Shown: positions 1 through 64,000 of the stretch, in pieces
Layout of the letters: each line of letters starts with the position of its first letter
How positions within the stretch are numbered: position 1 is the stretch's first letter
Assembly: GCA_043803805.1 (NCBI GenBank)
Contig: JAZDJP010000084.1
Location: forward strand, 121,462-185,461
DNA: 64,000 nucleotides
From: Planctomycetota bacterium
Lineage (GTDB): Bacteria > Planctomycetota > JAZDJP01
Direction: 5' to 3'
Position numbers and translations under genes: made by a program
The notes under the pieces: generated by a model
Told to the model about the DNA's origin: nothing
Databases searched by the model: none
Seen by the model: only the letters and a program-made list of their open reading frames with translations

Positions 1-1203
1 TGGCTTCACCGAGGAGGAGGGTTTTCCCGTCGGTGCTTTCCGACACGATGTCTATTTCCATCGGTTTGCGATCGAGGCCGTTTCCCCACCATGCCGCGGC
101 CGGTCTCCATTGTTTGTTGAAGAGTGCCAGGCGTGGCACGGCGGCACGGGCAAGGTCTTCCCAGACCGCCGCCACGTGGGTGGGGAATGCTTTCGCCGTT
201 TGATCGGCAACCTCGGCAATCCGACGCGCCTCCAACATCGTTCGTTCCGGTTCCGCAAACCGGAACCAGAAACGCAGAAACGGGTCCGAGATGCGATAGA
301 GGGATTGCTTGCTGTCGCGAGGGGATGCCCCGAAGGGACAATCCCGTCGAACAAGATCCAATTCGATCAATCGTTGGAGAGGACGGGACAGGGCGGTGGC
401 GGGTTTTCCCAGTCGCGAAGCGATCTCGGACGGCCGGTGGCACCCGCTCCCGATGAGTGAAAGAATGGAGACCGCGCCGGCGGTTTCCCGCATGTCCTCC
501 TGAAGAAGCCGGTCGGCCTCTCCATGGAGGACACCCAGGGGATCAAACACGAGTCGTTCCAGGGATTCCTCCCGGTTTTGGCATTCCGATGCGAGTTCCC
601 AGTATCGGGGAATTCCGCCCCATACCGCATATGCTTCCATGGCCGGAACGGCGTCTGTGATGGAGAGCGCCTTGCGGATCCATCCCGCCGGAATCGGGGT
701 AATACGCAGGATTTCGTCCGCGCGACCGTAAAGCGGCGCCGTGCGGTCGAGAATCAATCCCTGCATCATCCGCTGGGAGGAACCGCATAACACCAGATGA
801 ATTCCCTTTCCTTGTCCGGCATCCAGTCGTTTCTGCAGGATGCTCGGGACTTCCGGTGCAGCCGAGGCGAGATACGGAAACTCATCCAATACGAGAGACA
901 TCCCCGGGCGGGCGGTTTCCCACCATGCCCGGAAAAGCGCATCCCAGTCCGGATAGATCACACGGTCGAATCCAGGGAGAAGCCGGGCGATTTCCCGTGC
1001 CGTTCCCTCCCGTTGCAGGGGGCTTTCCCGTTCATCCGCGACATAGAATACGGTGGAGTCAGGAAGGAACACCTCCTGGAGCAATCGTGACTTCCCGCAA
1101 CGGCGGCGTCCGTAAAGCGTCGCGAAAGCGCCATCCCGGTGTTTTTTCATCCGTCGGAGCCGGGCGATTTCTTCGGAACGATCCAGAAATTCCAGTTTCA
1201 TGA
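1..1203 (-). CDS. AAA+ ATPase of the DUF234/archaeal-ATPase family (partial; 3' end beyond the window edge)
   Basis: Absent from the ORF track because there is no stop codon inside the window. Reverse-complement reading from ATG at 1201-1203 gives MKLEFLDRSEEIARLRRMKKHRDGAFATLYGRRRCGKSRLLQEVF... Walker A is GRRRCGKS, the Walker B-like motif is LVLDEFPYL, and AVWGGIPRYWEL is typical of DUF234 ATPases. The frame stays open down to position 1. Confidence 0.6.
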
Positions 1204-1409
1204 AATCCTTTCCATGCGTAAACCGAAAAGATATGACTGGTGTTGGATTGTGTTGTTATTATGCCACAGACGCATTATGCAGCAAGGACATAATAACCGC
1301 GGCCAATGAATCCGGGGAATTGCGATATTTATACATGCGATGAATAAATATCACGACGTGTGGGGGCTCTCGAGGGTTTATATGTGGTCAAAAACACTTT
1401 GATGAAAAT

Positions 1410-1494
1410 CCCGTTCATGGTGAGCATTCCTTCGATAAACTCAGGATGAGCGGACTTCGATAAACCTGTCTGCCGGTAGGTTCAAGATGAGCGG
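1410..1494. repeat. Intergenic motif cluster A (CCCGTTCATGGTGAGCATTCCTT plus two TCARGATGAGCGG boxes)
   Basis: Exact 23-mer also found at 32235-32257 and, inverted with 2 mismatches, at 3490-3513. The companion box ctcaggatgagcgg/ttcaagatgagcgg recurs at 32320-32333. Confidence 0.55.
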
Positions 1495-1496
1495 AT

Positions 1497-3401
1497 TTAG
1501 CGAATCCGGAAAATGCTGACGATGGAGTTCCGGAAGACCTCCTCGGTTTCCCGGCATTTCCGGAGACGCCCCCGGATTCCGGGGGCCATCCGTTCCTCGT
1601 AGGGGCCGGCCAGAACGTAGGCCGCCCGGTTCCGACGGGCGATGGAGGATATCCGGCGGGTGTCCTCCGATCGGTAGGCTTCCCAGATTTCCTCTCTCAA
1701 CGTGAGGGCGCCGGTATCGTCGGGTCTGAAGACCTGTGTGTGATAATCATCGCCAAGCACAACGTTTCTTCCGGACAGTGATGCCGGAATCGTAACATAA
1801 CGCCCCCGGGGGGGAAGAATCAGAAGCCGGTCCTCCGGACGGGTGTTCCCGGCGATCCACCGGTACGCGGCGGCCTCGTCGGACGGTATGGCCAGGTGAG
1901 CCCCGCGCAGACCGGAGGAAACCGCGACGTCCATGCCGAGGGTGAGGAGGGTGGGCAGAAGGACGCACGCGGGAAGGACGAGCGCCGGCCATCGCCGTGT
2001 TTCGATCCGTCGGGCGATTTCGGATGCGGCCAGCGCGACAAACCCGATCCCGACCACCTTGACGCTTTTCCGAAGGAAGAGTTCGGGGTTGGCGGGTTCC
2101 CCGACCGAGAGGCCGATGGCCAGTCCCGTTGCGGCCAGAAGCAGGATGTCCCGAGGGAGGCGGCCGGCGGGAAATTCCCGGCGGAGGAAGGCCAGTGTCA
2201 TGATCATCAGTCCGCCGTATTCCGCCAGGAGGTAAATCGGCAAAATTTTCCAGGCGGCCGGGTACGGGTGAAATCCGATTTGAGGGGCGCCGAAAATTCC
2301 GGTGATTCGAAAGGTGAAAAATCCGGCGGCGGCGGTGAACACGGCGTACAGGAATGGACGGAGGCGTTGTTCTTCCGGCCCGGCGGGAATCAAGGCGGAA
2401 AGAATCGCCCACGCGACGCCGATGGCGCCGATGAAGGCATCGAATCCGGTGGCGAAAACGGCCAGGGCGGTTCTCCGTCCTCCCGGCTTGAAAAGCGACA
2501 GGGACGCCAGAATGAGGGAAAGGGCCATGAGGGCATGGGGCTCGTAGAGGAAATCGCGATAAATTCCATGAGACAGGTCGGAAATCGCCAGGGGGACGTC
2601 CTCTCCCGCCGAGGGCACGCGCACAAGGCCGGGAACGAGGGACTCCACGAGCGGTCGGGCGATGGCGTAGACCCCCTTGTAACCGCCGGTCAGGAAAACA
2701 AGGGCCATTCCGGCGGTGATGCCGGTTTTGCGCGATGTGACTTTCCCGACAAGGGAGATCGCCACGCCCAGAAACAGAAATCCGGCCGCGAGGGATGAGG
2801 CCATGAGGGCGGGGATGGCGGGGGCGCCCCATCGGATCAGGGCTCCCGGAAAAAGATGGAAGAACCAGTAGTAATGAAGGGGATGGCCCGCCTGGAAGGG
2901 GGTTTCCGGAGGGAATGAACGGGAGGTGGATGAGGCGATGGCCAAGTGATGGAGAAAGTCAATGTTGAAGTAGGGAGGGTAGAGGAATCGTCCGGCTTGT
3001 TCCGTCAGAAGAAGCATGTAGGGAGGGGCGACCAGAAGAATCTGGAGGAATATGGCAATTACGAACGAACGGGCATCCGTGCCGGAATCCACGGGTGCGG
3101 GTTCCGGGGAAGGGCGTTTGCCGAATAAGAAAAGCGACAGGCTGACAAAGGCTGAAATAAGAACGAATGCGCCCGCGGGCCGGACGATACCGGACAGGAA
3201 AATCATGAGGCCGAAGGCGACCGCCGCCGCGGCCCATCCCCGGGCGGTGTCGCGTTGTCCAAAGGCGCGGCCGGCCGCGATCGCCGGCAGGAGAAACAGG
3301 GCCAGCCCTCCGAGGATTATCGGGGAATCCGGACCGGCAATAAAAATAGCGAGGATGATCGGGAATGCCGCGGCGAGGATGAGTCCGTGATAATATTTCA
3401 T
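1497..3401 (-). CDS. Large polytopic membrane protein with a C-terminal soluble domain; candidate GT-C-type glycosyltransferase or polysaccharide polymerase
   Basis: 634-aa ORF whose first ~430 aa consist of many hydrophobic segments, followed by a ~200-aa non-membrane C-terminal region. No exosortase CSG motif is present. It sits at the head of a polysaccharide locus. Function is inferred from topology and context only. Confidence 0.45.
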   Translation of the reverse strand: MKYYHGLILAAAFPIILAIFIAGPDSPIILGGLALFLLPAIAAGRAFGQRDTARGWAAAAVAFGLMIFLSGIVRPAGAFVLISAFVSLSLFLFGKRPSPEPAPVDSGTDARSFVIAIFLQILLVAPPYMLLLTEQAGRFLYPPYFNIDFLHHLAIASSTSRSFPPETPFQAGHPLHYYWFFHLFPGALIRWGAPAIPALMASSLAAGFLFLGVAISLVGKVTSRKTGITAGMALVFLTGGYKGVYAIARPLVESLVPGLVRVPSAGEDVPLAISDLSHGIYRDFLYEPHALMALSLILASLSLFKPGGRRTALAVFATGFDAFIGAIGVAWAILSALIPAGPEEQRLRPFLYAVFTAAAGFFTFRITGIFGAPQIGFHPYPAAWKILPIYLLAEYGGLMIMTLAFLRREFPAGRLPRDILLLAATGLAIGLSVGEPANPELFLRKSVKVVGIGFVALAASEIARRIETRRWPALVLPACVLLPTLLTLGMDVAVSSGLRGAHLAIPSDEAAAYRWIAGNTRPEDRLLILPPRGRYVTIPASLSGRNVVLGDDYHTQVFRPDDTGALTLREEIWEAYRSEDTRRISSIARRNRAAYVLAGPYEERMAPGIRGRLRKCRETEEVFRNSIVSIFRIR

Positions 3402-3489
3402 CAGAAGTGTGATGGGTTGATATTCCAGCGATGGTACAATTTATGCGGTTGCCTGTCCATGTTTTGATAAATCCGTTATGTTAAGTTTT

Positions 3490-3513
3490 AAGGGATGCTC
3501 ACCATGAACGGGA
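3490..3513. repeat. Intergenic motif copy B (inverted: AAGGGATGCTCACCATGAACGGGA)
   Basis: Reverse complement of the 23-mer with 2 mismatches (cat-t-cctt becomes cat-c-cctt), in the divergent promoter region between the membrane-protein and ligase genes. Confidence 0.5.
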
Positions 3514-3568
3514 TATTTGCCATAAAATCCTTTGAAACCAACGGATTGGGATTGACGATACAAGGGAT

Positions 3569-5176
3569 ATGATGCGCGGTCCGACAAACGATCGGCTGTT
3601 TCTGCCCGAAGGAAGGAAGACGGAGGGGGCGACACGCGAGGTGGTCTTCACGTTTTTCCTCGTTTTGGGATTTGCCCTGACTCTGACGGGTATTACCGTC
3701 CCTTACCGGGGGGTCCACATTCCGTTTCCGGTGATGGTGGCGCTGGGATTTCTCTTCACGGGGTATTGTCTGCGTCTGGCCCTCGAGGACTTTCATAAAA
3801 TCATGCTTCTGTTTGCCGTGTACATCCCGTTTCAAAAGGAATTGGCGGGGGACTTCGGGGGGCTCCTGCGGGCATTCAACATGACGAATATTTTAATCCT
3901 CACCATGGCCCTGGGCTGGTTTTCGCAGTCGTTTTTGGAGGGGCGTTCCGTTTATAAACGGCGTTCGGCCGATCTCCCGGTATTCCTTTTCATGTTTTTA
4001 GGTTCGATATCCCTGATTCGGTCGGAAATCACTCGTGTGGATCTGGACTTTCTTGAACTCGTGTTCGTTTTGAAACGATGGGCCGAGCCGATGCTGGTGT
4101 ATTATATTTTTGTCAATAATATCCGGGACCGCCGGGATGTCTGGTGGGTGGTGTTCGTGGTCTGTCTCATGACGGGTCTGGTCGGGATGATCGGGCTCAA
4201 GGAGTATTACATTGATATCGGGGGATTGTGGAGGTACCCGTCGTCTTTGGATAGGTGTCGCATCAAGGGCATCGCCGACCAGCCCAATCAGTTCGGGGCG
4301 TATTTCTGCTACTACTCGTTTTATATGGTCTCATTTTTTTTCCATTATCTGTATGAAAAGAAATTCTGGATTTTCCTCATCCCGATTGCGGTGTGCGGAC
4401 GCGCCATGTTGTTGTGTTTTTCCCGGGGGGCGACGATTTCCTTCGCGGTGGCGGCCTATGCGACGACGTGGTTCTGGAACCGGAAGGTGGCGTTGTTGCT
4501 TCTGACTCCGGTCCTATGTTATTTCGTGATGAATCCGGATATGATTCCTTCAGTGATTATGGGGCGTTTAAAGCCCACCGTGGAAACGGTCCGGGAATAC
4601 GGTCCCGGGAATGCGCGTGAGACCATCGGGGAAATGGATGCCAGCGCGTATGGCCGTATCAACCTGTGGTACCTTGGCGTTCAAATCGTCAAACGGAATC
4701 CTGTTTTCGGCGTTGGGTTTGGTAATTACCCGAGGGTCTCCCAGGAACTTGCTCGGGAAGGGGTGGAGGTTCCATTTGGAGGGTTGGTCACGGAGCAGTG
4801 GGATCCACACAGTACATACGTGGCCATTGCCACGGAAATGGGGGTTCCGGCGCTGATTCTGTTTTTGCTTATACTAGGGATTTTCGCGAAGAGCGCGTGG
4901 GGGATATGTCGCGGAAGTCATGACCGGTTTTTCAGGAGTATCGCGGTTGGTTATCTGGGGGGCATGGTCGGATTGCTCGTCGTCAATATTTTTGGTTCGC
5001 GCCTCTTCGACACCAACGAGGTCGTGACGCATTTTTGGATCATGTCCGCCGTTATTTTGTGCGTTCGCGATATGGTGGATGAGGAGGTTGCGAAATCCCC
5101 GGCGTCGGTGAATGTCACGGACTCCGCGTCGTCCGGACGTCATGCTGAGTTAGGCCGGAATCAGTTGGAATCGTGA
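3569..5176 (+). CDS. O-antigen ligase / Wzy_C family membrane protein (PEP-CTERM-locus type)
   Basis: 535-aa multi-TM protein with a periplasmic loop. It carries ligase-family motifs (SRGA, GVGFGNY, HSTYVAIATEMG with a conserved His). It lies next to a PEP-CTERM-type deacetylase. Confidence 0.6.
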   Translation: MMRGPTNDRLFLPEGRKTEGATREVVFTFFLVLGFALTLTGITVPYRGVHIPFPVMVALGFLFTGYCLRLALEDFHKIMLLFAVYIPFQKELAGDFGGLLRAFNMTNILILTMALGWFSQSFLEGRSVYKRRSADLPVFLFMFLGSISLIRSEITRVDLDFLELVFVLKRWAEPMLVYYIFVNNIRDRRDVWWVVFVVCLMTGLVGMIGLKEYYIDIGGLWRYPSSLDRCRIKGIADQPNQFGAYFCYYSFYMVSFFFHYLYEKKFWIFLIPIAVCGRAMLLCFSRGATISFAVAAYATTWFWNRKVALLLLTPVLCYFVMNPDMIPSVIMGRLKPTVETVREYGPGNARETIGEMDASAYGRINLWYLGVQIVKRNPVFGVGFGNYPRVSQELAREGVEVPFGGLVTEQWDPHSTYVAIATEMGVPALILFLLILGIFAKSAWGICRGSHDRFFRSIAVGYLGGMVGLLVVNIFGSRLFDTNEVVTHFWIMSAVILCVRDMVDEEVAKSPASVNVTDSASSGRHAELGRNQLES

Positions 5177-5308
5177 TCGTGTCCGACGGATCGAATGACG
5201 GCATGAGGGATGTCCTGCCGTCGCTGGCCGGGGGGAATGTCCGGGATCGGCGGATCTTCGAGCGCCACGGGGAAATGGCCGCCATCATCTTGGGAAAGGA
5301 TTTCCCAT
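5149..5308 (+). pseudogene. Possible remnant of a family-2 glycosyltransferase N-terminus
   Basis: A short open frame in the ligase/deacetylase spacer translates VRPESVGIVIVSDGSNDGMRDVLPSLAGGNVRDRRIFERHGEMAAIILGKDFP. The IVIVSDGSNDG segment resembles the GT2 DxD-region motif. There is no start codon and no upstream part. Confidence 0.2.
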
Positions 5309-5349
5309 GAGACGGCGGGGCGGTTTCGCGATCTCACGGAGATGATGCG

Positions 5350-6219
5350 ATGGCGGTGACGAACGCGCTGACATTCGATATCGAGGAGTATTTTCACGCC
5401 CATAATCTGGAGGGTGTTGTGTCACGAGGCGACTGGGAAGGTCTGCCCGGGCGCGCAGCGGAGCACACGCGGTTGATATTGCGGTTGTTGCGCGAACACG
5501 GGGTCCGGGCGACATTTTTCGTGCTGGGATGGGTGGCCGAGAGGCACCCTGACGTTGTGAGAGAGATCGTCGGGGAAGGGCATGAGGTCGGTTCCCACGG
5601 CCATGAGCACCGGCCCCTGTGCCGACAGCGTCCCGGGGAATTTCTGCGGGATCTGGACCGTTCCTGCGAAGCGATTCGGTCGGCGCTGGTGGGGTCCGAC
5701 GCCCCGCGTTGCCTGCTCCATGGGTACCGCGCTCCTTCCTTTTCCATCACGCGCGAGACGACATGGGCGTTGGATTTGTTGCGCCAGCGTGGCTTTCGGT
5801 ATGATTCCAGCATATTCCCGATATCCTTTCATGACCGGTATGGGTTTCCCGGGGCGGAGCGGCACGCCCATCGTATCCAGGAGGAATTGTGGGAGTTTCC
5901 GATCAGCACGTTGCGGATTCTCGGGAAAAACTGGCCGGTGGCCGGCGGCGGGTATCTTCGCCTCATGCCCTACGGATGGACGCGATGGGCGATCCGTCGA
6001 ATCAACCTCCGGGGGGAGCCTGCGGTGATTTATCTTCACCCGTGGGAATTCGATCCGAAACAGCCGGTCGTCCGTGGCCTCCCGGCGCTGGCGCGATTCC
6101 GCCATTACGTCAACCTGGCGCGGACCGAATCGCGCCTGAGGCGGCTGTTGCGCGATTTCAGGTTCGCCCCCCTGAGCGAGGTGTACGCCCGGGAACTGGG
6201 GGGGACGGTATGCGGATAG
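5350..6219 (+). CDS. Polysaccharide deacetylase, PEP-CTERM-locus subfamily (NodB fold plus DUF3473-like C-terminus)
   Basis: The N-terminus LTFDIEEYFHAHNLEG...HGVRATFFVLGWVAERHPDVVREIVGEGHEVGSHGHEH matches the XrtA/PEP-CTERM-associated deacetylase family. 289 aa. Confidence 0.7.
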   Translation: MAVTNALTFDIEEYFHAHNLEGVVSRGDWEGLPGRAAEHTRLILRLLREHGVRATFFVLGWVAERHPDVVREIVGEGHEVGSHGHEHRPLCRQRPGEFLRDLDRSCEAIRSALVGSDAPRCLLHGYRAPSFSITRETTWALDLLRQRGFRYDSSIFPISFHDRYGFPGAERHAHRIQEELWEFPISTLRILGKNWPVAGGGYLRLMPYGWTRWAIRRINLRGEPAVIYLHPWEFDPKQPVVRGLPALARFRHYVNLARTESRLRRLLRDFRFAPLSEVYARELGGTVCG

Positions 6220-6989
6220 CCGTCGTCACTCAGGAGGAGCCGTTTGTCATCCCCGGGATGCTCCATGCCCTGTATTCCGGCATCGGGAAGCGCGTGGTCG
6301 CCACGGTCATTCTTCCCTCGTTCAATCAGTCCCCGTGGGGGGTGGCCCGGCGCCTTTACGGATTGTACGGGCCGGGGGATTTCGCCCGGCTGGCGGTCCG
6401 GTACGCGCTGGCGATGGGGAAGGCGGGGATCAACCGGTTCCATCCCTGGTTCCATCCGGGCGGCATTCGGGATGTCTCGCGCCGGTTCGGAATCCCCGCA
6501 TACCGTCCCCGCCGGATCAACGACCCGGATTTCCTCGATGTGGTCCGAAGGGAGATCCGGCCCGACTTGCTGGTTTCCGTCGCGGCCAGCCAGAAACTGG
6601 GGCGGGATCTTCTTTCAATCCCGTCCCTGGGGGGGATCAATCTTCACTCGGCTCCGCTTCCGCGCTACCGGGGAATGATGCCCAGTTTCTGGGCGATGCT
6701 GAACGGGGAAACAGAAACCGCGGTGACCGTGCATGTCATGACGGAGGAAATTGACGGAGGAGATATTCTGGTTCAGGAGCCCGTCCGCATCGATCCGGCG
6801 AACACCCTGCACGACCTGATAAAAACATCGAAAATGGCCGGCGTGGGAGCGTTGCTTCGTGCCATCGACGGGCTGGAGCGCGGGGTGGCCACGCGCAAAC
6901 CGATGGATCTCCGGGATGGCTCGTACTTCTCCTTTCCCACCCGGGAGGACGCCGCGCGTTTCCGGAAGAAAGGGTTGAAACTGTTGTAA
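6210..6989 (+). CDS. Formyltransferase family protein (Fmt/ArnA-N-like); probable sugar N-formyltransferase
   Basis: Begins MRIAVVTQEEP and overlaps the upstream stop. Contains the formyl-transferase catalytic block INLHSAPLPRYRGMMPSFWAMLNGE...DGGDILVQE. The ORF-track entry 5889..6989 is an N-terminally over-extended version. Confidence 0.7.
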   Translation: MRIAVVTQEEPFVIPGMLHALYSGIGKRVVATVILPSFNQSPWGVARRLYGLYGPGDFARLAVRYALAMGKAGINRFHPWFHPGGIRDVSRRFGIPAYRPRRINDPDFLDVVRREIRPDLLVSVAASQKLGRDLLSIPSLGGINLHSAPLPRYRGMMPSFWAMLNGETETAVTVHVMTEEIDGGDILVQEPVRIDPANTLHDLIKTSKMAGVGALLRAIDGLERGVATRKPMDLRDGSYFSFPTREDAARFRKKGLKLL

Positions 6990-6993
6990 CCGG

Positions 6994-8121
6994 GTGCGTG
7001 AAATGAGCATGGGAGATGGCTGGCTGATCGGGTTGATGGGAATGGCCCTCTACCCGTACGTGTTCTATCCGCCGGTGGCCTGGCTGCGGGCCCGATGGTT
7101 CGGTCGGCGCGTCGAGGAGGGGGATATTTCCCCGGATGTGACGTTCATTGTTCCCGTGTGTAACGAGGCGGAATTCGTTTCGGCCAAGGTGGAGAACACG
7201 CTCGCGCTCGCCTATCCCGTCGGCCGGATGGAGATCGTGTTTGTGTCCGACGGTTCGACGGACGGGACCGCGGAGCGGATTTCGGCCCTTTCCGGAGAAC
7301 GGGGGGGGCGATTCCGGGTGATTGCGCTCCGGGAAAGACGGGGAAAGATGGGGGCGGTTGCGGAGGCCGTCCGTCGAACGCAGGGGGATGTGGTGATCTT
7401 GAGCGACGTGACGGCCGAACTCGCTCCGGACGCGGTCACGAAACTGGTCCGGGTGTTTGCCGATCCCCGCGTGGGCGTGGCGGGCGCGGATTTCGTGCTG
7501 AGGGGAGGCGGGGTGTTTCAGCGGTACCGGGGGTTCGACAACTGGTTGCGCCGTTGGGAAAGCCGATGCCACTCGTCAATCGGGCTTTCGGGGACGTGCC
7601 TGGCGTTCCGGCGACAGGTCATTTCGGATCTCCCGGGAGATGTCATACTGGACGACATCTACATCCCGCTCCAGGCGGTCAAGGCGGGGTTCCGCGCGGT
7701 CGTCGTGGAGTCGGTGCTATCGCTGGAATGGACTCGCACGGGATATCCGGAGTTTCACCGGAAGGTGAGGACACTGGCCGGCAATTACCAGATGATGTTC
7801 CGGTTTCCATCCTTGCTCATTCCGCTTCGGAGTCCGGTGGCCTTCGCCTGGTGGTCTCACAAAATACTGCGGTTGGGGACGTCGGTTTTCCTGCTGGCGG
7901 CGTACGGGCTGACTATGGCGATTTCCGGATTTCGCGGCGTGGGATTCTGGGTTCAAACGGGATTCTATCTCGGTCTGGCATTGGCGTGGCTGTTGTCCCG
8001 ATGGGGGGCGTGTCCGGCGGTGGTGCGATCGGTCGCGGACGTGTCCGTCGTGCTGGCCGCCGATCTGGTTTCTCCGCTTTGTTACTGGCGCGGATGGACG
8101 GGGGCCCGATGGCGAAAATGA
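6994..8121 (+). CDS. Glycosyltransferase family 2 with C-terminal transmembrane segments
   Basis: TFIVPVCNEAEFV...IVFVSDGSTDGT...DVVILSDVT gives the GT2 DxD-type signature. The C-terminal third is hydrophobic. Confidence 0.7.
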   Translation: MREMSMGDGWLIGLMGMALYPYVFYPPVAWLRARWFGRRVEEGDISPDVTFIVPVCNEAEFVSAKVENTLALAYPVGRMEIVFVSDGSTDGTAERISALSGERGGRFRVIALRERRGKMGAVAEAVRRTQGDVVILSDVTAELAPDAVTKLVRVFADPRVGVAGADFVLRGGGVFQRYRGFDNWLRRWESRCHSSIGLSGTCLAFRRQVISDLPGDVILDDIYIPLQAVKAGFRAVVVESVLSLEWTRTGYPEFHRKVRTLAGNYQMMFRFPSLLIPLRSPVAFAWWSHKILRLGTSVFLLAAYGLTMAISGFRGVGFWVQTGFYLGLALAWLLSRWGACPAVVRSVADVSVVLAADLVSPLCYWRGWTGARWRK

Positions 8122-8897
8122 ATTTGTTCCCCCTGTTGTTTCACGGGATATCCGGTTCCTCCCGCGAGGAGGCTGGTTTTCGCCCCGAAGAGCGGTTCTA
8201 TGTGACATCCCGGGAAAAGTTCCAGGGGTTGGCCGATTGGATTTCTCGGCGTGGATACCGGGTGCTGACGGCGGCTGATCTGCTGGGGGATGAGGAACGT
8301 CCGGATATAACGCAGGCGACGATCCTTACGTTCGACGATGCACTGCCCAGTCATCACCGGCATGCGCTTCCTGTTCTGGCCGAGCGGAAATTGCATGGCA
8401 TGTTTTTTCTGGTGACGGACGACGTTGGAAAACCGGATCGCCTCGGCTGGGGGGATGTCCGCGACCTGGATCATGCGGGCATGACGATCGGGACCCATGG
8501 CCGGACACACCGGTTGTTTTCCCATCTGGGCGCGCGGGAATTGAGGGAGGAGCTGCGGTCATCGAAACGCGAACTGGAGGATCGTCTGGGAAAGGAAGTT
8601 CATCTGTGCGCTCTCCCGGGCGGGGCGTGGCACCCGGACACGGCTGCGGCGGCGCGTGAGTCGGGATACCGGGGGCTTTTAATGTCGGGTGTTCGCCGGC
8701 ACGTTATTGATTCAGTCCCGAAAATCTGGTATCGATTTACCGTCGTGCGGAAGACTCCGTTGGACGACATGGAGGGATTTCTTCTCGGACGAAAGGTGAT
8801 TCGATTCCGTTACCGGGCACGGGCGGCGGCCGTCGCGCTGATCAAGGGTGTTCTGGGCCGGAAATGGTATCGGACACTGAAGGGGTCCTATGGGTGA
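8109..8897 (+). CDS. Polysaccharide deacetylase (NodB homology domain)
   Basis: Contains the TILTFDDALPSHHRHALPVL...HGMFFLV...IGTHGRTH deacetylase motifs. Start is ATG at 8109 or at 8118 (an ATGA overlap with the GT2 stop). The track ORF 7554..8897 is over-extended. Confidence 0.65.
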   Translation: MAKMNLFPLLFHGISGSSREEAGFRPEERFYVTSREKFQGLADWISRRGYRVLTAADLLGDEERPDITQATILTFDDALPSHHRHALPVLAERKLHGMFFLVTDDVGKPDRLGWGDVRDLDHAGMTIGTHGRTHRLFSHLGARELREELRSSKRELEDRLGKEVHLCALPGGAWHPDTAAAARESGYRGLLMSGVRRHVIDSVPKIWYRFTVVRKTPLDDMEGFLLGRKVIRFRYRARAAAVALIKGVLGRKWYRTLKGSYG

Positions 8898-10320
8898 CAA
8901 CAAGGTTGACGGCGAAAAAGACCTGACCCTTGCCGCGGACTGGCGCGGGCTGTCGGCCACGATCCTGATGGTGGTGGTTGACGTCGCACTGTACAACCTC
9001 GGGGTTGTCCTGGCGTTTTATCTCCGGTTCCAGGGAATTCCGCCCGATTACAATTTCGATTCCTACCGGAACATCACAACGTTCGTCGTGATCATCCCCT
9101 ATGTGTCCTTTCTGTTTTCCGGGGTGTACGCGATCCGATGGGCGAATGCGCGGGAGGAGGATTTTCTCGTGGTCTTCCGTGGTTGTTTCGTCGCGATGTT
9201 TCTCCTTCTTACGGCGAGTTACGTTCTTCGCGAGGACGACACCGGGCCTTTCCCAACGTCGGTGATTTTCCTGTCGTTCATCACGACCTCGGCGCTCCTG
9301 GCGGGCTGGCGATACGCCTTGAAACGCACCCGCGACGTCGAGACGCTGGCGAAGGGGGAGCCGGTGCGTGTGGCGCTTCTCGGGACGACGGGGGTGGATG
9401 CCGACATCCTGGCCCGCATCGAGCGGAGCGAAATCCCGCGGCGCCGGATCATCGGGTATTCCGGACCCCGGCGGGACGACATCCCGGGTCTGGTCTGGCT
9501 TGGGCCGGTGGAGAACCTCGGCGGGATTCTGGCCGCCCAAAACGTCGGGGGTGTGTTCGTGTCCTCCCGCGATTTCCGGCCGGAGGAGATTTTGCAGATT
9601 GTCCGCGTCTGCGAACATGCCCAGGTGCCCTACGCCGTACTCCCCGGGCTTTACGACATGATCACGAGCCGGGCCTCCGTGGATCTTGTGAACTATGTTC
9701 CCGTTCTGCGCTTTGGCCGGCCGGTCATCGGGGGCTGGCATTCCGTGGCCAAACGCATGATGGATGTGTCGGCGGCGGCGGCGGGGCTGGTTCTCTTTTC
9801 CCCGTTGTTTTGCTTCATATCCGCGGCCATCATGCTGGATTCCCGGGGCTGGCCGTTCTTCGGGCAGATGCGCGTCGGGAAGCATGGCCGGAGGTTCATC
9901 ATGCGCAAGTTCCGGACGATGATCCCCGGCGCCCAGGAGCAGGGCCCTCCCCTCACGCGTCCGGATGACGCCCGTGTCACCCGGGTGGGGCGATGGCTTC
10001 GCCGATTGAGCCTTGACGAACTTCCGCAACTCTACAATGTTCTTGTGGGCGACATGAGTCTGGTCGGCCCCCGCGCGGTCATCCCCTACGTGGCGGATCG
10101 CTTTGACGAATGGGAGAAGATGACGCTCAATATCCTCCCGGGGATTACGGGGCTTGCGCAGGTGAGCGGGCGGGACGAACTCGGCTTCCGGGACAAGGCC
10201 ATGCTCAATATTTATTACATTCGGAACTACTCGTTTATCCTGGATCTTGCCATCCTGTTCAAGACCATCCACGTCGTTATTTCCCAGGAGGGGACGGATG
10301 GAACGAGGACGGATAAGTGA
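8890..10320 (+). CDS. Exopolysaccharide polyprenyl-phosphate glycosyl-1-phosphate transferase (WbaP/EpsL-type priming sugar transferase)
   Basis: N-terminal TM segments are followed by the bacterial sugar-transferase domain MDVSAAAAGLVLFSPLF...RVGKHGRRFIMRKFRTM...DELPQLYNVLVGDMSLVGPR...RPGITGLAQVSGR. 476 aa. Confidence 0.8.
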   Translation: MGDNKVDGEKDLTLAADWRGLSATILMVVVDVALYNLGVVLAFYLRFQGIPPDYNFDSYRNITTFVVIIPYVSFLFSGVYAIRWANAREEDFLVVFRGCFVAMFLLLTASYVLREDDTGPFPTSVIFLSFITTSALLAGWRYALKRTRDVETLAKGEPVRVALLGTTGVDADILARIERSEIPRRRIIGYSGPRRDDIPGLVWLGPVENLGGILAAQNVGGVFVSSRDFRPEEILQIVRVCEHAQVPYAVLPGLYDMITSRASVDLVNYVPVLRFGRPVIGGWHSVAKRMMDVSAAAAGLVLFSPLFCFISAAIMLDSRGWPFFGQMRVGKHGRRFIMRKFRTMIPGAQEQGPPLTRPDDARVTRVGRWLRRLSLDELPQLYNVLVGDMSLVGPRAVIPYVADRFDEWEKMTLNILPGITGLAQVSGRDELGFRDKAMLNIYYIRNYSFILDLAILFKTIHVVISQEGTDGTRTDK

Positions 10321-10329
10321 TGGTGTCAT

Positions 10330-10456
10330 GGCACGAATGATGTGCGATGAAATTCCGAATGTCGAATTCCGAATTCCGAATCAGTCAAACTCTTGAACTC
10401 CGGAACTCTTCTTCGAGACTCCCAGACTCTCCGACTCGCTGACTCGCTGACTTTTT
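10330..10456. repeat. Low-complexity tandem repeats in a convergent intergenic region ((GAATTCC)3 and six or more GACTC/GACTCGCT units)
   Basis: gaattccgaatgtcgaattccgaattccgaatc ... gagactcccagactctccgactcgctgactcgctgac...aagactcgccgactctcaagac. Confidence 0.5.
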
Positions 10457-11566
10457 TCAAGACTCGCCGACTCTCAAGACTTCTTCATAGATTTTCATCG
10501 TATGTTCCACCATCGTTTCAAATCGGTGGAATTGGCGGACGTGGGCGGCGGCGTTTGTCCCGAGCCGGCGCGTCGCTTCGGGATCGGATAACATGCGGAT
10601 GATGATCCGGGCCAGGGCCGCGGGGTCGTCCGGCGGGAAAAGATGGCCGGTCTCGCCATCCCGGATGATTTCGCGGATGCCCGGGACGCGGGTGGCCGCG
10701 ACGGGGATCCCGGCCGCCATGGCCTCGAGAAGCGCGTTCGGCATCCCTTCCCAGCGCGACGGCAAAGCGAACATATCCGCGGTCTTCAGGAGTTGCGGCA
10801 CGTCGTCGCGTTTTCCGAGGAAACGCACGGCGGGGGTGATTCCCCGCCGGCGGGCCTCGTTCTCGAGCGGGCCGCGCCGGGGGCCTTCCCCCGCGATGAT
10901 AAAAATCGCGGAGGGATGCCGGTCCAGCACCTCCGGCACGGCGGCGAGGAGCGTTTCGACGGCCTTCTGGCGGTCGAGACGCGCGACGGTGAGAATCACG
11001 GGGGCGCCTTCCGGGATTCCCAGAGACTCCCGGGAAAGGGGGACGGCCGCGGCGCAGGCGTTCGCGTCGACGCCGTTCGGAATCACGGTGATTTTATCCG
11101 GCGAAATTCCTCCCTGTCGGATGGAGAAGTCCCTTACACCTTCCGACACGGCCAGATTATGGGAAACAAGTCCCTGCGTCATCCGGTCGGAGACGAGATG
11201 CCACCGGCGTTCTCCCTCCGCCACGCGGATGGAGGAAATCACCGCGGGAACGCCGGCCATCTTCGCCGCGAATCGTCCCGCCAGGTTGGCGTGAAAAAGC
11301 CAGGTATGGAGAATAACGGGGCGGAACCGTCGGAGGGTTCCTGCGAGCCGGATTGCCGCGAAGGGAAGCGAGAGGGGAGTCATCCCGAACGACTCGACCG
11401 GGATTCCGGCGTCCCGGAGCGTCGCGGCGAGGGGGCCTTCGGATTTCAGACATCCGACGGCCGGTTCGTAACGCGCGCGGTCGAGGCGGGTGACGAGCGC
11501 GACGAGGGTTTTTTCGGCGCCCCCGGGGTCGAGGTCGGTGATTAAATAATAAATGCGTTCCGCCAT
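10457..11566 (-). CDS. Glycosyltransferase family 4 (GT-B, Glycos_transf_1)
   Basis: MAERIYYLITDLDPGGAEK... N-terminus, with the C-terminal EGMPNALLEAMAAGIPVAAT motif typical of GT4. The start is placed at the internal Met (residue 24 of the track ORF). Confidence 0.75.
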   Translation of the reverse strand: MAERIYYLITDLDPGGAEKTLVALVTRLDRARYEPAVGCLKSEGPLAATLRDAGIPVESFGMTPLSLPFAAIRLAGTLRRFRPVILHTWLFHANLAGRFAAKMAGVPAVISSIRVAEGERRWHLVSDRMTQGLVSHNLAVSEGVRDFSIRQGGISPDKITVIPNGVDANACAAAVPLSRESLGIPEGAPVILTVARLDRQKAVETLLAAVPEVLDRHPSAIFIIAGEGPRRGPLENEARRRGITPAVRFLGKRDDVPQLLKTADMFALPSRWEGMPNALLEAMAAGIPVAATRVPGIREIIRDGETGHLFPPDDPAALARIIIRMLSDPEATRRLGTNAAAHVRQFHRFETMVEHTMKIYEEVLRVGES

Positions 11567-11616
11567 GGAAACCAATTTTAACTGAAACCTTCGGCCGCGC
11601 CGTGTAAAATTCCGCC

Positions 11617-12663
11617 ATGCGTTCGGAAATCCCACCGGAGGCCCTCGGGATAAAAATCCCCGGCGTCCCCGCCGCCCTCATCGCCCAGCATCCCCTGCCC
11701 GAGCGGGACGCCTCGCGCCTCATGGTTCTCGATCGTGCCCGCGGGAATATCGCCCACGCGGCCTTTCGGGACATTTCCCGGTTCCTTCGCCCGGGAGATC
11801 TTCTTGTGCTGAACGACACCCGCGTCCGGCCGGTGCGGATCCTTGGCCGGCGGGCGACGGGCGGAAAGATCCAGGCGCTTCTCGTTTCCCCGGCCGGGGA
11901 GGGTGTCTGGGTTTCGTTCATCCAATCGCGGGGGCGTTTGCGCGAAGGGGAAATATTATTATTCGAGGACCGTATCGAGGCGACGATGGCCGGCCGGACC
12001 CCGGAGGGGATGTTCCTCCTCCGGTTCGGCCGCGACGGAGCGTCGGACATCATGGCCGCGGGACGGGCGCCTCTGCCGCCGTATATCCGGCGATCCGAAG
12101 ATGATCCGTACCGCGCCGAGGATCTCGACCGCTACCAGACGGTATTCGCCCGGGAGCCCGGGGCGATTGCCGCGCCGACGGCGGGGCTTCACTTCACCCC
12201 GGCGCTGCTAAAGGCCCTCCGGGGGGATGGGATCCGGATCGCGACGGTCACCCTGCACGTCGGATTGGGGACATTTCAGCCCCTGATGGAAAATCACCTC
12301 CGCGAGGGCCGGCTTCACCGGGAATGGTACCGCTGTCCGCCGGAGACGCTCCGGGAGGTCCGGGAGGCCCGAAGCGAGGGGCGGCGCGTGATCGCCGTCG
12401 GGACGACCTCCTGCCGTGTTTTGGAGACGGTTTTCGGGGCCCGGGAGCCCGTCATCGAGGGCTGGACGGATATTTTCATCCGGCCTCCGCATCAATTTCG
12501 CGCGGTGGACGCGCTCCTGACGAATTTTCATCTCCCGGGGACATCGTTGGTTCTTCTGGTGGCCGCCTTCGCCGGAATCACGCTCACGGAAACGGCCTAT
12601 GGGGAGGCGGTCCGCCTTTCCTACCGGTTCTACAGTTATGGGGACGCGATGTTCATCGGATAG
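11617..12663 (+). CDS. queA: S-adenosylmethionine:tRNA ribosyltransferase-isomerase
   Basis: LIAQHPLPERDASRLMVLDR...GDLLVLNDTRVRPVRILGRR...GLHFTPALL...GTTSCRVLE are canonical QueA blocks. 348 aa. Confidence 0.85.
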   Translation: MRSEIPPEALGIKIPGVPAALIAQHPLPERDASRLMVLDRARGNIAHAAFRDISRFLRPGDLLVLNDTRVRPVRILGRRATGGKIQALLVSPAGEGVWVSFIQSRGRLREGEILLFEDRIEATMAGRTPEGMFLLRFGRDGASDIMAAGRAPLPPYIRRSEDDPYRAEDLDRYQTVFAREPGAIAAPTAGLHFTPALLKALRGDGIRIATVTLHVGLGTFQPLMENHLREGRLHREWYRCPPETLREVREARSEGRRVIAVGTTSCRVLETVFGAREPVIEGWTDIFIRPPHQFRAVDALLTNFHLPGTSLVLLVAAFAGITLTETAYGEAVRLSYRFYSYGDAMFIG

Positions 12664-12764
12664 TGAACGCGCAATTGAATCGGACGTACAACCCGGGCAG
12701 GTATTGACCCGGGCCGTTTATCCGTTGCAGCCCCGCGCCGACCGTGGTATCATCCGCCGCCATC

Positions 12765-13238
12765 ATGGGAAATGTCAAGGTTCTCGTTCTCCACGGGCCC
12801 AATCTGGACGTTCTCGGCAAGCGGAACCCGGCCGTCTACGGGCGGACCACCCTCGCCCGGATCAACGACATGCTCTGGGAGGAGGCCGACCGGCTCGGGG
12901 TGAGCGTGGAAACGCTCCAGTCCGATCACGAGGGGGTGCTCGTGGAGAAGATCAAGGCGACGGACGCCGGGGCGTTGGTCATCAACCCCGCGGCCTACAC
13001 CCACACGAGCGTCGCCATTCGGGACGCCATCGAGGCGAAGGGGATTCCGGCGGTGGAGGTGCATCTTTCGAACATCCATGCCCGCGAGGAATTCCGGCGG
13101 GTGTCCGTCGTCGCGCCGGTCGCGAAGGGGCAGATTTCGGGATTTGGCGCGGAAAGCTACCGTCTGGGGCTCATCGCCGCGGCGGGGCTCGCGTCCGGGA
13201 AAAAGGCGAAGCGGGCGTCAGGCGCCCGACGCCGCTGA
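12765..13238 (+). CDS. aroQ: 3-dehydroquinate dehydratase, type II
   Basis: [26 protein letters not shown]...[12 protein letters not shown] carries the type II DHQase signature. The start is taken at the internal Met of track ORF 12744. Confidence 0.85.
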
Positions 13239-13271
13239 TACACGGGACATTTTTTCATCAGGGGGGATGTC

Positions 13272-13763
13272 ATGGCGAACAAGGCAAATCCGAAAATCGT
13301 GCCGCAGACGGGGATTGTCCGCGAGGTGGCCCCGCTTGTCGAACTCATGAACGCGAACCAGCTCACCGAGGTGGAGGTGGAGAGCGGCGACCTGAAGATC
13401 CGTCTCAAGAAGGGGGTGGACGCGCCTGCCTACACGGTCATGGCGGCCCCCGCCGCCGCGCCGGTTCATGCGCCCGCCGCCGCGCCGGCGGCCCCAATTG
13501 TCCCCGCGGACGATTCGGACAAATACAAGAAAATCGTTTCCCCGATGGTGGGCACGTTCTACCGGTGCCCCCGGCCCGACGCGCCGCCGTTCGTGGACGT
13601 GGGGAAGGTCATCAACAAGGAGACGGTGGTCTGCATCATCGAGGCCATGAAGGTCATGAACGAGATCAAGGCCGAGATGTCCGGCAAGATTCACAAGGTC
13701 CTTGTGGAAAACGGCCAGCCCGTCGAATTCGGTCAGGCGTTGTTCCTCGTCGAGCCGATGTAG
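13272..13763 (+). CDS. accB: Acetyl-CoA carboxylase biotin carboxyl carrier protein
   Basis: Ala/Pro-rich linker followed by the biotinyl domain with the EAMKVMNEI lysine motif. Follows aroQ as in the widespread aroQ-accB arrangement, but no accC follows. Confidence 0.85.
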   Translation: MANKANPKIVPQTGIVREVAPLVELMNANQLTEVEVESGDLKIRLKKGVDAPAYTVMAAPAAAPVHAPAAAPAAPIVPADDSDKYKKIVSPMVGTFYRCPRPDAPPFVDVGKVINKETVVCIIEAMKVMNEIKAEMSGKIHKVLVENGQPVEFGQALFLVEPM

Positions 13764-13822
13764 TTTCGGTTGGACGAAGCGCGATGGCGGATGTTCTGCC
13801 GGGAAATTAAATAGTATTTTAA

Positions 13823-16800
13823 ATGCTAAAGCGGATTCCTGTAGCGATATCGCTGGTTTTGCTCGTATCCTGCGGCGGCGGGGGCGGCGGGGGCGGCCTC
13901 TCCAGTGGAGATCCCGGGGGGGATTCCGACGGGGATGGCGGCTCCGCGGTATATCTTCCCGTCGCCGTGACCGTGGTGGCGCCTCACGGGATAATCGTCA
14001 CGAACGCCGGATCGGTCACAGTCCGCGTCTCATACGTTTTCAAATCCGAATCTCCCGCCGGTGGTTCTTCCCGCGAAACGCCCTTCGCGCGTGCGGCTGC
14101 GTCCGAAGCCTGCCGGCTTGAACTGTTGATGGATGGCGTGGCGGTGTTTTCACGGGCGGTGGACCCGGCGACGAACGGCGAGGCGACGTTCGTGCTGGAC
14201 CTGACGGGAGCGGTCGAAGGGACGCACGCCCTGGCGGCGGCGCTCTCCGGCGGGGGGCGGATCATTAAATCGGCCGACGGGGCGCTCGTGATTGACCGCA
14301 CGGCGCCGTCGGTGGATGATCTTGAGCCGGCATCGGGGCTTTTCACGAATATCCGCAGGCCGGTCTTCCGCGGCCATCTCATGGACGGCTTTTCCGGGCC
14401 GGACGGGGACGCCGTCGAAGTCATTCTTGACGGGACGACGCTTCCCGGCGTTTCCGTGGCCGGGGAGGATTTCACCGTGACGCCGGCGGCGGACCTGGCC
14501 GATGGGGCGCATACGGTGGAAGTGCGTCTTCGGGATCGCGCGGGGAACCGATATTCGCTCGAACGTCAATTCACGGTGGACACGGCGCCGCCGGATCAGT
14601 CTCCGGGACTTGAATCGCCCGCCGCCTCGGACGGGCAGTTTCTGTTTGTGGTGGCCGGCGCGCGTCTGACGGTGACGGGGGCCCTTCCCGTGGACGGAGC
14701 GGGGGTGGCGGTTTCCGTTCCGGCGCCCGTGATTGTGGCGGGCTCCGGCGCGGCCGGCGGGCGGTGGCATGTGGATCTCGACGGGATTCCGGCCGGGGTG
14801 AGCGTCGTCACCCTGCGCGCGGTGGATCGGGCGGGAAACCATGGCCCGGCGATGAATTTTGCCATCACGCGGACGACGGACGCGATTTCGGTGACCGAGG
14901 TGGCGCCGGCCGCGGGGGCGATGGCCGGGGGCACGGCGCTGATTATTCAAGGGCAGGGTTTCACCAGCGACACCGACGTACGGATCGGGGGGGCTTCACC
15001 CGGGAACGTGAGAATCCTCTCTCCCTCGGAAATCCGGGTAGTGGCGCCGGCGGGGGTGGAAGGGGACGCGGAACTCGTCGTCCGGCGTCCGGACGGCGCC
15101 GAGGCGCGGCTCGCGGCGGCCTTTCGGTATTACGATCCGTCACGGGACAGCGACGATGACGGGATTGCCGATTATCGTGATCCGGACCCGCTTGTTCCCT
15201 TTGTTGTCATTTCAGATCCAGCCGACGGGATTCTCACGAATCGGGGCTTCATCGAGTTGTCGGGGGATGTGGATGCCTCGGCCGGGGGCGTTTTCGTCAG
15301 GAATATCTCCATGCCCGGCGCCGCCGCGGCGGCGGAGATGGATGCCGGGGGACGGTTCCGGGCGGCTGGGGTGCCTCTGGCGGCTGGAGAAAACATCATC
15401 GAGGCGCGGGCCGTGGACGCGCAAGGGGCGTTCGCGGCCCGACACCGGATCACGATTCGCGCGGATCGCACATCGCCGGGATTGACGCTTTCGCCGCCGG
15501 GCGGCCGGGTGCTCGATCAGGCGCCGGGGAATGTCGCGGCTCTCGCCGCCACCTTCACGGAATCCGGGTTTTCGGGAGGCATGGCGCCGGCGACATTCCG
15601 GGCGTGGCGGGTTTCCTGGCGTGATTTATCCCGGGTACTCCAGTCCGACGACGACGGGATGATCGCGGGGATCCTGTGGAATCTCGGTCATTTATCCTGC
15701 GATATCCTGTCGCTTTCGGTCACGGAACTCACGGGACGGTTTTCCGCGACGGAAACGGGCGCGACGCTCACAGATGCCGGGGAGGCGGGGTTCGAGAAGT
15801 TCCGGAAGAATGTTGTGATTGGCATTGTGGCCGACAAGGCGGGGAACGTCTCGTTCGCGTCGGCCGATTATGCCGTGGACGATATCCGCCCGACGGCGGT
15901 GATCCAGATGCCGGTCGCCGGAGGGGTTTACCCGTCGGACCAGGCGATTCCCGTGACGGTGCAACTCGCGGATGATTTCTCGGGGCTCAATCTCGCCGGG
16001 CTGGAGGTTGTGCTCAATGGGGACGATGTCACGTCCGTGACGGGACCTGTTCTGGATCCGCCGACGGGCGGGCCGGGGACGCCGGTCCTGGCCACCACGC
16101 TCCGTTTCAACATCCCGGCGGAACTTATTTCCCCCGGGGCGAAGAATTATCTGGAGATCACGGGCATCCGGGATCACGAGAACAACGAAATCGCGGCGGG
16201 GGTCGTTTTCGTGGCGGACGCCATCATACCCTGTGATTTCATCAATGTATGGTCGGATTTCAGTCGAAACGAGGTGGTGGTGACGCCGGGGGAGGAGGAC
16301 ACGTCGGTCACCGGGCAAGGCCTTTTTGCCATGGGCGTGGAAGGGGCCGATCTTGGCGTGGCGGGGATCGTCCTGGATCGTATATCCATGGATACGTGTC
16401 GCCTGATTGTGACGGGTCGGAGGCCGGGAGTGTTCATCTGGGATCCATTTCCCTTCATGGTGGCGGGTCCTTGCGCCGTGGAAGAACTCCTTGGGGTGAT
16501 GGTCAAGGGCGCGCGTTTCGTGAAAGCGCCCTCCCCCGACGTGATATCCCCCGGGGTGCGGCTGGGGATCGTGGAGGGGGAGATTCTCCAGGCATCCGGG
16601 GCGGACTCAACCGACATGGCCACGGTGGAATTTGGGGGAGTGGTGGACGATTCCCTCGGCCGGGAGTTCGAGGGCGCCGGCCCGACGGTGATTGATGGAT
16701 CGGGGAGATCTCTGCCGCTGACGGCGATTCATTATCCGGATCACATGCACACCCGGATTGACGGCACGGTGGGGCGGGAGACGGGGCGGTATGAATTCAG

Positions 16801-19800
16801 GGGATGTTTTCCGCTTCGCCGCGGGAGGAACACGCTTGTCTTCCGGGCGAAAAACGCCCTCGGACGCTTCGGTGTCGCGCGGGCGGGAATCGAGGTGACG
16901 GATCGCGATGGGGATCCGCTTACAAATGATTTTTCCATCCGTGTGGCGCGCGTGGAAAACGCCGCCGCGGTGGAGGGGGAAATCGGCGTGGCGGAGGGAT
17001 ATTTCGGCGCGGGTGATGACAAGACTCTTCACCTGCGCCTCCCGCGGGTCGGGGGGGACATTCTCCTGGCGGGAACCGACTCCGCGCCGTTTGCGGGGGC
17101 CGTGGTCCGCTCCGCCCGGTTCGTCCTCCAGAGGGAGGGCGATGTGGATCCGGCCGGCATCATGCCCGGATTGCCGGTATTTCTGGTGCGGGCGGGGGAT
17201 CGAATTGAGGTGGCCTCCGCCGGGTGGACGGAGGGAACCTCGGTGCGGCTGGCGGACCTGGCGTTCGCGGGGAATGGCCGCGCGGCGTCGGTCGTTCAGG
17301 ACGGCGCCTCCCTGAAAATCACCGCGTCCCTCGGGGATGCGGAACTCGAGGCCTATGAAGTCGTGTACGGGCCGATTCCGTCCGTTTCGGCCTCGGTGAA
17401 AAGTTTCGATTCACGGGGGATTGTCCCGCCGAATGCCGCCGGTGAGACGCCCTACACGCAGACGGTGACGTTGTCCCGCGTCCCGGGAACTCCGGTGTTC
17501 CGGAGCGACGCGGTGATGTTCCAGACGGGCTCGTCGGGGGCGGGGATGCGTCATCGGATGGCGCCGGAGGGGCGCATCACGGTCACGGCGGACTTCCCGC
17601 CGGGAATTCCCGACCTGTCGCGATCGGTCGCGGCGGGGGGGTATCGTTCGACGCTCCAGGAGGCCGTGACCGGCAACACGCCCGAAGGCGGCCGCGGGGT
17701 CCAGCTTCATAACGGCGAATTTGTGTATTCGGCGACGGACCTCGCCGGAAACACCGCGTACGGGCCCGGGTTCGCCTTCACGCGGACCTATCGAAGCCGG
17801 ATCCACCATGACGGTCCGCTCGGACACGGCTGGGATCATGTTCTGAACCAGAGGATGGTCGCGCGTGACGAGGACGGGGACGGCGACATGGACGTCGTGT
17901 TTTATGACGGCTCCGGCCGCCGGGACGTGTTCACGGGGGACGGCAACGGCGCATTCCTTCCTCCTCCGGGGCGGTACGAAAAATGGGATGTCGCGGCGGG
18001 AGAAGCGAGGCGTCTCATTGGGGACGGATCGGTGTGCCGATACGTGGGGCTGGCCGCGCGGCCCGGGGAATATGTCCTGGATTCGGTGACGGACCGGTGG
18101 GGGAACCGCCTTTCACTGTTCCACGACGCGGCGGGGCGGTTGGTTCGCGTGAACGATCCCCACGACCGCGACACCGTTCTCCGGTATGAGGGGAACGGCC
18201 GGATCTCGGAAATCGAGGACTTCGCCGGACGGATCGTCACGTTCACCTACGACGCGGCGGGGGATCTCGCGCGGGTCGAGCATCCCGACGTGGACGCGGA
18301 GGGGATGGGGCATATCCGGCCGGCGTGGCGTTACACCTACGAGACCGGGGACCCCGACCCGGCGCGGAATCACAATATGACGGCCGTCACCTCCCCGCGG
18401 GGGAACGGAGTTTTGGAAAACGAATATGATTCCAGCGACCGCGTGGTTCTCCAGAGGACGGGGCCGGCCCTGACGGAATTCGCGTATCCGGCCGGGGAAA
18501 CCCGCGTCACGGACCCGCGGCGGCAGGTGTGGAAATTCGTCTGGTCGGCGGGGCATCCGGAACTGGCCGAAAGAATAATTGACCCGACTCTGGCGATGAC
18601 CTATTTCGAGCACACGGCGGATCTCGAGACGGGGGTGGTCATCCGGCCTCTCGGGAACAAAATCGAATACCGTTACGACATCGCCAGCCCGAACCCGGTG
18701 AAGCGCGGGAATCTTCTCGAGACGCTGATTTCGCCCGACGCGCGGGGGACGGGGGGGAGCGGCGCGGTCCTTCGGACGCGGCTCACCTGGACGGCGGCGG
18801 CGGATTTCCCCGGCGGTCCCGGGGCCGCGGAGGATTGGAACTTCGTGAAGACGTCGGAGGACGAGGCGGGATTTGTCACGACATACGATTATGACGCGGC
18901 GGGAAACCGCGTCGCGGTCCGGCCGCCCGGGGTGACGCTTTCCGACGGGCGGAAGGACGATCGCACGGTGCGGTATCGTTTCAATTCCCGGGGACAGGTG
19001 GAGGCCGTCCGCACGCCGGACGGGGCCATGACGTGGCACGAATATTATCCCTCGAACGGCCGCCCGGCGGACCCCTCGGACGCCGAGGGATTTCACCGGC
19101 GGGAGATCCGGTCGGTGGGGCGCGGCTACGACATTGCGTCGCCCGTTCCAACGAATCCCCGGGAAAGCGCGGACTGGCTTGTCACGGAATACGCGATGGA
19201 TTCGCGGGGGAATTGTGTCACGGTGACGGACGAAACGGGGCGGGCCTCCCTCCGTGTGTTCGACGCCCTTGACCGGTCGGTGGAGACGCTTTCCCCTCCT
19301 GTCTTCGGCGCCGCGAGGAACCGGACCCGGCAGTATTTCGACGCCGACGGGAATTCCGTCCGGACCGTGACCGAGACGCCGGTGCCCCGGGACCCCGGGG
19401 GGACTGCCCACGATGTTCACACGAGCACGGTGACGCGCACGGTGGACGCCTGGGATCGGGTTCTGGAAGTGAGCGAGGACGGGCGGGTGACGACGTACGC
19501 CTACGACGCCGGCGGATTGCAAATCATGCGGCGGATGCCGTCCGGGATCCGGCATACCACCGGATATGACGCGCGGGGGCTTCCCGAACGGGATGTGGAC
19601 GGGGACGACGACGATGACGCCGCGACGGCGCCGGCGGGGGCGCGTGTGGTGGAGATGGCCTGCGACGCGAACGGAAACGTGATCGGGACGAAGGAGAACA
19701 CGGTTCCGGTTTCCGAGCAACGCCACGACGGCTACGACCGCCTGGAAACAACGCGCGATCCCCGGCGGGGGGCGCTTGTCCGGCAGTGGCGGGACAACCG

Positions 19801-22800
19801 GGGGCTTGTCACGCGGACCGCGGCCGGATCCGGGGATGCCGGTGGAAATTTCGCCCAGGTCGAAAATGACGATGAATACACCCATAACGAGGCTGGGGAA
19901 GCGTGGAAGCGGCGGGATCTGGCGCGCAAGACCGCCGACGGGGCGCCCCTGCCGCCGGCGGAATTCACGAGCGACAGGCGTATCGCCGCCGGGGAATCCG
20001 TGTCCTATGATCCCGAAGTGGCGGATGCCGTGACGGTGACGCGGACCGATGGCGCCGACAGGACGGTCGAGACGAATTTCCCCGACGGGAGCCGTGTGAC
20101 GCGCGTCTTCAATAAAGACAATACGGTGGCCGCGGAAACCCTCGACGGGAGCGGTGTCGCCGGCGCGAGGGACGCCATCAGGACCCGCACCACGGTGTAC
20201 CGGTATAACGGCCTGGGACATCTCGTTGAAGAGGAGCGGCCCGACGGCGCCATCACGCGAACCACCCGGGACGGCGCGGGTCGGGCGGTGTTCGTCACGG
20301 CTCCGGGCGGGCGCGTGATTCACAATGCCTTTAACGCGAAGGGCGAGCTTCTTTCCACGACGAGCGGATGGGGCTCCGCCCATCCGATCACGCGAAGCTT
20401 CACGTATGACGACGCCGGACGCCCGGCAAGCGTTTCCCAGGGGGATCTCACCACGGAATACGCCTATGACGCCCGCGGGAATGTCGCCGAGGTCCGGTAC
20501 CGGCTCGGGGGCGGCGCGAATGTCGAAACGGAACGTTATCTCCACGACTCCCGGAATCGTCTCGTGACGCACATCCGGCGGGACGGGGCGATCCTGGCGT
20601 TCGTTTATGATCCCGATACGGAACACCTCGCTCGCGTCGAGGATGGCGTCGGGCGGGCCTTGCGGGAATTCTCGGATTTCGACGCGGCGGGCCGGCCGCG
20701 GACAATCGTGGAGAGGAACGGCCCCGGCGCCGAGGACGACGTCACCACGCGGAAGGTCTACAATTCCTACGGCCAGCTCGCGCGGGATCGCCAGGAGGCG
20801 TTCGGGTATTTCAACGACGTGATGAGTTACCATGCCGACGGACCCACGAACCGGGCCGGCAACCGGACGGCCCTGGAATATCCGTCGGGCGGATTCGCGG
20901 CGTATTATTCCCACACCCGGACGAATCTCCTCGAGAAAATCGGCACCGCGCCGGGCGGCCAAAACATACTCCGGTACGTCCATGACGGATTCGGGCGGAT
21001 CGGCGGCTTCACGGTGAATTCCGGCGGGGCCTCGCCGGTGACGGCGGAGATGACCCGGGACAGGAACGGCTGGCTCGTGGCCATGAATGTTGGATCTGTC
21101 GGGGAAATGGCCCTCACCCGGAACCTGGACGGGCTGAAGACCGTCGTCGAGCGGCCCGGGGTGCGGGGGGCGTTCGGCTACGACGCGCATGACCGGCTCA
21201 CAAGCGCGGCCTACGCGGGTCCGGGCGGATTCGGTCCGGATGAATTCAACCTGGACGATCTCGACAATCGGACAAACGGGAATCTTGTCGCGGGGACGTC
21301 CACGGATTACCGCATCACGGATTCCACGCGGATTCTCGACGTCCGGACGCCCGCCGGGACCCATGCGGTGCTCTATGACGCCCGCGGCAACACCATCGAG
21401 GACGATCACCACCGGTACGTCTGGGACGATTTCGACCGGCTGGCGCGGGTGGAGAACAAACGCGCCCGGGTCGAATTCAATCCGTGGACGCCTGTGGATT
21501 CCGTCGCGGACGCGCCGATGGTGGACGGGAAAAACGCCCGGCGCATCACGATTGTTTATGAATCGCCGAAACTGATGAATTACGCCGACGTCGCCGGCAT
21601 CGCCCCGGAGAACGACATCCGTGTGGAATTCAAGGGCGGCGAACTGGCCGGCGAAGAGATCTGGGTGAGGACGCCGGTGACGGAGCGCGGGGCGGGGCCG
21701 GGGGGGATTCGGATTGAATTTCTGAACGTGGAGACGGCGAAATTACGCATTACCGAAATCGAGGCCGGCGGCGTTCCGGGGATGGCGGCCGCGGTGGCGG
21801 GGCTGAAGACCGTCCATCCCTGGCGGAACATTATTTATGCCTATGACGGCGACGGCCGGCGGGTCGCGAAAATCGCCGATAATGAAAAATACCGATACGT
21901 TTACGACGGCGTTCAGTTGATTGAAGTCCGCCGGATCCGGGACAATCGTCTCCTGTGGCAATTCGTCTACGGGGCCGCCGTCAACGAACCCGTGGCGATG
22001 TACGATCGGGAGGGCGGGGCGGGGTATTTCTTCGTTCGGGACGACCTGAATAGTGTTCTCGCGCTCACGAACGCCCAGGGGCAAATCGTCGAAAAATACG
22101 AATACACGGCGTACGGGGAAACCCGGATCATTGACGCAATAACGGGCCTCGCCCGTTATTGGGATGACGACGCGGATGACGCCAATCACGACGGCCGGAT
22201 TGACGCCGGCCTGCCCGGCGCGGGTCTCCCCGCGACGCCCCAGGTGCCCCAAACCGCCTCCGACGCCGGAAATCCATTCGGTTATGCCGGAATGTGGCGC
22301 GACACTCACACCGGGCACTACCACACACTCTACCGCGAATACTCTCCCGAGATGGGCCGCTGGCTCACCCCCGATCCGGCGGGATATGTGGACGGTCAGA
22401 ACCTCTACGCCTACTACCCGGGGCCGAATGGAGTGGATCCGTTGGGGTTGGCGTTGTACGCGTTTGATGGGACGTGCAACGACCGGTCCAAGATGAAGAA
22501 CCCGACGAATGTGGCGGTGCTTTGGGATTTGTATGAAACAACCAATGAAAAAGGAAGATTTTACATCAAGGGGGTAGGCACAAATTGGTGGTCAAAAGTT
22601 TTTGGAGGTTTTTCAGGTATAGGAGCTGGGATTCGATTGGAAAAAGCGTATGAATCACTTCTGGAGAATTTCAGAAATCATGATGAGACGATAGATATTA
22701 TCGGTTTCAGTCGCGGCGCGGCAACGGCGTTGGAATTTGCCAATATGATTGCCACAAGGGGAATTCCCGATGAAAGTACCGCAAAGACAGTGGCGGATCC

Positions 22801-23314
22801 CCGGCGACCTGGGACGAAGGTTATCTATGGGAGAAAGCGGATCCCTCAAATTCGGTTTTTGGGGTTGTTTGACACGGTTGCCTCCTTCGGATGGCCGGGA
22901 AATTCATGGGATCCGTTTATGCGCCTGACCGTTCCATCCAACGTGGAGAATGTCCGTCATGCGGTGGCGCGGGATGAGGTAAGAAGTTTGTTCCCGCTCA
23001 CATCCATGCTCAAGGGGCCGGGTTGGGAGGATCCGACGGGTCGGATATTGGAACAGGTATTTCCGGGGGTACACAGTGATATTGGCGGCGGCTATGACAA
23101 TAATCTGGCTTCCTACGCCCCGCTGCGTTGGATGTGGCAGCAGATGACGGATTGCGGTATTCAAATGGGGGAATTGGACGAAAAGTACACGCAAGACATC
23201 GCAGGTCCAATCGAGTATCATGATTCGCGCTATCGAATGGACAAGTTTCGTTCGGGGTGGCGTCGCTTGTGGGGTGGGACCTACAAACGAAAAATCTACT
23301 ACCAGCGGAAATAG
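13823..23314 (+). CDS. Giant Rhs/YD-repeat lipoprotein (3163 aa) with Ig-like/IPT-TIG and TSP3-like N-terminal domains, an RHS core ending in DPLGL, and a C-terminal DUF2235/Tle1-like lipase toxin domain
   Basis: Lipoprotein signal MLKRIPVAISLVLLVSCGGGG. IPT/TIG-like block VTEVAPAAGAMAGGTALIIQGQGF. Acidic DPSRDSDDDGIADYRDPDP calcium-binding-type repeat. Dozens of YD repeats (YDAAGNR, YAYDARGN, YRYNGLGHL...). RHS-associated core ...YREYSPEMGRWLTPDPAGYVDGQNLYAYYPGPNGVDPLGL. Then a tip with FDGTCND, GFSRGA (GxSxG), FDTVASFG and HSDIGGGY motifs. Marked G+C drop from about 22450 onward. Confidence 0.85.
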   Translation: MLKRIPVAISLVLLVSCGGGGGGGGLSSGDPGGDSDGDGGSAVYLPVAVTVVAPHGIIVTNAGSVTVRVSYVFKSESPAGGSSRETPFARAAASEACRLELLMDGVAVFSRAVDPATNGEATFVLDLTGAVEGTHALAAALSGGGRIIKSADGALVIDRTAPSVDDLEPASGLFTNIRRPVFRGHLMDGFSGPDGDAVEVILDGTTLPGVSVAGEDFTVTPAADLADGAHTVEVRLRDRAGNRYSLERQFTVDTAPPDQSPGLESPAASDGQFLFVVAGARLTVTGALPVDGAGVAVSVPAPVIVAGSGAAGGRWHVDLDGIPAGVSVVTLRAVDRAGNHGPAMNFAITRTTDAISVTEVAPAAGAMAGGTALIIQGQGFTSDTDVRIGGASPGNVRILSPSEIRVVAPAGVEGDAELVVRRPDGAEARLAAAFRYYDPSRDSDDDGIADYRDPDPLVPFVVISDPADGILTNRGFIELSGDVDASAGGVFVRNISMPGAAAAAEMDAGGRFRAAGVPLAAGENIIEARAVDAQGAFAARHRITIRADRTSPGLTLSPPGGRVLDQAPGNVAALAATFTESGFSGGMAPATFRAWRVSWRDLSRVLQSDDDGMIAGILWNLGHLSCDILSLSVTELTGRFSATETGATLTDAGEAGFEKFRKNVVIGIVADKAGNVSFASADYAVDDIRPTAVIQMPVAGGVYPSDQAIPVTVQLADDFSGLNLAGLEVVLNGDDVTSVTGPVLDPPTGGPGTPVLATTLRFNIPAELISPGAKNYLEITGIRDHENNEIAAGVVFVADAIIPCDFINVWSDFSRNEVVVTPGEEDTSVTGQGLFAMGVEGADLGVAGIVLDRISMDTCRLIVTGRRPGVFIWDPFPFMVAGPCAVEELLGVMVKGARFVKAPSPDVISPGVRLGIVEGEILQASGADSTDMATVEFGGVVDDSLGREFEGAGPTVIDGSGRSLPLTAIHYPDHMHTRIDGTVGRETGRYEFRGCFPLRRGRNTLVFRAKNALGRFGVARAGIEVTDRDGDPLTNDFSIRVARVENAAAVEGEIGVAEGYFGAGDDKTLHLRLPRVGGDILLAGTDSAPFAGAVVRSARFVLQREGDVDPAGIMPGLPVFLVRAGDRIEVASAGWTEGTSVRLADLAFAGNGRAASVVQDGASLKITASLGDAELEAYEVVYGPIPSVSASVKSFDSRGIVPPNAAGETPYTQTVTLSRVPGTPVFRSDAVMFQTGSSGAGMRHRMAPEGRITVTADFPPGIPDLSRSVAAGGYRSTLQEAVTGNTPEGGRGVQLHNGEFVYSATDLAGNTAYGPGFAFTRTYRSRIHHDGPLGHGWDHVLNQRMVARDEDGDGDMDVVFYDGSGRRDVFTGDGNGAFLPPPGRYEKWDVAAGEARRLIGDGSVCRYVGLAARPGEYVLDSVTDRWGNRLSLFHDAAGRLVRVNDPHDRDTVLRYEGNGRISEIEDFAGRIVTFTYDAAGDLARVEHPDVDAEGMGHIRPAWRYTYETGDPDPARNHNMTAVTSPRGNGVLENEYDSSDRVVLQRTGPALTEFAYPAGETRVTDPRRQVWKFVWSAGHPELAERIIDPTLAMTYFEHTADLETGVVIRPLGNKIEYRYDIASPNPVKRGNLLETLISPDARGTGGSGAVLRTRLTWTAAADFPGGPGAAEDWNFVKTSEDEAGFVTTYDYDAAGNRVAVRPPGVTLSDGRKDDRTVRYRFNSRGQVEAVRTPDGAMTWHEYYPSNGRPADPSDAEGFHRREIRSVGRGYDIASPVPTNPRESADWLVTEYAMDSRGNCVTVTDETGRASLRVFDALDRSVETLSPPVFGAARNRTRQYFDADGNSVRTVTETPVPRDPGGTAHDVHTSTVTRTVDAWDRVLEVSEDGRVTTYAYDAGGLQIMRRMPSGIRHTTGYDARGLPERDVDGDDDDDAATAPAGARVVEMACDANGNVIGTKENTVPVSEQRHDGYDRLETTRDPRRGALVRQWRDNRGLVTRTAAGSGDAGGNFAQVENDDEYTHNEAGEAWKRRDLARKTADGAPLPPAEFTSDRRIAAGESVSYDPEVADAVTVTRTDGADRTVETNFPDGSRVTRVFNKDNTVAAETLDGSGVAGARDAIRTRTTVYRYNGLGHLVEEERPDGAITRTTRDGAGRAVFVTAPGGRVIHNAFNAKGELLSTTSGWGSAHPITRSFTYDDAGRPASVSQGDLTTEYAYDARGNVAEVRYRLGGGANVETERYLHDSRNRLVTHIRRDGAILAFVYDPDTEHLARVEDGVGRALREFSDFDAAGRPRTIVERNGPGAEDDVTTRKVYNSYGQLARDRQEAFGYFNDVMSYHADGPTNRAGNRTALEYPSGGFAAYYSHTRTNLLEKIGTAPGGQNILRYVHDGFGRIGGFTVNSGGASPVTAEMTRDRNGWLVAMNVGSVGEMALTRNLDGLKTVVERPGVRGAFGYDAHDRLTSAAYAGPGGFGPDEFNLDDLDNRTNGNLVAGTSTDYRITDSTRILDVRTPAGTHAVLYDARGNTIEDDHHRYVWDDFDRLARVENKRARVEFNPWTPVDSVADAPMVDGKNARRITIVYESPKLMNYADVAGIAPENDIRVEFKGGELAGEEIWVRTPVTERGAGPGGIRIEFLNVETAKLRITEIEAGGVPGMAAAVAGLKTVHPWRNIIYAYDGDGRRVAKIADNEKYRYVYDGVQLIEVRRIRDNRLLWQFVYGAAVNEPVAMYDREGGAGYFFVRDDLNSVLALTNAQGQIVEKYEYTAYGETRIIDAITGLARYWDDDADDANHDGRIDAGLPGAGLPATPQVPQTASDAGNPFGYAGMWRDTHTGHYHTLYREYSPEMGRWLTPDPAGYVDGQNLYAYYPGPNGVDPLGLALYAFDGTCNDRSKMKNPTNVAVLWDLYETTNEKGRFYIKGVGTNWWSKVFGGFSGIGAGIRLEKAYESLLENFRNHDETIDIIGFSRGAATALEFANMIATRGIPDESTAKTVADPRRPGTKVIYGRKRIPQIRFLGLFDTVASFGWPGNSWDPFMRLTVPSNVENVRHAVARDEVRSLFPLTSMLKGPGWEDPTGRILEQVFPGVHSDIGGGYDNNLASYAPLRWMWQQMTDCGIQMGELDEKYTQDIAGPIEYHDSRYRMDKFRSGWRRLWGGTYKRKIYYQRK
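22451..23314 (+). other. Polymorphic C-terminal toxin domain of the Rhs protein: DUF2235 / T6SS Tle1-like alpha-beta-hydrolase lipase (sub-feature)
   Basis: Begins directly after the DPLGL autoproteolysis motif (22436-22450). Motifs YAFDGTCND, IIGFSRGAATALEF (nucleophile elbow), LGLFDTVASFG and GVHSDIGGGY. Sequence is conspicuously AT-richer than the upstream 8.6 kb of the same gene. Confidence 0.7.
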
Positions 23315-23321
23315 GAGGAAT

Positions 23322-23679
23322 TATGCGACTTGGCATGGTTGTTGTGTGTGTGTGTGTGGCAGGATGTATGAGTCAAAAATATAGCATCATAGTTAGAAAT
23401 ACGGGCAGCGAGAAAATCACTCATGCCAGCGTGAATTATAATGATTTCAAGTCCGGAGGAGGCAATTTGCTTCCGGGGGGAGGAGCACAGCACGCATGGC
23501 CCGACGAGCCCATCCCTGAGAAAGCGAAAGTGGTGTGGCGTGACGCGAAGGGGGTGGATCACGAGAAGGATGTGGAGGTGAAGAAGAACATTCCGAAGAA
23601 CATCCGCGGGGACAAGGACCTCATATTCGAAATTGGCGATAACGACGATGTCACGATGAAAGTGAAGGCGGTGAAGTAG
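23322..23679 (+). CDS. Small periplasmic lipoprotein; candidate cognate immunity protein for the Rhs lipase tip
   Basis: MRLGMVVVCVCVAGCMSQ... has a lipobox (VAGC). 119 aa, low G+C like the toxin tip, and starts 8 bp after the Rhs stop. Tle immunity proteins are typically periplasmic lipoproteins. The immunity role is inferred from position only. Confidence 0.5.
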
Positions 23680-24052
23680 AGAAGAGGATTTTTCGGGGAA
23701 TCTGGGCATATGTGGTGTGGCGGGGTTCGGGAAGCGTTCTCGCGGGACGCGTGTCGCCGACATCCTGTCGGCTCCGCGCTCGGAGATGCCGCCCCTCCCG
23801 ACGTCCTGTCTCCGCGTGAGCGGGACGTTGTCCCCCGTGCGGCTTCGCCACGGGGGACTCACGTCCCGGGGCGTCATCTACGCCCGCTCACCCGCCTCCC
23901 TCGCCCCGCCATTGCCGCGACCCTCGGCCTCATGGAAACCATGCTTGTCATGGGGGTGGGGAATGACCTTGACCGGTGTTGGCGGGGGCAGTAGCATCCG
24001 GGCGCAGAAGGAGCCGAATACGTTCATCGTTGGGCTCTGAAAGACGGAGGTT

Positions 24053-27000
24053 GTGCCTGTGAGCAACGCGTCGCGTCAACAGGTGGTCGTCGAGGCAGTT
24101 CGTCAATGGCAGACCCGGTTGTTGCAACTTGACCGGCGAAACGCGCTCCTCTACTTCTCGATGGGGAGGCGCGGGATAACACTTCGGAACATCGAACCAA
24201 ACGTTCTTCTCGAACGGCTCGCAACGTCACGCTCGGGGCTCGCGTTCACGTACGCGGAGCAAACCCGCGCGAGCGGTGGCGATCACTTCGACATCCCCGC
24301 AGCGTCCGACGATGCGGAGCTTGAGCCGCAAGTGCGCGTACGCCCCGGTGACCTCGACACGGATCTCGCGCCTCTTGAACTTCAGAAGAGGCTTGGCGCA
24401 CTCAACAGGAGGAGTCGGGAATGGCAGGAGGAGCAAGGACTCAACGTCTTGTTTATCGCGCTCGGTTTCCTGCGCTGGGTGGACGAGGATCAGGAACCGG
24501 CATGTTCGCCGATCCTCCTCGTTTCGTGTGAACTGAAACATGAGTCACCTCGTGATCCATACGCGCTCGTGGGGGAAGATTCTGATGACGCCGTCGTGAA
24601 CCCCACGCTCCGCCACAAACTCACTACGGCGGCAAATATCATCCTTCCCGAGATCGGCGAAGAAACGGTTGCGGAGTACTTGGCCGCGGTCTCGCGTCTC
24701 ATCGCGGGCCGTGAGGGCTGGTCCGTAGAAACAACCATCGTGGTTGCGACTTTTCCTTTCTCTAAACTCGCGATGTGGCAAGATCTCGATCAGATGGCCT
24801 CGACCGGTGTCACTCATCCTCTTGTCTGCCGCCTCGCAGGCGATGCAGATGTGCCCATCGAGGAATCGGAGAGCGGAGCAGTCGCAATCCCGAAGGACGA
24901 TATCCGGCTTCAGGGAGCGAAACTTGATGATCTGCTCGATGTCCGCGATCAACACGCCGTTGTGGATGCCGACTTCAGTCAACTTCGGGCGATCACGCTT
25001 GCGCGGTCGGGGAAGAATCTCGTGATCCATGGTCCACCGGGAACGGGGAAGAGCCAGACAATCGCCAACATTATTGCCACGCTTATCGCCGAGGGGCGTC
25101 GTGTGCTTTTTGTGAGCGAAAAGACGGCGGCGCTTGACGTCGTCAAGCGGCGACTCGCGGACGTCGGACTCGGTGCGTTCTGCCTTGATCTTCATAGTGA
25201 TCGCGGCAAGAAGGCCTCGGTGTATGCACAATTGCGCGAAGCACGGGATCAGCCTTTGGCCGCCGATGCGGATGTGTTTCCCTATGAGCGGTTACTCGCG
25301 CGACGTCACGAACTGAACACTACCGTGAGAGCGCTTCATGAAGTTCGCCAGCCACTCGGCTTGTCTGTTTTTACCGTGCATGGGCGCGTGGCCGCGATTC
25401 GCGAGGTGCCACAAGTAAATGTCCTTGTTCGTGACGTTGCCACCCTCGACGAAGATCGCCTGCGCCGCATCCAAGATGCCGCGCGTAGGATCGCTCGCCG
25501 CATATTGGAGTTTTGCGATCACCACACGAGCCGATGGCGTGCGCTCGGCGCCGTTGCCCCTTCCCCACGCCTAGCGGATGCCATACGTGGTGATCTCATG
25601 GCCATAAGTTCGGCGATCGACTCCATCGTGCGGGTGCTTGCGCGCGCGTCCGCGGCCTGTGGCGTCGATGCGCCGACAACGCTGGTTGAGGCGGAAAATC
25701 TACTGCGTCTGCTCAGTCACCTCATGAATGCTCCGGGATCGGTTCCTGCGCAATGGATCGAGTCCGAGGGGCTGGGACGTGCGCGAGATAGTGGGGACGC
25801 ATTGCGGCAAGAGCTCGCAGATCGGAAAAGATATCTTGATACTCTCTCATCGTCAATCAGCGGCGCACCTCCGGGACTACGAAGCCTCGATTGGCTTGAC
25901 ATCGCGCACGCTGTTGCGGCTGAGGCCACGCGTTGGGCCAGGGTAGCCGGTTCCGAATGGGATACAGTCTTGCTCGCGAACCCCCGGATTTGTGCGACGA
26001 AGTGGAATGACATTTCAACATCACTTGACGCGCATCTCGAAGCGTCGATCCACCTGCAAGTAATGCTAGGTGTTACGCAGCCCAATGATTCGCGCGCGGC
26101 CGCGGAATCAGCTGTGAGCGTTGCCACCCGACTACTACGGATAGGCAAGGTTCCCGTCACGTGGAACAGTTTGGAAGCAACCACCGGAATTTGCTCGGTG
26201 GTCACTGCCGCGCACAAACTTCGCGATGAACTTGTGGCGATGAGGCGAACGCTCGGGAGCCTTTTCGGCCCCGAGATCGTTGAGTGCGTTGACGACAAGA
26301 TGCTCGTTCGATTCCGGACCGACCATCAGTCGTTCTGGCGATGGTTGCGACCGGCGTATCGGCATGACTACAGGATGATCCGAGGTTGTCTCAAACAGCC
26401 CGTGAAGTTATCGCTGGACGCTTGCGTCAAGGCGATCGAGCAATCGTTGGCCGTCCGAAAACTTCGTTCGCGTTGGGCGGAAACGGAGCATCAGCTCCAA
26501 GTTGTTCTCGGTGACCGATTCGCCGGCCTTGAGTCAGATTGGACAGGCATCGAATCCGATCTTGTTGCCGTTGCGGACATCTACCGCGAGTTCCCTGCAC
26601 AGACGGTTGCGATTCGCTCAATTCTCGTGGATGCTCCGACGCTCGCGCTCCTCAACGATGCAATTCGCGCGGTGAAAGAACGCGCAACGGTTCTGGATAC
26701 CATCTGGCCGGAAGGCCTTTCCCATCGAGACGCCCATATTCCGGATATGTCATCTGACGCGCGAGCGTTCGCCAACACTTCGGGAAGGATTGGCGACATC
26801 GTTGATGCTCTCGGTCCCTTTGTGCGGCCTTTGGTCAATCTCGATGGCCTCATCAAGTTGCTGAAGGTCTGCGTGCAACTACAGAAACTCGAAGAGCATG
26901 CCGCTGCGGTTTTTGAAACGCGCTCTCGCGAGATCGGCACACTCTTTTCCGGATGGTCAACGGACTTCGACATATTCAACCGCACGATCGCCTGGACTCA

Positions 27001-29695
27001 AGAGATCGTTGCGCTGATGCGGTGTCCTTTGCCTGAAGGGTTGGTGGATCGCGCAACACGATCGCGTCCGTCGGCAACATACGAAGTTGAGATACGTGCG
27101 GTCATTGAGGCAATTAATCTGTTACGCTCCACCTGTTCTGCCTCGACCTCCATGTTCCCTGAGGCGCAGTGTCCCTGGAAATCCTGGGGACAAGCACCGT
27201 TTGCTGTCGCGCGGGCATGGTGCGATGATCTTTGCGCGCACGCTGACGAGGCCAGCGATTGGGTGGAGTACCGGTCCGCAGTCGAAGATTTGAATAATGA
27301 GATCGGTGCGGAAATGGCTGATGCTCTACGAGCAGCCACGGACGACGGGGAAATGGTTCCCGATATCGTGCTTCGCCACGTGTATATTTCCTGGCTTGAA
27401 TACATCTACCAGGAAGTGCGTGAACTCCGATTCTCGCCGAAAGACTTGGAGGGCACCGTAAAAAAAGAGTTCAGAGAACTCGATGCGCGTCTCCCGCGAG
27501 CGGCGCGCGAACGCGTCCGGGCGAAATGTCTCGCGGCGTATCCCTCGGATCGATCGAACTCGAACGGCATGGGTGAACTCGGAGTGTTGGGCCATGAACT
27601 CTCGAAGCGAAAACGCCTGATGCCCGTTCGCAAGTTGGTGGCAAGGATTCCCAACTTGCTCCAACGGTTGAAACCCTGTTTTATGATGAGTCCATTGGCC
27701 GTGAGTCAGTACCTGCCGCGTGGCGTCACTGACTCCGACACCTTGGTCTTCGACGCGGTAATCTTCGACGAGGCTTCGCAGATCTTTCCGGAAGATGCGA
27801 TTCCCGCGATCGCGCGTGGTCGCCAGTGTATCGTCGTCGGCGACCAGCAACAACTTCCCCCTTCCAGTTTCTTCCGGAGCGAAGATGTAGTGGATGAAGA
27901 TGGCGAAGCGACGACGGACAATCGTTTGCTCGATGTCGAGAGCATCCTCGACGTTCTGGTCGGGATGCGCGGGGCTGGTGTGGACGATGTCCATTTGCAG
28001 GTGCATTACCGGAGTCAGCATGACGACCTGATTCGGTATTCGAACCACTACTTTTACGACGACCGACTGCTGACATTCCCCTCCGCTTTGGGCACTTGTA
28101 AAGGCTTGGGGATTCGATCCGTCTATTTACCAGAGGGACGTTTCGAAGCCGGTGGAAGCAGGACGAACCGGGTGGAGGCGGAACAGGTCGTTCGCATCGT
28201 ATTCGAGTTGATGGAAACGCAACCCCCGATCGAGAGCATCGGTGTCGTTGCGTTGTCGCGGCCGCAGGCGGACCTCATCCAGGAGTTGATCGATCAGTAT
28301 CGGTTGTCGGACCGGCGATTCGACGAACGGTTTTCCGATGAGATGCACGAACGTTTCTTCGTGAAGAACTTGGAGAACGTTCAGGGGGATGAACGAGATC
28401 ATGTTATCTTGAGCATTGGGTACGGTCCGACAACGGCCTCGGGCGCTGTGCCCAATCGGTTCGGTCCAATCAACGTTGAGGGTGGACATCGGCGTCTGAA
28501 CGTGGCTGTGAGCCGCGCTAGGAGAAGTATCACGGTTGTGCACTCGCTTCGCCCGGAAGACATTCACTCCGAGGTGGAGGGGGCCAGGTTGCTTCGCCGC
28601 TACCTTGAGTTCCTTAGAAGCGGCGAGGCGTCAATTGAAGGCGTTGTGAATTCATCACCCGGCGGTGAAGCCGAGAGCCCGTTCGAGGATGCCGTGGGTC
28701 GCGCGTTGGAGCGATTGGGATATCGCATCGCACGCCAAGTGGGATGCGCGAAGTACTCGATCGATATCGCGGTCAAATCCGAGGACGGGAGCGGGTTCGA
28801 CCTTGCGATCGAGTGCGATGGCGCCGCCTATCACAGATCACCGAGTGCGCGAGATCGTGACCGGTTGCGTCAGGAGATTCTTGAACGCATGGGATGGCAG
28901 GGGCGAATTCATCGTGTCTGGTCGACGGCATGGATTCGAAACCCGAAAGCAGAACTTGCTGCGATTGAACATGCCATACGTGAAGCGCGTTCCGCACCAC
29001 GCGGGGGGCATACGTCAGCAAGCCTTCGCTTTGAAGTGCCGCCGAAGACACAGACTGCGACGCGTCAGGAAGGACATATCACCCCCAATCCATCTTCCGC
29101 GATGCCAGCGATAGAACGCCCACTGCTCGCAACCTATGTGAAAGTGGATCTGGATTGCTTCGCTAACGTCACCGATTTGAGACAGGTGCCTTCGTCACGA
29201 GTTGCGGATATGATTGATGTTGTCGTGAAAGTGGAGGGTCCCGTCCACGTCGATATAGTAGTCGAACGCATTCGGCGCCACTATCGGTTCGGTCGTGCAG
29301 GACGGCTCGTTCGAGACGCGGTACTGGCGGGATTGAAGGTGGCGCTTCGACGCGGAACCGTTCTGTGGTTGCCTCTGCTGGTCTCCAACAAGCAAAGGAG
29401 TGACTTCCTCGTCGTGGCCGCGGATCTGGAGATTGTGCCCCGCGGCCCCTTGCAGGATGGGACAGTGCGAGATATTGACCATCTCTGTGATGATGAGATC
29501 GAGGTTGCCGTGGTGCGTGTCGTGCGTGCGATGGTTGGCGCGACGAAGAACGAGGTGGTCACAACAACAGCTCGCGCGTTAGGCTATGCTCGAATTAGCG
29601 ACCACATCGAAAAACGTATATGCAAGTCAGTCGACCGGCTAATTGAGACGCGGAAACTTGTCGAACGGGTAGGTTCCTTGGTGTTGTGTGATTGA
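24053..29695 (+). CDS. 1880-aa DUF4011 / SF1 (Upf1-like AAA_11+AAA_12) helicase / Vsr-DUF559-like endonuclease / DUF3320 protein; Hhe-like candidate antiphage defence protein
   Basis: GTG start with the GGAGG-containing stretch gacggagg 7 bp upstream. DUF4011 hallmark LLQLDRRNALLYF. Walker A LVIHGPPGTGKSQTIAN. Walker B/motif III VIFDEASQ...CIVVGDQQQLPP. Motif IV HYRSQ, motif V NVQGDERDHVILSIGYG, motif VI LNVAVSRAR. Nuclease block YSIDIAVKSEDGSGFDLAIECDGAAYHRSPSARDRDRLRQEILERMGWQGRIHRVWSTAW. DUF3320-like tail. G+C is lower than the flanks. Confidence 0.8.
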   Translation: MPVSNASRQQVVVEAVRQWQTRLLQLDRRNALLYFSMGRRGITLRNIEPNVLLERLATSRSGLAFTYAEQTRASGGDHFDIPAASDDAELEPQVRVRPGDLDTDLAPLELQKRLGALNRRSREWQEEQGLNVLFIALGFLRWVDEDQEPACSPILLVSCELKHESPRDPYALVGEDSDDAVVNPTLRHKLTTAANIILPEIGEETVAEYLAAVSRLIAGREGWSVETTIVVATFPFSKLAMWQDLDQMASTGVTHPLVCRLAGDADVPIEESESGAVAIPKDDIRLQGAKLDDLLDVRDQHAVVDADFSQLRAITLARSGKNLVIHGPPGTGKSQTIANIIATLIAEGRRVLFVSEKTAALDVVKRRLADVGLGAFCLDLHSDRGKKASVYAQLREARDQPLAADADVFPYERLLARRHELNTTVRALHEVRQPLGLSVFTVHGRVAAIREVPQVNVLVRDVATLDEDRLRRIQDAARRIARRILEFCDHHTSRWRALGAVAPSPRLADAIRGDLMAISSAIDSIVRVLARASAACGVDAPTTLVEAENLLRLLSHLMNAPGSVPAQWIESEGLGRARDSGDALRQELADRKRYLDTLSSSISGAPPGLRSLDWLDIAHAVAAEATRWARVAGSEWDTVLLANPRICATKWNDISTSLDAHLEASIHLQVMLGVTQPNDSRAAAESAVSVATRLLRIGKVPVTWNSLEATTGICSVVTAAHKLRDELVAMRRTLGSLFGPEIVECVDDKMLVRFRTDHQSFWRWLRPAYRHDYRMIRGCLKQPVKLSLDACVKAIEQSLAVRKLRSRWAETEHQLQVVLGDRFAGLESDWTGIESDLVAVADIYREFPAQTVAIRSILVDAPTLALLNDAIRAVKERATVLDTIWPEGLSHRDAHIPDMSSDARAFANTSGRIGDIVDALGPFVRPLVNLDGLIKLLKVCVQLQKLEEHAAAVFETRSREIGTLFSGWSTDFDIFNRTIAWTQEIVALMRCPLPEGLVDRATRSRPSATYEVEIRAVIEAINLLRSTCSASTSMFPEAQCPWKSWGQAPFAVARAWCDDLCAHADEASDWVEYRSAVEDLNNEIGAEMADALRAATDDGEMVPDIVLRHVYISWLEYIYQEVRELRFSPKDLEGTVKKEFRELDARLPRAARERVRAKCLAAYPSDRSNSNGMGELGVLGHELSKRKRLMPVRKLVARIPNLLQRLKPCFMMSPLAVSQYLPRGVTDSDTLVFDAVIFDEASQIFPEDAIPAIARGRQCIVVGDQQQLPPSSFFRSEDVVDEDGEATTDNRLLDVESILDVLVGMRGAGVDDVHLQVHYRSQHDDLIRYSNHYFYDDRLLTFPSALGTCKGLGIRSVYLPEGRFEAGGSRTNRVEAEQVVRIVFELMETQPPIESIGVVALSRPQADLIQELIDQYRLSDRRFDERFSDEMHERFFVKNLENVQGDERDHVILSIGYGPTTASGAVPNRFGPINVEGGHRRLNVAVSRARRSITVVHSLRPEDIHSEVEGARLLRRYLEFLRSGEASIEGVVNSSPGGEAESPFEDAVGRALERLGYRIARQVGCAKYSIDIAVKSEDGSGFDLAIECDGAAYHRSPSARDRDRLRQEILERMGWQGRIHRVWSTAWIRNPKAELAAIEHAIREARSAPRGGHTSASLRFEVPPKTQTATRQEGHITPNPSSAMPAIERPLLATYVKVDLDCFANVTDLRQVPSSRVADMIDVVVKVEGPVHVDIVVERIRRHYRFGRAGRLVRDAVLAGLKVALRRGTVLWLPLLVSNKQRSDFLVVAADLEIVPRGPLQDGTVRDIDHLCDDEIEVAVVRVVRAMVGATKNEVVTTTARALGYARISDHIEKRICKSVDRLIETRKLVERVGSLVLCD

Positions 29696-29729
29696 GTTCA
29701 TGGAAGTAAACGGGCTCAAATTGTAATTT

Positions 29730-29820
29730 GACGGAACGGAATCATGGCTTATCCCACCGTCGAACCGGATTGCATCCGGGGCCTCGCGCGCCGCGTGGCG
29801 GAAATCGCCGCGGAACCGCG
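29730..29820 (+). repeat. Direct repeat copy 1 of the URO-D-like gene leader plus first ~27 codons (~88% identical to 32358-32458)
   Basis: aacggaacggaatcATGGCTTATCCC...TGCATCCGGGGCCTCGCG(C/T)GCCGCGTGGCGGAAATCGCCGCGGAACCGCG is shared. Both copies encode MAYP...CIRGLA(R/C)RVAEIAAEPR. Confidence 0.7.
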
Positions 29821-29839
29821 CTCGATGGACGCTGGGGCG

Positions 29840-32173
29840 ATGAAGATGGGTCGGATTGCTTTCCGGGGCGCGTTGGCGCTGGCCTTCACGGTTTTTCTGG
29901 CCTTGCCCGCGCGCGCGGCCGAGCCGGACACGGCCGGCGACGCCGGCGGCTGGCGGCCGGTGGGCATCTCCGGGGGCGGCTCGATGTTCGGGCCGGCCAT
30001 CAGCCCGGTTGACCCCAGGCTCATGATCATCAATTGCGACATGAGCGGCGCCTACCGCTCGGCCGACGGCGGCCGGAACTGGCGGATGATCCACCACGCC
30101 CAGTTGGGCGGGAACACCTTCTGCCGCCCGGCGTTTCATCCCACGGAAGCCCGGACCGTCTTCGCCGCCTCCGGCTGGTCGGGAAATCTCAAGGTCAGTC
30201 GCGACGCCGGCGTGACGTGGGCGGACATCGGCAACCTCCCGGCCGGCCTCAAGGGCGAAATCGCCATTGACCCCGGGGAGCCCAAGATGATGCTCGCCGG
30301 CGTCAGGGATGAGGTCTGGCGCTCGGCCGACGGGGGCCTCACCTGGGCCAGGTGCGCCGGGCCCAAGGGCGCGGCGGCCGGCTTCCACTTCGACCAGACC
30401 AGCCCCTCCGGGCGGCGCCGGTGCTTCGCGGCCACCGCCGAGGGCGTCTGGCGCTCGGACGACGGCGGCGCGAACTGGGCGGAGAAGTCGGCGGGCCTGC
30501 CCTGGCGGGGGATGCGCAGTTTCGCGGGAGGGTCGAGCGCGGCCGGGAATGTCTGCGCGCTCTACGGTGCGGTGCCCAGCAGGGAGCAGGACGGCAAATT
30601 CGCCGGCGGCGTCTTCCGTTCGACCGACGGCGGCGAGATCTGGGAGTCGGCCATGGGCGAGGGGATCAACAAGGACGTCCGCGCCGCCGACCCGTGGGCC
30701 ATGGGCGGCATCGCCGAGTACCGCTGGGTGCTGGCCACGGACGCGAAGCCGCTCACGGTCTACGCGCTCAACACAAACACCGGCGTGAAGCCGCCGCACC
30801 ACGCCACGGTCTACCGCTCCGACGACGGCGGGCGGACCTGGCGCGCCACATTCACGCCCGACCAGCGCTTCGGGGGCCTCAACGTCGAGCTCGACTGGCG
30901 CACGGCCGGCGCCGGGCAGTTCTACCAGGAGGTCCCCTTCGGCGCGGCGGTCTGCCCGTCGGATCCCGACCGGGTGGTCTTCTGCGGCTCGATGGGATGC
31001 TACCTCACCGAGGACGGTGGAAAGAGCTGGCGGTCGGGCCACACCGCGCGCGCCGCCGGCGACGCCGGCAAGGGGCCGGACTCCCGCTGGCTCTGCAACG
31101 GTCTGGTGGTCACCTCGACGTGGCATTACTACGCCGATCCCTTCGAGCCGCGGAGGCGCTACATCGCCTACACCGACATCGGCTTCGCGCGCTCGACGGA
31201 CGCGGGCGCGAGCTGGATGTGGTGGGGGCCGGGCCGCTGGGCGCCCTGGCAGAACACCTGCTACGAGCTCGCCTTCGATCCGGAGACCAGGGGCCGCGTC
31301 TGGGGCGCCTTCTCGAACGTCCACGACATCCCCAACGACAACGTCATCTCCGGCCGGCACAAGGCGGACCGCCCGGGAGGCGTCTGCTTGAGCGCCGATT
31401 TCGGCACGATCTGGAAACCCTGCGGAACGGGGCAGCCCGCCGCGCCGGCCACCGCGGTGGTCCTCGACCCCGGGAGCCGCGCCGGCGCGCGGACGCTCTA
31501 CGCGGCCTTCTTCGACCAGGGCGTATACAAGTCGGTGGACGACGGCGCGACCTGGACGAAGGCCGGCAAGGGGCTGGGCGCCCCCGGGAACATGCGCGTT
31601 TGCCGGCTGCATCGGCACCCCGACGGGACGCTCTTCGCGCTGGTCACCGCCAAGCGCGAGGGCAAGCGCTTCATCCCGGAGGGGCCGGGGCTCTACCGCT
31701 CGACGGACGGCGCGGCGATCTGGGAGCCGGCGGGCGCCTCGCGGCCGCTCCTCTGGCCCAAGGACTTCGCCGTCAACCCGCGCGACAGCCGGACCATCTA
31801 CGTGGCCGCGGCCGACGCGGGGGCGGAGAAGCAGGGCGGGCTCTACCGCACCTCTGACGGGGGAAAAACCTGGACGCTCCTGGCCCGCAAGGGGCCGGAG
31901 CACTTCGGCGTGGCGCTCCATCCCCGCCGGCCGGGCTGGATCTACATGACTCTCTGCGAGGGCGCGCCGGGATCGGGCCTGTGGCTCAGCCGCGACGACG
32001 GCGCCAGCTGGGCGCCCTTCGATGATCTGCCCTTCAGGAACATCCAGAGGGTGGAGTTCGTCCCGGGCGAGGAGTCCGTCATCTACGTGACCACCTTCGG
32101 CGGCAGCGTCTGGCGCGGGCCGGAGGAGCCGCGCGGGGGCGGAACCGTGGGGGGTGTGAACGGTGAATTGTAA
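29840..32173 (+). CDS. Secreted BNR/Asp-box repeat protein (sialidase/VPS10-like beta-propeller fold)
   Basis: Signal peptide MKMGRIAFRGALALAFTVFLALPARAAEP, then about eleven SxDxGxTW-type Asp-box repeats (SRDAGVTW, SADGGLTW, SDDGGANW, STDGGEIW, SDDGGRTW, TEDGGKSW...). The track ORF 29744..32173 adds a 32-aa N-terminal extension that is a duplicated leader of the downstream gene. Confidence 0.65.
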   Translation: MKMGRIAFRGALALAFTVFLALPARAAEPDTAGDAGGWRPVGISGGGSMFGPAISPVDPRLMIINCDMSGAYRSADGGRNWRMIHHAQLGGNTFCRPAFHPTEARTVFAASGWSGNLKVSRDAGVTWADIGNLPAGLKGEIAIDPGEPKMMLAGVRDEVWRSADGGLTWARCAGPKGAAAGFHFDQTSPSGRRRCFAATAEGVWRSDDGGANWAEKSAGLPWRGMRSFAGGSSAAGNVCALYGAVPSREQDGKFAGGVFRSTDGGEIWESAMGEGINKDVRAADPWAMGGIAEYRWVLATDAKPLTVYALNTNTGVKPPHHATVYRSDDGGRTWRATFTPDQRFGGLNVELDWRTAGAGQFYQEVPFGAAVCPSDPDRVVFCGSMGCYLTEDGGKSWRSGHTARAAGDAGKGPDSRWLCNGLVVTSTWHYYADPFEPRRRYIAYTDIGFARSTDAGASWMWWGPGRWAPWQNTCYELAFDPETRGRVWGAFSNVHDIPNDNVISGRHKADRPGGVCLSADFGTIWKPCGTGQPAAPATAVVLDPGSRAGARTLYAAFFDQGVYKSVDDGATWTKAGKGLGAPGNMRVCRLHRHPDGTLFALVTAKREGKRFIPEGPGLYRSTDGAAIWEPAGASRPLLWPKDFAVNPRDSRTIYVAAADAGAEKQGGLYRTSDGGKTWTLLARKGPEHFGVALHPRRPGWIYMTLCEGAPGSGLWLSRDDGASWAPFDDLPFRNIQRVEFVPGEESVIYVTTFGGSVWRGPEEPRGGGTVGGVNGEL

Positions 32174-32210
32174 TTTAGAGCAATTCACGATTAACGGAAT
32201 CCTCAGTGCC

Positions 32211-32333
32211 GCTCATGGTGAGCCCTTATGAATACCCGTTCATGGTGAGCATTCCTTTAAATTACAATAATTGTCGAACCACGAACCATGAGCAGAGCAC
32301 GGGCTCATCCTTCGACAGGCTCAGGATGAGCGG
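32211..32333. repeat. Intergenic motif cluster C (half-copy GCTCATGGTGAGCCCTT, full 23-mer, AATTGTAATTT boxes, TCAGGATGAGCGG box)
   Basis: Same elements as cluster A, located between the BNR gene and the URO-D-like gene. Confidence 0.55.
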
Positions 32334-32357
32334 TTTTATCAATTCGTGAACTGCTCT

Positions 32358-32458
32358 AACGGAACGGAATCATGGCTTATCCCGCCGGAGAACTGGAGTG
32401 CATCCGGGGCCTCGCGTGCCGCGTGGCGGAAATCGCCGCGGAACCGCGGATGACGGCG
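32358..32458 (+). repeat. Direct repeat copy 2 (native 5' end of the URO-D-like gene)
   Basis: See copy 1. Confidence 0.7.
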
Positions 32459-33595
32459 ATTCTCGCCCGCTGGCGCGACGTGAGCGCCCTTCGCAAACCC
32501 GACCGCGCCCCCGTCTGGTGCAAACCCGTCGGCTGCTGGTCCGAAATCCTTCCGACGTCGTCGCTTGTGTGCCGGGATCCCGGGTTGCGGGATATCGAGT
32601 TGGAACTTCGGAAAATCGTGTTCAAGCGCGAGGTGGACGATGATACGCCGGTACCTCCATACATCGAGGCGCCGGCGGTGTTTCAGGTCACGCCCAGGAA
32701 CATTTACGGCCTTGAGATCAATCACACGCCGTCCGATTCGCCCGGGGGCGCCTGGGCGTACGATCCGCCGCTGAAAAGCGAAGCGGATTTCGATCGTCTC
32801 GTCCTGCCGGAATACCATTACGACGCGGCCGCGACGCGGGCCAACCGCGACCGGATGCGGGAGATTCTCGGGGGCGTCCTTCCTGTGAAAGTGGCCGTGA
32901 ACGTGTCCTGGGAAGGGACGCTGGGGACCGCCGCGGCCAATCTGCGGGGGCTCGAGACGATGATGCTCGACACCCTGGATCATCCGGATTGGCTGCATCG
33001 GCTCATGGCGGTCGTCCGGGACGCCGCGCTACGCCATCTGGATTGCGCCGAAGCGACGGGGGTGCTGCGCACGAACGCGTACGACCCGATGATGGGGAGC
33101 GGCCCGGTCGGCGCCATTCCGCCTGGAGGCCGGCCGACGTGCGCCAACCTCTGGTGCATGGCCAATTCGCAGGAGTTTGATCAGGTGTCGCCCGCCGCGT
33201 GGCAGGAGTTCTGCCTCGAGTACCAGAAGCCGATTCTCCGGCGCTTTGGATTCACGGGATATGGGTGCTGTGAGAATCTGACGCGAAAACTGGATGGCGT
33301 GCTCACCATTCCCAACCTTCGCATCGTGACCTGCGGCGCCTGGACGAATCTGGACACGGTCATCGAAAAAACGAACCGCCGGTATTGCATCATGTGGCGG
33401 CAAAAGGCGTCCGACGTGGTTTTTGCCAGGCGGGAGGATGAGATCCGAGGGCCCCTGGAGGACGGCGCCCGGCGTCTGCGGGGATGTTATTACCAGATCG
33501 TCCTTCGCGAACTTCAGACGATGGCCGGCCATTCCGACCGGCTCCACGTCTGGACGCGGTTGGCGAAGGAGGCGGCGGAGAAATACGCATCGTGA
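32372..33595 (+). CDS. Uroporphyrinogen decarboxylase (URO-D)-like family protein
   Basis: 407-aa cytoplasmic protein whose overall pattern resembles the URO-D/MtaA-like family common in PVC genomes. Its first ~27 codons are duplicated upstream of the BNR gene. Confidence 0.35.
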   Translation: MAYPAGELECIRGLACRVAEIAAEPRMTAILARWRDVSALRKPDRAPVWCKPVGCWSEILPTSSLVCRDPGLRDIELELRKIVFKREVDDDTPVPPYIEAPAVFQVTPRNIYGLEINHTPSDSPGGAWAYDPPLKSEADFDRLVLPEYHYDAAATRANRDRMREILGGVLPVKVAVNVSWEGTLGTAAANLRGLETMMLDTLDHPDWLHRLMAVVRDAALRHLDCAEATGVLRTNAYDPMMGSGPVGAIPPGGRPTCANLWCMANSQEFDQVSPAAWQEFCLEYQKPILRRFGFTGYGCCENLTRKLDGVLTIPNLRIVTCGAWTNLDTVIEKTNRRYCIMWRQKASDVVFARREDEIRGPLEDGARRLRGCYYQIVLRELQTMAGHSDRLHVWTRLAKEAAEKYAS

Positions 33596-33615
33596 AAATT
33601 TTGTGAAAAAAGGGG

Positions 33616-33644
33616 TTGAAATTCCTGCTTGCGTGTGCTATTAT
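33616..33644 (+). promoter_or_regulatory. Near-consensus sigma70-type promoter (TTGAAA-17 bp-TATTAT)
   Basis: ttgaaa (33616-33621), a 17-bp spacer, then tattat (33639-33644), about 150 nt upstream of the ATG at 33802. The TTG of the -35 box is what the ORF track used as a spurious start for ORF 33616..36477. Confidence 0.4.
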
Positions 33645-33801
33645 GCGACTAAGTGGGTGTGCGTGGCGGAAACGGAATGCCGGACGAGGATGGGAGGTTC
33701 GTGTGGATGTCTTGTATTCTCCGGTGACCGATGTACGATTCCCGATGGTTCGCCGGCCAACGGTCAACGGAAACGCATTTCGTGAGAGGATGCCTTTTCC
33801 C

Positions 33802-36477
33802 ATGAAGAAAGAAACGCGCATCACCGGCATCGTTCTGGCGGCCCTGTATTACGCCGTCATGTTCCCGAGCCCCGCCCATGCCGTGGTGCCGGTCCTTGTG
33901 GGACCTCTCCAGGCGTTGATGGCGCTGCTCCCGGCCATTCTCGCGGCGCTGGGGGGGATGCTCCTGGCCGTGTTCAAGCCGTCCGCCATGAAAAAGTTCC
34001 TTCAGCTCCTCTGGGCCCAGAAACTCCAGGTCCTGGCCACGGTGGCCGTCATTGCCGGGTTGGTATACGGGTGCCAGGCGCTCTTCCCCGGCTGGAGCGG
34101 GCCGGTGAAGGAACTGGAGAAGGCCGATCGCGAATCACCCATGTTCCGCGGCGGGCCGGAACGGCGGGGCGTGGCCGACAACATGCCCGGGCCCGTCGAG
34201 AGCAGCATCAACTGGGCCTTCACCAAGGACGTCCGGACGTTTTATTCCACCCCCTCCGTGGTCGGGAACCGGGTATACGCCACTTCCGCGGACAAGGGGC
34301 CGTTCCGGGACAGCGGGGCGGTGTACTGCCTGGACGCGGATACGGGAAACGTCGTGTGGAAGGTGTCTCCGAAGGGGTTCCGGGCCACGTTCTCCTCCCC
34401 GGCGGTATCGGGTAAATATCTGGTCTGCGGGGAGGGGCTTCATTTCACCCGGGATGCCCGCGTCTTCTGCCTGGACATCAGCGATGAGAAGAATGTCAAG
34501 ATCCTTTGGGATTACCGCACCAAGAGTCATGTGGAATCTTCCCCCTGCATCGCGGACGGGCGCGTTTACGTCGGGGCCGGAGATGACGGATATTATTGCT
34601 TCGACCTCGCTCCCGGGCCGGACGGCCAGGCGAAGGTTCTCTGGCATACGGATACGGCCAAGGTTCCCGACGCCGAGACCTGTCCGGCGGTGGCGGGCGG
34701 AAAGGTGTATGTGGGGCTCGGGGTGGGGGGCAACGGCGTGGCGTGTCTGGACGCGGCCACCGGCGCCGTGGCGTGGAAGGCGGCGACGCCCTATCCCGTG
34801 TTTGGCCCGCCGACCGTGGTGGGCGGAAAGGTCATCGTGGGGATGGGGCTGGCGAATTTCATCGAATCCGAGGAGCAGGTCATCCTCAAGGAGACGGAGA
34901 AGTTGAAGAAGAAGGGACTGCCCGAGGCCGAACTGAAGGCGGCCCTGAAGGAGTTCAAGGTCACCGGAGAAGTGTGGGCGCTGGACGCGGCCACGGGGAA
35001 TCCGGTCTGGAAATTCACGGCCCCCCGGAGCGTCCTGGGCGCGGTGGCGGCGGCGAATGACAAGTTGTTCTTCGGTTGTAATGACGGGTCGTTCTTCCGG
35101 CTGAACATGGATGGGAAGAAGGAACTCGCGTGGAACGCCCGCGCGCCCGTCCTCACGTGTCCGGCCGTCACGGATGACAACGTATATATCGTGACGACGA
35201 CGGGGAAACTCTACGGGTTGTCCGCCGACACGTTCGAACTGGTCCTGGAACACACGGTTGGCACGACGGGGTTGTTCCTGAGTTCGCCCACGGTCGGACG
35301 GAGCCACGTGTATGTCGGTTCCAGCGATTTCGGCCTGCAGTGCCTGGGGCTTCCCAGCGGCGTCCGGAAGGAGCCGGTGTGGGCCGGGCACATGGGCGGC
35401 GCGGGGGGCGCGGGATGGATTGATGGAAGTCCCCTCCCGGCCAGTGGCGTTCTGGCCGGCCGGTACCCCGAGGCCCCGGAAGGCGAAGAGACGGCTCCGG
35501 CCGCGGTCATCTCCGCGCCGTCGGCCGCCTCCAGGGACATGCTCTTCGTTCCCGTGGCGGACGGCGCCCGGAAGGGTCTCGCCGGCCTTGCCACCGGGAA
35601 AAAACTCGCCGAGAAGTGGTTCGTGGCGACGCCCAACGGCGTTTCGATATCCCCGGCGGCCGGGGGCGACCGCGTATACGTCACGGACGGCGGGAACGGC
35701 GACGGCAATCGGAATCTCCAGTGTCTGGATGCCGCGACCGGGAACGTCAAATGGAAGATTCCGGTGGCTCCGGGGGTGTCCGGCGCTTTCCTCCTGGCGG
35801 AGGACGTCGTTCTGGTGCAGGACAAGCCGGGCGTCCTGGTCGCGGTGGATGTCTCGGGGCAGGCGGCCTGGCGGCGGACCGTCGGGGAGATGATCGGCAC
35901 CGCGGCCGTCGCGGAGACGGTCATCGCGGTGGCGGTGAAGGATCCGCCGTCTCTGGCGCTTCTGGATCGCGTGACGGGCCGCGAACTCTGGCGCGTTCCG
36001 GTGGAGGCGGGTGTGACGACGGGGCCGGTCGTCCGCCCGGATAATGTCATTTGTGTCGGGACGAAGGCCGGCGTCGAGGCGCGGAATCCCGCCGACGGCG
36101 CGAAGGCCTGGACGGCCGATGTCGGGGCGGTGTCCGGGACGCTGGCGACCGCGCGGAACTTCATCGCCGGCGCCTGCCCGGGAACGTCGGACATCGCGAT
36201 CCTCGACGGAAACGGGAATATCCTCACCCGTCTCGCGGAGGCCCTGCCGGGGATGCCGCCGGTGATGGCCCGCGACGCCCTCCTGTATTTTTCCACAACG
36301 AAGGAGATCCGGCGGGTGGAGCTGGAAAAATGGAATCCTCTGATCTGGACGAAGACGGACTTCCTCGGCGAGGTCACGTCGCCGGCGGTCCTGGTGAATT
36401 CGCAGGTGTATTTCGGCGTCCGCCGTCAGGAGGATGGGAAAATCGGTCTCGTGGTCGAAAAGGGGAAAAAGCAATGA
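33802..36477 (+). CDS. Membrane-anchored protein with multiple PQQ-like beta-propeller repeats (BamB-like)
   Basis: MKKETRITGIVLAALYYAVMFPSPAHA plus a second hydrophobic segment, followed by many repeats of the G..VY.....G.....LDA.TG...W type characteristic of PQQ beta-propellers. About 890 aa. Confidence 0.6.
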   Translation: MKKETRITGIVLAALYYAVMFPSPAHAVVPVLVGPLQALMALLPAILAALGGMLLAVFKPSAMKKFLQLLWAQKLQVLATVAVIAGLVYGCQALFPGWSGPVKELEKADRESPMFRGGPERRGVADNMPGPVESSINWAFTKDVRTFYSTPSVVGNRVYATSADKGPFRDSGAVYCLDADTGNVVWKVSPKGFRATFSSPAVSGKYLVCGEGLHFTRDARVFCLDISDEKNVKILWDYRTKSHVESSPCIADGRVYVGAGDDGYYCFDLAPGPDGQAKVLWHTDTAKVPDAETCPAVAGGKVYVGLGVGGNGVACLDAATGAVAWKAATPYPVFGPPTVVGGKVIVGMGLANFIESEEQVILKETEKLKKKGLPEAELKAALKEFKVTGEVWALDAATGNPVWKFTAPRSVLGAVAAANDKLFFGCNDGSFFRLNMDGKKELAWNARAPVLTCPAVTDDNVYIVTTTGKLYGLSADTFELVLEHTVGTTGLFLSSPTVGRSHVYVGSSDFGLQCLGLPSGVRKEPVWAGHMGGAGGAGWIDGSPLPASGVLAGRYPEAPEGEETAPAAVISAPSAASRDMLFVPVADGARKGLAGLATGKKLAEKWFVATPNGVSISPAAGGDRVYVTDGGNGDGNRNLQCLDAATGNVKWKIPVAPGVSGAFLLAEDVVLVQDKPGVLVAVDVSGQAAWRRTVGEMIGTAAVAETVIAVAVKDPPSLALLDRVTGRELWRVPVEAGVTTGPVVRPDNVICVGTKAGVEARNPADGAKAWTADVGAVSGTLATARNFIAGACPGTSDIAILDGNGNILTRLAEALPGMPPVMARDALLYFSTTKEIRRVELEKWNPLIWTKTDFLGEVTSPAVLVNSQVYFGVRRQEDGKIGLVVEKGKKQ

Positions 36478-39290
36478 AGCGCTGGATTTATTTTTTCGGG
36501 GACGGCGCGCCGGAGATCGATTCCGGGCGGAAGGATATCCTGGGCGGGAAGGGCGCGAGCCTCGTCGAGATGAGCCACGCGGGCCTTCCGGTGCCGCCCG
36601 GGTTCATCATCTCCACCGAGGCCTGCCAGGCTTATTTCGAGGGCGGGAATCTCTGGCCGGAGGGGCTTGAGGCGGAGGTGAGGACGAATCTCGCGCGCCT
36701 GGAGAAGGTTACGGGCCAGCGCTTTGGGAGCGGGAAACAGCCGCTCTTTGTGTCCGTGCGTTCCGGCGCCGCGGTGTCCATGCCGGGCATGATGGACACG
36801 ATTCTCAATTGCGGCGTCTATCCCCGGATATGGTGCCCGGGGGCCGGCACGTGCGCCACCCACCCCTGCGCGATCCTCAACTGCGGCATCTATCCCAAGC
36901 TTGTGGAGGAGGTCGGCGACACGCCGATTTTCTGGAGGGTCTATCTCCAGTTCGTGGCGCAATTCGCAAAAACCGTTCACGAGATTCCCTCGGAATCGTT
37001 CATGCGACACGGAAGCGCGAAACCGGAGGATTTTTCGTTCGCCTCCGCCCAGCGCGCCCTTCGTCTCTACCGGGACAAGACGCGGTCGGATTTCCCCGAG
37101 GAGCCGTGGGCGGCGCTTGCCGCGTGCATCAACGCCGTCTTCAATTCCTGGAACAACGAACGGGCCATCGCCTACCGCAAGCGGAACGACATCCGGAAAC
37201 TCTTCGGAACGGCGGTCACGGTGCAGTCCATGTTCCCGTCGCACCTTTCGGGGATTCTTTTCACGCAGGATCCGAACAACCTGGCCGCCAACCGCATGAT
37301 CATCGAGGCCTCCTACGGCCTTGGGGAGGCGGTCGTTTCCGGCGATGTCACGCCGGACCGTTTTGTCGTGCCGCGCGACAATCCGGCCGTTTACGAGACG
37401 GTGCTGGGGAACAAAAACGCGCTCGTCCGGGCCTTTGGCGACGAGGACCCCGTGGATCCGGCGGTCCCGTGCCTTTCGAAGGAACAGGTTGCCCAGCTCT
37501 GCGAGGCCGGACTCAAAATCGAAAAACATTTCGGCCGGCCGCAGGACATCGAGTGGGGATTCGCGAGGGGGAAATTCGCGCTTCTCCAGTGCCGGTCCAT
37601 ACGCGGCCTGGATATTCTGGAGGACGTGGAGCGTGGACGGAAGGCGGAGATCGAACGCCTGACGGCTCTGGCGAAGGACCGCGCCCGCGTCTGGGTGACT
37701 CACAACCTCGGCGAGACCCTGCGGGTGCCCACGCCGCTCACCTGGGACATTGTGAAACACTTCATGAGCGGGGACGGCGGTTTCGGCCTCATGTACCGGC
37801 AGTTGGGGTACCTCCCATCCAGGGAAGTGTGTCGGGACGGGTTCCTCGATCTCGTGAACGGGCGCATTTACGCCGATCCGGAACGCCTTTCCCAGTTGTT
37901 CTGGGAGGGGATGCCGATGGCATACGACCTCGATGCGGTGCTCAAGGACAAAAATCTGCTCGATCAGGCGCCGTCGCGGTTTGACGCCGAACGGGCCGAC
38001 GGAAAGTTCCTGGCCAAACTGCCCAAGACGGTGATCGCCATGCTCCGGAGTTCCCGGATCACCAAGCGGATGCGGAGGAACGCGAAGGAATATTTTGAGA
38101 ATGAGGTTCTCCCCACGTATCTGGCCTACGTGAAAGCGAAGCGCGGGCAGGACCTGACGAAGAGGACCACCGCCGAAGTCGTGGCGGAACTTCGGGAACG
38201 GACGCGGAAGGCGCTGGATGAATTCGGCCCGGAGTCCCTCAAGCCCGGCTTTTTCGCCGGGGTGGCGTACGGCGCCGTCGAGGGGACGCTCATCGAGATC
38301 CTGGGCCCGGAGGAGGGTGGGGCTCTCGCGCGGACGCTCACGATGGGGCTCGATGGCGACACCACCGTTGAACAGAATCTGATCCTTTACCGGGTGGCGA
38401 AGGGGGACGCGACGATTTCCGAATTTCTGGAGCGGTTCGGCCACCGCGCGGTGGGGGAGATGGAACTTGCCGAATCGCGCTGGCGCGAGGATTCCACGTA
38501 CATCGAGCAGATGGTGGCCACCTTCAAGACCATCACGGGACGTTCCCCGCACGACATCCATGAGGAGAACTCCGTCAAGCGCGCCGTCGCCGAAAAATCG
38601 CTCCGTGAAGCGCTGACCCGGGGCGGGGGGGCGGCGCTTCTCGAGGATATTCAGGCGAATCTCAAGGACGCCCAGGCGCTCCTTCCGTATCGCGAAAGCG
38701 GCAAGCATTATCTCATGATGGGATACGAGGTCATCCGTCTCGCCATCCTGGAGTTGTCGCGGCGGTGGGACCTCGGCCGGGACGTTTTCTTCCTGCGCCT
38801 CGACGAGCTGGACCGTTACGAGGCCGAGAAGGCCCGTTTGTCGGGCGAGATCGCGGCGCGCAAGCTCCGGTGGCAGTCCGCCCAGCGTCTCGAGATGCCC
38901 GACGTCATCGACTCGCGAAATCTGGAAAAACTCGGTCTCCCCCAGGAGTACGCCTCGGCGACGGAATTCAAGGGGGATGCCGTGGCCTCCGGTGTCGGCG
39001 TCGGCCCGGCGGCCATCGTCTTCGACCCGCGGGAGGCGGGGGACATCGGGACGGGATATATTCTGGTTTGTCCCTCGACCGACCCCGGATGGACGGCCCT
39101 GTTCATCAACGCGCGGGGGTTGATTGTGGAACGCGGCGGGATCCTTTCCCATGGCGCCATCGTCGCCCGCGACTTCGGCATTCCCGCGGTGGTCCTGCCG
39201 GGGGCCACGAGCCGCATTCCGAAGAAGGCGCAGATCCGGGTGGATGGGAACCGCGGGAGTGTCACGGTGCTTGACGTGAAGCAATCCTAG
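36474..39290 (+). CDS. PEP-utilizing phosphotransferase (PPDK_N ATP-grasp plus C-terminal phosphohistidine swivel domain; PEP synthase / rifampicin-phosphotransferase-like architecture)
   Basis: Start ATG overlaps the upstream stop (ATGA). N-terminus GGKGASLVEMSHAGLPVPPGFIISTEA matches the PPDK N-terminal motif. C-terminus VLVCPSTDPGWTALFINARGLIVERGGILSHGAIVARDFGIPAVV matches the PEP-utilizers mobile domain with the catalytic His. The track ORF 36051..39290 is over-extended. Confidence 0.7.
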   Translation: MKRWIYFFGDGAPEIDSGRKDILGGKGASLVEMSHAGLPVPPGFIISTEACQAYFEGGNLWPEGLEAEVRTNLARLEKVTGQRFGSGKQPLFVSVRSGAAVSMPGMMDTILNCGVYPRIWCPGAGTCATHPCAILNCGIYPKLVEEVGDTPIFWRVYLQFVAQFAKTVHEIPSESFMRHGSAKPEDFSFASAQRALRLYRDKTRSDFPEEPWAALAACINAVFNSWNNERAIAYRKRNDIRKLFGTAVTVQSMFPSHLSGILFTQDPNNLAANRMIIEASYGLGEAVVSGDVTPDRFVVPRDNPAVYETVLGNKNALVRAFGDEDPVDPAVPCLSKEQVAQLCEAGLKIEKHFGRPQDIEWGFARGKFALLQCRSIRGLDILEDVERGRKAEIERLTALAKDRARVWVTHNLGETLRVPTPLTWDIVKHFMSGDGGFGLMYRQLGYLPSREVCRDGFLDLVNGRIYADPERLSQLFWEGMPMAYDLDAVLKDKNLLDQAPSRFDAERADGKFLAKLPKTVIAMLRSSRITKRMRRNAKEYFENEVLPTYLAYVKAKRGQDLTKRTTAEVVAELRERTRKALDEFGPESLKPGFFAGVAYGAVEGTLIEILGPEEGGALARTLTMGLDGDTTVEQNLILYRVAKGDATISEFLERFGHRAVGEMELAESRWREDSTYIEQMVATFKTITGRSPHDIHEENSVKRAVAEKSLREALTRGGGAALLEDIQANLKDAQALLPYRESGKHYLMMGYEVIRLAILELSRRWDLGRDVFFLRLDELDRYEAEKARLSGEIAARKLRWQSAQRLEMPDVIDSRNLEKLGLPQEYASATEFKGDAVASGVGVGPAAIVFDPREAGDIGTGYILVCPSTDPGWTALFINARGLIVERGGILSHGAIVARDFGIPAVVLPGATSRIPKKAQIRVDGNRGSVTVLDVKQS

Positions 39291-39302
39291 GAGAGAGCGA
39301 AC

Positions 39303-40169
39303 ATGGAAGTCCTGAACTGGCTGAATCAGATGGTCCTGGATCTGATGGATCCCGTCCTCGGGTGGATGCTGGCGCTGCACCGGGACGTCATCATCATCGC
39401 CATCGGGGTGGTGACGGGAGCGATCCTGGTCGCGGTTCGGTTGTTTTCCACGAATCAGGATCTTCTCAAGCGGGTCTTCGAGGACAAGAAGCGTCTCGGC
39501 GCGCTCATCAAGGAAGCCAAGGCCGGGAAGGACAAGGCCGCCCTTCAGCGCCACCGGAATGTGAATGGCTCGATCGCCATGAAAGCCATGATGCAGGAGG
39601 GCTGGCCGCTTCTGGCGTCACTCCTTCCGATCGCGCTTCTGGGGACGTGGGCGTTCCAACGGCTCGAGTTCCATCCGCCCGGGGCGGGGGAGCTCGTGGA
39701 GGTCGTTGCGTACTACCCGGTTTCCGCCGTGGAGACCGTGATTCACATCGTTCCGCAGGAAGGGCTGGTTCCCGAAGGCGGCTGGGTCCGGCAACTGAAG
39801 GAAGTCACGGATCAAGGGCAGGTGTATGCCGAGGCCACCTGGAAAATCAAGGCCGATCCGCGGCCCAAGCCCTACGTTTTGGAATTCCGTCACAAGGCCG
39901 GGACGGTGTCGAACACGGTGCTCGTGGGGCAGAGGACGTACGAGCCGGCGATCACGGATTGCGGGAAGGAACGGATCCTCGAAGTCCGGATGAAACCCGT
40001 GAAGATGTTCGGATTTATCCCGGCCCTTCCTCCCCCTCCGCCGCTCCTGCCGGTCGGATTCTTTCAATATTGGCCGGCGGTGCTTGTCCTTCCGCCCTGG
40101 CTGGTGGGGTATTTTATCGTCGCCATACCTTCCGTAAGCCTTTTCAAAAAGGTGTTCGGCATTTATTGA
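39303..40169 (+). CDS. Hypothetical membrane protein (3 TM segments, Lys-rich coiled region, PPPPP tract)
   Basis: 288 aa. Starts 12 bp after the PEP-utilizing gene, which suggests operon membership. No confident family assignment. Confidence 0.45.
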   Translation: MEVLNWLNQMVLDLMDPVLGWMLALHRDVIIIAIGVVTGAILVAVRLFSTNQDLLKRVFEDKKRLGALIKEAKAGKDKAALQRHRNVNGSIAMKAMMQEGWPLLASLLPIALLGTWAFQRLEFHPPGAGELVEVVAYYPVSAVETVIHIVPQEGLVPEGGWVRQLKEVTDQGQVYAEATWKIKADPRPKPYVLEFRHKAGTVSNTVLVGQRTYEPAITDCGKERILEVRMKPVKMFGFIPALPPPPPLLPVGFFQYWPAVLVLPPWLVGYFIVAIPSVSLFKKVFGIY

Positions 40170-40179
40170 CCGGAAGGTG

Positions 40180-42432
40180 TTATTCCAGCACCAGCGTCCC
40201 CAGTTTGTCCTCGGGCGATTTTGATTCGTATGTGACGCCCCACGCCGAAATCTCGCTTCCGTAACGCGCCGGGGGATTCCTGCCGGGGGAGGTCTCCATT
40301 CGGAAGACGTTGAGTCCGAGTTTCGTTCCCGTTGGCGGCGCGGCGTCAAATCCGAGATCGGCCCACGGGATGCGGATTTCGGCCGTCCATTTTTTGCCGT
40401 TTGCGTTCTTCCGTGTCGCCGCCGTCCATGCGCCGTTCCATGACGGGTCCCGGTTCCGGGCGTCATGGAGAATGCCGATGCCGGTCACCACAAAACTCCG
40501 GAAATCCTTCCCGTCGGGGGTTTGGGATATCAGCAGATTCAGGTGTTCGTCCTGGAGACACTCCTTCGAATCGCGCGCCTCGGCCCTGGCGCGGCCGACG
40601 TTGGCGTTGTCGTCGGCGCAATCGGCGGCGAAATAGAGGCCGTCGGGCCCCCGGAGGACCTGTACGGTTGTGGGGACATCGGGTGGCGTGCCATCGTAAT
40701 CCATCGTGAAGGCACCCAGCGTGGCCGCGGCGCTCCAGACGGCATCCGTGAGGCTCCCGTTCACACGCGGGGCGGTCCCGGCGGGGGCGAAGACTCCGGG
40801 GGCGGCGTACACCCGGATATGCCGCCGATGGCGGAAGATCCTCTGACCCCCGGGATCCACCGCGAATAAAAGGGCGGGCACGGGGAAGGGGGCGCCGCCC
40901 GCGGGGAGGCGCACCCGGAACGAAAATTTTGCCTCCTTGCCGGGCGCAACCGTGAAATCCGTCGCCGGCGGATCGAAGGTCCATCCCGGCGGGGCGGGTT
41001 CCCAAACGGCTTTCCCGGAAAGGGTCCGCGGCGTGAGGTTGGGGTACACCGCCTCGACGGTCGCGTCAATGGGATCGTCAGGCGATTCCCGTTTCACGGA
41101 CATGAATTTCGTTTTCTCCCAAAGGACGTTCCGGGCGATATCCCGTGTGAGCGTGTCGGCCACCTCGGCCTTCGTGATCGTATCCGGAAGGGGGCCTTTG
41201 CGGGGGATGGTGAACGTGTCGAGCGTCACCCCGTCGGGGGTGACGGCCCGGGCCTCTATTTTTTGAGCGGAAACGTCCACGACGACGTGGTGGAGTCCCT
41301 TCGACTTCACGGCGACAAACGGCAGTTCCGGCAGGGGGGCCTCCGGCGCTCCGCCCCGGGCGGAAATCACGTAGGTGATGCCTCGCGCCCCGGCCTCGGG
41401 CGCGATGGGTTTCAGCCGCGCATAGTAGTGATTGTGGCCGCAGAAGGCGATATCGGGGGTCAGGCGTTCGAGGAGCGGTGCGAGGTTGATGTAAAGGGGG
41501 ATGAGCAAGGATCCCGGAGTTCCGCTCGGATGCGGAACGTGGGGCGGCACGTGCATCTGGGCGATGAGCCAGTTTTTTCGGGGACGGGCGATCTCCTCCT
41601 CGAGCCATTTCGTCTGGGCGCTTTTCCCGTCGAATTTATCATAACTGTCGAGGGTGAGGATTCTTACGGGTCCGGCGTCCGCGGCATGGTAGAACGTCTC
41701 GCCCGGGAGGTCGAAGAGTTTCCGCAGGGTTGGGGAGTGCTCTTCATGGTTCCCGAGGGCAGGGAGGATGGGGACGTGGGCGGCGAGAGCCCGCGCCGGG
41801 CCGAAATATTCCGTGTCCCACAGGGCATCAATGGTGCCTTGCGAAACGAGGTCGCCCGAAATGAGGACCAGACGCGGCCGGTCCCGGAGAATGGCATCGG
41901 CCACGGCCTTGTGGTCGTCGGGGTTGGATCGGGTGTCGCCGTACACCACCATCCGGAACGGGCGGCTCTCGTCCCCATCCCGGGGCATCGTCATGAAGGT
42001 GAAGGGGCCCGCGGTCGTTCCGGCGACGGACACGGTGTACCGGCAGACGGTGTCGGCCGGGAGCGACGAGATACGGATGAAAAAGGAGTCCCGCTCCGGA
42101 ATGAATTTCCCGCGGCCCTCGACCGGTTTTCCACCCTCGGGCGATACCCGTACGATGACCTCGGTTCCCAGGAGGGCCGGCACGGGTTTCCCGAGGAAAC
42201 TCGCCCCGTCCGCGGTGACCCGTTGGATGACCGGGCCGCGGTCCAGAAGGGTTTTCGCGGCCTCCACGGCGGCCATGTTGGCCGGCGGGGGCAACGGGAT
42301 GACGGGTTCTCCGGCCCGGGCCCATCCGGACGCAATCAACAGCAGCGCAATGGAGGGGGATCGGAGGAACAATAATCGTGGGGACGTGTTCACGCGCGGT
42401 CCTCCGGTCTCATGGGATTGGCGGATCCACAA
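40180..42432 (-). CDS. Secreted calcineurin-like metallophosphoesterase (purple-acid-phosphatase-like) with extra N- and C-terminal domains
   Basis: Signal-like N-terminus. Phosphoesterase motifs VVYGDTRSN, LISGDLVSQG, ALGNHE and CGHNHYY (GHxH). 750 aa. Confidence 0.65.
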   Translation of the reverse strand: MWIRQSHETGGPRVNTSPRLLFLRSPSIALLLIASGWARAGEPVIPLPPPANMAAVEAAKTLLDRGPVIQRVTADGASFLGKPVPALLGTEVIVRVSPEGGKPVEGRGKFIPERDSFFIRISSLPADTVCRYTVSVAGTTAGPFTFMTMPRDGDESRPFRMVVYGDTRSNPDDHKAVADAILRDRPRLVLISGDLVSQGTIDALWDTEYFGPARALAAHVPILPALGNHEEHSPTLRKLFDLPGETFYHAADAGPVRILTLDSYDKFDGKSAQTKWLEEEIARPRKNWLIAQMHVPPHVPHPSGTPGSLLIPLYINLAPLLERLTPDIAFCGHNHYYARLKPIAPEAGARGITYVISARGGAPEAPLPELPFVAVKSKGLHHVVVDVSAQKIEARAVTPDGVTLDTFTIPRKGPLPDTITKAEVADTLTRDIARNVLWEKTKFMSVKRESPDDPIDATVEAVYPNLTPRTLSGKAVWEPAPPGWTFDPPATDFTVAPGKEAKFSFRVRLPAGGAPFPVPALLFAVDPGGQRIFRHRRHIRVYAAPGVFAPAGTAPRVNGSLTDAVWSAAATLGAFTMDYDGTPPDVPTTVQVLRGPDGLYFAADCADDNANVGRARAEARDSKECLQDEHLNLLISQTPDGKDFRSFVVTGIGILHDARNRDPSWNGAWTAATRKNANGKKWTAEIRIPWADLGFDAAPPTGTKLGLNVFRMETSPGRNPPARYGSEISAWGVTYESKSPEDKLGTLVLE

Positions 42433-43261
42433 TCCGGCGTTTCCGCATCTCCTCGAGGAGTTGCTGCAGGAGGACGCCGTTGGCGTTGTCTCCGGAATCC
42501 GCGTAGGCCCTCGAAAGATTTCGCAGGACCCGTTCCATGATCGCCGCGGCGGGGACCGCGCTTCGCAGAACGCCCCGCGGGCCGCCCGGGAGGGCGGGGT
42601 TCATGGCGAGGATGTCGCTCTCGGTCAGGAACCGTCCGCCCTCGTAGCCGTCCACAAGGTACATATCCTTCCCGACGTATACCCGCGCGAGGAAATGGCC
42701 GGGATAGTTGCATCCCTCGATGGCCATGTTGAGCCGGTGGCCGACGAGTATGAAAATGGAGGCCAGGCTGATGGGAAGCCCCGCGCCTTCCTCGATGACG
42801 TACACCAGGTTGCTCAAGTGGGGGTTCTTCAGGTCCGTCCGCGCGCCCCGGAGGCGTTGCGCCTTGAACAGGAAATTCGACAGGCTGAAGGGATCCTGCT
42901 TCACGTGGTGGTCGGTGTATTGGGCGGCGAGCAGGTCAAGGAGGTCTTTCAGTTTCGCCGGATAATGGCGGCCGTTCTGGAAGTCGGCGATGAGGGCGTG
43001 GGCGGCCTCCAGTTTCTCGTTTTCGTAGGGGATGTCGAGCCAGGCGAGCCAGTTCTTCCGGAGCCATGTCCGGCTGTGTTCCTCGAGAATGTCCTGGAGG
43101 CGCGCCTTTTGGGCGGGGGTGGGGCTTTCCGGGAGCCGGACGATCTCGTCCTCGAGGGATGGGCCGAAGGCGCGCAATTCCGCCACGATGCGTTTCCGGA
43201 TCATCGGCGAATCGTCGTCGAGGAGTTTGATGAGGTAGGGGAGTTGGCGGGGATCAGGCAT
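42410..43261 (-). CDS. Transglutaminase-like (SirB1/UPF0162-type) protein
   Basis: 283 aa with the CNYPGHFLARVYVGKDMYLVDGYEGG block typical of transglutaminase-like cysteine-protease-fold proteins with TPR-like tails. Confidence 0.45.
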   Translation of the reverse strand: MPDPRQLPYLIKLLDDDSPMIRKRIVAELRAFGPSLEDEIVRLPESPTPAQKARLQDILEEHSRTWLRKNWLAWLDIPYENEKLEAAHALIADFQNGRHYPAKLKDLLDLLAAQYTDHHVKQDPFSLSNFLFKAQRLRGARTDLKNPHLSNLVYVIEEGAGLPISLASIFILVGHRLNMAIEGCNYPGHFLARVYVGKDMYLVDGYEGGRFLTESDILAMNPALPGGPRGVLRSAVPAAAIMERVLRNLSRAYADSGDNANGVLLQQLLEEMRKRRIVDPPIP

Positions 43262-43359
43262 GCGTTCCGATTATAGGGGGCGCATGAAGTCAATCAAGCG
43301 CCACGTCGTGTGTTTTCGATTGCCTTGCGTCGCCGCTCACGGCAAGATGGCTGAAAGTT

Positions 43360-44105
<746 letters not shown>

Positions 44106-44112
44106 ACAAAAA

Positions 44113-44136
44113 CCGCCCGAGAGGGCGGTTTTTTTA
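44113..44136 (+). terminator. Rho-independent terminator after tRNA-fMet
   Basis: ccgccc-gaga-gggcgg hairpin followed by a run of 7-8 T. Confidence 0.7.
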
Positions 44137-44203
44137 TTGATTGACTCGACCGTCAGGATTTTTACGATAGCCAGCGCTTTCGGTTGACGAAGAAGATGTG
44201 TTC

Positions 44204-44276
44204 GGGCAGGTAGCTCAGTTGGTAGAGCATGGCACTGAAAATGCCGGGGTCGGCGGTTCAACTCCGCCCCTGCCCA
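44204..44276 (+). tRNA. tRNA-Phe (anticodon GAA)
   Basis: GGGCAGGTAGCTCAGTTGGTAGAGCATGGCACTGAAAATGCC...GGTTCAACTCCGCCCCTGCCCA forms a cloverleaf with anticodon loop CTGAAAA. CCA is not encoded. Confidence 0.8.
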
Positions 44277-44424
44277 TATGGAAACGATTCCGGGTGTTTT
44301 CCGGCTGATCCCCGGTATTTCCTTGTTCGTAACCCTGCACGTCGAGATCGTTATCGGGATTCCCAACGTCTTGCATTGGCGGATTCTGGCGATATACTGA
44401 TTTAATCGCGACTGCGGTGATTTC

Positions 44425-44997
44425 ATGGAAATTCCAAACCGACAACCCGACATCCTGCATCGGATGGATTCCGTTTCCGACGAGGCGCTTTTCGATCGTT
44501 TCCGCCGATCTCTTGATGAAACGGCATTTGCCGGACTTTCGGATCGTCTGACCGCTTCCGCCCTTTCCTATGCCCGGAGTCTTCTGGGATGCCGCCACGC
44601 CGCGGAGGATGCCGTTCAGGAGGCCTTTCTGCGCGTCATCCGATGCCGGGACCGTTACGACCCGTCCCGGTCGTTCCGGGGGTGGTTTTTCGCCATTTTA
44701 AGAAACGCCTGTCTGGACGAACACCGCCGGCGTCGGCGGGAGAAGAATTCGATGGTCCGCCTCGGCGAGGCTGTGGAATGTTCATCAGAGGGGGAGGATC
44801 CGGGGGAGGTTCTCCGGGCGCTCGACCGCCTTCCCGATGAACTCCGGGAACCCCTGGTCCTCCGTCTCTGGGGGCATTTGGAATTCTGCGAGATTTCCCG
44901 GATCTGCGGATGCTCTCTGGATGCGGTGAAAAAACGAATCCAGCGGGCCCTGGCGCGGCTCCGTGAGAGAATTGCATCATCGGAGTATCTTTCGTAA
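44425..44997 (+). CDS. RNA polymerase sigma-70 factor, ECF subfamily
   Basis: Region 2 block AVQEAFLRVIRCRDRYDPSRSFRGWFFAILRNACLDEHRRRRR and region 4 HTH EFCEISRICGCSLDAVKKRIQRALARLRE. Confidence 0.8.
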   Translation: MEIPNRQPDILHRMDSVSDEALFDRFRRSLDETAFAGLSDRLTASALSYARSLLGCRHAAEDAVQEAFLRVIRCRDRYDPSRSFRGWFFAILRNACLDEHRRRRREKNSMVRLGEAVECSSEGEDPGEVLRALDRLPDELREPLVLRLWGHLEFCEISRICGCSLDAVKKRIQRALARLRERIASSEYLS

Positions 44998-45063
44998 AAT
45001 CCTGAAATTCCTGTCCCGCGGGCATATCCTTTCGCGTAGTCGATATGATGGGGATATCGCGAC

Positions 45064-46461
45064 ATGAACTGCGGCATTGCGGAAAAACATCTTTCTGATC
45101 TGGCGTTGGGCATCCTTTCCGGGGAGACGCGATCCGGTGTGGAGGCCCACGTGGCGGAGTGTGTTATTTGCCAGGTCGAGTTTGACCGATTGCGGGAAAT
45201 CCTGCGGGAGGCGGAGCGCGTGGCGGAACGGGAGGTCCCGGCGGATTTCCGGGATCGTCTCGGCGTCGCTGTCGCGGGGGAGATCGCCCGGGTCCGGGGC
45301 TCTCACCATCGAAACCGGATATTCCGGCGCTGGATCGCCGTGGCGGCGATGATTCTTCTTCTGGTCGGGGCGGGGATGATGCATCTCCGACGGACAACCC
45401 CGCCGGCCCCTGCCGCATCCTCGGAATCGGTCATCGCGCATCCTTTGGAAGCGGTTTGGCGGGCCCGGGCGGAAGGATACGCGGCCGGGCGGTTTTCCCA
45501 TGTTCCGGTTGTTGCCGGGGAACGGGTGTTCGGTGTCCGCATGGCCGGCGGGCGGGAACGCATTTTCGCCCGGGATGCCCGGACCGGCGGGGAATTGTGG
45601 ATTTCCGGAGAGTCTTCCGGGGGCTTTCTTTCCGCCGACGGGGAACGGGTATACGCCATGCGCCGGGAGGCCGGACGGGAGATTCTGACGGCGTATCGCG
45701 GCGGGGATGGCGGACGCCTGTGGGAGGGGGAGGTGGGATCCGTTACGGGCGGGACATGGCATCCCGTTGTCTGCGGAAACGTCGTCGTGGTCGGAAATGG
45801 GGGCATTCTGGCCGCTTACGACGCCGTCACGGGGGCGGAACTGTGGAGGACGGACGGCGCCGGCCCGCGCTCGCGCCCGGCGCAGACGTGCGGGGCGCTG
45901 AATTACGTGACGGCCGGCGGTGTTCTCCGGTCGGTGGAATCACGGACCGGCGCGGTGCGCTGGGAAACGCCGATTCCCGCGGATGACGCCGGCCGGCGGC
46001 AATATGCCGTGACCGCATCCGGGGGGCGTGTGTTCGTTCTGCCGGTGGACGGCGGCACGGGCGACCGGCGCCTTGCGGCCTTCGACGGCGTCACGGGACG
46101 ATTCCTCTGGGAACGGAGAACCGTCGCCGGAATCCATCTGGCGGCCACGGGGGATTTCGTGTTCGTGAAGGGGATGGATCTCGAGGCATTCCGCGCCGCC
46201 GATGGCGCCTCGCTCTGGCGAAAATCCTTCGGGAATTGCGCCCCCGTCACCTGCGGCCGGGATGTGATTTACGCCGTCCGGACCTCGGGACGCGATTCCG
46301 AGGTGGCCGCGGTGGACCCCCGGTCCGGGGGCATCCGATGGACCCAGCAGGTGTCGAAGACCTGCGCCGGAATTCTCCTTGCGGACAATCACGCGTTTCT
46401 TGAAGGTTTGGATGGAATTCTGTATGCTTTCGCTTTCCGTCCCAGAGGCGGGATCATTTAA
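45064..46461 (+). CDS. Anti-sigma factor (zf-HC2 N-terminus, one TM) with a periplasmic PQQ-like beta-propeller domain
   Basis: HVAECVICQ zinc-finger anti-sigma motif, a TM segment WIAVAAMILLLVGAGMM, then repeated ...G.LW/RW... propeller blades. Directly downstream of the ECF sigma gene. Confidence 0.65.
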   Translation: MNCGIAEKHLSDLALGILSGETRSGVEAHVAECVICQVEFDRLREILREAERVAEREVPADFRDRLGVAVAGEIARVRGSHHRNRIFRRWIAVAAMILLLVGAGMMHLRRTTPPAPAASSESVIAHPLEAVWRARAEGYAAGRFSHVPVVAGERVFGVRMAGGRERIFARDARTGGELWISGESSGGFLSADGERVYAMRREAGREILTAYRGGDGGRLWEGEVGSVTGGTWHPVVCGNVVVVGNGGILAAYDAVTGAELWRTDGAGPRSRPAQTCGALNYVTAGGVLRSVESRTGAVRWETPIPADDAGRRQYAVTASGGRVFVLPVDGGTGDRRLAAFDGVTGRFLWERRTVAGIHLAATGDFVFVKGMDLEAFRAADGASLWRKSFGNCAPVTCGRDVIYAVRTSGRDSEVAAVDPRSGGIRWTQQVSKTCAGILLADNHAFLEGLDGILYAFAFRPRGGII

Positions 46462-46474
46462 AAGGGAGAGAGAA

Positions 46475-47860
46475 ATGAGATTTTCCGCGGCGCTATTGCT
46501 GGGGGGGGTGTTGGGAATCACGGGCATTTCGTCGGCGGGGGAGGTCTCCCCGCCCGCCGGAAACGAGTTGGATGCCCTTCGCGGCCGCGTCGAGGCGTTG
46601 GAAAAACAGGTGAATGAGAAAAACACAGGGCATTCGACGGTCACCCTGCCCGGGAGCCGTGGGCTTTCGATTTCGGGCGATTTGCGCCTTCGTTATGAAT
46701 TCCGGCGGATCAAGGGATATGCCAATGCCACTGACCTGGACGCCTCTCCGGATCTTGTCTATGAACGAGCCCGCCTGAAATTCGATGTGGATGTGGCGGA
46801 GGGAATCCGCGCGGTGGTTCAATTGCGGGATTCCCGGCAATGGGGGGAGGAGACGACCCCCACCACGGACATGGAAGGATTGGATCTTCACCAGGGATAC
46901 ATGGCCTTTGAATGGAAGCCGGCCGCCGGCCCGTCATACGCCCTGACCGCCGGACGCCAAGAGATGCGTTTCGGATCGACCCGGATGGTGGCGCTCAACA
47001 GCTGGAACAATACCGGACAGACGTTCGATGGGGTCCGGGGGGATGCCCGGGGGGGACGGATGGAAGGGACGTGTTTTGCGACGATCGTCAAGGAGGGGGG
47101 GGATCACGCGGATGACGACCGGGTGTTCGGAGGGGCGTTTCTGACGGGGAAAATCGGCGCCGCCGGAACGGCCGAGGGGTATCTGTATCACCGGCAATTC
47201 ACCGATAATCTTTGTACCAATGAGTCGGGGCTGACGGGCGATCTGGTGGACACCACCCTGGGCGGACGCTGGACGGGGAAGGGTCGGGGATGGGACGCGG
47301 AAGTGGAAGCGGCCCACCAGTTCGGGACATATGCCCATGACGACGTAAGCGCTTGGATGGCGGTTGTCGGGGGCGGCTGGAAGTTTGAGAATGCCCGGTG
47401 GAAACCCCGCATCGGCCTGGAATACGACTACGCCTCGGGGGACAAGGACCCGGCGGATGGCAAGCATCAGGGATGGGATGATCTTTTTGGATGCCGGCAT
47501 GATGTTCTTGGCTATGCGGACCTCACGGGACGGAGCAACCTTCATGACATCCTGCTACAGGTGACGGCCGCCCCCCGCGCGGACACGGGGCTGGAACTGG
47601 GAATCCACCGGTTCCTGTTGGCCCAGGAGAAGGACGCCTGGCGGACGAGTTCCCTCGGGGTGATGCGCCGGGACCGGACGGGCGCGAGCGGCCGGGATCT
47701 CGGCTGGGAGGCGGACACGGTGGTCCGCTGGAAATCGAAAGTGGTTGAGATCGAGGGCGGCGCGGCCTGGTTCCTGCCGGGGGATTACGTCGAAAAGACC
47801 GGGGCCGGGACGGATTGGGCCGCCGCATGGTATTATCTTCAGATGACGGGGAAATTTTAA
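46475..47860 (+). CDS. Outer-membrane beta-barrel protein, alginate-export (AlgE)-like family
   Basis: Signal peptide MRFSAALLLGGVLGITGISSA. Coiled-coil LDALRGRVEALEKQVNE, then alternating beta-strand pattern. C-terminal aromatic (…TGKF). A GGAG-type RBS precedes the ATG at 46475. Confidence 0.45.
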   Translation: MRFSAALLLGGVLGITGISSAGEVSPPAGNELDALRGRVEALEKQVNEKNTGHSTVTLPGSRGLSISGDLRLRYEFRRIKGYANATDLDASPDLVYERARLKFDVDVAEGIRAVVQLRDSRQWGEETTPTTDMEGLDLHQGYMAFEWKPAAGPSYALTAGRQEMRFGSTRMVALNSWNNTGQTFDGVRGDARGGRMEGTCFATIVKEGGDHADDDRVFGGAFLTGKIGAAGTAEGYLYHRQFTDNLCTNESGLTGDLVDTTLGGRWTGKGRGWDAEVEAAHQFGTYAHDDVSAWMAVVGGGWKFENARWKPRIGLEYDYASGDKDPADGKHQGWDDLFGCRHDVLGYADLTGRSNLHDILLQVTAAPRADTGLELGIHRFLLAQEKDAWRTSSLGVMRRDRTGASGRDLGWEADTVVRWKSKVVEIEGGAAWFLPGDYVEKTGAGTDWAAAWYYLQMTGKF

Positions 47861-47870
47861 CGGATGAACC

Positions 47871-48575
47871 ATGAGGGTATTCCTGGCGAATTTTCGCGGC
47901 AGCCCGGTCATCTTCCGGAACCGGTGGTGGGAGTGGCTGGTGTCCGGCATCGTCGTGGCGGGGCTGTTTTTATTTGTATGGTGGTATCATCATTTGCGGG
48001 GACGCTCTTACGATCTTTTCGCGGCGAACAAGTCCCTCGCCATCGGTTCCTTCATCGCGATCTGTCTCTCGCTTTCTCTGGGGTCTCTGCGTCGGCTGGC
48101 CGGTCTCCCGGAGGTGATATTCCGGTTGCGGCGCCCCCTCGGCGTACTCGCGGTCGTCGCCGTCGTTCTCCATTCCGTGATTTCCCTGTTTTTGTTGCCC
48201 GCACACTTCGGATGGAGTTTCTACGGAAAGAAACCCGTGGCGAGTCTCCTCGGGGGGGCGGCCCTGGTTGGTCTTGGACTCATCGCGGCCACTTCATTCA
48301 AACGGATGTTCGAGCGTCTGGGGCCGGTGGCCTGGAAGCGGATTCATAACCTTGGGTATGTGCTGGTCGGGATGATCATGATTCATTATCTGTTGCTGGG
48401 GAAACCCCAGAACTGGGTGATATGGGTCATGCTCCATGACCAGCCGGTTCCCCCGGGCACGATGCTGGCCTCCGTGTTTGGTCTCGCGGCGCTTCTTCTG
48501 GAGACGATGGACCTGGCGGTGGGATTGTTTCGTCGGGAGGACGGTCCCGGGATGAAATCGGAGGCGATCACGTGA
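47871..48575 (+). CDS. Ferric-reductase-like transmembrane domain protein (MsrQ/YedZ-like)
   Basis: 234 aa with about 6 TM segments and conserved His residues in TM helices (HSVISLF, IMIHYLL). Confidence 0.4.
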   Translation: MRVFLANFRGSPVIFRNRWWEWLVSGIVVAGLFLFVWWYHHLRGRSYDLFAANKSLAIGSFIAICLSLSLGSLRRLAGLPEVIFRLRRPLGVLAVVAVVLHSVISLFLLPAHFGWSFYGKKPVASLLGGAALVGLGLIAATSFKRMFERLGPVAWKRIHNLGYVLVGMIMIHYLLLGKPQNWVIWVMLHDQPVPPGTMLASVFGLAALLLETMDLAVGLFRREDGPGMKSEAIT

Positions 48576-49339
48576 AGAAATTGTTGACTGCGGGAGCGGC
48601 GGCGGGAATTCTTCTGGCGGCGGGGGCCTGCGGCCGGAAGACGCCGCCCCCCGCGCCTCCCGCGACGGAACTGGTGATATTCTGCGGGGGATCGTTCCAG
48701 AAACCCGTGGAGGAATTGCGGGCGAAGTTCACGACCGCCACGGGAATCCCCACAATCATGAGCGTGGGGGGGAGCGAGGATTTTCTTCCCGTCGTCACGA
48801 CGGCGGGCAAGGGGGATGTTCTCATCACCCACGACCCGTTTCTGGATTATGTCCGCGATGCCGGACGCCTCGGCGCCCATGCCCGCGTCGGGACGGTCGC
48901 GCCGGTCCTTGCCGTCCGGAAGGGGAATCCCCTGAAACTGGAGAAGATTGAGGATCTGGCCCGGGAGGGACTTCGCGTGGCCCTTCCCGATCCGAAATAC
49001 TCGACATGCGGGGAAATGGTGGACCATCTTCTCGTGAAAAAGGGTATTCGGGACGGCGTGATGAAAAACGTGGGGACCCGGCTCACCAAGGGGCACGGGC
49101 CCATCGGGACGTTTCTCCAGACGGACGCCGTGGATGCCGCCATCATGTGGAACGGCGTGGCCTGCACGTTTCGGGAATCCGTGGACATTGTGAAGACGGA
49201 CGAGGTTTACGACCGCGAGATCGGGGTTCATGTCATCGGACTGAATTACACGAAATCCCCCGGACTCCTCGCCAAATTCATGGCATTCGCCGGGAAGGAA
49301 GGGGAGAACATTTTCAAGGAGCATGGCTATGCCAAATAG
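48572..49339 (+). CDS. modA: Molybdate/tungstate ABC transporter substrate-binding lipoprotein (ModA-like), copy 1
   Basis: GTG start with GGAGG RBS and lipobox LLAAGACG. SBP_bac_11-type fold (ELVIFCGGSF...DVLITHDPF...). Confidence 0.6.
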   Translation: MKKLLTAGAAAGILLAAGACGRKTPPPAPPATELVIFCGGSFQKPVEELRAKFTTATGIPTIMSVGGSEDFLPVVTTAGKGDVLITHDPFLDYVRDAGRLGAHARVGTVAPVLAVRKGNPLKLEKIEDLAREGLRVALPDPKYSTCGEMVDHLLVKKGIRDGVMKNVGTRLTKGHGPIGTFLQTDAVDAAIMWNGVACTFRESVDIVKTDEVYDREIGVHVIGLNYTKSPGLLAKFMAFAGKEGENIFKEHGYAK

Positions 49340-50153
49340 AATGATGAAATCAGCCATTTTGTCCACCATCGTCCTGTCCCTGGCGGGATGCGGCAAGGCC
49401 ACATCGGTGGCGCCGGTCGCTTCCCCGCCCCCGCCGCCGGAAATCATGCTTTATTGCGGCGCGGCGTTCCGGAAGCCCGCGGAAGAGGCGGTGGCGGCTT
49501 TTGAAAAAACGGAGGGTTGTCGCGTCATCGTGGATTACGCCGGGAGCGAGACGCTTCTGTCCCGGATAAAACTTTCCCGGCAGGGAGATGTCTACTGGCC
49601 GGGCGACAGTTATTATTCGGATCTTGCGGAGAAGGAGGGGCTTATCAGCGTCGGTTCGAGGAAGACCGTGGCCTATTTCGTCCCGTGCATATTTGTCGCC
49701 AGGGGCAACCCGAAAGGGGTGAAGTCGCTCCCGGATTTCCTCCGGGATGACGTCCGCGCGGGGCTGGGTAATCCCAAGGCATGCGCCATCGGGAAGACGT
49801 CGGAAGAACTATTCAAAAAGAACGGAATCCCCTGGGAGAAAATTGGTCCGCAACTTCGATTCCAGTCGGCGACCGTGAACGAACTGGGAACGCAGATCCA
49901 GACCGGGAGTCTGGATGCTGTCGTTCTCTGGGATGCCATCGCGGCGATGTATGCCGAGCACGGGGAGATGGTGGCGATTCCGGTCGAACAAAACATCGTG
50001 GTGACCGTGGACATGGGGGTTCTCACGTTCGCGAAGAACCCGGGCGCGGCGGCAAAATTCGTTGATTTCATGACTTCGGAGAAGGGGCGCGAAATTCTGA
50101 AAAAGCACCAGTTCCGGGTGGACGCGCCTTCCGGATCGCCGGGGAAACCGTGA
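49323..50153 (+). CDS. modA: Molybdate/tungstate ABC transporter substrate-binding lipoprotein (ModA-like), copy 2
   Basis: Lipobox LSLAGCG. A paralogous SBP (IMLYCGAAFRKPAEE...GDVYWPGDSYY) placed tandem to copy 1. Confidence 0.6.
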   Translation: MAMPNRMMKSAILSTIVLSLAGCGKATSVAPVASPPPPPEIMLYCGAAFRKPAEEAVAAFEKTEGCRVIVDYAGSETLLSRIKLSRQGDVYWPGDSYYSDLAEKEGLISVGSRKTVAYFVPCIFVARGNPKGVKSLPDFLRDDVRAGLGNPKACAIGKTSEELFKKNGIPWEKIGPQLRFQSATVNELGTQIQTGSLDAVVLWDAIAAMYAEHGEMVAIPVEQNIVVTVDMGVLTFAKNPGAAAKFVDFMTSEKGREILKKHQFRVDAPSGSPGKP

Positions 50154-50974
50154 AGAACAATCCCGAACCCGTCCGCGGACCCTCCGGCCGGTTTTTCACT
50201 GGGACGGGATTCTTTTTCGTCATTTTATTTGTCGCCTTCCTCGTCATCCTCATCGCGGCGGATGTGTTTTACGTGGACAGGAAGGGCTGGATGTCCGTCG
50301 CGACGGAGCCGTTTGTCCGGGACGCCCTCTGGCTCACCGTGTGGACGAGCGCGTTCTCGACGGCGCTGTGCCTGATCGTCGCGGTCCCCATGGGATACAT
50401 CATGAGCCGCCACCGGTTCCCGGGGCACGTGGTAGTGGATACCCTGGTGGACCTGCCTGTGGTTTTCCCTCCTCTCGTCGCCGGGATGACGCTTCTGGTG
50501 TTTTTCTACCAGACGGAATTCGGCCGGTGGCTGGGAAGGAGGGGGTTGGAGTTCGCTTTCCAGCCCAAAGGCATTGTCCTCTGCCAGTTTTTCCTCTCGG
50601 CCAGTTTCGCCATCCGGGCGGCGCGGACGGCGTTCGACGAGGTGGATCGGCGACTTGAAAATGTCGCGCTCACACTCGGTTGCAACGAGTGGACGGCGTT
50701 TTTCCGGGTGGCGTTGCCTCTGGCCCGGAACGGCATTCTCGCGGGGGGCATACTCGCCTGGATGCGGGCGTTCGGGATATTCGGGCCTCTGATTATTTTT
50801 GTGGGCACCTTTCGCGGGCGGACCGAGGTCCTGAGCACCACCATCCTGCTCGAGCAATCGGTGGGAAATCTGGGAACGGCCCTGGCCATTTCCATCCTGA
50901 TGATATTCCTGGCGCTGGTCGCCATCATCGTGGTTCGCCTCGTGGACCGGCGTCACCGGGAGAGGATGGGATGA
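50150..50974 (+). CDS. modB: Molybdate-type ABC transporter permease
   Basis: 6-TM BPD_transp_1 permease with the EAA-like loop ...AARTAFDEVDRRLENVALTLGCNEW.... Confidence 0.65.
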   Translation: MKNNPEPVRGPSGRFFTGTGFFFVILFVAFLVILIAADVFYVDRKGWMSVATEPFVRDALWLTVWTSAFSTALCLIVAVPMGYIMSRHRFPGHVVVDTLVDLPVVFPPLVAGMTLLVFFYQTEFGRWLGRRGLEFAFQPKGIVLCQFFLSASFAIRAARTAFDEVDRRLENVALTLGCNEWTAFFRVALPLARNGILAGGILAWMRAFGIFGPLIIFVGTFRGRTEVLSTTILLEQSVGNLGTALAISILMIFLALVAIIVVRLVDRRHRERMG

Positions 50975-52002
50975 TCCGCGCCGAACGTCTGGAACTCATC
51001 GCGGGGGACTTCCATCTGGGGGGGATTGATCTGGAGATTTCCCGGGGCGAATACTTCGTCATCCTTGGGCCGACGGGCTCGGGCAAGACGCTTTTTCTCG
51101 AGAGCCTTTGCGGCCTGCGGCGCCTCGCGTCGGGACGGGTCTGGATGGACGGCCGGGACGTGACGGCGCTCGAGCCCCGCCGGCGCAATATCGGATACGT
51201 TCCCCAGGACTACGCGCTCTTCCCGCATCTCACCGTCGGGGAGAATCTCCGTTTCGGCGCGGCCGCGCAGGGCCTTCCGGATCCCGCGGGCAAGGCCTCG
51301 TCCGTGGCGGAACTTCTCGGGATCCGCCCGCTTTTGAATCGGCGCATCCGGGATTTGAGCGGCGGGGAAAAACAACGCGTCGCGTTGGGGCGCGCCCTCG
51401 CCATCGAACCCGATGTGCTTCTGCTCGACGAACCCGTGAGCGCCCTCGACGAGGTGACCCGGGACGCGGTCTGCGCGGAAATCCGGCGGCTTCAGAGGTT
51501 GCTCGGGATGACCACGATTCACGTCAGCCACAATCTCGAGGAGGCGTTTCTCGTGGCGGACCGGGGAGGGATCCTGCGGTCGGGGAAATTCGAGCAGACG
51601 GGAACTCTGGAGGATCTCCTCCGGCGGCCGCGCACCGGGTTCGTCGCCCGGTTCATGCGGTGCGAAAACGTGTTCGAGGGGGATTTCCCGCCGTTGCCGG
51701 CGGCGGCGTTGATGCTGGGGGGCATGGCGATTCATGTCCCCGGCGCCGGGGCGCCGGGGCGCCGGTCGTTTATGATCCGTCCCGAGGACATCATACTCGC
51801 AAAATCGTGCCCGCCTGGAATTCCCTCCATGCCGGTGCGAATCGCGTCTCATGTGGACCGCGGGGCCTTTGTCCGGGTCGAGGCGGAAGGCGACGTCCGC
51901 CTGGTTGTCTACATGACCCCGGCCGCGTTCCGGGAAATCGGGGGCGGGAGCGGAAGCCTTCGCGCCCTCATCCGCCCGGAGGCGGTGCACGTCATCGGGT
52001 GA
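50971..52002 (+). CDS. modC: Molybdate-type ABC transporter ATP-binding protein with a C-terminal TOBE-like domain
   Basis: Walker A GPTGSGKT, signature LSGGEKQRVALGRAL, Walker B LLLDEP. Start ATG overlaps the modB stop. The track ORF 50680..52002 is over-extended. Confidence 0.7.
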   Translation: MIRAERLELIAGDFHLGGIDLEISRGEYFVILGPTGSGKTLFLESLCGLRRLASGRVWMDGRDVTALEPRRRNIGYVPQDYALFPHLTVGENLRFGAAAQGLPDPAGKASSVAELLGIRPLLNRRIRDLSGGEKQRVALGRALAIEPDVLLLDEPVSALDEVTRDAVCAEIRRLQRLLGMTTIHVSHNLEEAFLVADRGGILRSGKFEQTGTLEDLLRRPRTGFVARFMRCENVFEGDFPPLPAAALMLGGMAIHVPGAGAPGRRSFMIRPEDIILAKSCPPGIPSMPVRIASHVDRGAFVRVEAEGDVRLVVYMTPAAFREIGGGSGSLRALIRPEAVHVIG

Positions 52003-52093
52003 GGTCTTCCCGGGGTGAACCGTCCCGTCTCGCGCCGGGTGTTGTGCAATTCCCGGCGGACGTTACAATAATAAAGAGCTAAGGAGCGTCGTC

Positions 52094-53197
52094 ATGAAAC
52101 GGATACTTCTCGGCGTGGCCGCGGCGATTTTGGTTGCCGTGCCGGTTGTTCTGGCCTGCAACATCCCTGTTTTTCGGTATGCCCTGGAGCGGTGGGAGCC
52201 GGATTCTTACGAGTACACCATTTTCACCCGGGGCAAACTTACTCCCGATCAGGAAAAGAACGTGGCCGAACTCGCCAGCCCCTATGGTGACAAGGGACCG
52301 TTCCCGAACCTCCGGGGCCGGGTATGTGACGTTGACGGGAAACTGGACAAGGACATGACGGCGTTATGGGCGGTCCAGAAGGATGCCCCTTTGCCCTGGT
52401 TGGTGCTGCGATATCCGGGCCGTGAAAATGGCGATGAGCAGCGGACGGCCTGGACCGGGGCCTTCACGGAGGAAAACGTCCGACGCATCGTGGATTCTCC
52501 CGCGCGGCGGGAAGTCGCCCGGCGCATCCTGGCCGGAGAATCCGCGGTGTGGGTGATGCTGGAGAGCGGCGACCGGAAGCGGGATGACGCCGCCGTGAAA
52601 ATTCTGGAGGGATCCCTCGTCGGGATGACCCGGAACATCCGCCTTCCCGAGGAAGAGGAATTGGAAGGGGTGGATATGCCGCGGTCCAAAATCCCGCTCA
52701 AAATCGCGTTTTCCACCGTCCGTCTGTCCGCGGCGGACCCGAATGAGGCGGTGTTCAGGGCCATGATTCTCAAGTCGTCCCAGGATCCTTTGCCGGACGG
52801 GGAGCCGGTGGCGATTCCGGTGGTCGGTCGCGGACGGGCCCTTTTCCCCCTGGCTGGGAGCGGCATCAACCCTGAAAGCATCGAGGGGGCGTGTTCGTTT
52901 GCGGCGGGGCCCTGTTCCTGCCAGGTCAAGGATATGAATCCGGGGGTGGACCTCATCATGGCGGTGGACTGGGCGGGGGCTGTCGGCGGTGATCTCACGC
53001 CGACCGAAGCCATGCCGGCCCTCCGCGGATTCTCGGAATTCATGCCCGCGAGTCCGGCGCCCGCGACGCCCGCGGCGGCGCCCCCGGCGCCCGCGGCCGG
53101 CATATCCTTCAGTTTCGGGCTCGTTGTCGTGGCGGGGGTGATCCTCGTCGTGGTGGCTGTGGTGACGATTCTCATCATTTCCAAGCGGGGCCAATGA
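52094..53197 (+). CDS. Hypothetical exported protein with a C-terminal membrane anchor
   Basis: Signal peptide MKRILLGVAAAILVAVPVVLA, a Pro/Ala-rich linker, and a C-terminal hydrophobic tail. Precedes a FtsX/ABC exporter pair and overlaps it by 4 bp. Confidence 0.45.
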   Translation: MKRILLGVAAAILVAVPVVLACNIPVFRYALERWEPDSYEYTIFTRGKLTPDQEKNVAELASPYGDKGPFPNLRGRVCDVDGKLDKDMTALWAVQKDAPLPWLVLRYPGRENGDEQRTAWTGAFTEENVRRIVDSPARREVARRILAGESAVWVMLESGDRKRDDAAVKILEGSLVGMTRNIRLPEEEELEGVDMPRSKIPLKIAFSTVRLSAADPNEAVFRAMILKSSQDPLPDGEPVAIPVVGRGRALFPLAGSGINPESIEGACSFAAGPCSCQVKDMNPGVDLIMAVDWAGAVGGDLTPTEAMPALRGFSEFMPASPAPATPAAAPPAPAAGISFSFGLVVVAGVILVVVAVVTILIISKRGQ

Positions 53198-54459
53198 ACA
53201 TCGCCCGGCTGGTTTTCCGCGAGATTTCCCTGCGTCGGGTCCATTTCGTCCTGGGGTGCCTTTCCGTCGCGGTCGCCGCGGGGATCATCACGGGCACCCT
53301 CGTCCGCCTTCGCGCATACGATCGCGTCACCGAGGCGATGGCGGCCGATCGGGAGCGCGAGACGCGTCGGGAGATGGCGAAACTCGAGGACGACTACCGC
53401 AAAATCACGAAGAATCTCGGCTTCAACGTGCTCATTCTGCCGCGCGAGCAGAATCTCGCCGACCTCTACGCGGACGACTACGCGGTGAAGGATATGCCGG
53501 AGGAATACGCCCAGCGTCTGGCGGATGCCCGCGTGATCACCATCAATCACATTCTTCCGAGCCTTCAGAGAAAAATCAAATGGCTCGAGGCGGACCGGGT
53601 GGTGATTCTCATCGGGACGCGGGGGGAGACGCCCACGGCCGGCGCGGACGCGAAGAAACCGGTCCTCGATCGTGTCGCCCCGGGCACGATGATTCTCGGA
53701 TACGAACTGCATAAAAACCTGAAACTCGCCGAGGGGAGTCCGGTGAAGTTCATGGGCCGGGAATTCACCGTCCGGAAATGCCATCCCGAGCGGGGGACGA
53801 AGGATGACATCACGGTCTGGATCAACCTGAAGGAGGCCCAGGAAATTCTGGCGAGCCCCGGGCGCATCAATGCCATTCTCGCCCTCGAGTGCGTGTGTGC
53901 GGCGGACAGTCTGGAAAAAGTCCGGACGGAGATCGCGAAGGTTCTGCCCGACACCCAGGTCATCGAATTTCGGACCCAGGTGCTCGCCCGGGCGGAGGCC
54001 CGCCGACGGGCGGCCGAGGCCGCGCGGGACGGGGTGGAGGGGGTCCGGCGTGACCGCGCCCTCCAGAAGCGTCAGAGCGAGAAGTTGGTGGCGGTTCTGG
54101 TTCCGCTGATCGCCTTGGCCGCGGCGGCATGGGTGGGGTTCCTCATGTGGGGGAATGTCCGGGAGCGCCGGGCGGAAATCGGGATCCTGCGGGCCATCGG
54201 GCTCCCGGCGGGGCGGATTCTGATTTTGTTTCTCGCTCGCGCGGGACTGATGGGGCTGGCGGGAGGAATGGCCGGGTGGGCGGCGGGGTTTTTCGCCGGG
54301 GTCTGGCGATCGGGCCTGACCGCGTCGGCGCTTTTTGACGCGCGGCTTCTGATTCTGGTGCTCGTCTTTTCTCCGGCGGTCGCGAAGGTGGCGGCATGGA
54401 TTCCGGCGCTCCTGGCGGCCGGGGCGGATCCGGCGGAAATCCTGCGGGAGGGCGTCTGA
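53194..54459 (+). CDS. ABC transporter permease, FtsX/MacB-LolC-like
   Basis: N-terminal TM, a large periplasmic domain, and a C-terminal FtsX 3-TM bundle (GILRAIGLPAGRILILF...). Confidence 0.65.
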   Translation: MNIARLVFREISLRRVHFVLGCLSVAVAAGIITGTLVRLRAYDRVTEAMAADRERETRREMAKLEDDYRKITKNLGFNVLILPREQNLADLYADDYAVKDMPEEYAQRLADARVITINHILPSLQRKIKWLEADRVVILIGTRGETPTAGADAKKPVLDRVAPGTMILGYELHKNLKLAEGSPVKFMGREFTVRKCHPERGTKDDITVWINLKEAQEILASPGRINAILALECVCAADSLEKVRTEIAKVLPDTQVIEFRTQVLARAEARRRAAEAARDGVEGVRRDRALQKRQSEKLVAVLVPLIALAAAAWVGFLMWGNVRERRAEIGILRAIGLPAGRILILFLARAGLMGLAGGMAGWAAGFFAGVWRSGLTASALFDARLLILVLVFSPAVAKVAAWIPALLAAGADPAEILREGV

Positions 54460-55112
54460 TGCTCGAACTCGCGGGGGTGAGCCGGACATGGCGGGGACCG
54501 GCCGGACGCGTGGCTGCGGTCCGGGAGGCGTCATTTCATCTTTTTCCCGGCGAATTTGTGGCCGTCCGGGGGGCGAGCGGGTGCGGGAAGACCACGCTCC
54601 TGCTGACGGCGGGGGGGTTGCTCGCCCCGGATGCGGGGCGGGTCGTGGTGAACGGTCAGGATCTGTATGCCCTGTCGGCCGGGGCGCGGGCGGCCTTCCG
54701 GGCCCGGACGATCGGATTCGTCTTCCAGCAATTCCATCTGATTCCGTATCTTACGGTATTTGAAAACGTTCTCGCGCCGTCCCTCGCGGGGGAGATCCCG
54801 GACGCCCGGCGGCGGGCGGAGGAACTGATCGGGAGATTCGGTCTTTCCGAACGTCGCGGTCACCGCCCCGGTGAACTTTCCGTGGGCGAATGTCAGAGGA
54901 CCGCCCTGGCCCGGGCGCTTCTTTCCGGACCGAAACTTCTTCTTGCCGATGAGCCGACGGGGAATCTTGACGAGGTGAACGCGCGAGCGGTGCTGGATGC
55001 CCTCGCGGACTTCGCGAAGGGGGGCGGGGCGGCGCTTCTCGTCACCCACGACGCGCGCGCCGCCGGACATGCCTCCCGCACGTTCGGAATGCGGGAAGGC
55101 CGGATGGAATGA
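54459..55112 (+). CDS. ABC transporter ATP-binding protein (MacB/LolD-like)
   Basis: Walker A GASGCGKTTLL, signature LSVGECQRTALARAL, Walker B LLLADEPTGNLD. ATG overlaps the upstream stop. Confidence 0.75.
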   Translation: MLELAGVSRTWRGPAGRVAAVREASFHLFPGEFVAVRGASGCGKTTLLLTAGGLLAPDAGRVVVNGQDLYALSAGARAAFRARTIGFVFQQFHLIPYLTVFENVLAPSLAGEIPDARRRAEELIGRFGLSERRGHRPGELSVGECQRTALARALLSGPKLLLADEPTGNLDEVNARAVLDALADFAKGGGAALLVTHDARAAGHASRTFGMREGRME

Positions 55113-55142
55113 ACAGGTTGCGGATGGCGATGGATTGAGGAG

Positions 55143-55349
55143 ATGGACATGACCCCGTGGATTTCCGAGTCGAAGAAGGATGGGTTGGCGCCGAGACCCG
55201 GACTGACGATCCCGGCCCCGTGTTCGCACGACGATATTGCCCGGCTTGCCTACCTTCTCTGGGAGAAGGAGGGCCGCCCGAAAGGCACGGATCTGCATTA
55301 CTGGTTGAAGGCGGAGAGGATCCTGAAAGAGAAACGGGTGGTGATCTGA
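55143..55349 (+). CDS. DUF2934-family small protein
   Basis: SHDDIARLAYLLWEKEGRPKGTDLHYWLKAERIL matches the DUF2934 signature. 68 aa. Confidence 0.55.
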   Translation: MDMTPWISESKKDGLAPRPGLTIPAPCSHDDIARLAYLLWEKEGRPKGTDLHYWLKAERILKEKRVVI

Positions 55350-55399
55350 CCGGCGGGCGCGGCGCTACGGCGGCGCACGAAGCCGCCGGGAGAGAAAAG

Positions 55400-55470
55400 T
55401 TGCCCCGCTAGGATTCGAACCTAGACCACCTGGTTCAGAGCCAGGTATCCTACCATTAGACGACAGGGCA
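55400..55470 (-). tRNA. tRNA-Gln (anticodon CTG)
   Basis: Reverse complement reads TGCCCTGTCGTCTAATGGTAGGATACCTGGCTCTGAACCAGGTGGTCTAGGTTCGAATCCTAGCGGGGCAA. 7-bp acceptor with one G-U pair, anticodon loop CTCTGAA, T-arm GGTTCGAAT. Confidence 0.75.
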
Positions 55471-55556
55471 ATTACATGATGCACATAATAACCAAAAACC
55501 GGGGGTGTGCAACCCGGTATCAGGCCGACTGACGGTAAAATTTTCCGGAGGGCATC

Positions 55557-57725
55557 ATGAGGCGCATCCGCGGTATGATTCTGGTTGGAATGGCGGGGCT
55601 GGTCCTGGCGGCGGCGCCGGTCCGGGCGGAGGAGGATCCTTATCTCACCTACGTTCGGAATGCCCCGGAATTCAAGCCGGTGCGGCAGGACCCGGCCGGT
55701 TGGACCACCCGGTGGGACACCTGGATCTACATGCCGTGGCGATATCAGTGGGCCATCGGGGAGGGCGACGAAGGCGGACAGTTCTGCCGGGATTATGGTT
55801 TTATCGGCGGCTTCACGGACCATGGCGACACCGGCGTTCTTCCCTGGCTCGATAAGTGGGGTTTGAAATTCTACAACGACCATACCGCAAGCAAGGGGTG
55901 GCTTTACCTGGATCCGAAGGGCGACTTCAAGAGTTACATGCGGGAGCCCCGTGCCGTCCGGGAGGGGGGCAAGGGGCCGGCGCCGCTCAACGGGGAATTG
56001 CTTGAAAGACTGAAGAAGTTTGTGACCGACCGGGTGAACGGCCTCACGAAGAGCCCGATGCGCATCGCCTATGCCCTCGACGACGAGATTTCGGTGGGAT
56101 CGTTTCGGAAACCCATCGCCTGGCGGGTGAACGATGATGACAACGCCTATGAGACGTGGCTGGCGGGATATTACGGGAAGAATCCTCCGAAGGCCCGGTA
56201 TGTTTCGCCGGATTTTGTTCTGGATCAGCACGATCGGGCCCTCAAGGATCTCGACTTCTCGCCGCTTCTCGACCGGATCACCTACAACGATTCCGTCTGG
56301 GCGAATTTTCTCGGGTCTCTCGTGGAATGCGCCAACACCGCGGACCCCGACACCCCGTGCGGTTTCGTGGGGTCGCAGTCGCCCAATATGTGGGGCGGAT
56401 TCGACTACGCCAAGTTGACCAAAAAAATACAATTCGTCGAGGCCTACCTGGGCACGGCCCAGTCCATCATCCGATCGCTCGGGCCGGTCATTCCGCAGGT
56501 CACCACTCATTTTCATAACGACACGCTGGGCACGCCGAACGACATCTGGCAGACCTGGTGGTGTCTGGCCCACGGCAACCGCGGCATGATCGGGTGGGTG
56601 GAGGGATGGTTTGACGGGAAGACCCCCCGGAAGTGGCTGGCGGAATTCCGGGACACGAACCGGGAGGTCTCGTCCGTCCAGGGATTGAAAGTCGCCGGGG
56701 CGAAGTGGATCCACGACGGCGTTGCGTTGTATTACTCCCAGCCCTCGATTCAGGTCTCCTGGTGTCTGGATATCGAACCGCATGGAAAAACCTGGACGAA
56801 TCGGAACGCGGACGGCGAACATGGCACCTGGCATCTCACGCGCAAGGCCTGGGAGCTGTTGTTGGCGGATTCCGGGGTTCAATACAACTGGGTGGCCTAC
56901 GACGAGGTCGTGGTGAACGGCGTGCCGAAGGAATACAAGGCGCTCATTTTGCCCGCGTGCTACGCGCTTTCGGACATCGAGGCGAAGCGGATACGCGAGT
57001 TCTGCGAGGGGGGCGGGACGGTCGTGGCCGACTTCGCCTGCGGGATTTTCGACCAGCACGGAAAGGGGCGCTCGCGCGGGGCCCTGGATGATTTGTTCGG
57101 CGTCACGCACGACGGGAGTGAAACGAAAAAGAATTTCTTCGACGGCAAACTTTGGGTGGAGACCGATCAGGACGCGGGATTCGGGTATGCGTCGTTCCGC
57201 AGGTTGTTTGACACCCTTTCGCCGAAACTCGAGGGCGGTTTCGCCGTCGCGGAGAAGAATCTCCCCGTGAAACGCGCAAGGAAGGTCGGGAAGGGGATGG
57301 CGGTCCATCTCAATCTCTCGCCCCAGCGGTATCACATGTATCGGGAGGAGGGGAAGACGGAGGACGCCCAGCGCGCCGTGTTCATGGGGCCGGTCCTCGC
57401 CGCCGGCGTAACGCCCTGGGTCCGGGTGACCTCCGGTGGGAGGCGTCCGGCCGACATCGAGGCCACATATTTTACGAAAAATGGACGGACGTGGGTGTTC
57501 GTTGTCCAGAACGCCCGCGTGACCTCCACCTCTCTTGGGGACACGAAGACCCACGGGTTGGGGGGAGGAAAGATACCGGTCGAGGTGGAACTCACGGCCC
57601 CGGTCAGGGACGTGGTGGACGAGCGCGCCGGCAAAAAACTCGGAGACGGGGCGAAATTCGCGTTCGAGTTCAACGCGTCCGAGGCGGTGTTCTTCAGTTT
57701 TGCGGGGGCCCCGCCGGGGAAGTAG
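55557..57725 (+). CDS. Secreted glycoside-hydrolase-like protein with a GH42-type trimerisation (class-I glutamine-amidotransferase-like) domain
   Basis: Signal peptide MRRIRGMILVGMAGLVLAAAPVRA. The segment YKALILPACYALSDIEAKRIREFCEGGGTVVADFACGIFDQHGK resembles the beta-galactosidase trimerisation domain. 722 aa. Confidence 0.4.
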   Translation: MRRIRGMILVGMAGLVLAAAPVRAEEDPYLTYVRNAPEFKPVRQDPAGWTTRWDTWIYMPWRYQWAIGEGDEGGQFCRDYGFIGGFTDHGDTGVLPWLDKWGLKFYNDHTASKGWLYLDPKGDFKSYMREPRAVREGGKGPAPLNGELLERLKKFVTDRVNGLTKSPMRIAYALDDEISVGSFRKPIAWRVNDDDNAYETWLAGYYGKNPPKARYVSPDFVLDQHDRALKDLDFSPLLDRITYNDSVWANFLGSLVECANTADPDTPCGFVGSQSPNMWGGFDYAKLTKKIQFVEAYLGTAQSIIRSLGPVIPQVTTHFHNDTLGTPNDIWQTWWCLAHGNRGMIGWVEGWFDGKTPRKWLAEFRDTNREVSSVQGLKVAGAKWIHDGVALYYSQPSIQVSWCLDIEPHGKTWTNRNADGEHGTWHLTRKAWELLLADSGVQYNWVAYDEVVVNGVPKEYKALILPACYALSDIEAKRIREFCEGGGTVVADFACGIFDQHGKGRSRGALDDLFGVTHDGSETKKNFFDGKLWVETDQDAGFGYASFRRLFDTLSPKLEGGFAVAEKNLPVKRARKVGKGMAVHLNLSPQRYHMYREEGKTEDAQRAVFMGPVLAAGVTPWVRVTSGGRRPADIEATYFTKNGRTWVFVVQNARVTSTSLGDTKTHGLGGGKIPVEVELTAPVRDVVDERAGKKLGDGAKFAFEFNASEAVFFSFAGAPPGK

Positions 57726-57860
57726 ACTCTTGGTTGCGAAATCTTGTGAGAAACGGCAAGGAAATATCCGTTTGCGAAGTGATAAAACCGCTCATCGAGC
57801 GGCATTGAGGGTTCGACCTGTTTGATTCCGGCTCTGCCGGGTTGGGATCGGGCCGGGGAA

Positions 57861-59762
57861 TCACGCGGTGGACCGCCGCATTTCCTCCTGACGGTGGCGG
57901 AGTTCCGTGAGGAGGGACTGGGCGCGTCGGGTCCACCAGCTTTGTTCCGCGATGGAAAGGAAGGCCTGAAGGGCTCCCACGGATCGTTCGAGGCGCGCCG
58001 CCGCCCCGAAATCCAGATGGGATTCATCGGGCGGCAGGCGGCAGGCGGCGGCGATCCCCCAGCAGGCCGCGACGTGGCGCGAGTCGAGTTTTCGCGCGCG
58101 GTCGAAGCAGGCCAGGGCCTTTGGGAAGTCGTCCTTCATCCACAGCAGGCATCCGAGCCGGTGGTAATCCTCGGCGCCGGCCTCGCGGCCGTTGCATCGG
58201 GCGCGGAACTCCTCCAGAATCTCGGCCCGGCGCGCAAGCGAGATTCCCCGGAGCTCCCGGGGAATCATGGGGCCGCGGGTGGAGGGGGCGATTTTGGCCT
58301 CGAACCACGTCCGGATTTCCCCCGGAAGCACCGGCTGCCCCGCGGCCTCGCGCGTGGCCCAGGTGGTGTAGGCCCGGACGAATGTCCGGATCTGGGCCTG
58401 AACCGACCGGGCCATCCCTCCGAGCCGGCCCCAAGGGATGTCATCCGTAAAACTCCGCCAGATCTGGCCTTCGTTCAGGGATTTGTCCACGTCGCGGCGA
58501 TAGAGGGCCAGCGCGTACGCCGAGGCCTCGAGAAGGCTCTTGGGGCTGGTCCGCGGGATGATGAGGACATTCGAGCGGAAATCGTAGGAGCCGTTGCCGA
58601 TGCCCGGGGTGATGACGACCGCCGGCCGGCCGTCGCGTTCCACCTTCCGGTTGGCGAAGAGGCCGGGATCGAAGTCCTCGACACGGCGGATGGCCTCGAT
58701 CACGGCGGCGGCGGAGTTGAGATCCCGGTTCTGGAGGAGGGCGGGGCTCGCGGTGGTCCGTCCCCAGCGGCTGCACAGGGTGATGTCCTCGCGGATCTCG
58801 GCCAGGCGCATCTCCAGTTCAGCCCGGCGGCGGGGAAGCAGTGCAACCGCGGTCGCCTGAAGTTCCGTCAGGGCGACGTTGGTGTCCTCGAGCTTCCGAT
58901 GATGTTGGACGGCGGCAAGTTTGAGTTTGTAGATGCGGTCGTTCAGGGCCTCCAGGGGCCGGCCGGACGGCCCGATGTGGTGGAGGATCTGGCGCCGTTT
59001 CTCCCGGGCGTCGTGGAGGGCCGAGAGGAGCCAGGCGTATTCGCGCATCTGCTCGCCGGGGAGCCCGCCGCTCTTCTTCGTCACCTCCATGTTCGCCAGG
59101 GTTACCACGGACCCGTCGATGAACCGGTCGAGCTCGGTCAGTTTTCCGCGTTCAAAGGGCGGGAGCGCCCCTTCGGCGTTGAAGCGTTGGGTGATGCCGG
59201 TGGACACCTCATGGGCGAGAGTTTCCAGGAGCTGGCGAAGTTCGGCCACCTCCTCGGCGAGCTTCCGGCGTTGGGGCAGGAGGAGGAGGTTGGCGTCGGC
59301 CACCGCGAGGTGCTGGCGGAGGCCGCGCGTCGTGTAGACGGGGTCGCGAAACTCCCCTTCCGATATCAATTTTTCCGGGGGGAAAAGGCGCGGGTCCACC
59401 CAGCCGAAGTCGAAGAGTTTTTCATCGTCGGGTCCGAACACGAGTTCGTCCGGGGGGCTTGAGGACACGACGTCGTTCAGACGCGCCAGAAGCCGCCGCC
59501 AGTACTCGTTATTGATCCGTTCCCGGCAGGCGCGTTCGGCGTTGGCGTAATCATCGTCCCGCAGTTCCTCCGGGACGGCCCGGAGTTCCAGGTATTCATC
59601 CAGGAGTTCATCGAGTGGTTCGGGCTCGGCGGAATCGGATTCCGGAGGGGTCTCATCGGCGGGGGAATCCGCTTCCAGAGGCGATTCCTCCGGAGGCGGG
59701 GCGGATGCCGGAACCGGATCCATGGGACGCTCGTCGGACGTGTTGAATTTGTCGGTAGTCAT
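57861..59762 (-). CDS. Hypothetical protein with an acidic, Pro/Glu-rich N-terminus
   Basis: 633-aa ORF with normal (non-shadow) amino-acid composition. No recognisable catalytic motif. Confidence 0.45.
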   Translation of the reverse strand: MTTDKFNTSDERPMDPVPASAPPPEESPLEADSPADETPPESDSAEPEPLDELLDEYLELRAVPEELRDDDYANAERACRERINNEYWRRLLARLNDVVSSSPPDELVFGPDDEKLFDFGWVDPRLFPPEKLISEGEFRDPVYTTRGLRQHLAVADANLLLLPQRRKLAEEVAELRQLLETLAHEVSTGITQRFNAEGALPPFERGKLTELDRFIDGSVVTLANMEVTKKSGGLPGEQMREYAWLLSALHDAREKRRQILHHIGPSGRPLEALNDRIYKLKLAAVQHHRKLEDTNVALTELQATAVALLPRRRAELEMRLAEIREDITLCSRWGRTTASPALLQNRDLNSAAAVIEAIRRVEDFDPGLFANRKVERDGRPAVVITPGIGNGSYDFRSNVLIIPRTSPKSLLEASAYALALYRRDVDKSLNEGQIWRSFTDDIPWGRLGGMARSVQAQIRTFVRAYTTWATREAAGQPVLPGEIRTWFEAKIAPSTRGPMIPRELRGISLARRAEILEEFRARCNGREAGAEDYHRLGCLLWMKDDFPKALACFDRARKLDSRHVAACWGIAAACRLPPDESHLDFGAAARLERSVGALQAFLSIAEQSWWTRRAQSLLTELRHRQEEMRRSTA

Positions 59763-59942
59763 CGGGGCGGCCGCCTTGATTATACCTCATCGCCCGTGCC
59801 ATGCCAAGAAAGTGATATGCAGTTCAGGGATTTTCGACCCCGGCGCGGCCGTCGGCGCGGTTGGGGACGGCACAATAATCCGGGGGGATGTCTTACACCC
59901 GAAACATATCCCAGCGGACAAGTAAGAAATCATGTCGTCGCA

Positions 59943-60473
59943 ATGAGTGTGGTATGGTTAATAACGGGATTGGCGTGTGGGATGACCATTGTCGTTTCAG
60001 GGATTAATTCGTCGCCACGTAAAGTGTTTGAACGGTTGGTAAGCGAATTAGCGGTCAAGAATGTTGTGGTTGAGGAAGTGTACGGGATGAAAACCATCAG
60101 ATGGGCCGAGTGGTACTTACGGTTTAAAAGTGATGACGGAGATTCGTTGAAGAAGATGCAAGAGCATGGGTATGTTGAATGGGGTTATCCCGATTACGTC
60201 AAAGCGATGAGACAATCTAGAATGTTGGGGAAGAAGTTACTCTCGGAAGGTGCTTGTAGTCAGATATATGCAAAAGCGTTCGGATACGATGGAAAATTTA
60301 TTGTGAGAGGCGTGAACGGTGAATTGATGTTCTACAACATATACGGTTCCCTGAATGAGTTGCCGATACCGGAGGGAAAGCCTATCCCGCCTTGCGGGCC
60401 GAGCGGAACGGACGGTGCCATCACAACAACACCCGCCTCCCGTGACAACGCTCCCGCAGGGGAGGGGAAGTGA
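59943..60473 (+). CDS. Small membrane-anchored hypothetical protein (low G+C)
   Basis: MSVVWLITGLACGMTIVVSGINSS signal anchor. 176 aa. Base composition is clearly AT-richer than the surroundings. Confidence 0.45.
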   Translation: MSVVWLITGLACGMTIVVSGINSSPRKVFERLVSELAVKNVVVEEVYGMKTIRWAEWYLRFKSDDGDSLKKMQEHGYVEWGYPDYVKAMRQSRMLGKKLLSEGACSQIYAKAFGYDGKFIVRGVNGELMFYNIYGSLNELPIPEGKPIPPCGPSGTDGAITTTPASRDNAPAGEGK

Positions 60474-60507
60474 GGGTGGGGTTGGTTGTCGGTTGCTTCA
60501 GCGATTC

Positions 60508-60532
60508 TCCGCCTTCAAACGTCGTTTGAACG
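60508..60532. repeat. Palindromic element copy 1 (tCCGCCTTCAAACG-T-CGTTTGAACGC)
   Basis: A perfect 8-bp inverted repeat TTCAAACG/CGTTTGAA around a single central base, with conserved GC-rich flanks. It is 35 bp downstream of the small membrane-protein gene. Confidence 0.6.
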
Positions 60533-60616
60533 CCGCTCCCCGGAATCCGGGGACCATGCTTACGAGATTTCCGTAAAATCGCGGACTGACCGCCATTTCC
60601 CGTCGCCGTGGACACA

Positions 60617-60643
60617 TCCCGCCTTCAAACGACGTTTGAACGC
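60617..60643. repeat. Palindromic element copy 2 (TCCCGCCTTCAAACG-A-CGTTTGAACGC)
   Basis: The same element 84 bp after copy 1. Its right arm continues straight into the recombinase-remnant reading frame. Confidence 0.6.
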
Positions 60644-60832
60644 ACACATATCTTCCGCCACACCTGCGCCACGCTGATGCTCGAAAACGGGGCGGATGTC
60701 CGTTTCGTGCAGGCGCAACTGGGCCATGAGAAACTGGACACGACCATGCTCTACACCCATGTGGCGATTAATATGCTCAAGGAAGTCCACCGCAGGACGC
60801 ATCCGGCGGGGAGGGAGGAGGGGAAGACGTGA
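60620..60832 (+). pseudogene. 3' remnant of a tyrosine recombinase (XerC/XerD/phage-integrase family) gene
   Basis: Translates ...[44 protein letters not shown]..., i.e. the HxxRH...LLGH...Y catalytic C-terminal box only. There is no upstream core or N-terminal domain. Confidence 0.6.
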
Positions 60833-60875
60833 GGGGCTGGACCTGCTTCAAAATCGTGGCAGGGGTATGCGGGAA

Positions 60876-60884
60876 TGCTATAAT
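60876..60884 (+). promoter_or_regulatory. Extended -10 promoter element (TGcTATAAT)
   Basis: tgctataat lies 8 bp upstream of the ATG at 60892. Confidence 0.3.
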
Positions 60885-60891
60885 ACAGCCA

Positions 60892-61368
60892 ATGAAGAAA
60901 CTGAAACTCTACGTCGAGACGAGCGTGTGGAGCCACCTGCTGGCGGAGGATGCGCCGGAGTCGCGGGCGGCGACGGAGGCGTTCTTCCGGGAAATCGGAC
61001 AATATGAGATTTACATTTCACAGCTGGTGAAGATTGAAATCGGGAATACGCGGGATGCTCGGAAGCGGGAGGCCTTGAGTCAACTGGTTCAGCAATATGG
61101 ACCCGTTGAAATCGAATTGACGGACGAGGCTGCCGCATTGGCGCGAAGGTATTTGGATGAGGGGGTTGTTGCGAGAAGCGCGAAGGACGATGCGTTGCAT
61201 GTGGCAACGGCGACGGTCGAGGAACTGGATGTGATTGTGAGCCTGAACATGCGCCATATCGTGTCGCTCAAAACACGCAGGGGCATTAACGCGGTCAATG
61301 CGCTGGCGGGATATCGTCCTATTGAAATCGCAACGCCGCAGGAGGTGGCGATTCATGGAGAAGATTAA
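60892..61368 (+). CDS. PIN-like domain protein; candidate toxin of a TA pair
   Basis: MKKLKLYVETSVWSHLL...EIYISQLVKIEI...AKDDALHVATATVEELDVIVSLN has the spacing of the PIN acidic residues, with Glu in place of the first Asp. 158 aa. Confidence 0.4.
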   Translation: MKKLKLYVETSVWSHLLAEDAPESRAATEAFFREIGQYEIYISQLVKIEIGNTRDARKREALSQLVQQYGPVEIELTDEAAALARRYLDEGVVARSAKDDALHVATATVEELDVIVSLNMRHIVSLKTRRGINAVNALAGYRPIEIATPQEVAIHGED

Positions 61369-61534
61369 GGAATCGAAGGTCATGGTGGAGTTGGAGGAGA
61401 TGCGGGCGCGGCATGCGAAAGAACTGGAAGGTCTCACGGATGCCGAATGCGTGGCGCGGTACAAGCAGGAAGCAGAGGCGGCGCAGCGTGTTCTGAAATG
61501 GAACCTTCCCGTTTTGGCCCGGTCGCGTCGGTAG
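61355..61534 (+). CDS. Small helical protein overlapping the PIN-like gene end; candidate antitoxin or partner
   Basis: MEKIKESKVMVELEEMRARHAKELEGLTDAECVARYKQEAEAAQRVLKWNLPVLARSRR, 59 aa. It overlaps the PIN-like gene stop by 14 bp. Confidence 0.3.
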   Translation: MEKIKESKVMVELEEMRARHAKELEGLTDAECVARYKQEAEAAQRVLKWNLPVLARSRR

Positions 61535-61546
61535 AATGTTGCGATT

Positions 61547-62005
61547 GTGGCGAGGGAAGCAGTAAGGCCGGGGAAAATCCTCATGCTCGTCGGAATCGCC
61601 TCCGGGAAAAATTCGATGCGCGCCCGGAAAATCGCCTCTGGGAAAATTTTCGCGGTCCTTGTCGGATTTCTCGGTGTTGTTTCGATGCAACCTCAAGCGT
61701 TGCCTCAGGAAAATGTGTATACGATTACGATTTCGGCGTCAGGCCGTTTAATCTATCCCGATTCCGGCGTGGTGGCGTACACGTACGATTTGGATGGGAA
61801 ATTGGAGACTCGGACGGACCAGAAGGGCCAGGTCACGACGTATTCATATAATAATCGCGACCTCCTCACCACCAAAGTCTACGACGACGGCGGCGCGAAC
61901 GAGGGGACGCAGACGTTTACGCATGATTCCTTGCGGAGGATGACGGGGAACACCGACGATAACAGCGGCAATAAAGATGTCACGGCCTCCTTCATGCGGC
62001 ACTAG
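61547..62005 (+). pseudogene. Orphan N-terminal fragment of a YD/Rhs-repeat protein
   Basis: Signal-like KIFAVLVGFLGVVSMQPQA followed by YTYDLDGKLETRTDQKGQVTTYSYNNRDLLTTKVYDDGG YD repeats, then a stop after about 150 aa. Confidence 0.45.
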
Positions 62006-62123
62006 GGGACGTACATGAAATTATGACAATCTCTGATTGAAGGACACGGTGGCTGAGACAATGTGTGCTGATGTCGCCGCGGCCGCGCGGGGTTTTCCCC
62101 GACATCCGAGGCATCCGTTTTGT

Positions 62124-64000
62124 TCAAGACGCCGTTTCATCCGCTTCGCATTTTCGCATGGGCGCGAATCCGGTCACGAGCCGCTTTTCCCCGTGGCCGC
62201 GGAACCGGATGCGCACCTTCGCCCTGGCTCCAAATCCCTCGACCGTGAGGATCCGGCCGAAGCCGTATATGTCATGGCGGACGAGATCTCCGACACGGTA
62301 GGCGTTTTCGTCCTCGACGTCGTCCAGAGCCAGGGAATCGCGGTGGATCTCCGGCGGTTGGGACGCGGGCGTATCGAGTCCCGGGAAGGGGTCGGCGAGA
62401 TCCTGGAGATCGAGTTCCTCCCGGGGGAGTTCCCGCAGAAAACGCGACTCGGGGTTCCGGAATCCGCCGCCGCCGAACCGGTCGCGCGTCACCGCGAAGG
62501 TGAGGGCGAGGTGCTGTTTCGCCCGGGTCATCCCGACGAACAACAACCGGCGCTCCTCCTCGATCTCGACGTCGGAATTCACCGATCGGGAATGCGGGAG
62601 AAGGCCCTCCTCGAGTCCCGTGACGAAGACCGCGGGGAATTCCAGCCCTTTCGACGTGTGGAGGGTCATGAGGGACACCGCCGGGGCGTCCGGGTCCAGT
62701 TTGTCCGCGTCCGAGACAAGCGTCACGACGTCCAGAAATCCCTCGATTCCGGCCTCGGGGTTCTGCCGCTCGAACTCCTCGCAGGCGCGGACGAGTTCCC
62801 GGACGTTCTCCACGCGGTCCTCCGCGGCGGCATCCCCGAATTCCTTCAGGTATTTCTCGAATTCCGTCTCCTGGAGGATCTGCTTGAGGAGGAGGGAAGG
62901 CCCCTTGTCGCGTCCCACGCCGAGTTTCACGAGGAGATTGTCAAGGGCGGCGGCGGCCTTGACGGCGGAGGATTTCAGCCCCTCGACCCGGCGGACCTGG
63001 GGGATCGCCGCGCGCAGGGGAATGCCCGTTGCGGCGGCGTGACGCTTCAAGGCCTCCACCGAGGTCTTCCCGATGCCGCGGGTGGGGACGTTGATGATCC
63101 GTTCCATGGCCAGGTCGTCCGCCGGATTCACCAGGCACCGGAGGTACGCGAGGAGATCCTTGATTTCCCGGCGGTGGTAGAATTCGGTGCCGCCGATGAT
63201 GCGGTAGGGGATGCCGGAATCGCGCAGGCCCTCTTCGAGCGACCGCGACTGGGCGTTTGTCCGGTAGAACACGGCGATGCCGGAGGGCGGGATCCCGGCG
63301 GAAAGGAATCCCGCGACGCGTTCGGCGATGACGCGCGATTCATGTCGGGCGTCCTGACAGCGGAGGACCTCGACGGGGGCGCCCGTCTCGTTTTCGGTGA
63401 AGAGGGTCTTCTCCAGGCGGCCGGCGTTGTTCTCGATGAGGCGCTGGGCGGCGGCCAGGATTTTCGCGGTCGAGCGGTAATTCCGTTCGAGTTTCACCAC
63501 CTTCGTCTCGGGATAATCCTTTGTGAAATCGAGGATGTTCCCGAGGTCGGCCCCGCGCCAGCCGTAGATGGACTGGTCGGGATCCCCCGTGACGCAGAGG
63601 TTCCGGTGGGCCTCCGCCAGGCGTTGCGCGATGAGGTATTGGGGCCGGTTCGTGTCCTGATATTCGTCCACGAGGATGTAGCGGAAACGCGTCTGACAGG
63701 CGCGGAGGGCTTCCGGGTCCTTGTCGAACAGGATGAGGAGTTTCATGAGGAGGTCGTCGAAATCCAGGGCCTTGCGGGCGGCGAGGACTTCCTCGTAGCG
63801 GGCGTAGAGGCGGGCGATCAGACGGTCGGGATGACTCGCGGCGCGTTCGGCGAACTGCGCCGGGAGGACAAAGGCGGTTTTCGCCTGGCTGATGGCCTGG
63901 GCGGCGGCGGCGGGCTTGAGGGTCTCCGCCGGGATGTCGAAATCCTTCAGGATGTCCCGGAGGGTTCCGAGGGTGTCGTCGGTGTCGTAGATGGACAACT
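62124..64000 (-). CDS. ATP-dependent DNA helicase UvrD/PcrA family (partial; N-terminus beyond the window edge)
   Basis: UvrD motifs FRYILVDEYQDTN, VTGDPDQSIYGWRGA, ERNYRST, TLHTSKGLEFPAVFV and VGMTRAKQHL. The frame is open to the window end. Confidence 0.8.
   Translation of the reverse strand, partial: LSIYDTDDTLGTLRDILKDFDIPAETLKPAAAAQAISQAKTAFVLPAQFAERAASHPDRLIARLYARYEEVLAARKALDFDDLLMKLLILFDKDPEALRACQTRFRYILVDEYQDTNRPQYLIAQRLAEAHRNLCVTGDPDQSIYGWRGADLGNILDFTKDYPETKVVKLERNYRSTAKILAAAQRLIENNAGRLEKTLFTENETGAPVEVLRCQDARHESRVIAERVAGFLSAGIPPSGIAVFYRTNAQSRSLEEGLRDSGIPYRIIGGTEFYHRREIKDLLAYLRCLVNPADDLAMERIINVPTRGIGKTSVEALKRHAAATGIPLRAAIPQVRRVEGLKSSAVKAAAALDNLLVKLGVGRDKGPSLLLKQILQETEFEKYLKEFGDAAAEDRVENVRELVRACEEFERQNPEAGIEGFLDVVTLVSDADKLDPDAPAVSLMTLHTSKGLEFPAVFVTGLEEGLLPHSRSVNSDVEIEEERRLLFVGMTRAKQHLALTFAVTRDRFGGGGFRNPESRFLRELPREELDLQDLADPFPGLDTPASQPPEIHRDSLALDDVEDENAYRVGDLVRHDIYGFGRILTVEGFGARAKVRIRFRGHGEKRLVTGFAPMRKCEADETAS

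Follow-up and report, generated by a model that had tools for sequence, protein, structure and literature searches.

A conserved, putative toxin-antitoxin pair in a debris-filled islet between a TPR gene and pcrA of a Planctomycetota genome

This work describes a small islet of ∼2.4 kb (∼59,810-62,120) flanked by a TPR gene and pcrA in a Planctomycetota MAG (locus tags V1809_). Positions are those of the window, i.e., the whole 64-kb (64,000-nucleotide) stretch of DNA that was analyzed. As genome debris, the islet is ordinary apart from one mildly unusual toxin pair: a gene for a VapC-like PIN-domain protein and a 59-aa ORF downstream of it, which, by the sequence comparisons given below, form a real and conserved toxin-first two-gene module. 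With moderate confidence, we read the islet as the remains of one or more horizontally acquired mobile elements, in which the PIN pair is the sole intact unit and is probably alive. The findings have no bearing on any long-standing open question; their main value is a cleaned-up annotation, in which a dead recombinase stub, an rhs scrap, and perhaps an ORFan are set apart from the probably live PIN pair.

Setting and composition of the islet

The islet is flanked on the left by a host-like gene for a 633-aa TPR protein (57861..59762, minus strand; Pfam TPR; 66.7% GC) and on the right by the 3′ part of pcrA/uvrD (62124..63998, minus strand; NCBIfam PcrA, E = 3e-184; 65% GC), which extends past the end of the window. 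A promoter-like site ahead of the TPR gene (TTGGCA-17-TATAAT, 59779..59807, minus strand; 11/12, a consensus match only) places the left border of the islet to the right of ∼59810. All islet ORFs are co-oriented, and their composition sets them apart from the flanking genes: GC content is 49-59% and GC3 is 0.55-0.78 within the islet, versus 65-67% and 0.82-0.84 in the flanks. GC3 is also uneven from one islet part to the next (0.55, 0.78, 0.65, 0.72, and 0.76), which points to several origins.

An earlier, sequence-only reading of this DNA had listed five features here: a membrane protein, a pair of palindromes, a recombinase frame, a PIN-like ORF with a small partner, and a YD-repeat fragment. 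All five were recovered, with coordinates exact or within 2 nt, and the interpretation of the region as a degraded integrative element is supported by the foreign composition, the truncated recombinase, the surviving PIN pair, and the truncated YD ORF.

The TPR protein has no relative in the genome contig collection and a single one in metagenomes (43% identical, non-syntenic, and without an adjacent pcrA). No empty-site comparator for the islet was found via TPR-protein relatives in genome and metagenome contigs, and a search at the islet for an attL/attR repeat gave none. A tRNA-linked island was rejected, as the nearest tRNA gene (Gln, 55399-55470) is kept apart from the islet by ordinary genes; an RNA element was likewise set aside, as the Rfam search gave only a sub-threshold chance match. 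Defense-system models (PADLOC) had no match, and no immunity-protein domain was detected in searches with Pfam, NCBIfam, and PADLOC.

The PIN gene and its small downstream partner

The PIN gene (60892..61368, plus strand) is preceded by an extended -10 promoter-like site (GTGGCA-17-TGcTATAAT, 60856..60884, plus strand), located past the stop codon of the recombinase scrap. It encodes a 158-aa VapC-like protein, a putative toxin, which scores 32.6 bits on the Pfam PIN model (cutoff, 23.6). The 59-aa partner ORF, a putative antitoxin (61355..61534, plus strand), overlaps the PIN ORF by 14 nt. The extended -10 element, the PIN-like ORF, and the overlapping small ORF had all been picked out from the sequence, and the Pfam score confirms the assignment.

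The acidic residues of the PIN domain (E/D9, E49, D100, and D113) are kept in 11 homologues. The AlphaFold2 (AF2) model has a pLDDT of 91.9, and its best folds in the PDB are VapC toxins: Mycobacterium tuberculosis VapC11, VapC15, and VapC20, together with Shigella and Rickettsia VapC, at TM scores of 0.55-0.72. Solved VapC proteins share only 10-21% sequence identity with the islet protein, and searching PDB sequences by profile with the latter retrieved nothing. The partner has no Pfam, NCBIfam, or PDB family match.

The pair was found in 12 loci in unrelated contexts, some of them mobile, with the two genes overlapping or abutting in each; the toxin-type pair noticed in the sequence-only reading is thus both intact and conserved. 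The partner measures about 51-78 aa across loci and always lies downstream of the PIN gene. Neighbors of the pair elsewhere are radical-SAM, DUF1963, or phage structural genes, and the closer homologues (L042-L047) do not adjoin recombinases.

In a VapBC type II system, the antitoxin gene is expected upstream, and its product carries an N-terminal DNA-binding domain of the AbrB, RHH, Phd, or MerR type. The islet pair resembles VapBC in its PIN fold, its conserved acidic residues, and its organization as a small two-gene operon with overlapping genes. It departs from VapBC in its toxin-first order and in its partner of ∼51-78 aa, in which no DNA-binding domain is recognizable. There is no small ORF upstream of the PIN gene; the promoter-like site directly follows the recombinase scrap. 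The toxin and antitoxin roles proposed here are putative, and the module is mildly unusual. One lead that emerges is a PIN-toxin family with a conserved small downstream partner outside known antitoxin families.

The recombinase scrap and the paired palindromes

Upstream of the PIN promoter-like site lies what is left of an XerC-type tyrosine recombinase gene, a 3′ scrap (60644..60832, plus strand) in which positions 60647-60808 correspond to residues 273-326 of a 362-aa relative. The sequence-only reading had left room for a frame lacking any profile similarity; searched with profiles, the reading frame 60608-60832 matches positions 128-169 of the 172 in Pfam Phage_integrase (PF00589) with E = 6e-14 and positions 273-331 of the 365 in the NCBIfam XerC subfamily model NF002331. 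Only box II HxxR, the LGH motif, and the catalytic Tyr are present (HIFRH...LGH...LYTHV); the N-terminal core-binding domain and the box I Arg are missing, and residues 1-272 of full-length relatives have no match anywhere in 59500-62300. Of the suggested candidates XerC and IntI, the scrap fits XerC models better: it scores 95 bits on NF002331, versus a family cutoff of 371, and 51 and 34 bits on IntI models, although the IntI-specific insertion would sit in the deleted part. On these alignments, the frame is a 3′ remnant, a pseudogene that we consider non-functional. GenBank accessions pass directly from MFH1023676 (the ORFan) to MFH1023677 (the PIN protein), so no protein is annotated at the scrap.

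The left edge of the scrap coincides with a repeated site. Two copies of a 25-nt imperfect palindrome, with the consensus CCGCCTTCAAACG[T/A]CGTTTGAACGC, were found in the window: copy 1 (60509..60533) reads CCGCC-TTCAAACG-T-CGTTTGAA-CGC, and copy 2 (60619..60643), in the same (direct) orientation, abuts the recombinase scrap with its right edge. The copies are identical at 24/25 positions and lie 85 bp apart (110 bp from start to start); 0/100 shuffled sequences gave such a paired match. The palindromes reported by the sequence-only reading are therefore real, with coordinates (60508-60532 and 60617-60643) that were off by 1-2 nt and a spacing of 84 bp that becomes 85 bp. That reading also had the recombinase frame start inside the second palindrome and encode only the C-terminal catalytic box. 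The latter holds, but the GTG of the frame lies upstream of copy 2; the recombinase homology itself begins 4 nt beyond this copy, in keeping with a truncation precisely at the palindrome.

No third copy was present in the window when up to 3 mismatches were allowed (≤3), and neither the rest of the islet nor its borders contain a half-site. Both copies sit in a single intergenic gap and bracket no gene. Exact-pattern scans for the palindrome gave 0 matches in genome contigs, 0 in metagenome contigs, and 33 in IMG/VR. Of the latter, 32 come from the same conserved coding segment of a gut-phage gene, whose flanks are unrelated to those in the islet, and the remaining one is single and unrelated. 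A widespread repeat was rejected on this basis, the IMG/VR matches being coincidental. Plasmid blastn searches with 60500-60650 returned only chance-level matches (E ≥ 1), and no conserved lox-like palindromes were found near related recombinases. Copy searches over the window and the genome-contig, metagenome-contig, and plasmid collections thus gave neither further copies nor the cassette-like bracketing suggested in the sequence-only reading.

Intrinsic terminators combine a GC-rich stem and a 3-8 nt loop with a T tract; the islet palindrome has an AT-rich 8-bp stem, a 1-nt loop, and no T tract, and a scan of 59600-62300 gave no terminator-like site, so the proposal of terminator-like boundaries was dropped. 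A perfect GC-rich hairpin, TCCCCGGAATCCGGGGA (60537..60553), directly follows copy 1 and likewise has no T tract behind it. Integron cassette boundaries are attC sites with RYYYAAC ... GTTRRRY cores; the palindrome reads CGTTTGAAC rather than GTTRRRY, and neither copies nor half-sites occur between the other ORFs, and an attC assignment was rejected. The palindromes are best read as candidate sites for protein binding or crossover; alternatively, a tendency of this DNA to form hairpins may have seeded a break.

Relatives of the recombinase provide a context for the scrap. The NF002331 recombinases of plasmids and integrative elements, e.g., WP_247322188.1 from Pseudomonas aeruginosa pPA1609-475 (residues 273-326 of which are 70% identical to the scrap), have a toxin-antitoxin (TA) pair directly 3′ of the gene, as does the islet scrap; unlike those genes, the islet copy is reduced to roughly its final quarter, with no primase gene upstream. 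A TA pair lies directly 3′ of the recombinase-family gene in 5 of the 8 distinct loci examined, three of which hold 3′ scraps. Full-length or frameshifted members stand upstream of a RelE/antidote pair (L048) and of a 73-aa ORF with HicA (L001-L006), and scraps other than that of the islet stand beside a ParE pair next to rpsB/tsf (L050) and beside a Gp49/HI1420 pair (L051). A CHC2/Toprim primase precedes the recombinase in L048, L049, and L065. The recurrence of XerC-type stubs beside TA pairs is a second lead and fits the idea of addiction modules outliving their carrier elements. The break points of the three scraps (residues 273, 274, and 279) nearly coincide, probably through a bias of the search, which was word-indexed and retrieved no protein outside the range of 48-130 aa. 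An 8-mer common to the scrap junctions of the islet and L050, ACGTTTGA, failed in DNA alignment.

In the Tn3 family, TA pairs are embedded beside site-specific recombinase genes and their res sites (PMC7157771). The islet shares with these modules a TA pair adjoining a recombinase gene and short repeated palindromic sites close by, but it has neither a Tn3-type transposase nor terminal repeats; its recombinase is XerC-type rather than TnpI, TnpR, or TnpS/T, and its palindromes stand where the 5′ part of the gene was deleted, unlike the res/irs sites of the Tn3 family.

Origin of the islet and its separate fragments

In the scenario that we favor, mobile DNA settled into the space bounded by the pcrA stop codon and the TPR-gene promoter and was then eroded. 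The surviving unit would be a self-promoted, toxin-first, addiction-type module, in which the gene for the VapC-like PIN nuclease is translationally coupled to that of a helical, 59-aa partner whose C-terminal tail is basic. The most likely vehicle of this module was an element of the form [primase]-[XerC-type recombinase]-[toxin-antitoxin pair]. Subsequently, a deletion would have taken out about the first three-quarters of the recombinase gene together with whatever stood upstream, its left end falling exactly at one of the two direct copies of the 25-nt palindrome; deletions entering the TA pair would have tended to be counter-selected, leaving the pair and a short recombinase stub. A common origin of the scrap and the TA pair, and addiction as the reason for survival, are what we infer from this arrangement. 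The two need not share one element, because the closer PIN homologues are not found beside recombinases, and selection on the pair does not need the scrap, as the PIN promoter lies downstream of the scrap stop codon.

Two alternatives were considered. The pcrA-TPR gap could be a hot spot that collected unrelated fragments by separate illegitimate recombinations, such that no single element ever carried both the scrap and the PIN pair. The heterogeneous GC3, the radical-SAM, DUF1963, or phage structural (and not recombinase) neighbors of the PIN pair elsewhere, and an rhs scrap that clearly came from a different locus of the same genome are consistent with this account, against which stand the co-orientation of all islet ORFs and the TA pairs directly 3′ of recombinase-family genes or scraps in the majority (5/8) of loci; we regard it as possible, though doubtful. 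Alternatively, the 135-bp segment from palindrome 1 to palindrome 2 may be a non-autonomous MITE/REPIN-like element that inserted in the recombinase gene, with an adjacent deletion following. Its 25-nt terminal repeats are self-complementary and 91% complementary to each other, the recombinase junction is flush with the repeat, and a target duplication is absent, as an adjacent deletion would predict. REP, REPIN, and MITE sequences are, in general, expected in many dispersed copies, with inverted doublets or termini. The islet holds the only two copies in 64 kb, with no other in any collection searched, and the repeats are direct (24/25) rather than terminal inverted (21/23), because the CCGCC left and CGC right flanks face the same way in both copies. 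Within the window and these collections, the palindromes do not match an element of this type, and we consider such an insertion quite unlikely.

A further possibility concerns gene capture: the palindromes would be cassette junctions of an integron- or rAID-like array served by the now-truncated recombinase, and the short genes of foreign composition would have been taken up as cassettes. A tyrosine-recombinase remnant does have four co-oriented short ORFs of unusual GC beside it, the 25-nt site allows a reading with 8-nt arms flanking a 7-nt spacer, and the two copies, when single-stranded, can base-pair with each other and enclose a hairpin. An rAID system is recognized by a tyrosine recombinase accompanied by short genes in a common orientation, with conserved motifs in the intergenic spaces (bioRxiv 10.1101/2025.05.03.651265). 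In the islet, three short ORFs (55-58% GC, in a genome of ∼65% GC) lie downstream of the recombinase scrap and share its orientation, but this recombinase is dead and belongs to another family and phylum; rAID would also predict orphan immunity genes and motifs between successive genes, neither of which the islet has. Both sites fall in one gap, whereas the remaining gaps and the islet borders lack even half-sites, and no GTTRRRY core is present. In addition, the scrap favors XerC over IntI models, no immunity-protein domain was detected by Pfam or NCBIfam, the fold z-score is only -2.1, and genome, metagenome, and plasmid collections hold no further copy. The cassette array proposed in the sequence-only reading is therefore very unlikely. 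A long shot, in our estimate, is a broader version, in which the 25-nt sites are crossover sites of an undescribed XerC-driven gene-capture or resolution system in Planctomycetota, with the islet as a disabled example, and in which, separately, the PIN protein and its ∼55-78-aa partner form an uncharacterized toxin-first family with a new kind of antitoxin.

Under the favored scenario of an eroded mobile element, the ORFan and the rhs scrap would be separate debris. The 176-aa ORF (59943..60473, plus strand; GenBank V1809_09850, annotated as 163 aa) has the lowest GC content in the islet (48.8%; GC3, 0.55), and its 20 N-terminal residues are hydrophobic, which agrees with its earlier description as an AT-richer membrane protein. 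It has no homologue among 5.8 billion proteins except its own database record and no match in Pfam, NCBIfam, PADLOC, or PHROGs, and its AF2 model is unusable (pLDDT, 36.6). As a piece apart from the PIN module, it is perhaps dead.

The YD ORF (61583..62005, plus strand; RHS_repeat, E = 3e-7) is 140 aa long from its ATG, or 152 aa from a GTG. It is composed of a signal-peptide-like leader unrelated to rhs (61583-61753, plus strand), which contains a 36-bp direct repeat (61594-61649), and an internal rhs/YD scrap of 240 bp (61754-61993, plus strand; residues 58-137), followed by 3 codons and a stop. Like rhs orphan fragments, it is a truncated YD-repeat piece. Classical rhs orphans consist of C-terminal toxin tips and an immunity gene; the islet piece is instead an internal repeat scrap with neither, and pcrA follows 118 bp past its stop codon. 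A search with the YD ORF gave 11,312 matches to YD proteins. The rhs-derived stretch is 83-85% identical at the protein level to V1809_04055 and MFH1022539 (another contig of the same MAG) and aligns to internal positions of both paralogues. The ORF had been described as a 150-aa N-terminal YD fragment with a signal peptide and as an Rhs 5′ orphan: the RHS repeat, the signal-like start, and the truncation stand, but the rhs part is internal rather than 5′. Its suggested role as a recombination partner for the large rhs gene 40 kb upstream (13823-23314) also fell away, as the two share no DNA similarity and the close relatives lie on another contig. Judged by these alignments, an rhs locus in another part of this genome is shown to be the source of the copied scrap.

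Setting and composition of the islet

The islet, which spans ~59,810 to 62,120 of the window, is ordinary mobile-DNA debris holding one probably live, putative toxin-first PIN module. It lies between two minus-strand genes, a 633-aa TPR gene (57861 to 59762) and the 3′ end of pcrA/uvrD (stop at 62124). Because the TPR gene has a strong promoter-like site at 59807 to 59779, the left border was placed to the right of ~59810. Every ORF of the islet reads on the plus strand, and GC content drops from 65 to 69% outside to 44 to 58% across the islet. GC3 is 0.82 to 0.84 for the flanking genes, 0.55 for a 176-aa ORFan (59943 to 60473), 0.78 for a recombinase scrap, 0.65 for the PIN gene, 0.72 for its 59-aa partner ORF, and 0.76 for an rhs scrap. 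The five features listed in the sequence-only reading were all found, and its proposal of a degraded integrative element is supported.

The ORFan is 100% identical to a GenBank hypothetical protein, V1809_09850 (MFH1023676), encoded on a 185,672-bp contig. Its own database record was the only match in a search of 5.8 billion proteins. No protein family matched it, and its structural model was unusable.

Recombinase scrap and palindromes

As claimed from sequence alone, the islet contains a recombinase-type frame with a significant profile match (Pfam Phage_integrase, positions 128 to 169 of 172; E = 6e-14). The best NCBIfam model is XerC subfamily NF002331 (positions 273 to 331 of 365) at 95 bits (cutoff, 371); integron integrase (IntI) models scored only 51 and 34 bits. 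In full-length relatives from Pseudomonas and Janthinobacterium plasmids (362 and 357 aa), residues 273 to 326 correspond to 60647 to 60808 at 70% identity; no other part aligns, and residues 1 to 272 are unmatched anywhere in 59500 to 62300. Given this confinement, recombinase homology begins 4 nt past the second of two palindromes, consistent with the suggested truncation at a palindrome. The scrap retains HxxR, LGH, and Tyr. Box I and the core-binding domain are missing, and given what is established about this family, the scrap cannot be active. GenBank protein accessions run from the ORFan to the PIN protein without a gap, so no protein is annotated at the scrap. No other recombinase gene was found within the 64-kb window.

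The palindromes are copies of a 25-nt repeat, CCGCCTTCAAACG[T/A]CGTTTGAACGC, at 60509 to 60533 and 60619 to 60643, with a perfect 8+1+8 palindrome as core. The repeat gave 0 matches in 100 shuffles, has no third copy within the 64-kb window even allowing 3 mismatches, and was not seen as a repeat in genome, metagenome, and plasmid collections. Between the copies, a GC-rich hairpin (60537 to 60553) constitutes a third perfect palindrome. It is one of three similar CCCCGG...CCGGGG palindromes in the window (the others at 1568 to 1586 and 58242 to 58266), which are probably chance palindromes of a GC-rich genome.

Several roles for the repeat were weighed. A terminator scan ruled out terminators. 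Cassette boundaries were likewise rejected, as both copies share a single gap and half-sites are absent elsewhere in the islet and at its borders; the earlier notions of a cassette array and of terminator-like cassette boundaries are not supported. Inverted termini are contradicted by asymmetric flanks that face the same way, the copies matching at 24/25 positions as direct repeats versus 21/23 as inverted ones. Exact matches to the 21-nt core in 32 related gut-phage contigs (L008 to L040, from the IMG/VR virus collection) all map to a single conserved segment of coding sequence whose flanks are unrelated, and were dismissed as coincidence. The 110-bp spacing of the copies (about 10.5 helical turns) and a site layout readable as 8-nt arms flanking a 7-nt spacer would both be in keeping with a dimeric protein, possibly a recombinase, binding there. 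Both copies are able to pair as single-stranded DNA, with a fold z-score of only −2.1. Since both arms of the second copy are whole, the deletion crossover did not fall within it; the break lies just outside, which fits palindrome-stimulated breakage.

Bare 3′ scraps also occur at two comparison loci, L050 (5001 to 5736; residues 274 to 327), beside a ParE pair and adjoining rpsB/tsf, and L051 (5001 to 5861; residues 279 to 330), where the scrap has a Gp49/HI1420 pair beside it and a giant CdiA-like gene upstream. Because these scraps likewise adjoin toxin-antitoxin pairs, a recombinase stub with a toxin pair is a recurring arrangement. Both are of the same recombinase family as the window scrap, in otherwise unrelated DNA, and neither junction has a palindrome. 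Hits from the word-indexed search were all short proteins (48 to 130 aa), so the search is biased to fragments, although the contexts it gave are still informative; the near-identical break zone of the three scraps is probably an artifact of it rather than a hot spot. In other loci, a RelE/antidote pair (L048) or a 73-aa ORF and HicA (L001 to L006) lie directly 3′ of the recombinase. The order CHC2/Toprim primase, recombinase, small variable genes was found in L048, L049, and L065. The primase and the XerC-type recombinase form an operon-like unit (L048, 3185 to 4922; L049, 324 to 4261; L065, 106 to 4303), found on megaplasmids and metagenome contigs, and the variable genes after it include RelE/antidote, VbhA antitoxin, and Imm26 immunity protein.

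The PIN pair

The PIN gene (60892 to 61368) encodes a 158-aa protein that clears the Pfam PIN threshold and is 100% identical to GenBank MFH1023677, on that same 185,672-bp contig, part of a Planctomycetota metagenome-assembled genome (MAG). Homologues at 42 to 66% identity, including a 66% identical paralogue in this MAG, keep E/D9, E49, D100, and D113. In an AlphaFold model (pLDDT, 91.9), the closest folds are VapC toxins (TM, 0.55 to 0.72); a PDB sequence-profile search with the protein gave no matches. The 59-aa partner ORF (61355 to 61534) has counterparts of 51 to 78 aa overlapping or abutting the PIN stop codon at every locus with enough sequence (L042, L043/44, L045/46, and eight IMG/VR contigs). 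These partners can be aligned and have in common an Arg that hardly varies, together with an L(S/T)xxE motif; they matched no known family or structure. Neighbors vary between loci (radical SAM, DUF1963, or phage structural genes), and an extended −10 promoter-like site lies at 60856 to 60884, shortly after the stop codon of the scrap. We interpret the pair as an addiction module of VapC-like, toxin-first type that is mobile, with presumed toxicity and neutralization. Of the toxin-type passengers proposed earlier, the PIN pair is supported as a putative toxin pair, and the Rhs 5′ orphan is not supported.

Distant PIN relatives (28 to 39% identity) occur on virus-like IMG/VR contigs (L054 to L064), nearly always followed by a 51- to 78-aa ORF alignable with the 59-aa partner. 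Because of this, the putative toxin-first pair forms a broad and apparently undescribed family.

The YD ORF and other atypical segments

Residues 58 to 137 of the YD ORF (61583 to 62005), encoded by 61754 to 61993, are 83% identical to residues 104 to 183 of V1809_04055 (490 aa) and 85% identical to residues 85 to 164 of MFH1022539 (822 aa, partial), both on one 36.6-kb contig of the same MAG. The ORF stops 3 codons beyond the end of this homology. No close homologue was found for its first 57 residues, which contain a 36-bp direct repeat: a 20-nt sequence at 61594 to 61613 and 61630 to 61649, 36 bp start to start, encodes IASGK twice and resembles a short tandem duplication. At the DNA level, the scrap shows no similarity to the large rhs gene of the window (13823 to 23314); to the 3163-aa product of that gene there is just a generic 33% YD-repeat match. 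Because the paralogue matches are internal and DNA similarity to the large gene is absent, the scrap is not the 5′ orphan that had been suggested, nor does it partner that gene in recombination; judged from these alignments, the YD ORF is an internal rhs scrap joined to an unrelated leader.

The 3163-aa Rhs protein itself comprises Big_13, TIG, DUF6531, RHS repeats, and a Tle1-like phospholipase C terminus, and GC falls to 55 to 57% at the 3′ end of its gene. Directly after it, on the opposite strand, is a 192-aa ORF (23299 to 23877) with no family match. Another compositionally atypical segment, of 56 to 60% GC, holds the gene at 24053 to 29695, whose 1880-aa product carries DUF4011, an AAA_11/AAA_12 helicase, an MTES_1575 nuclease, and DUF3320.
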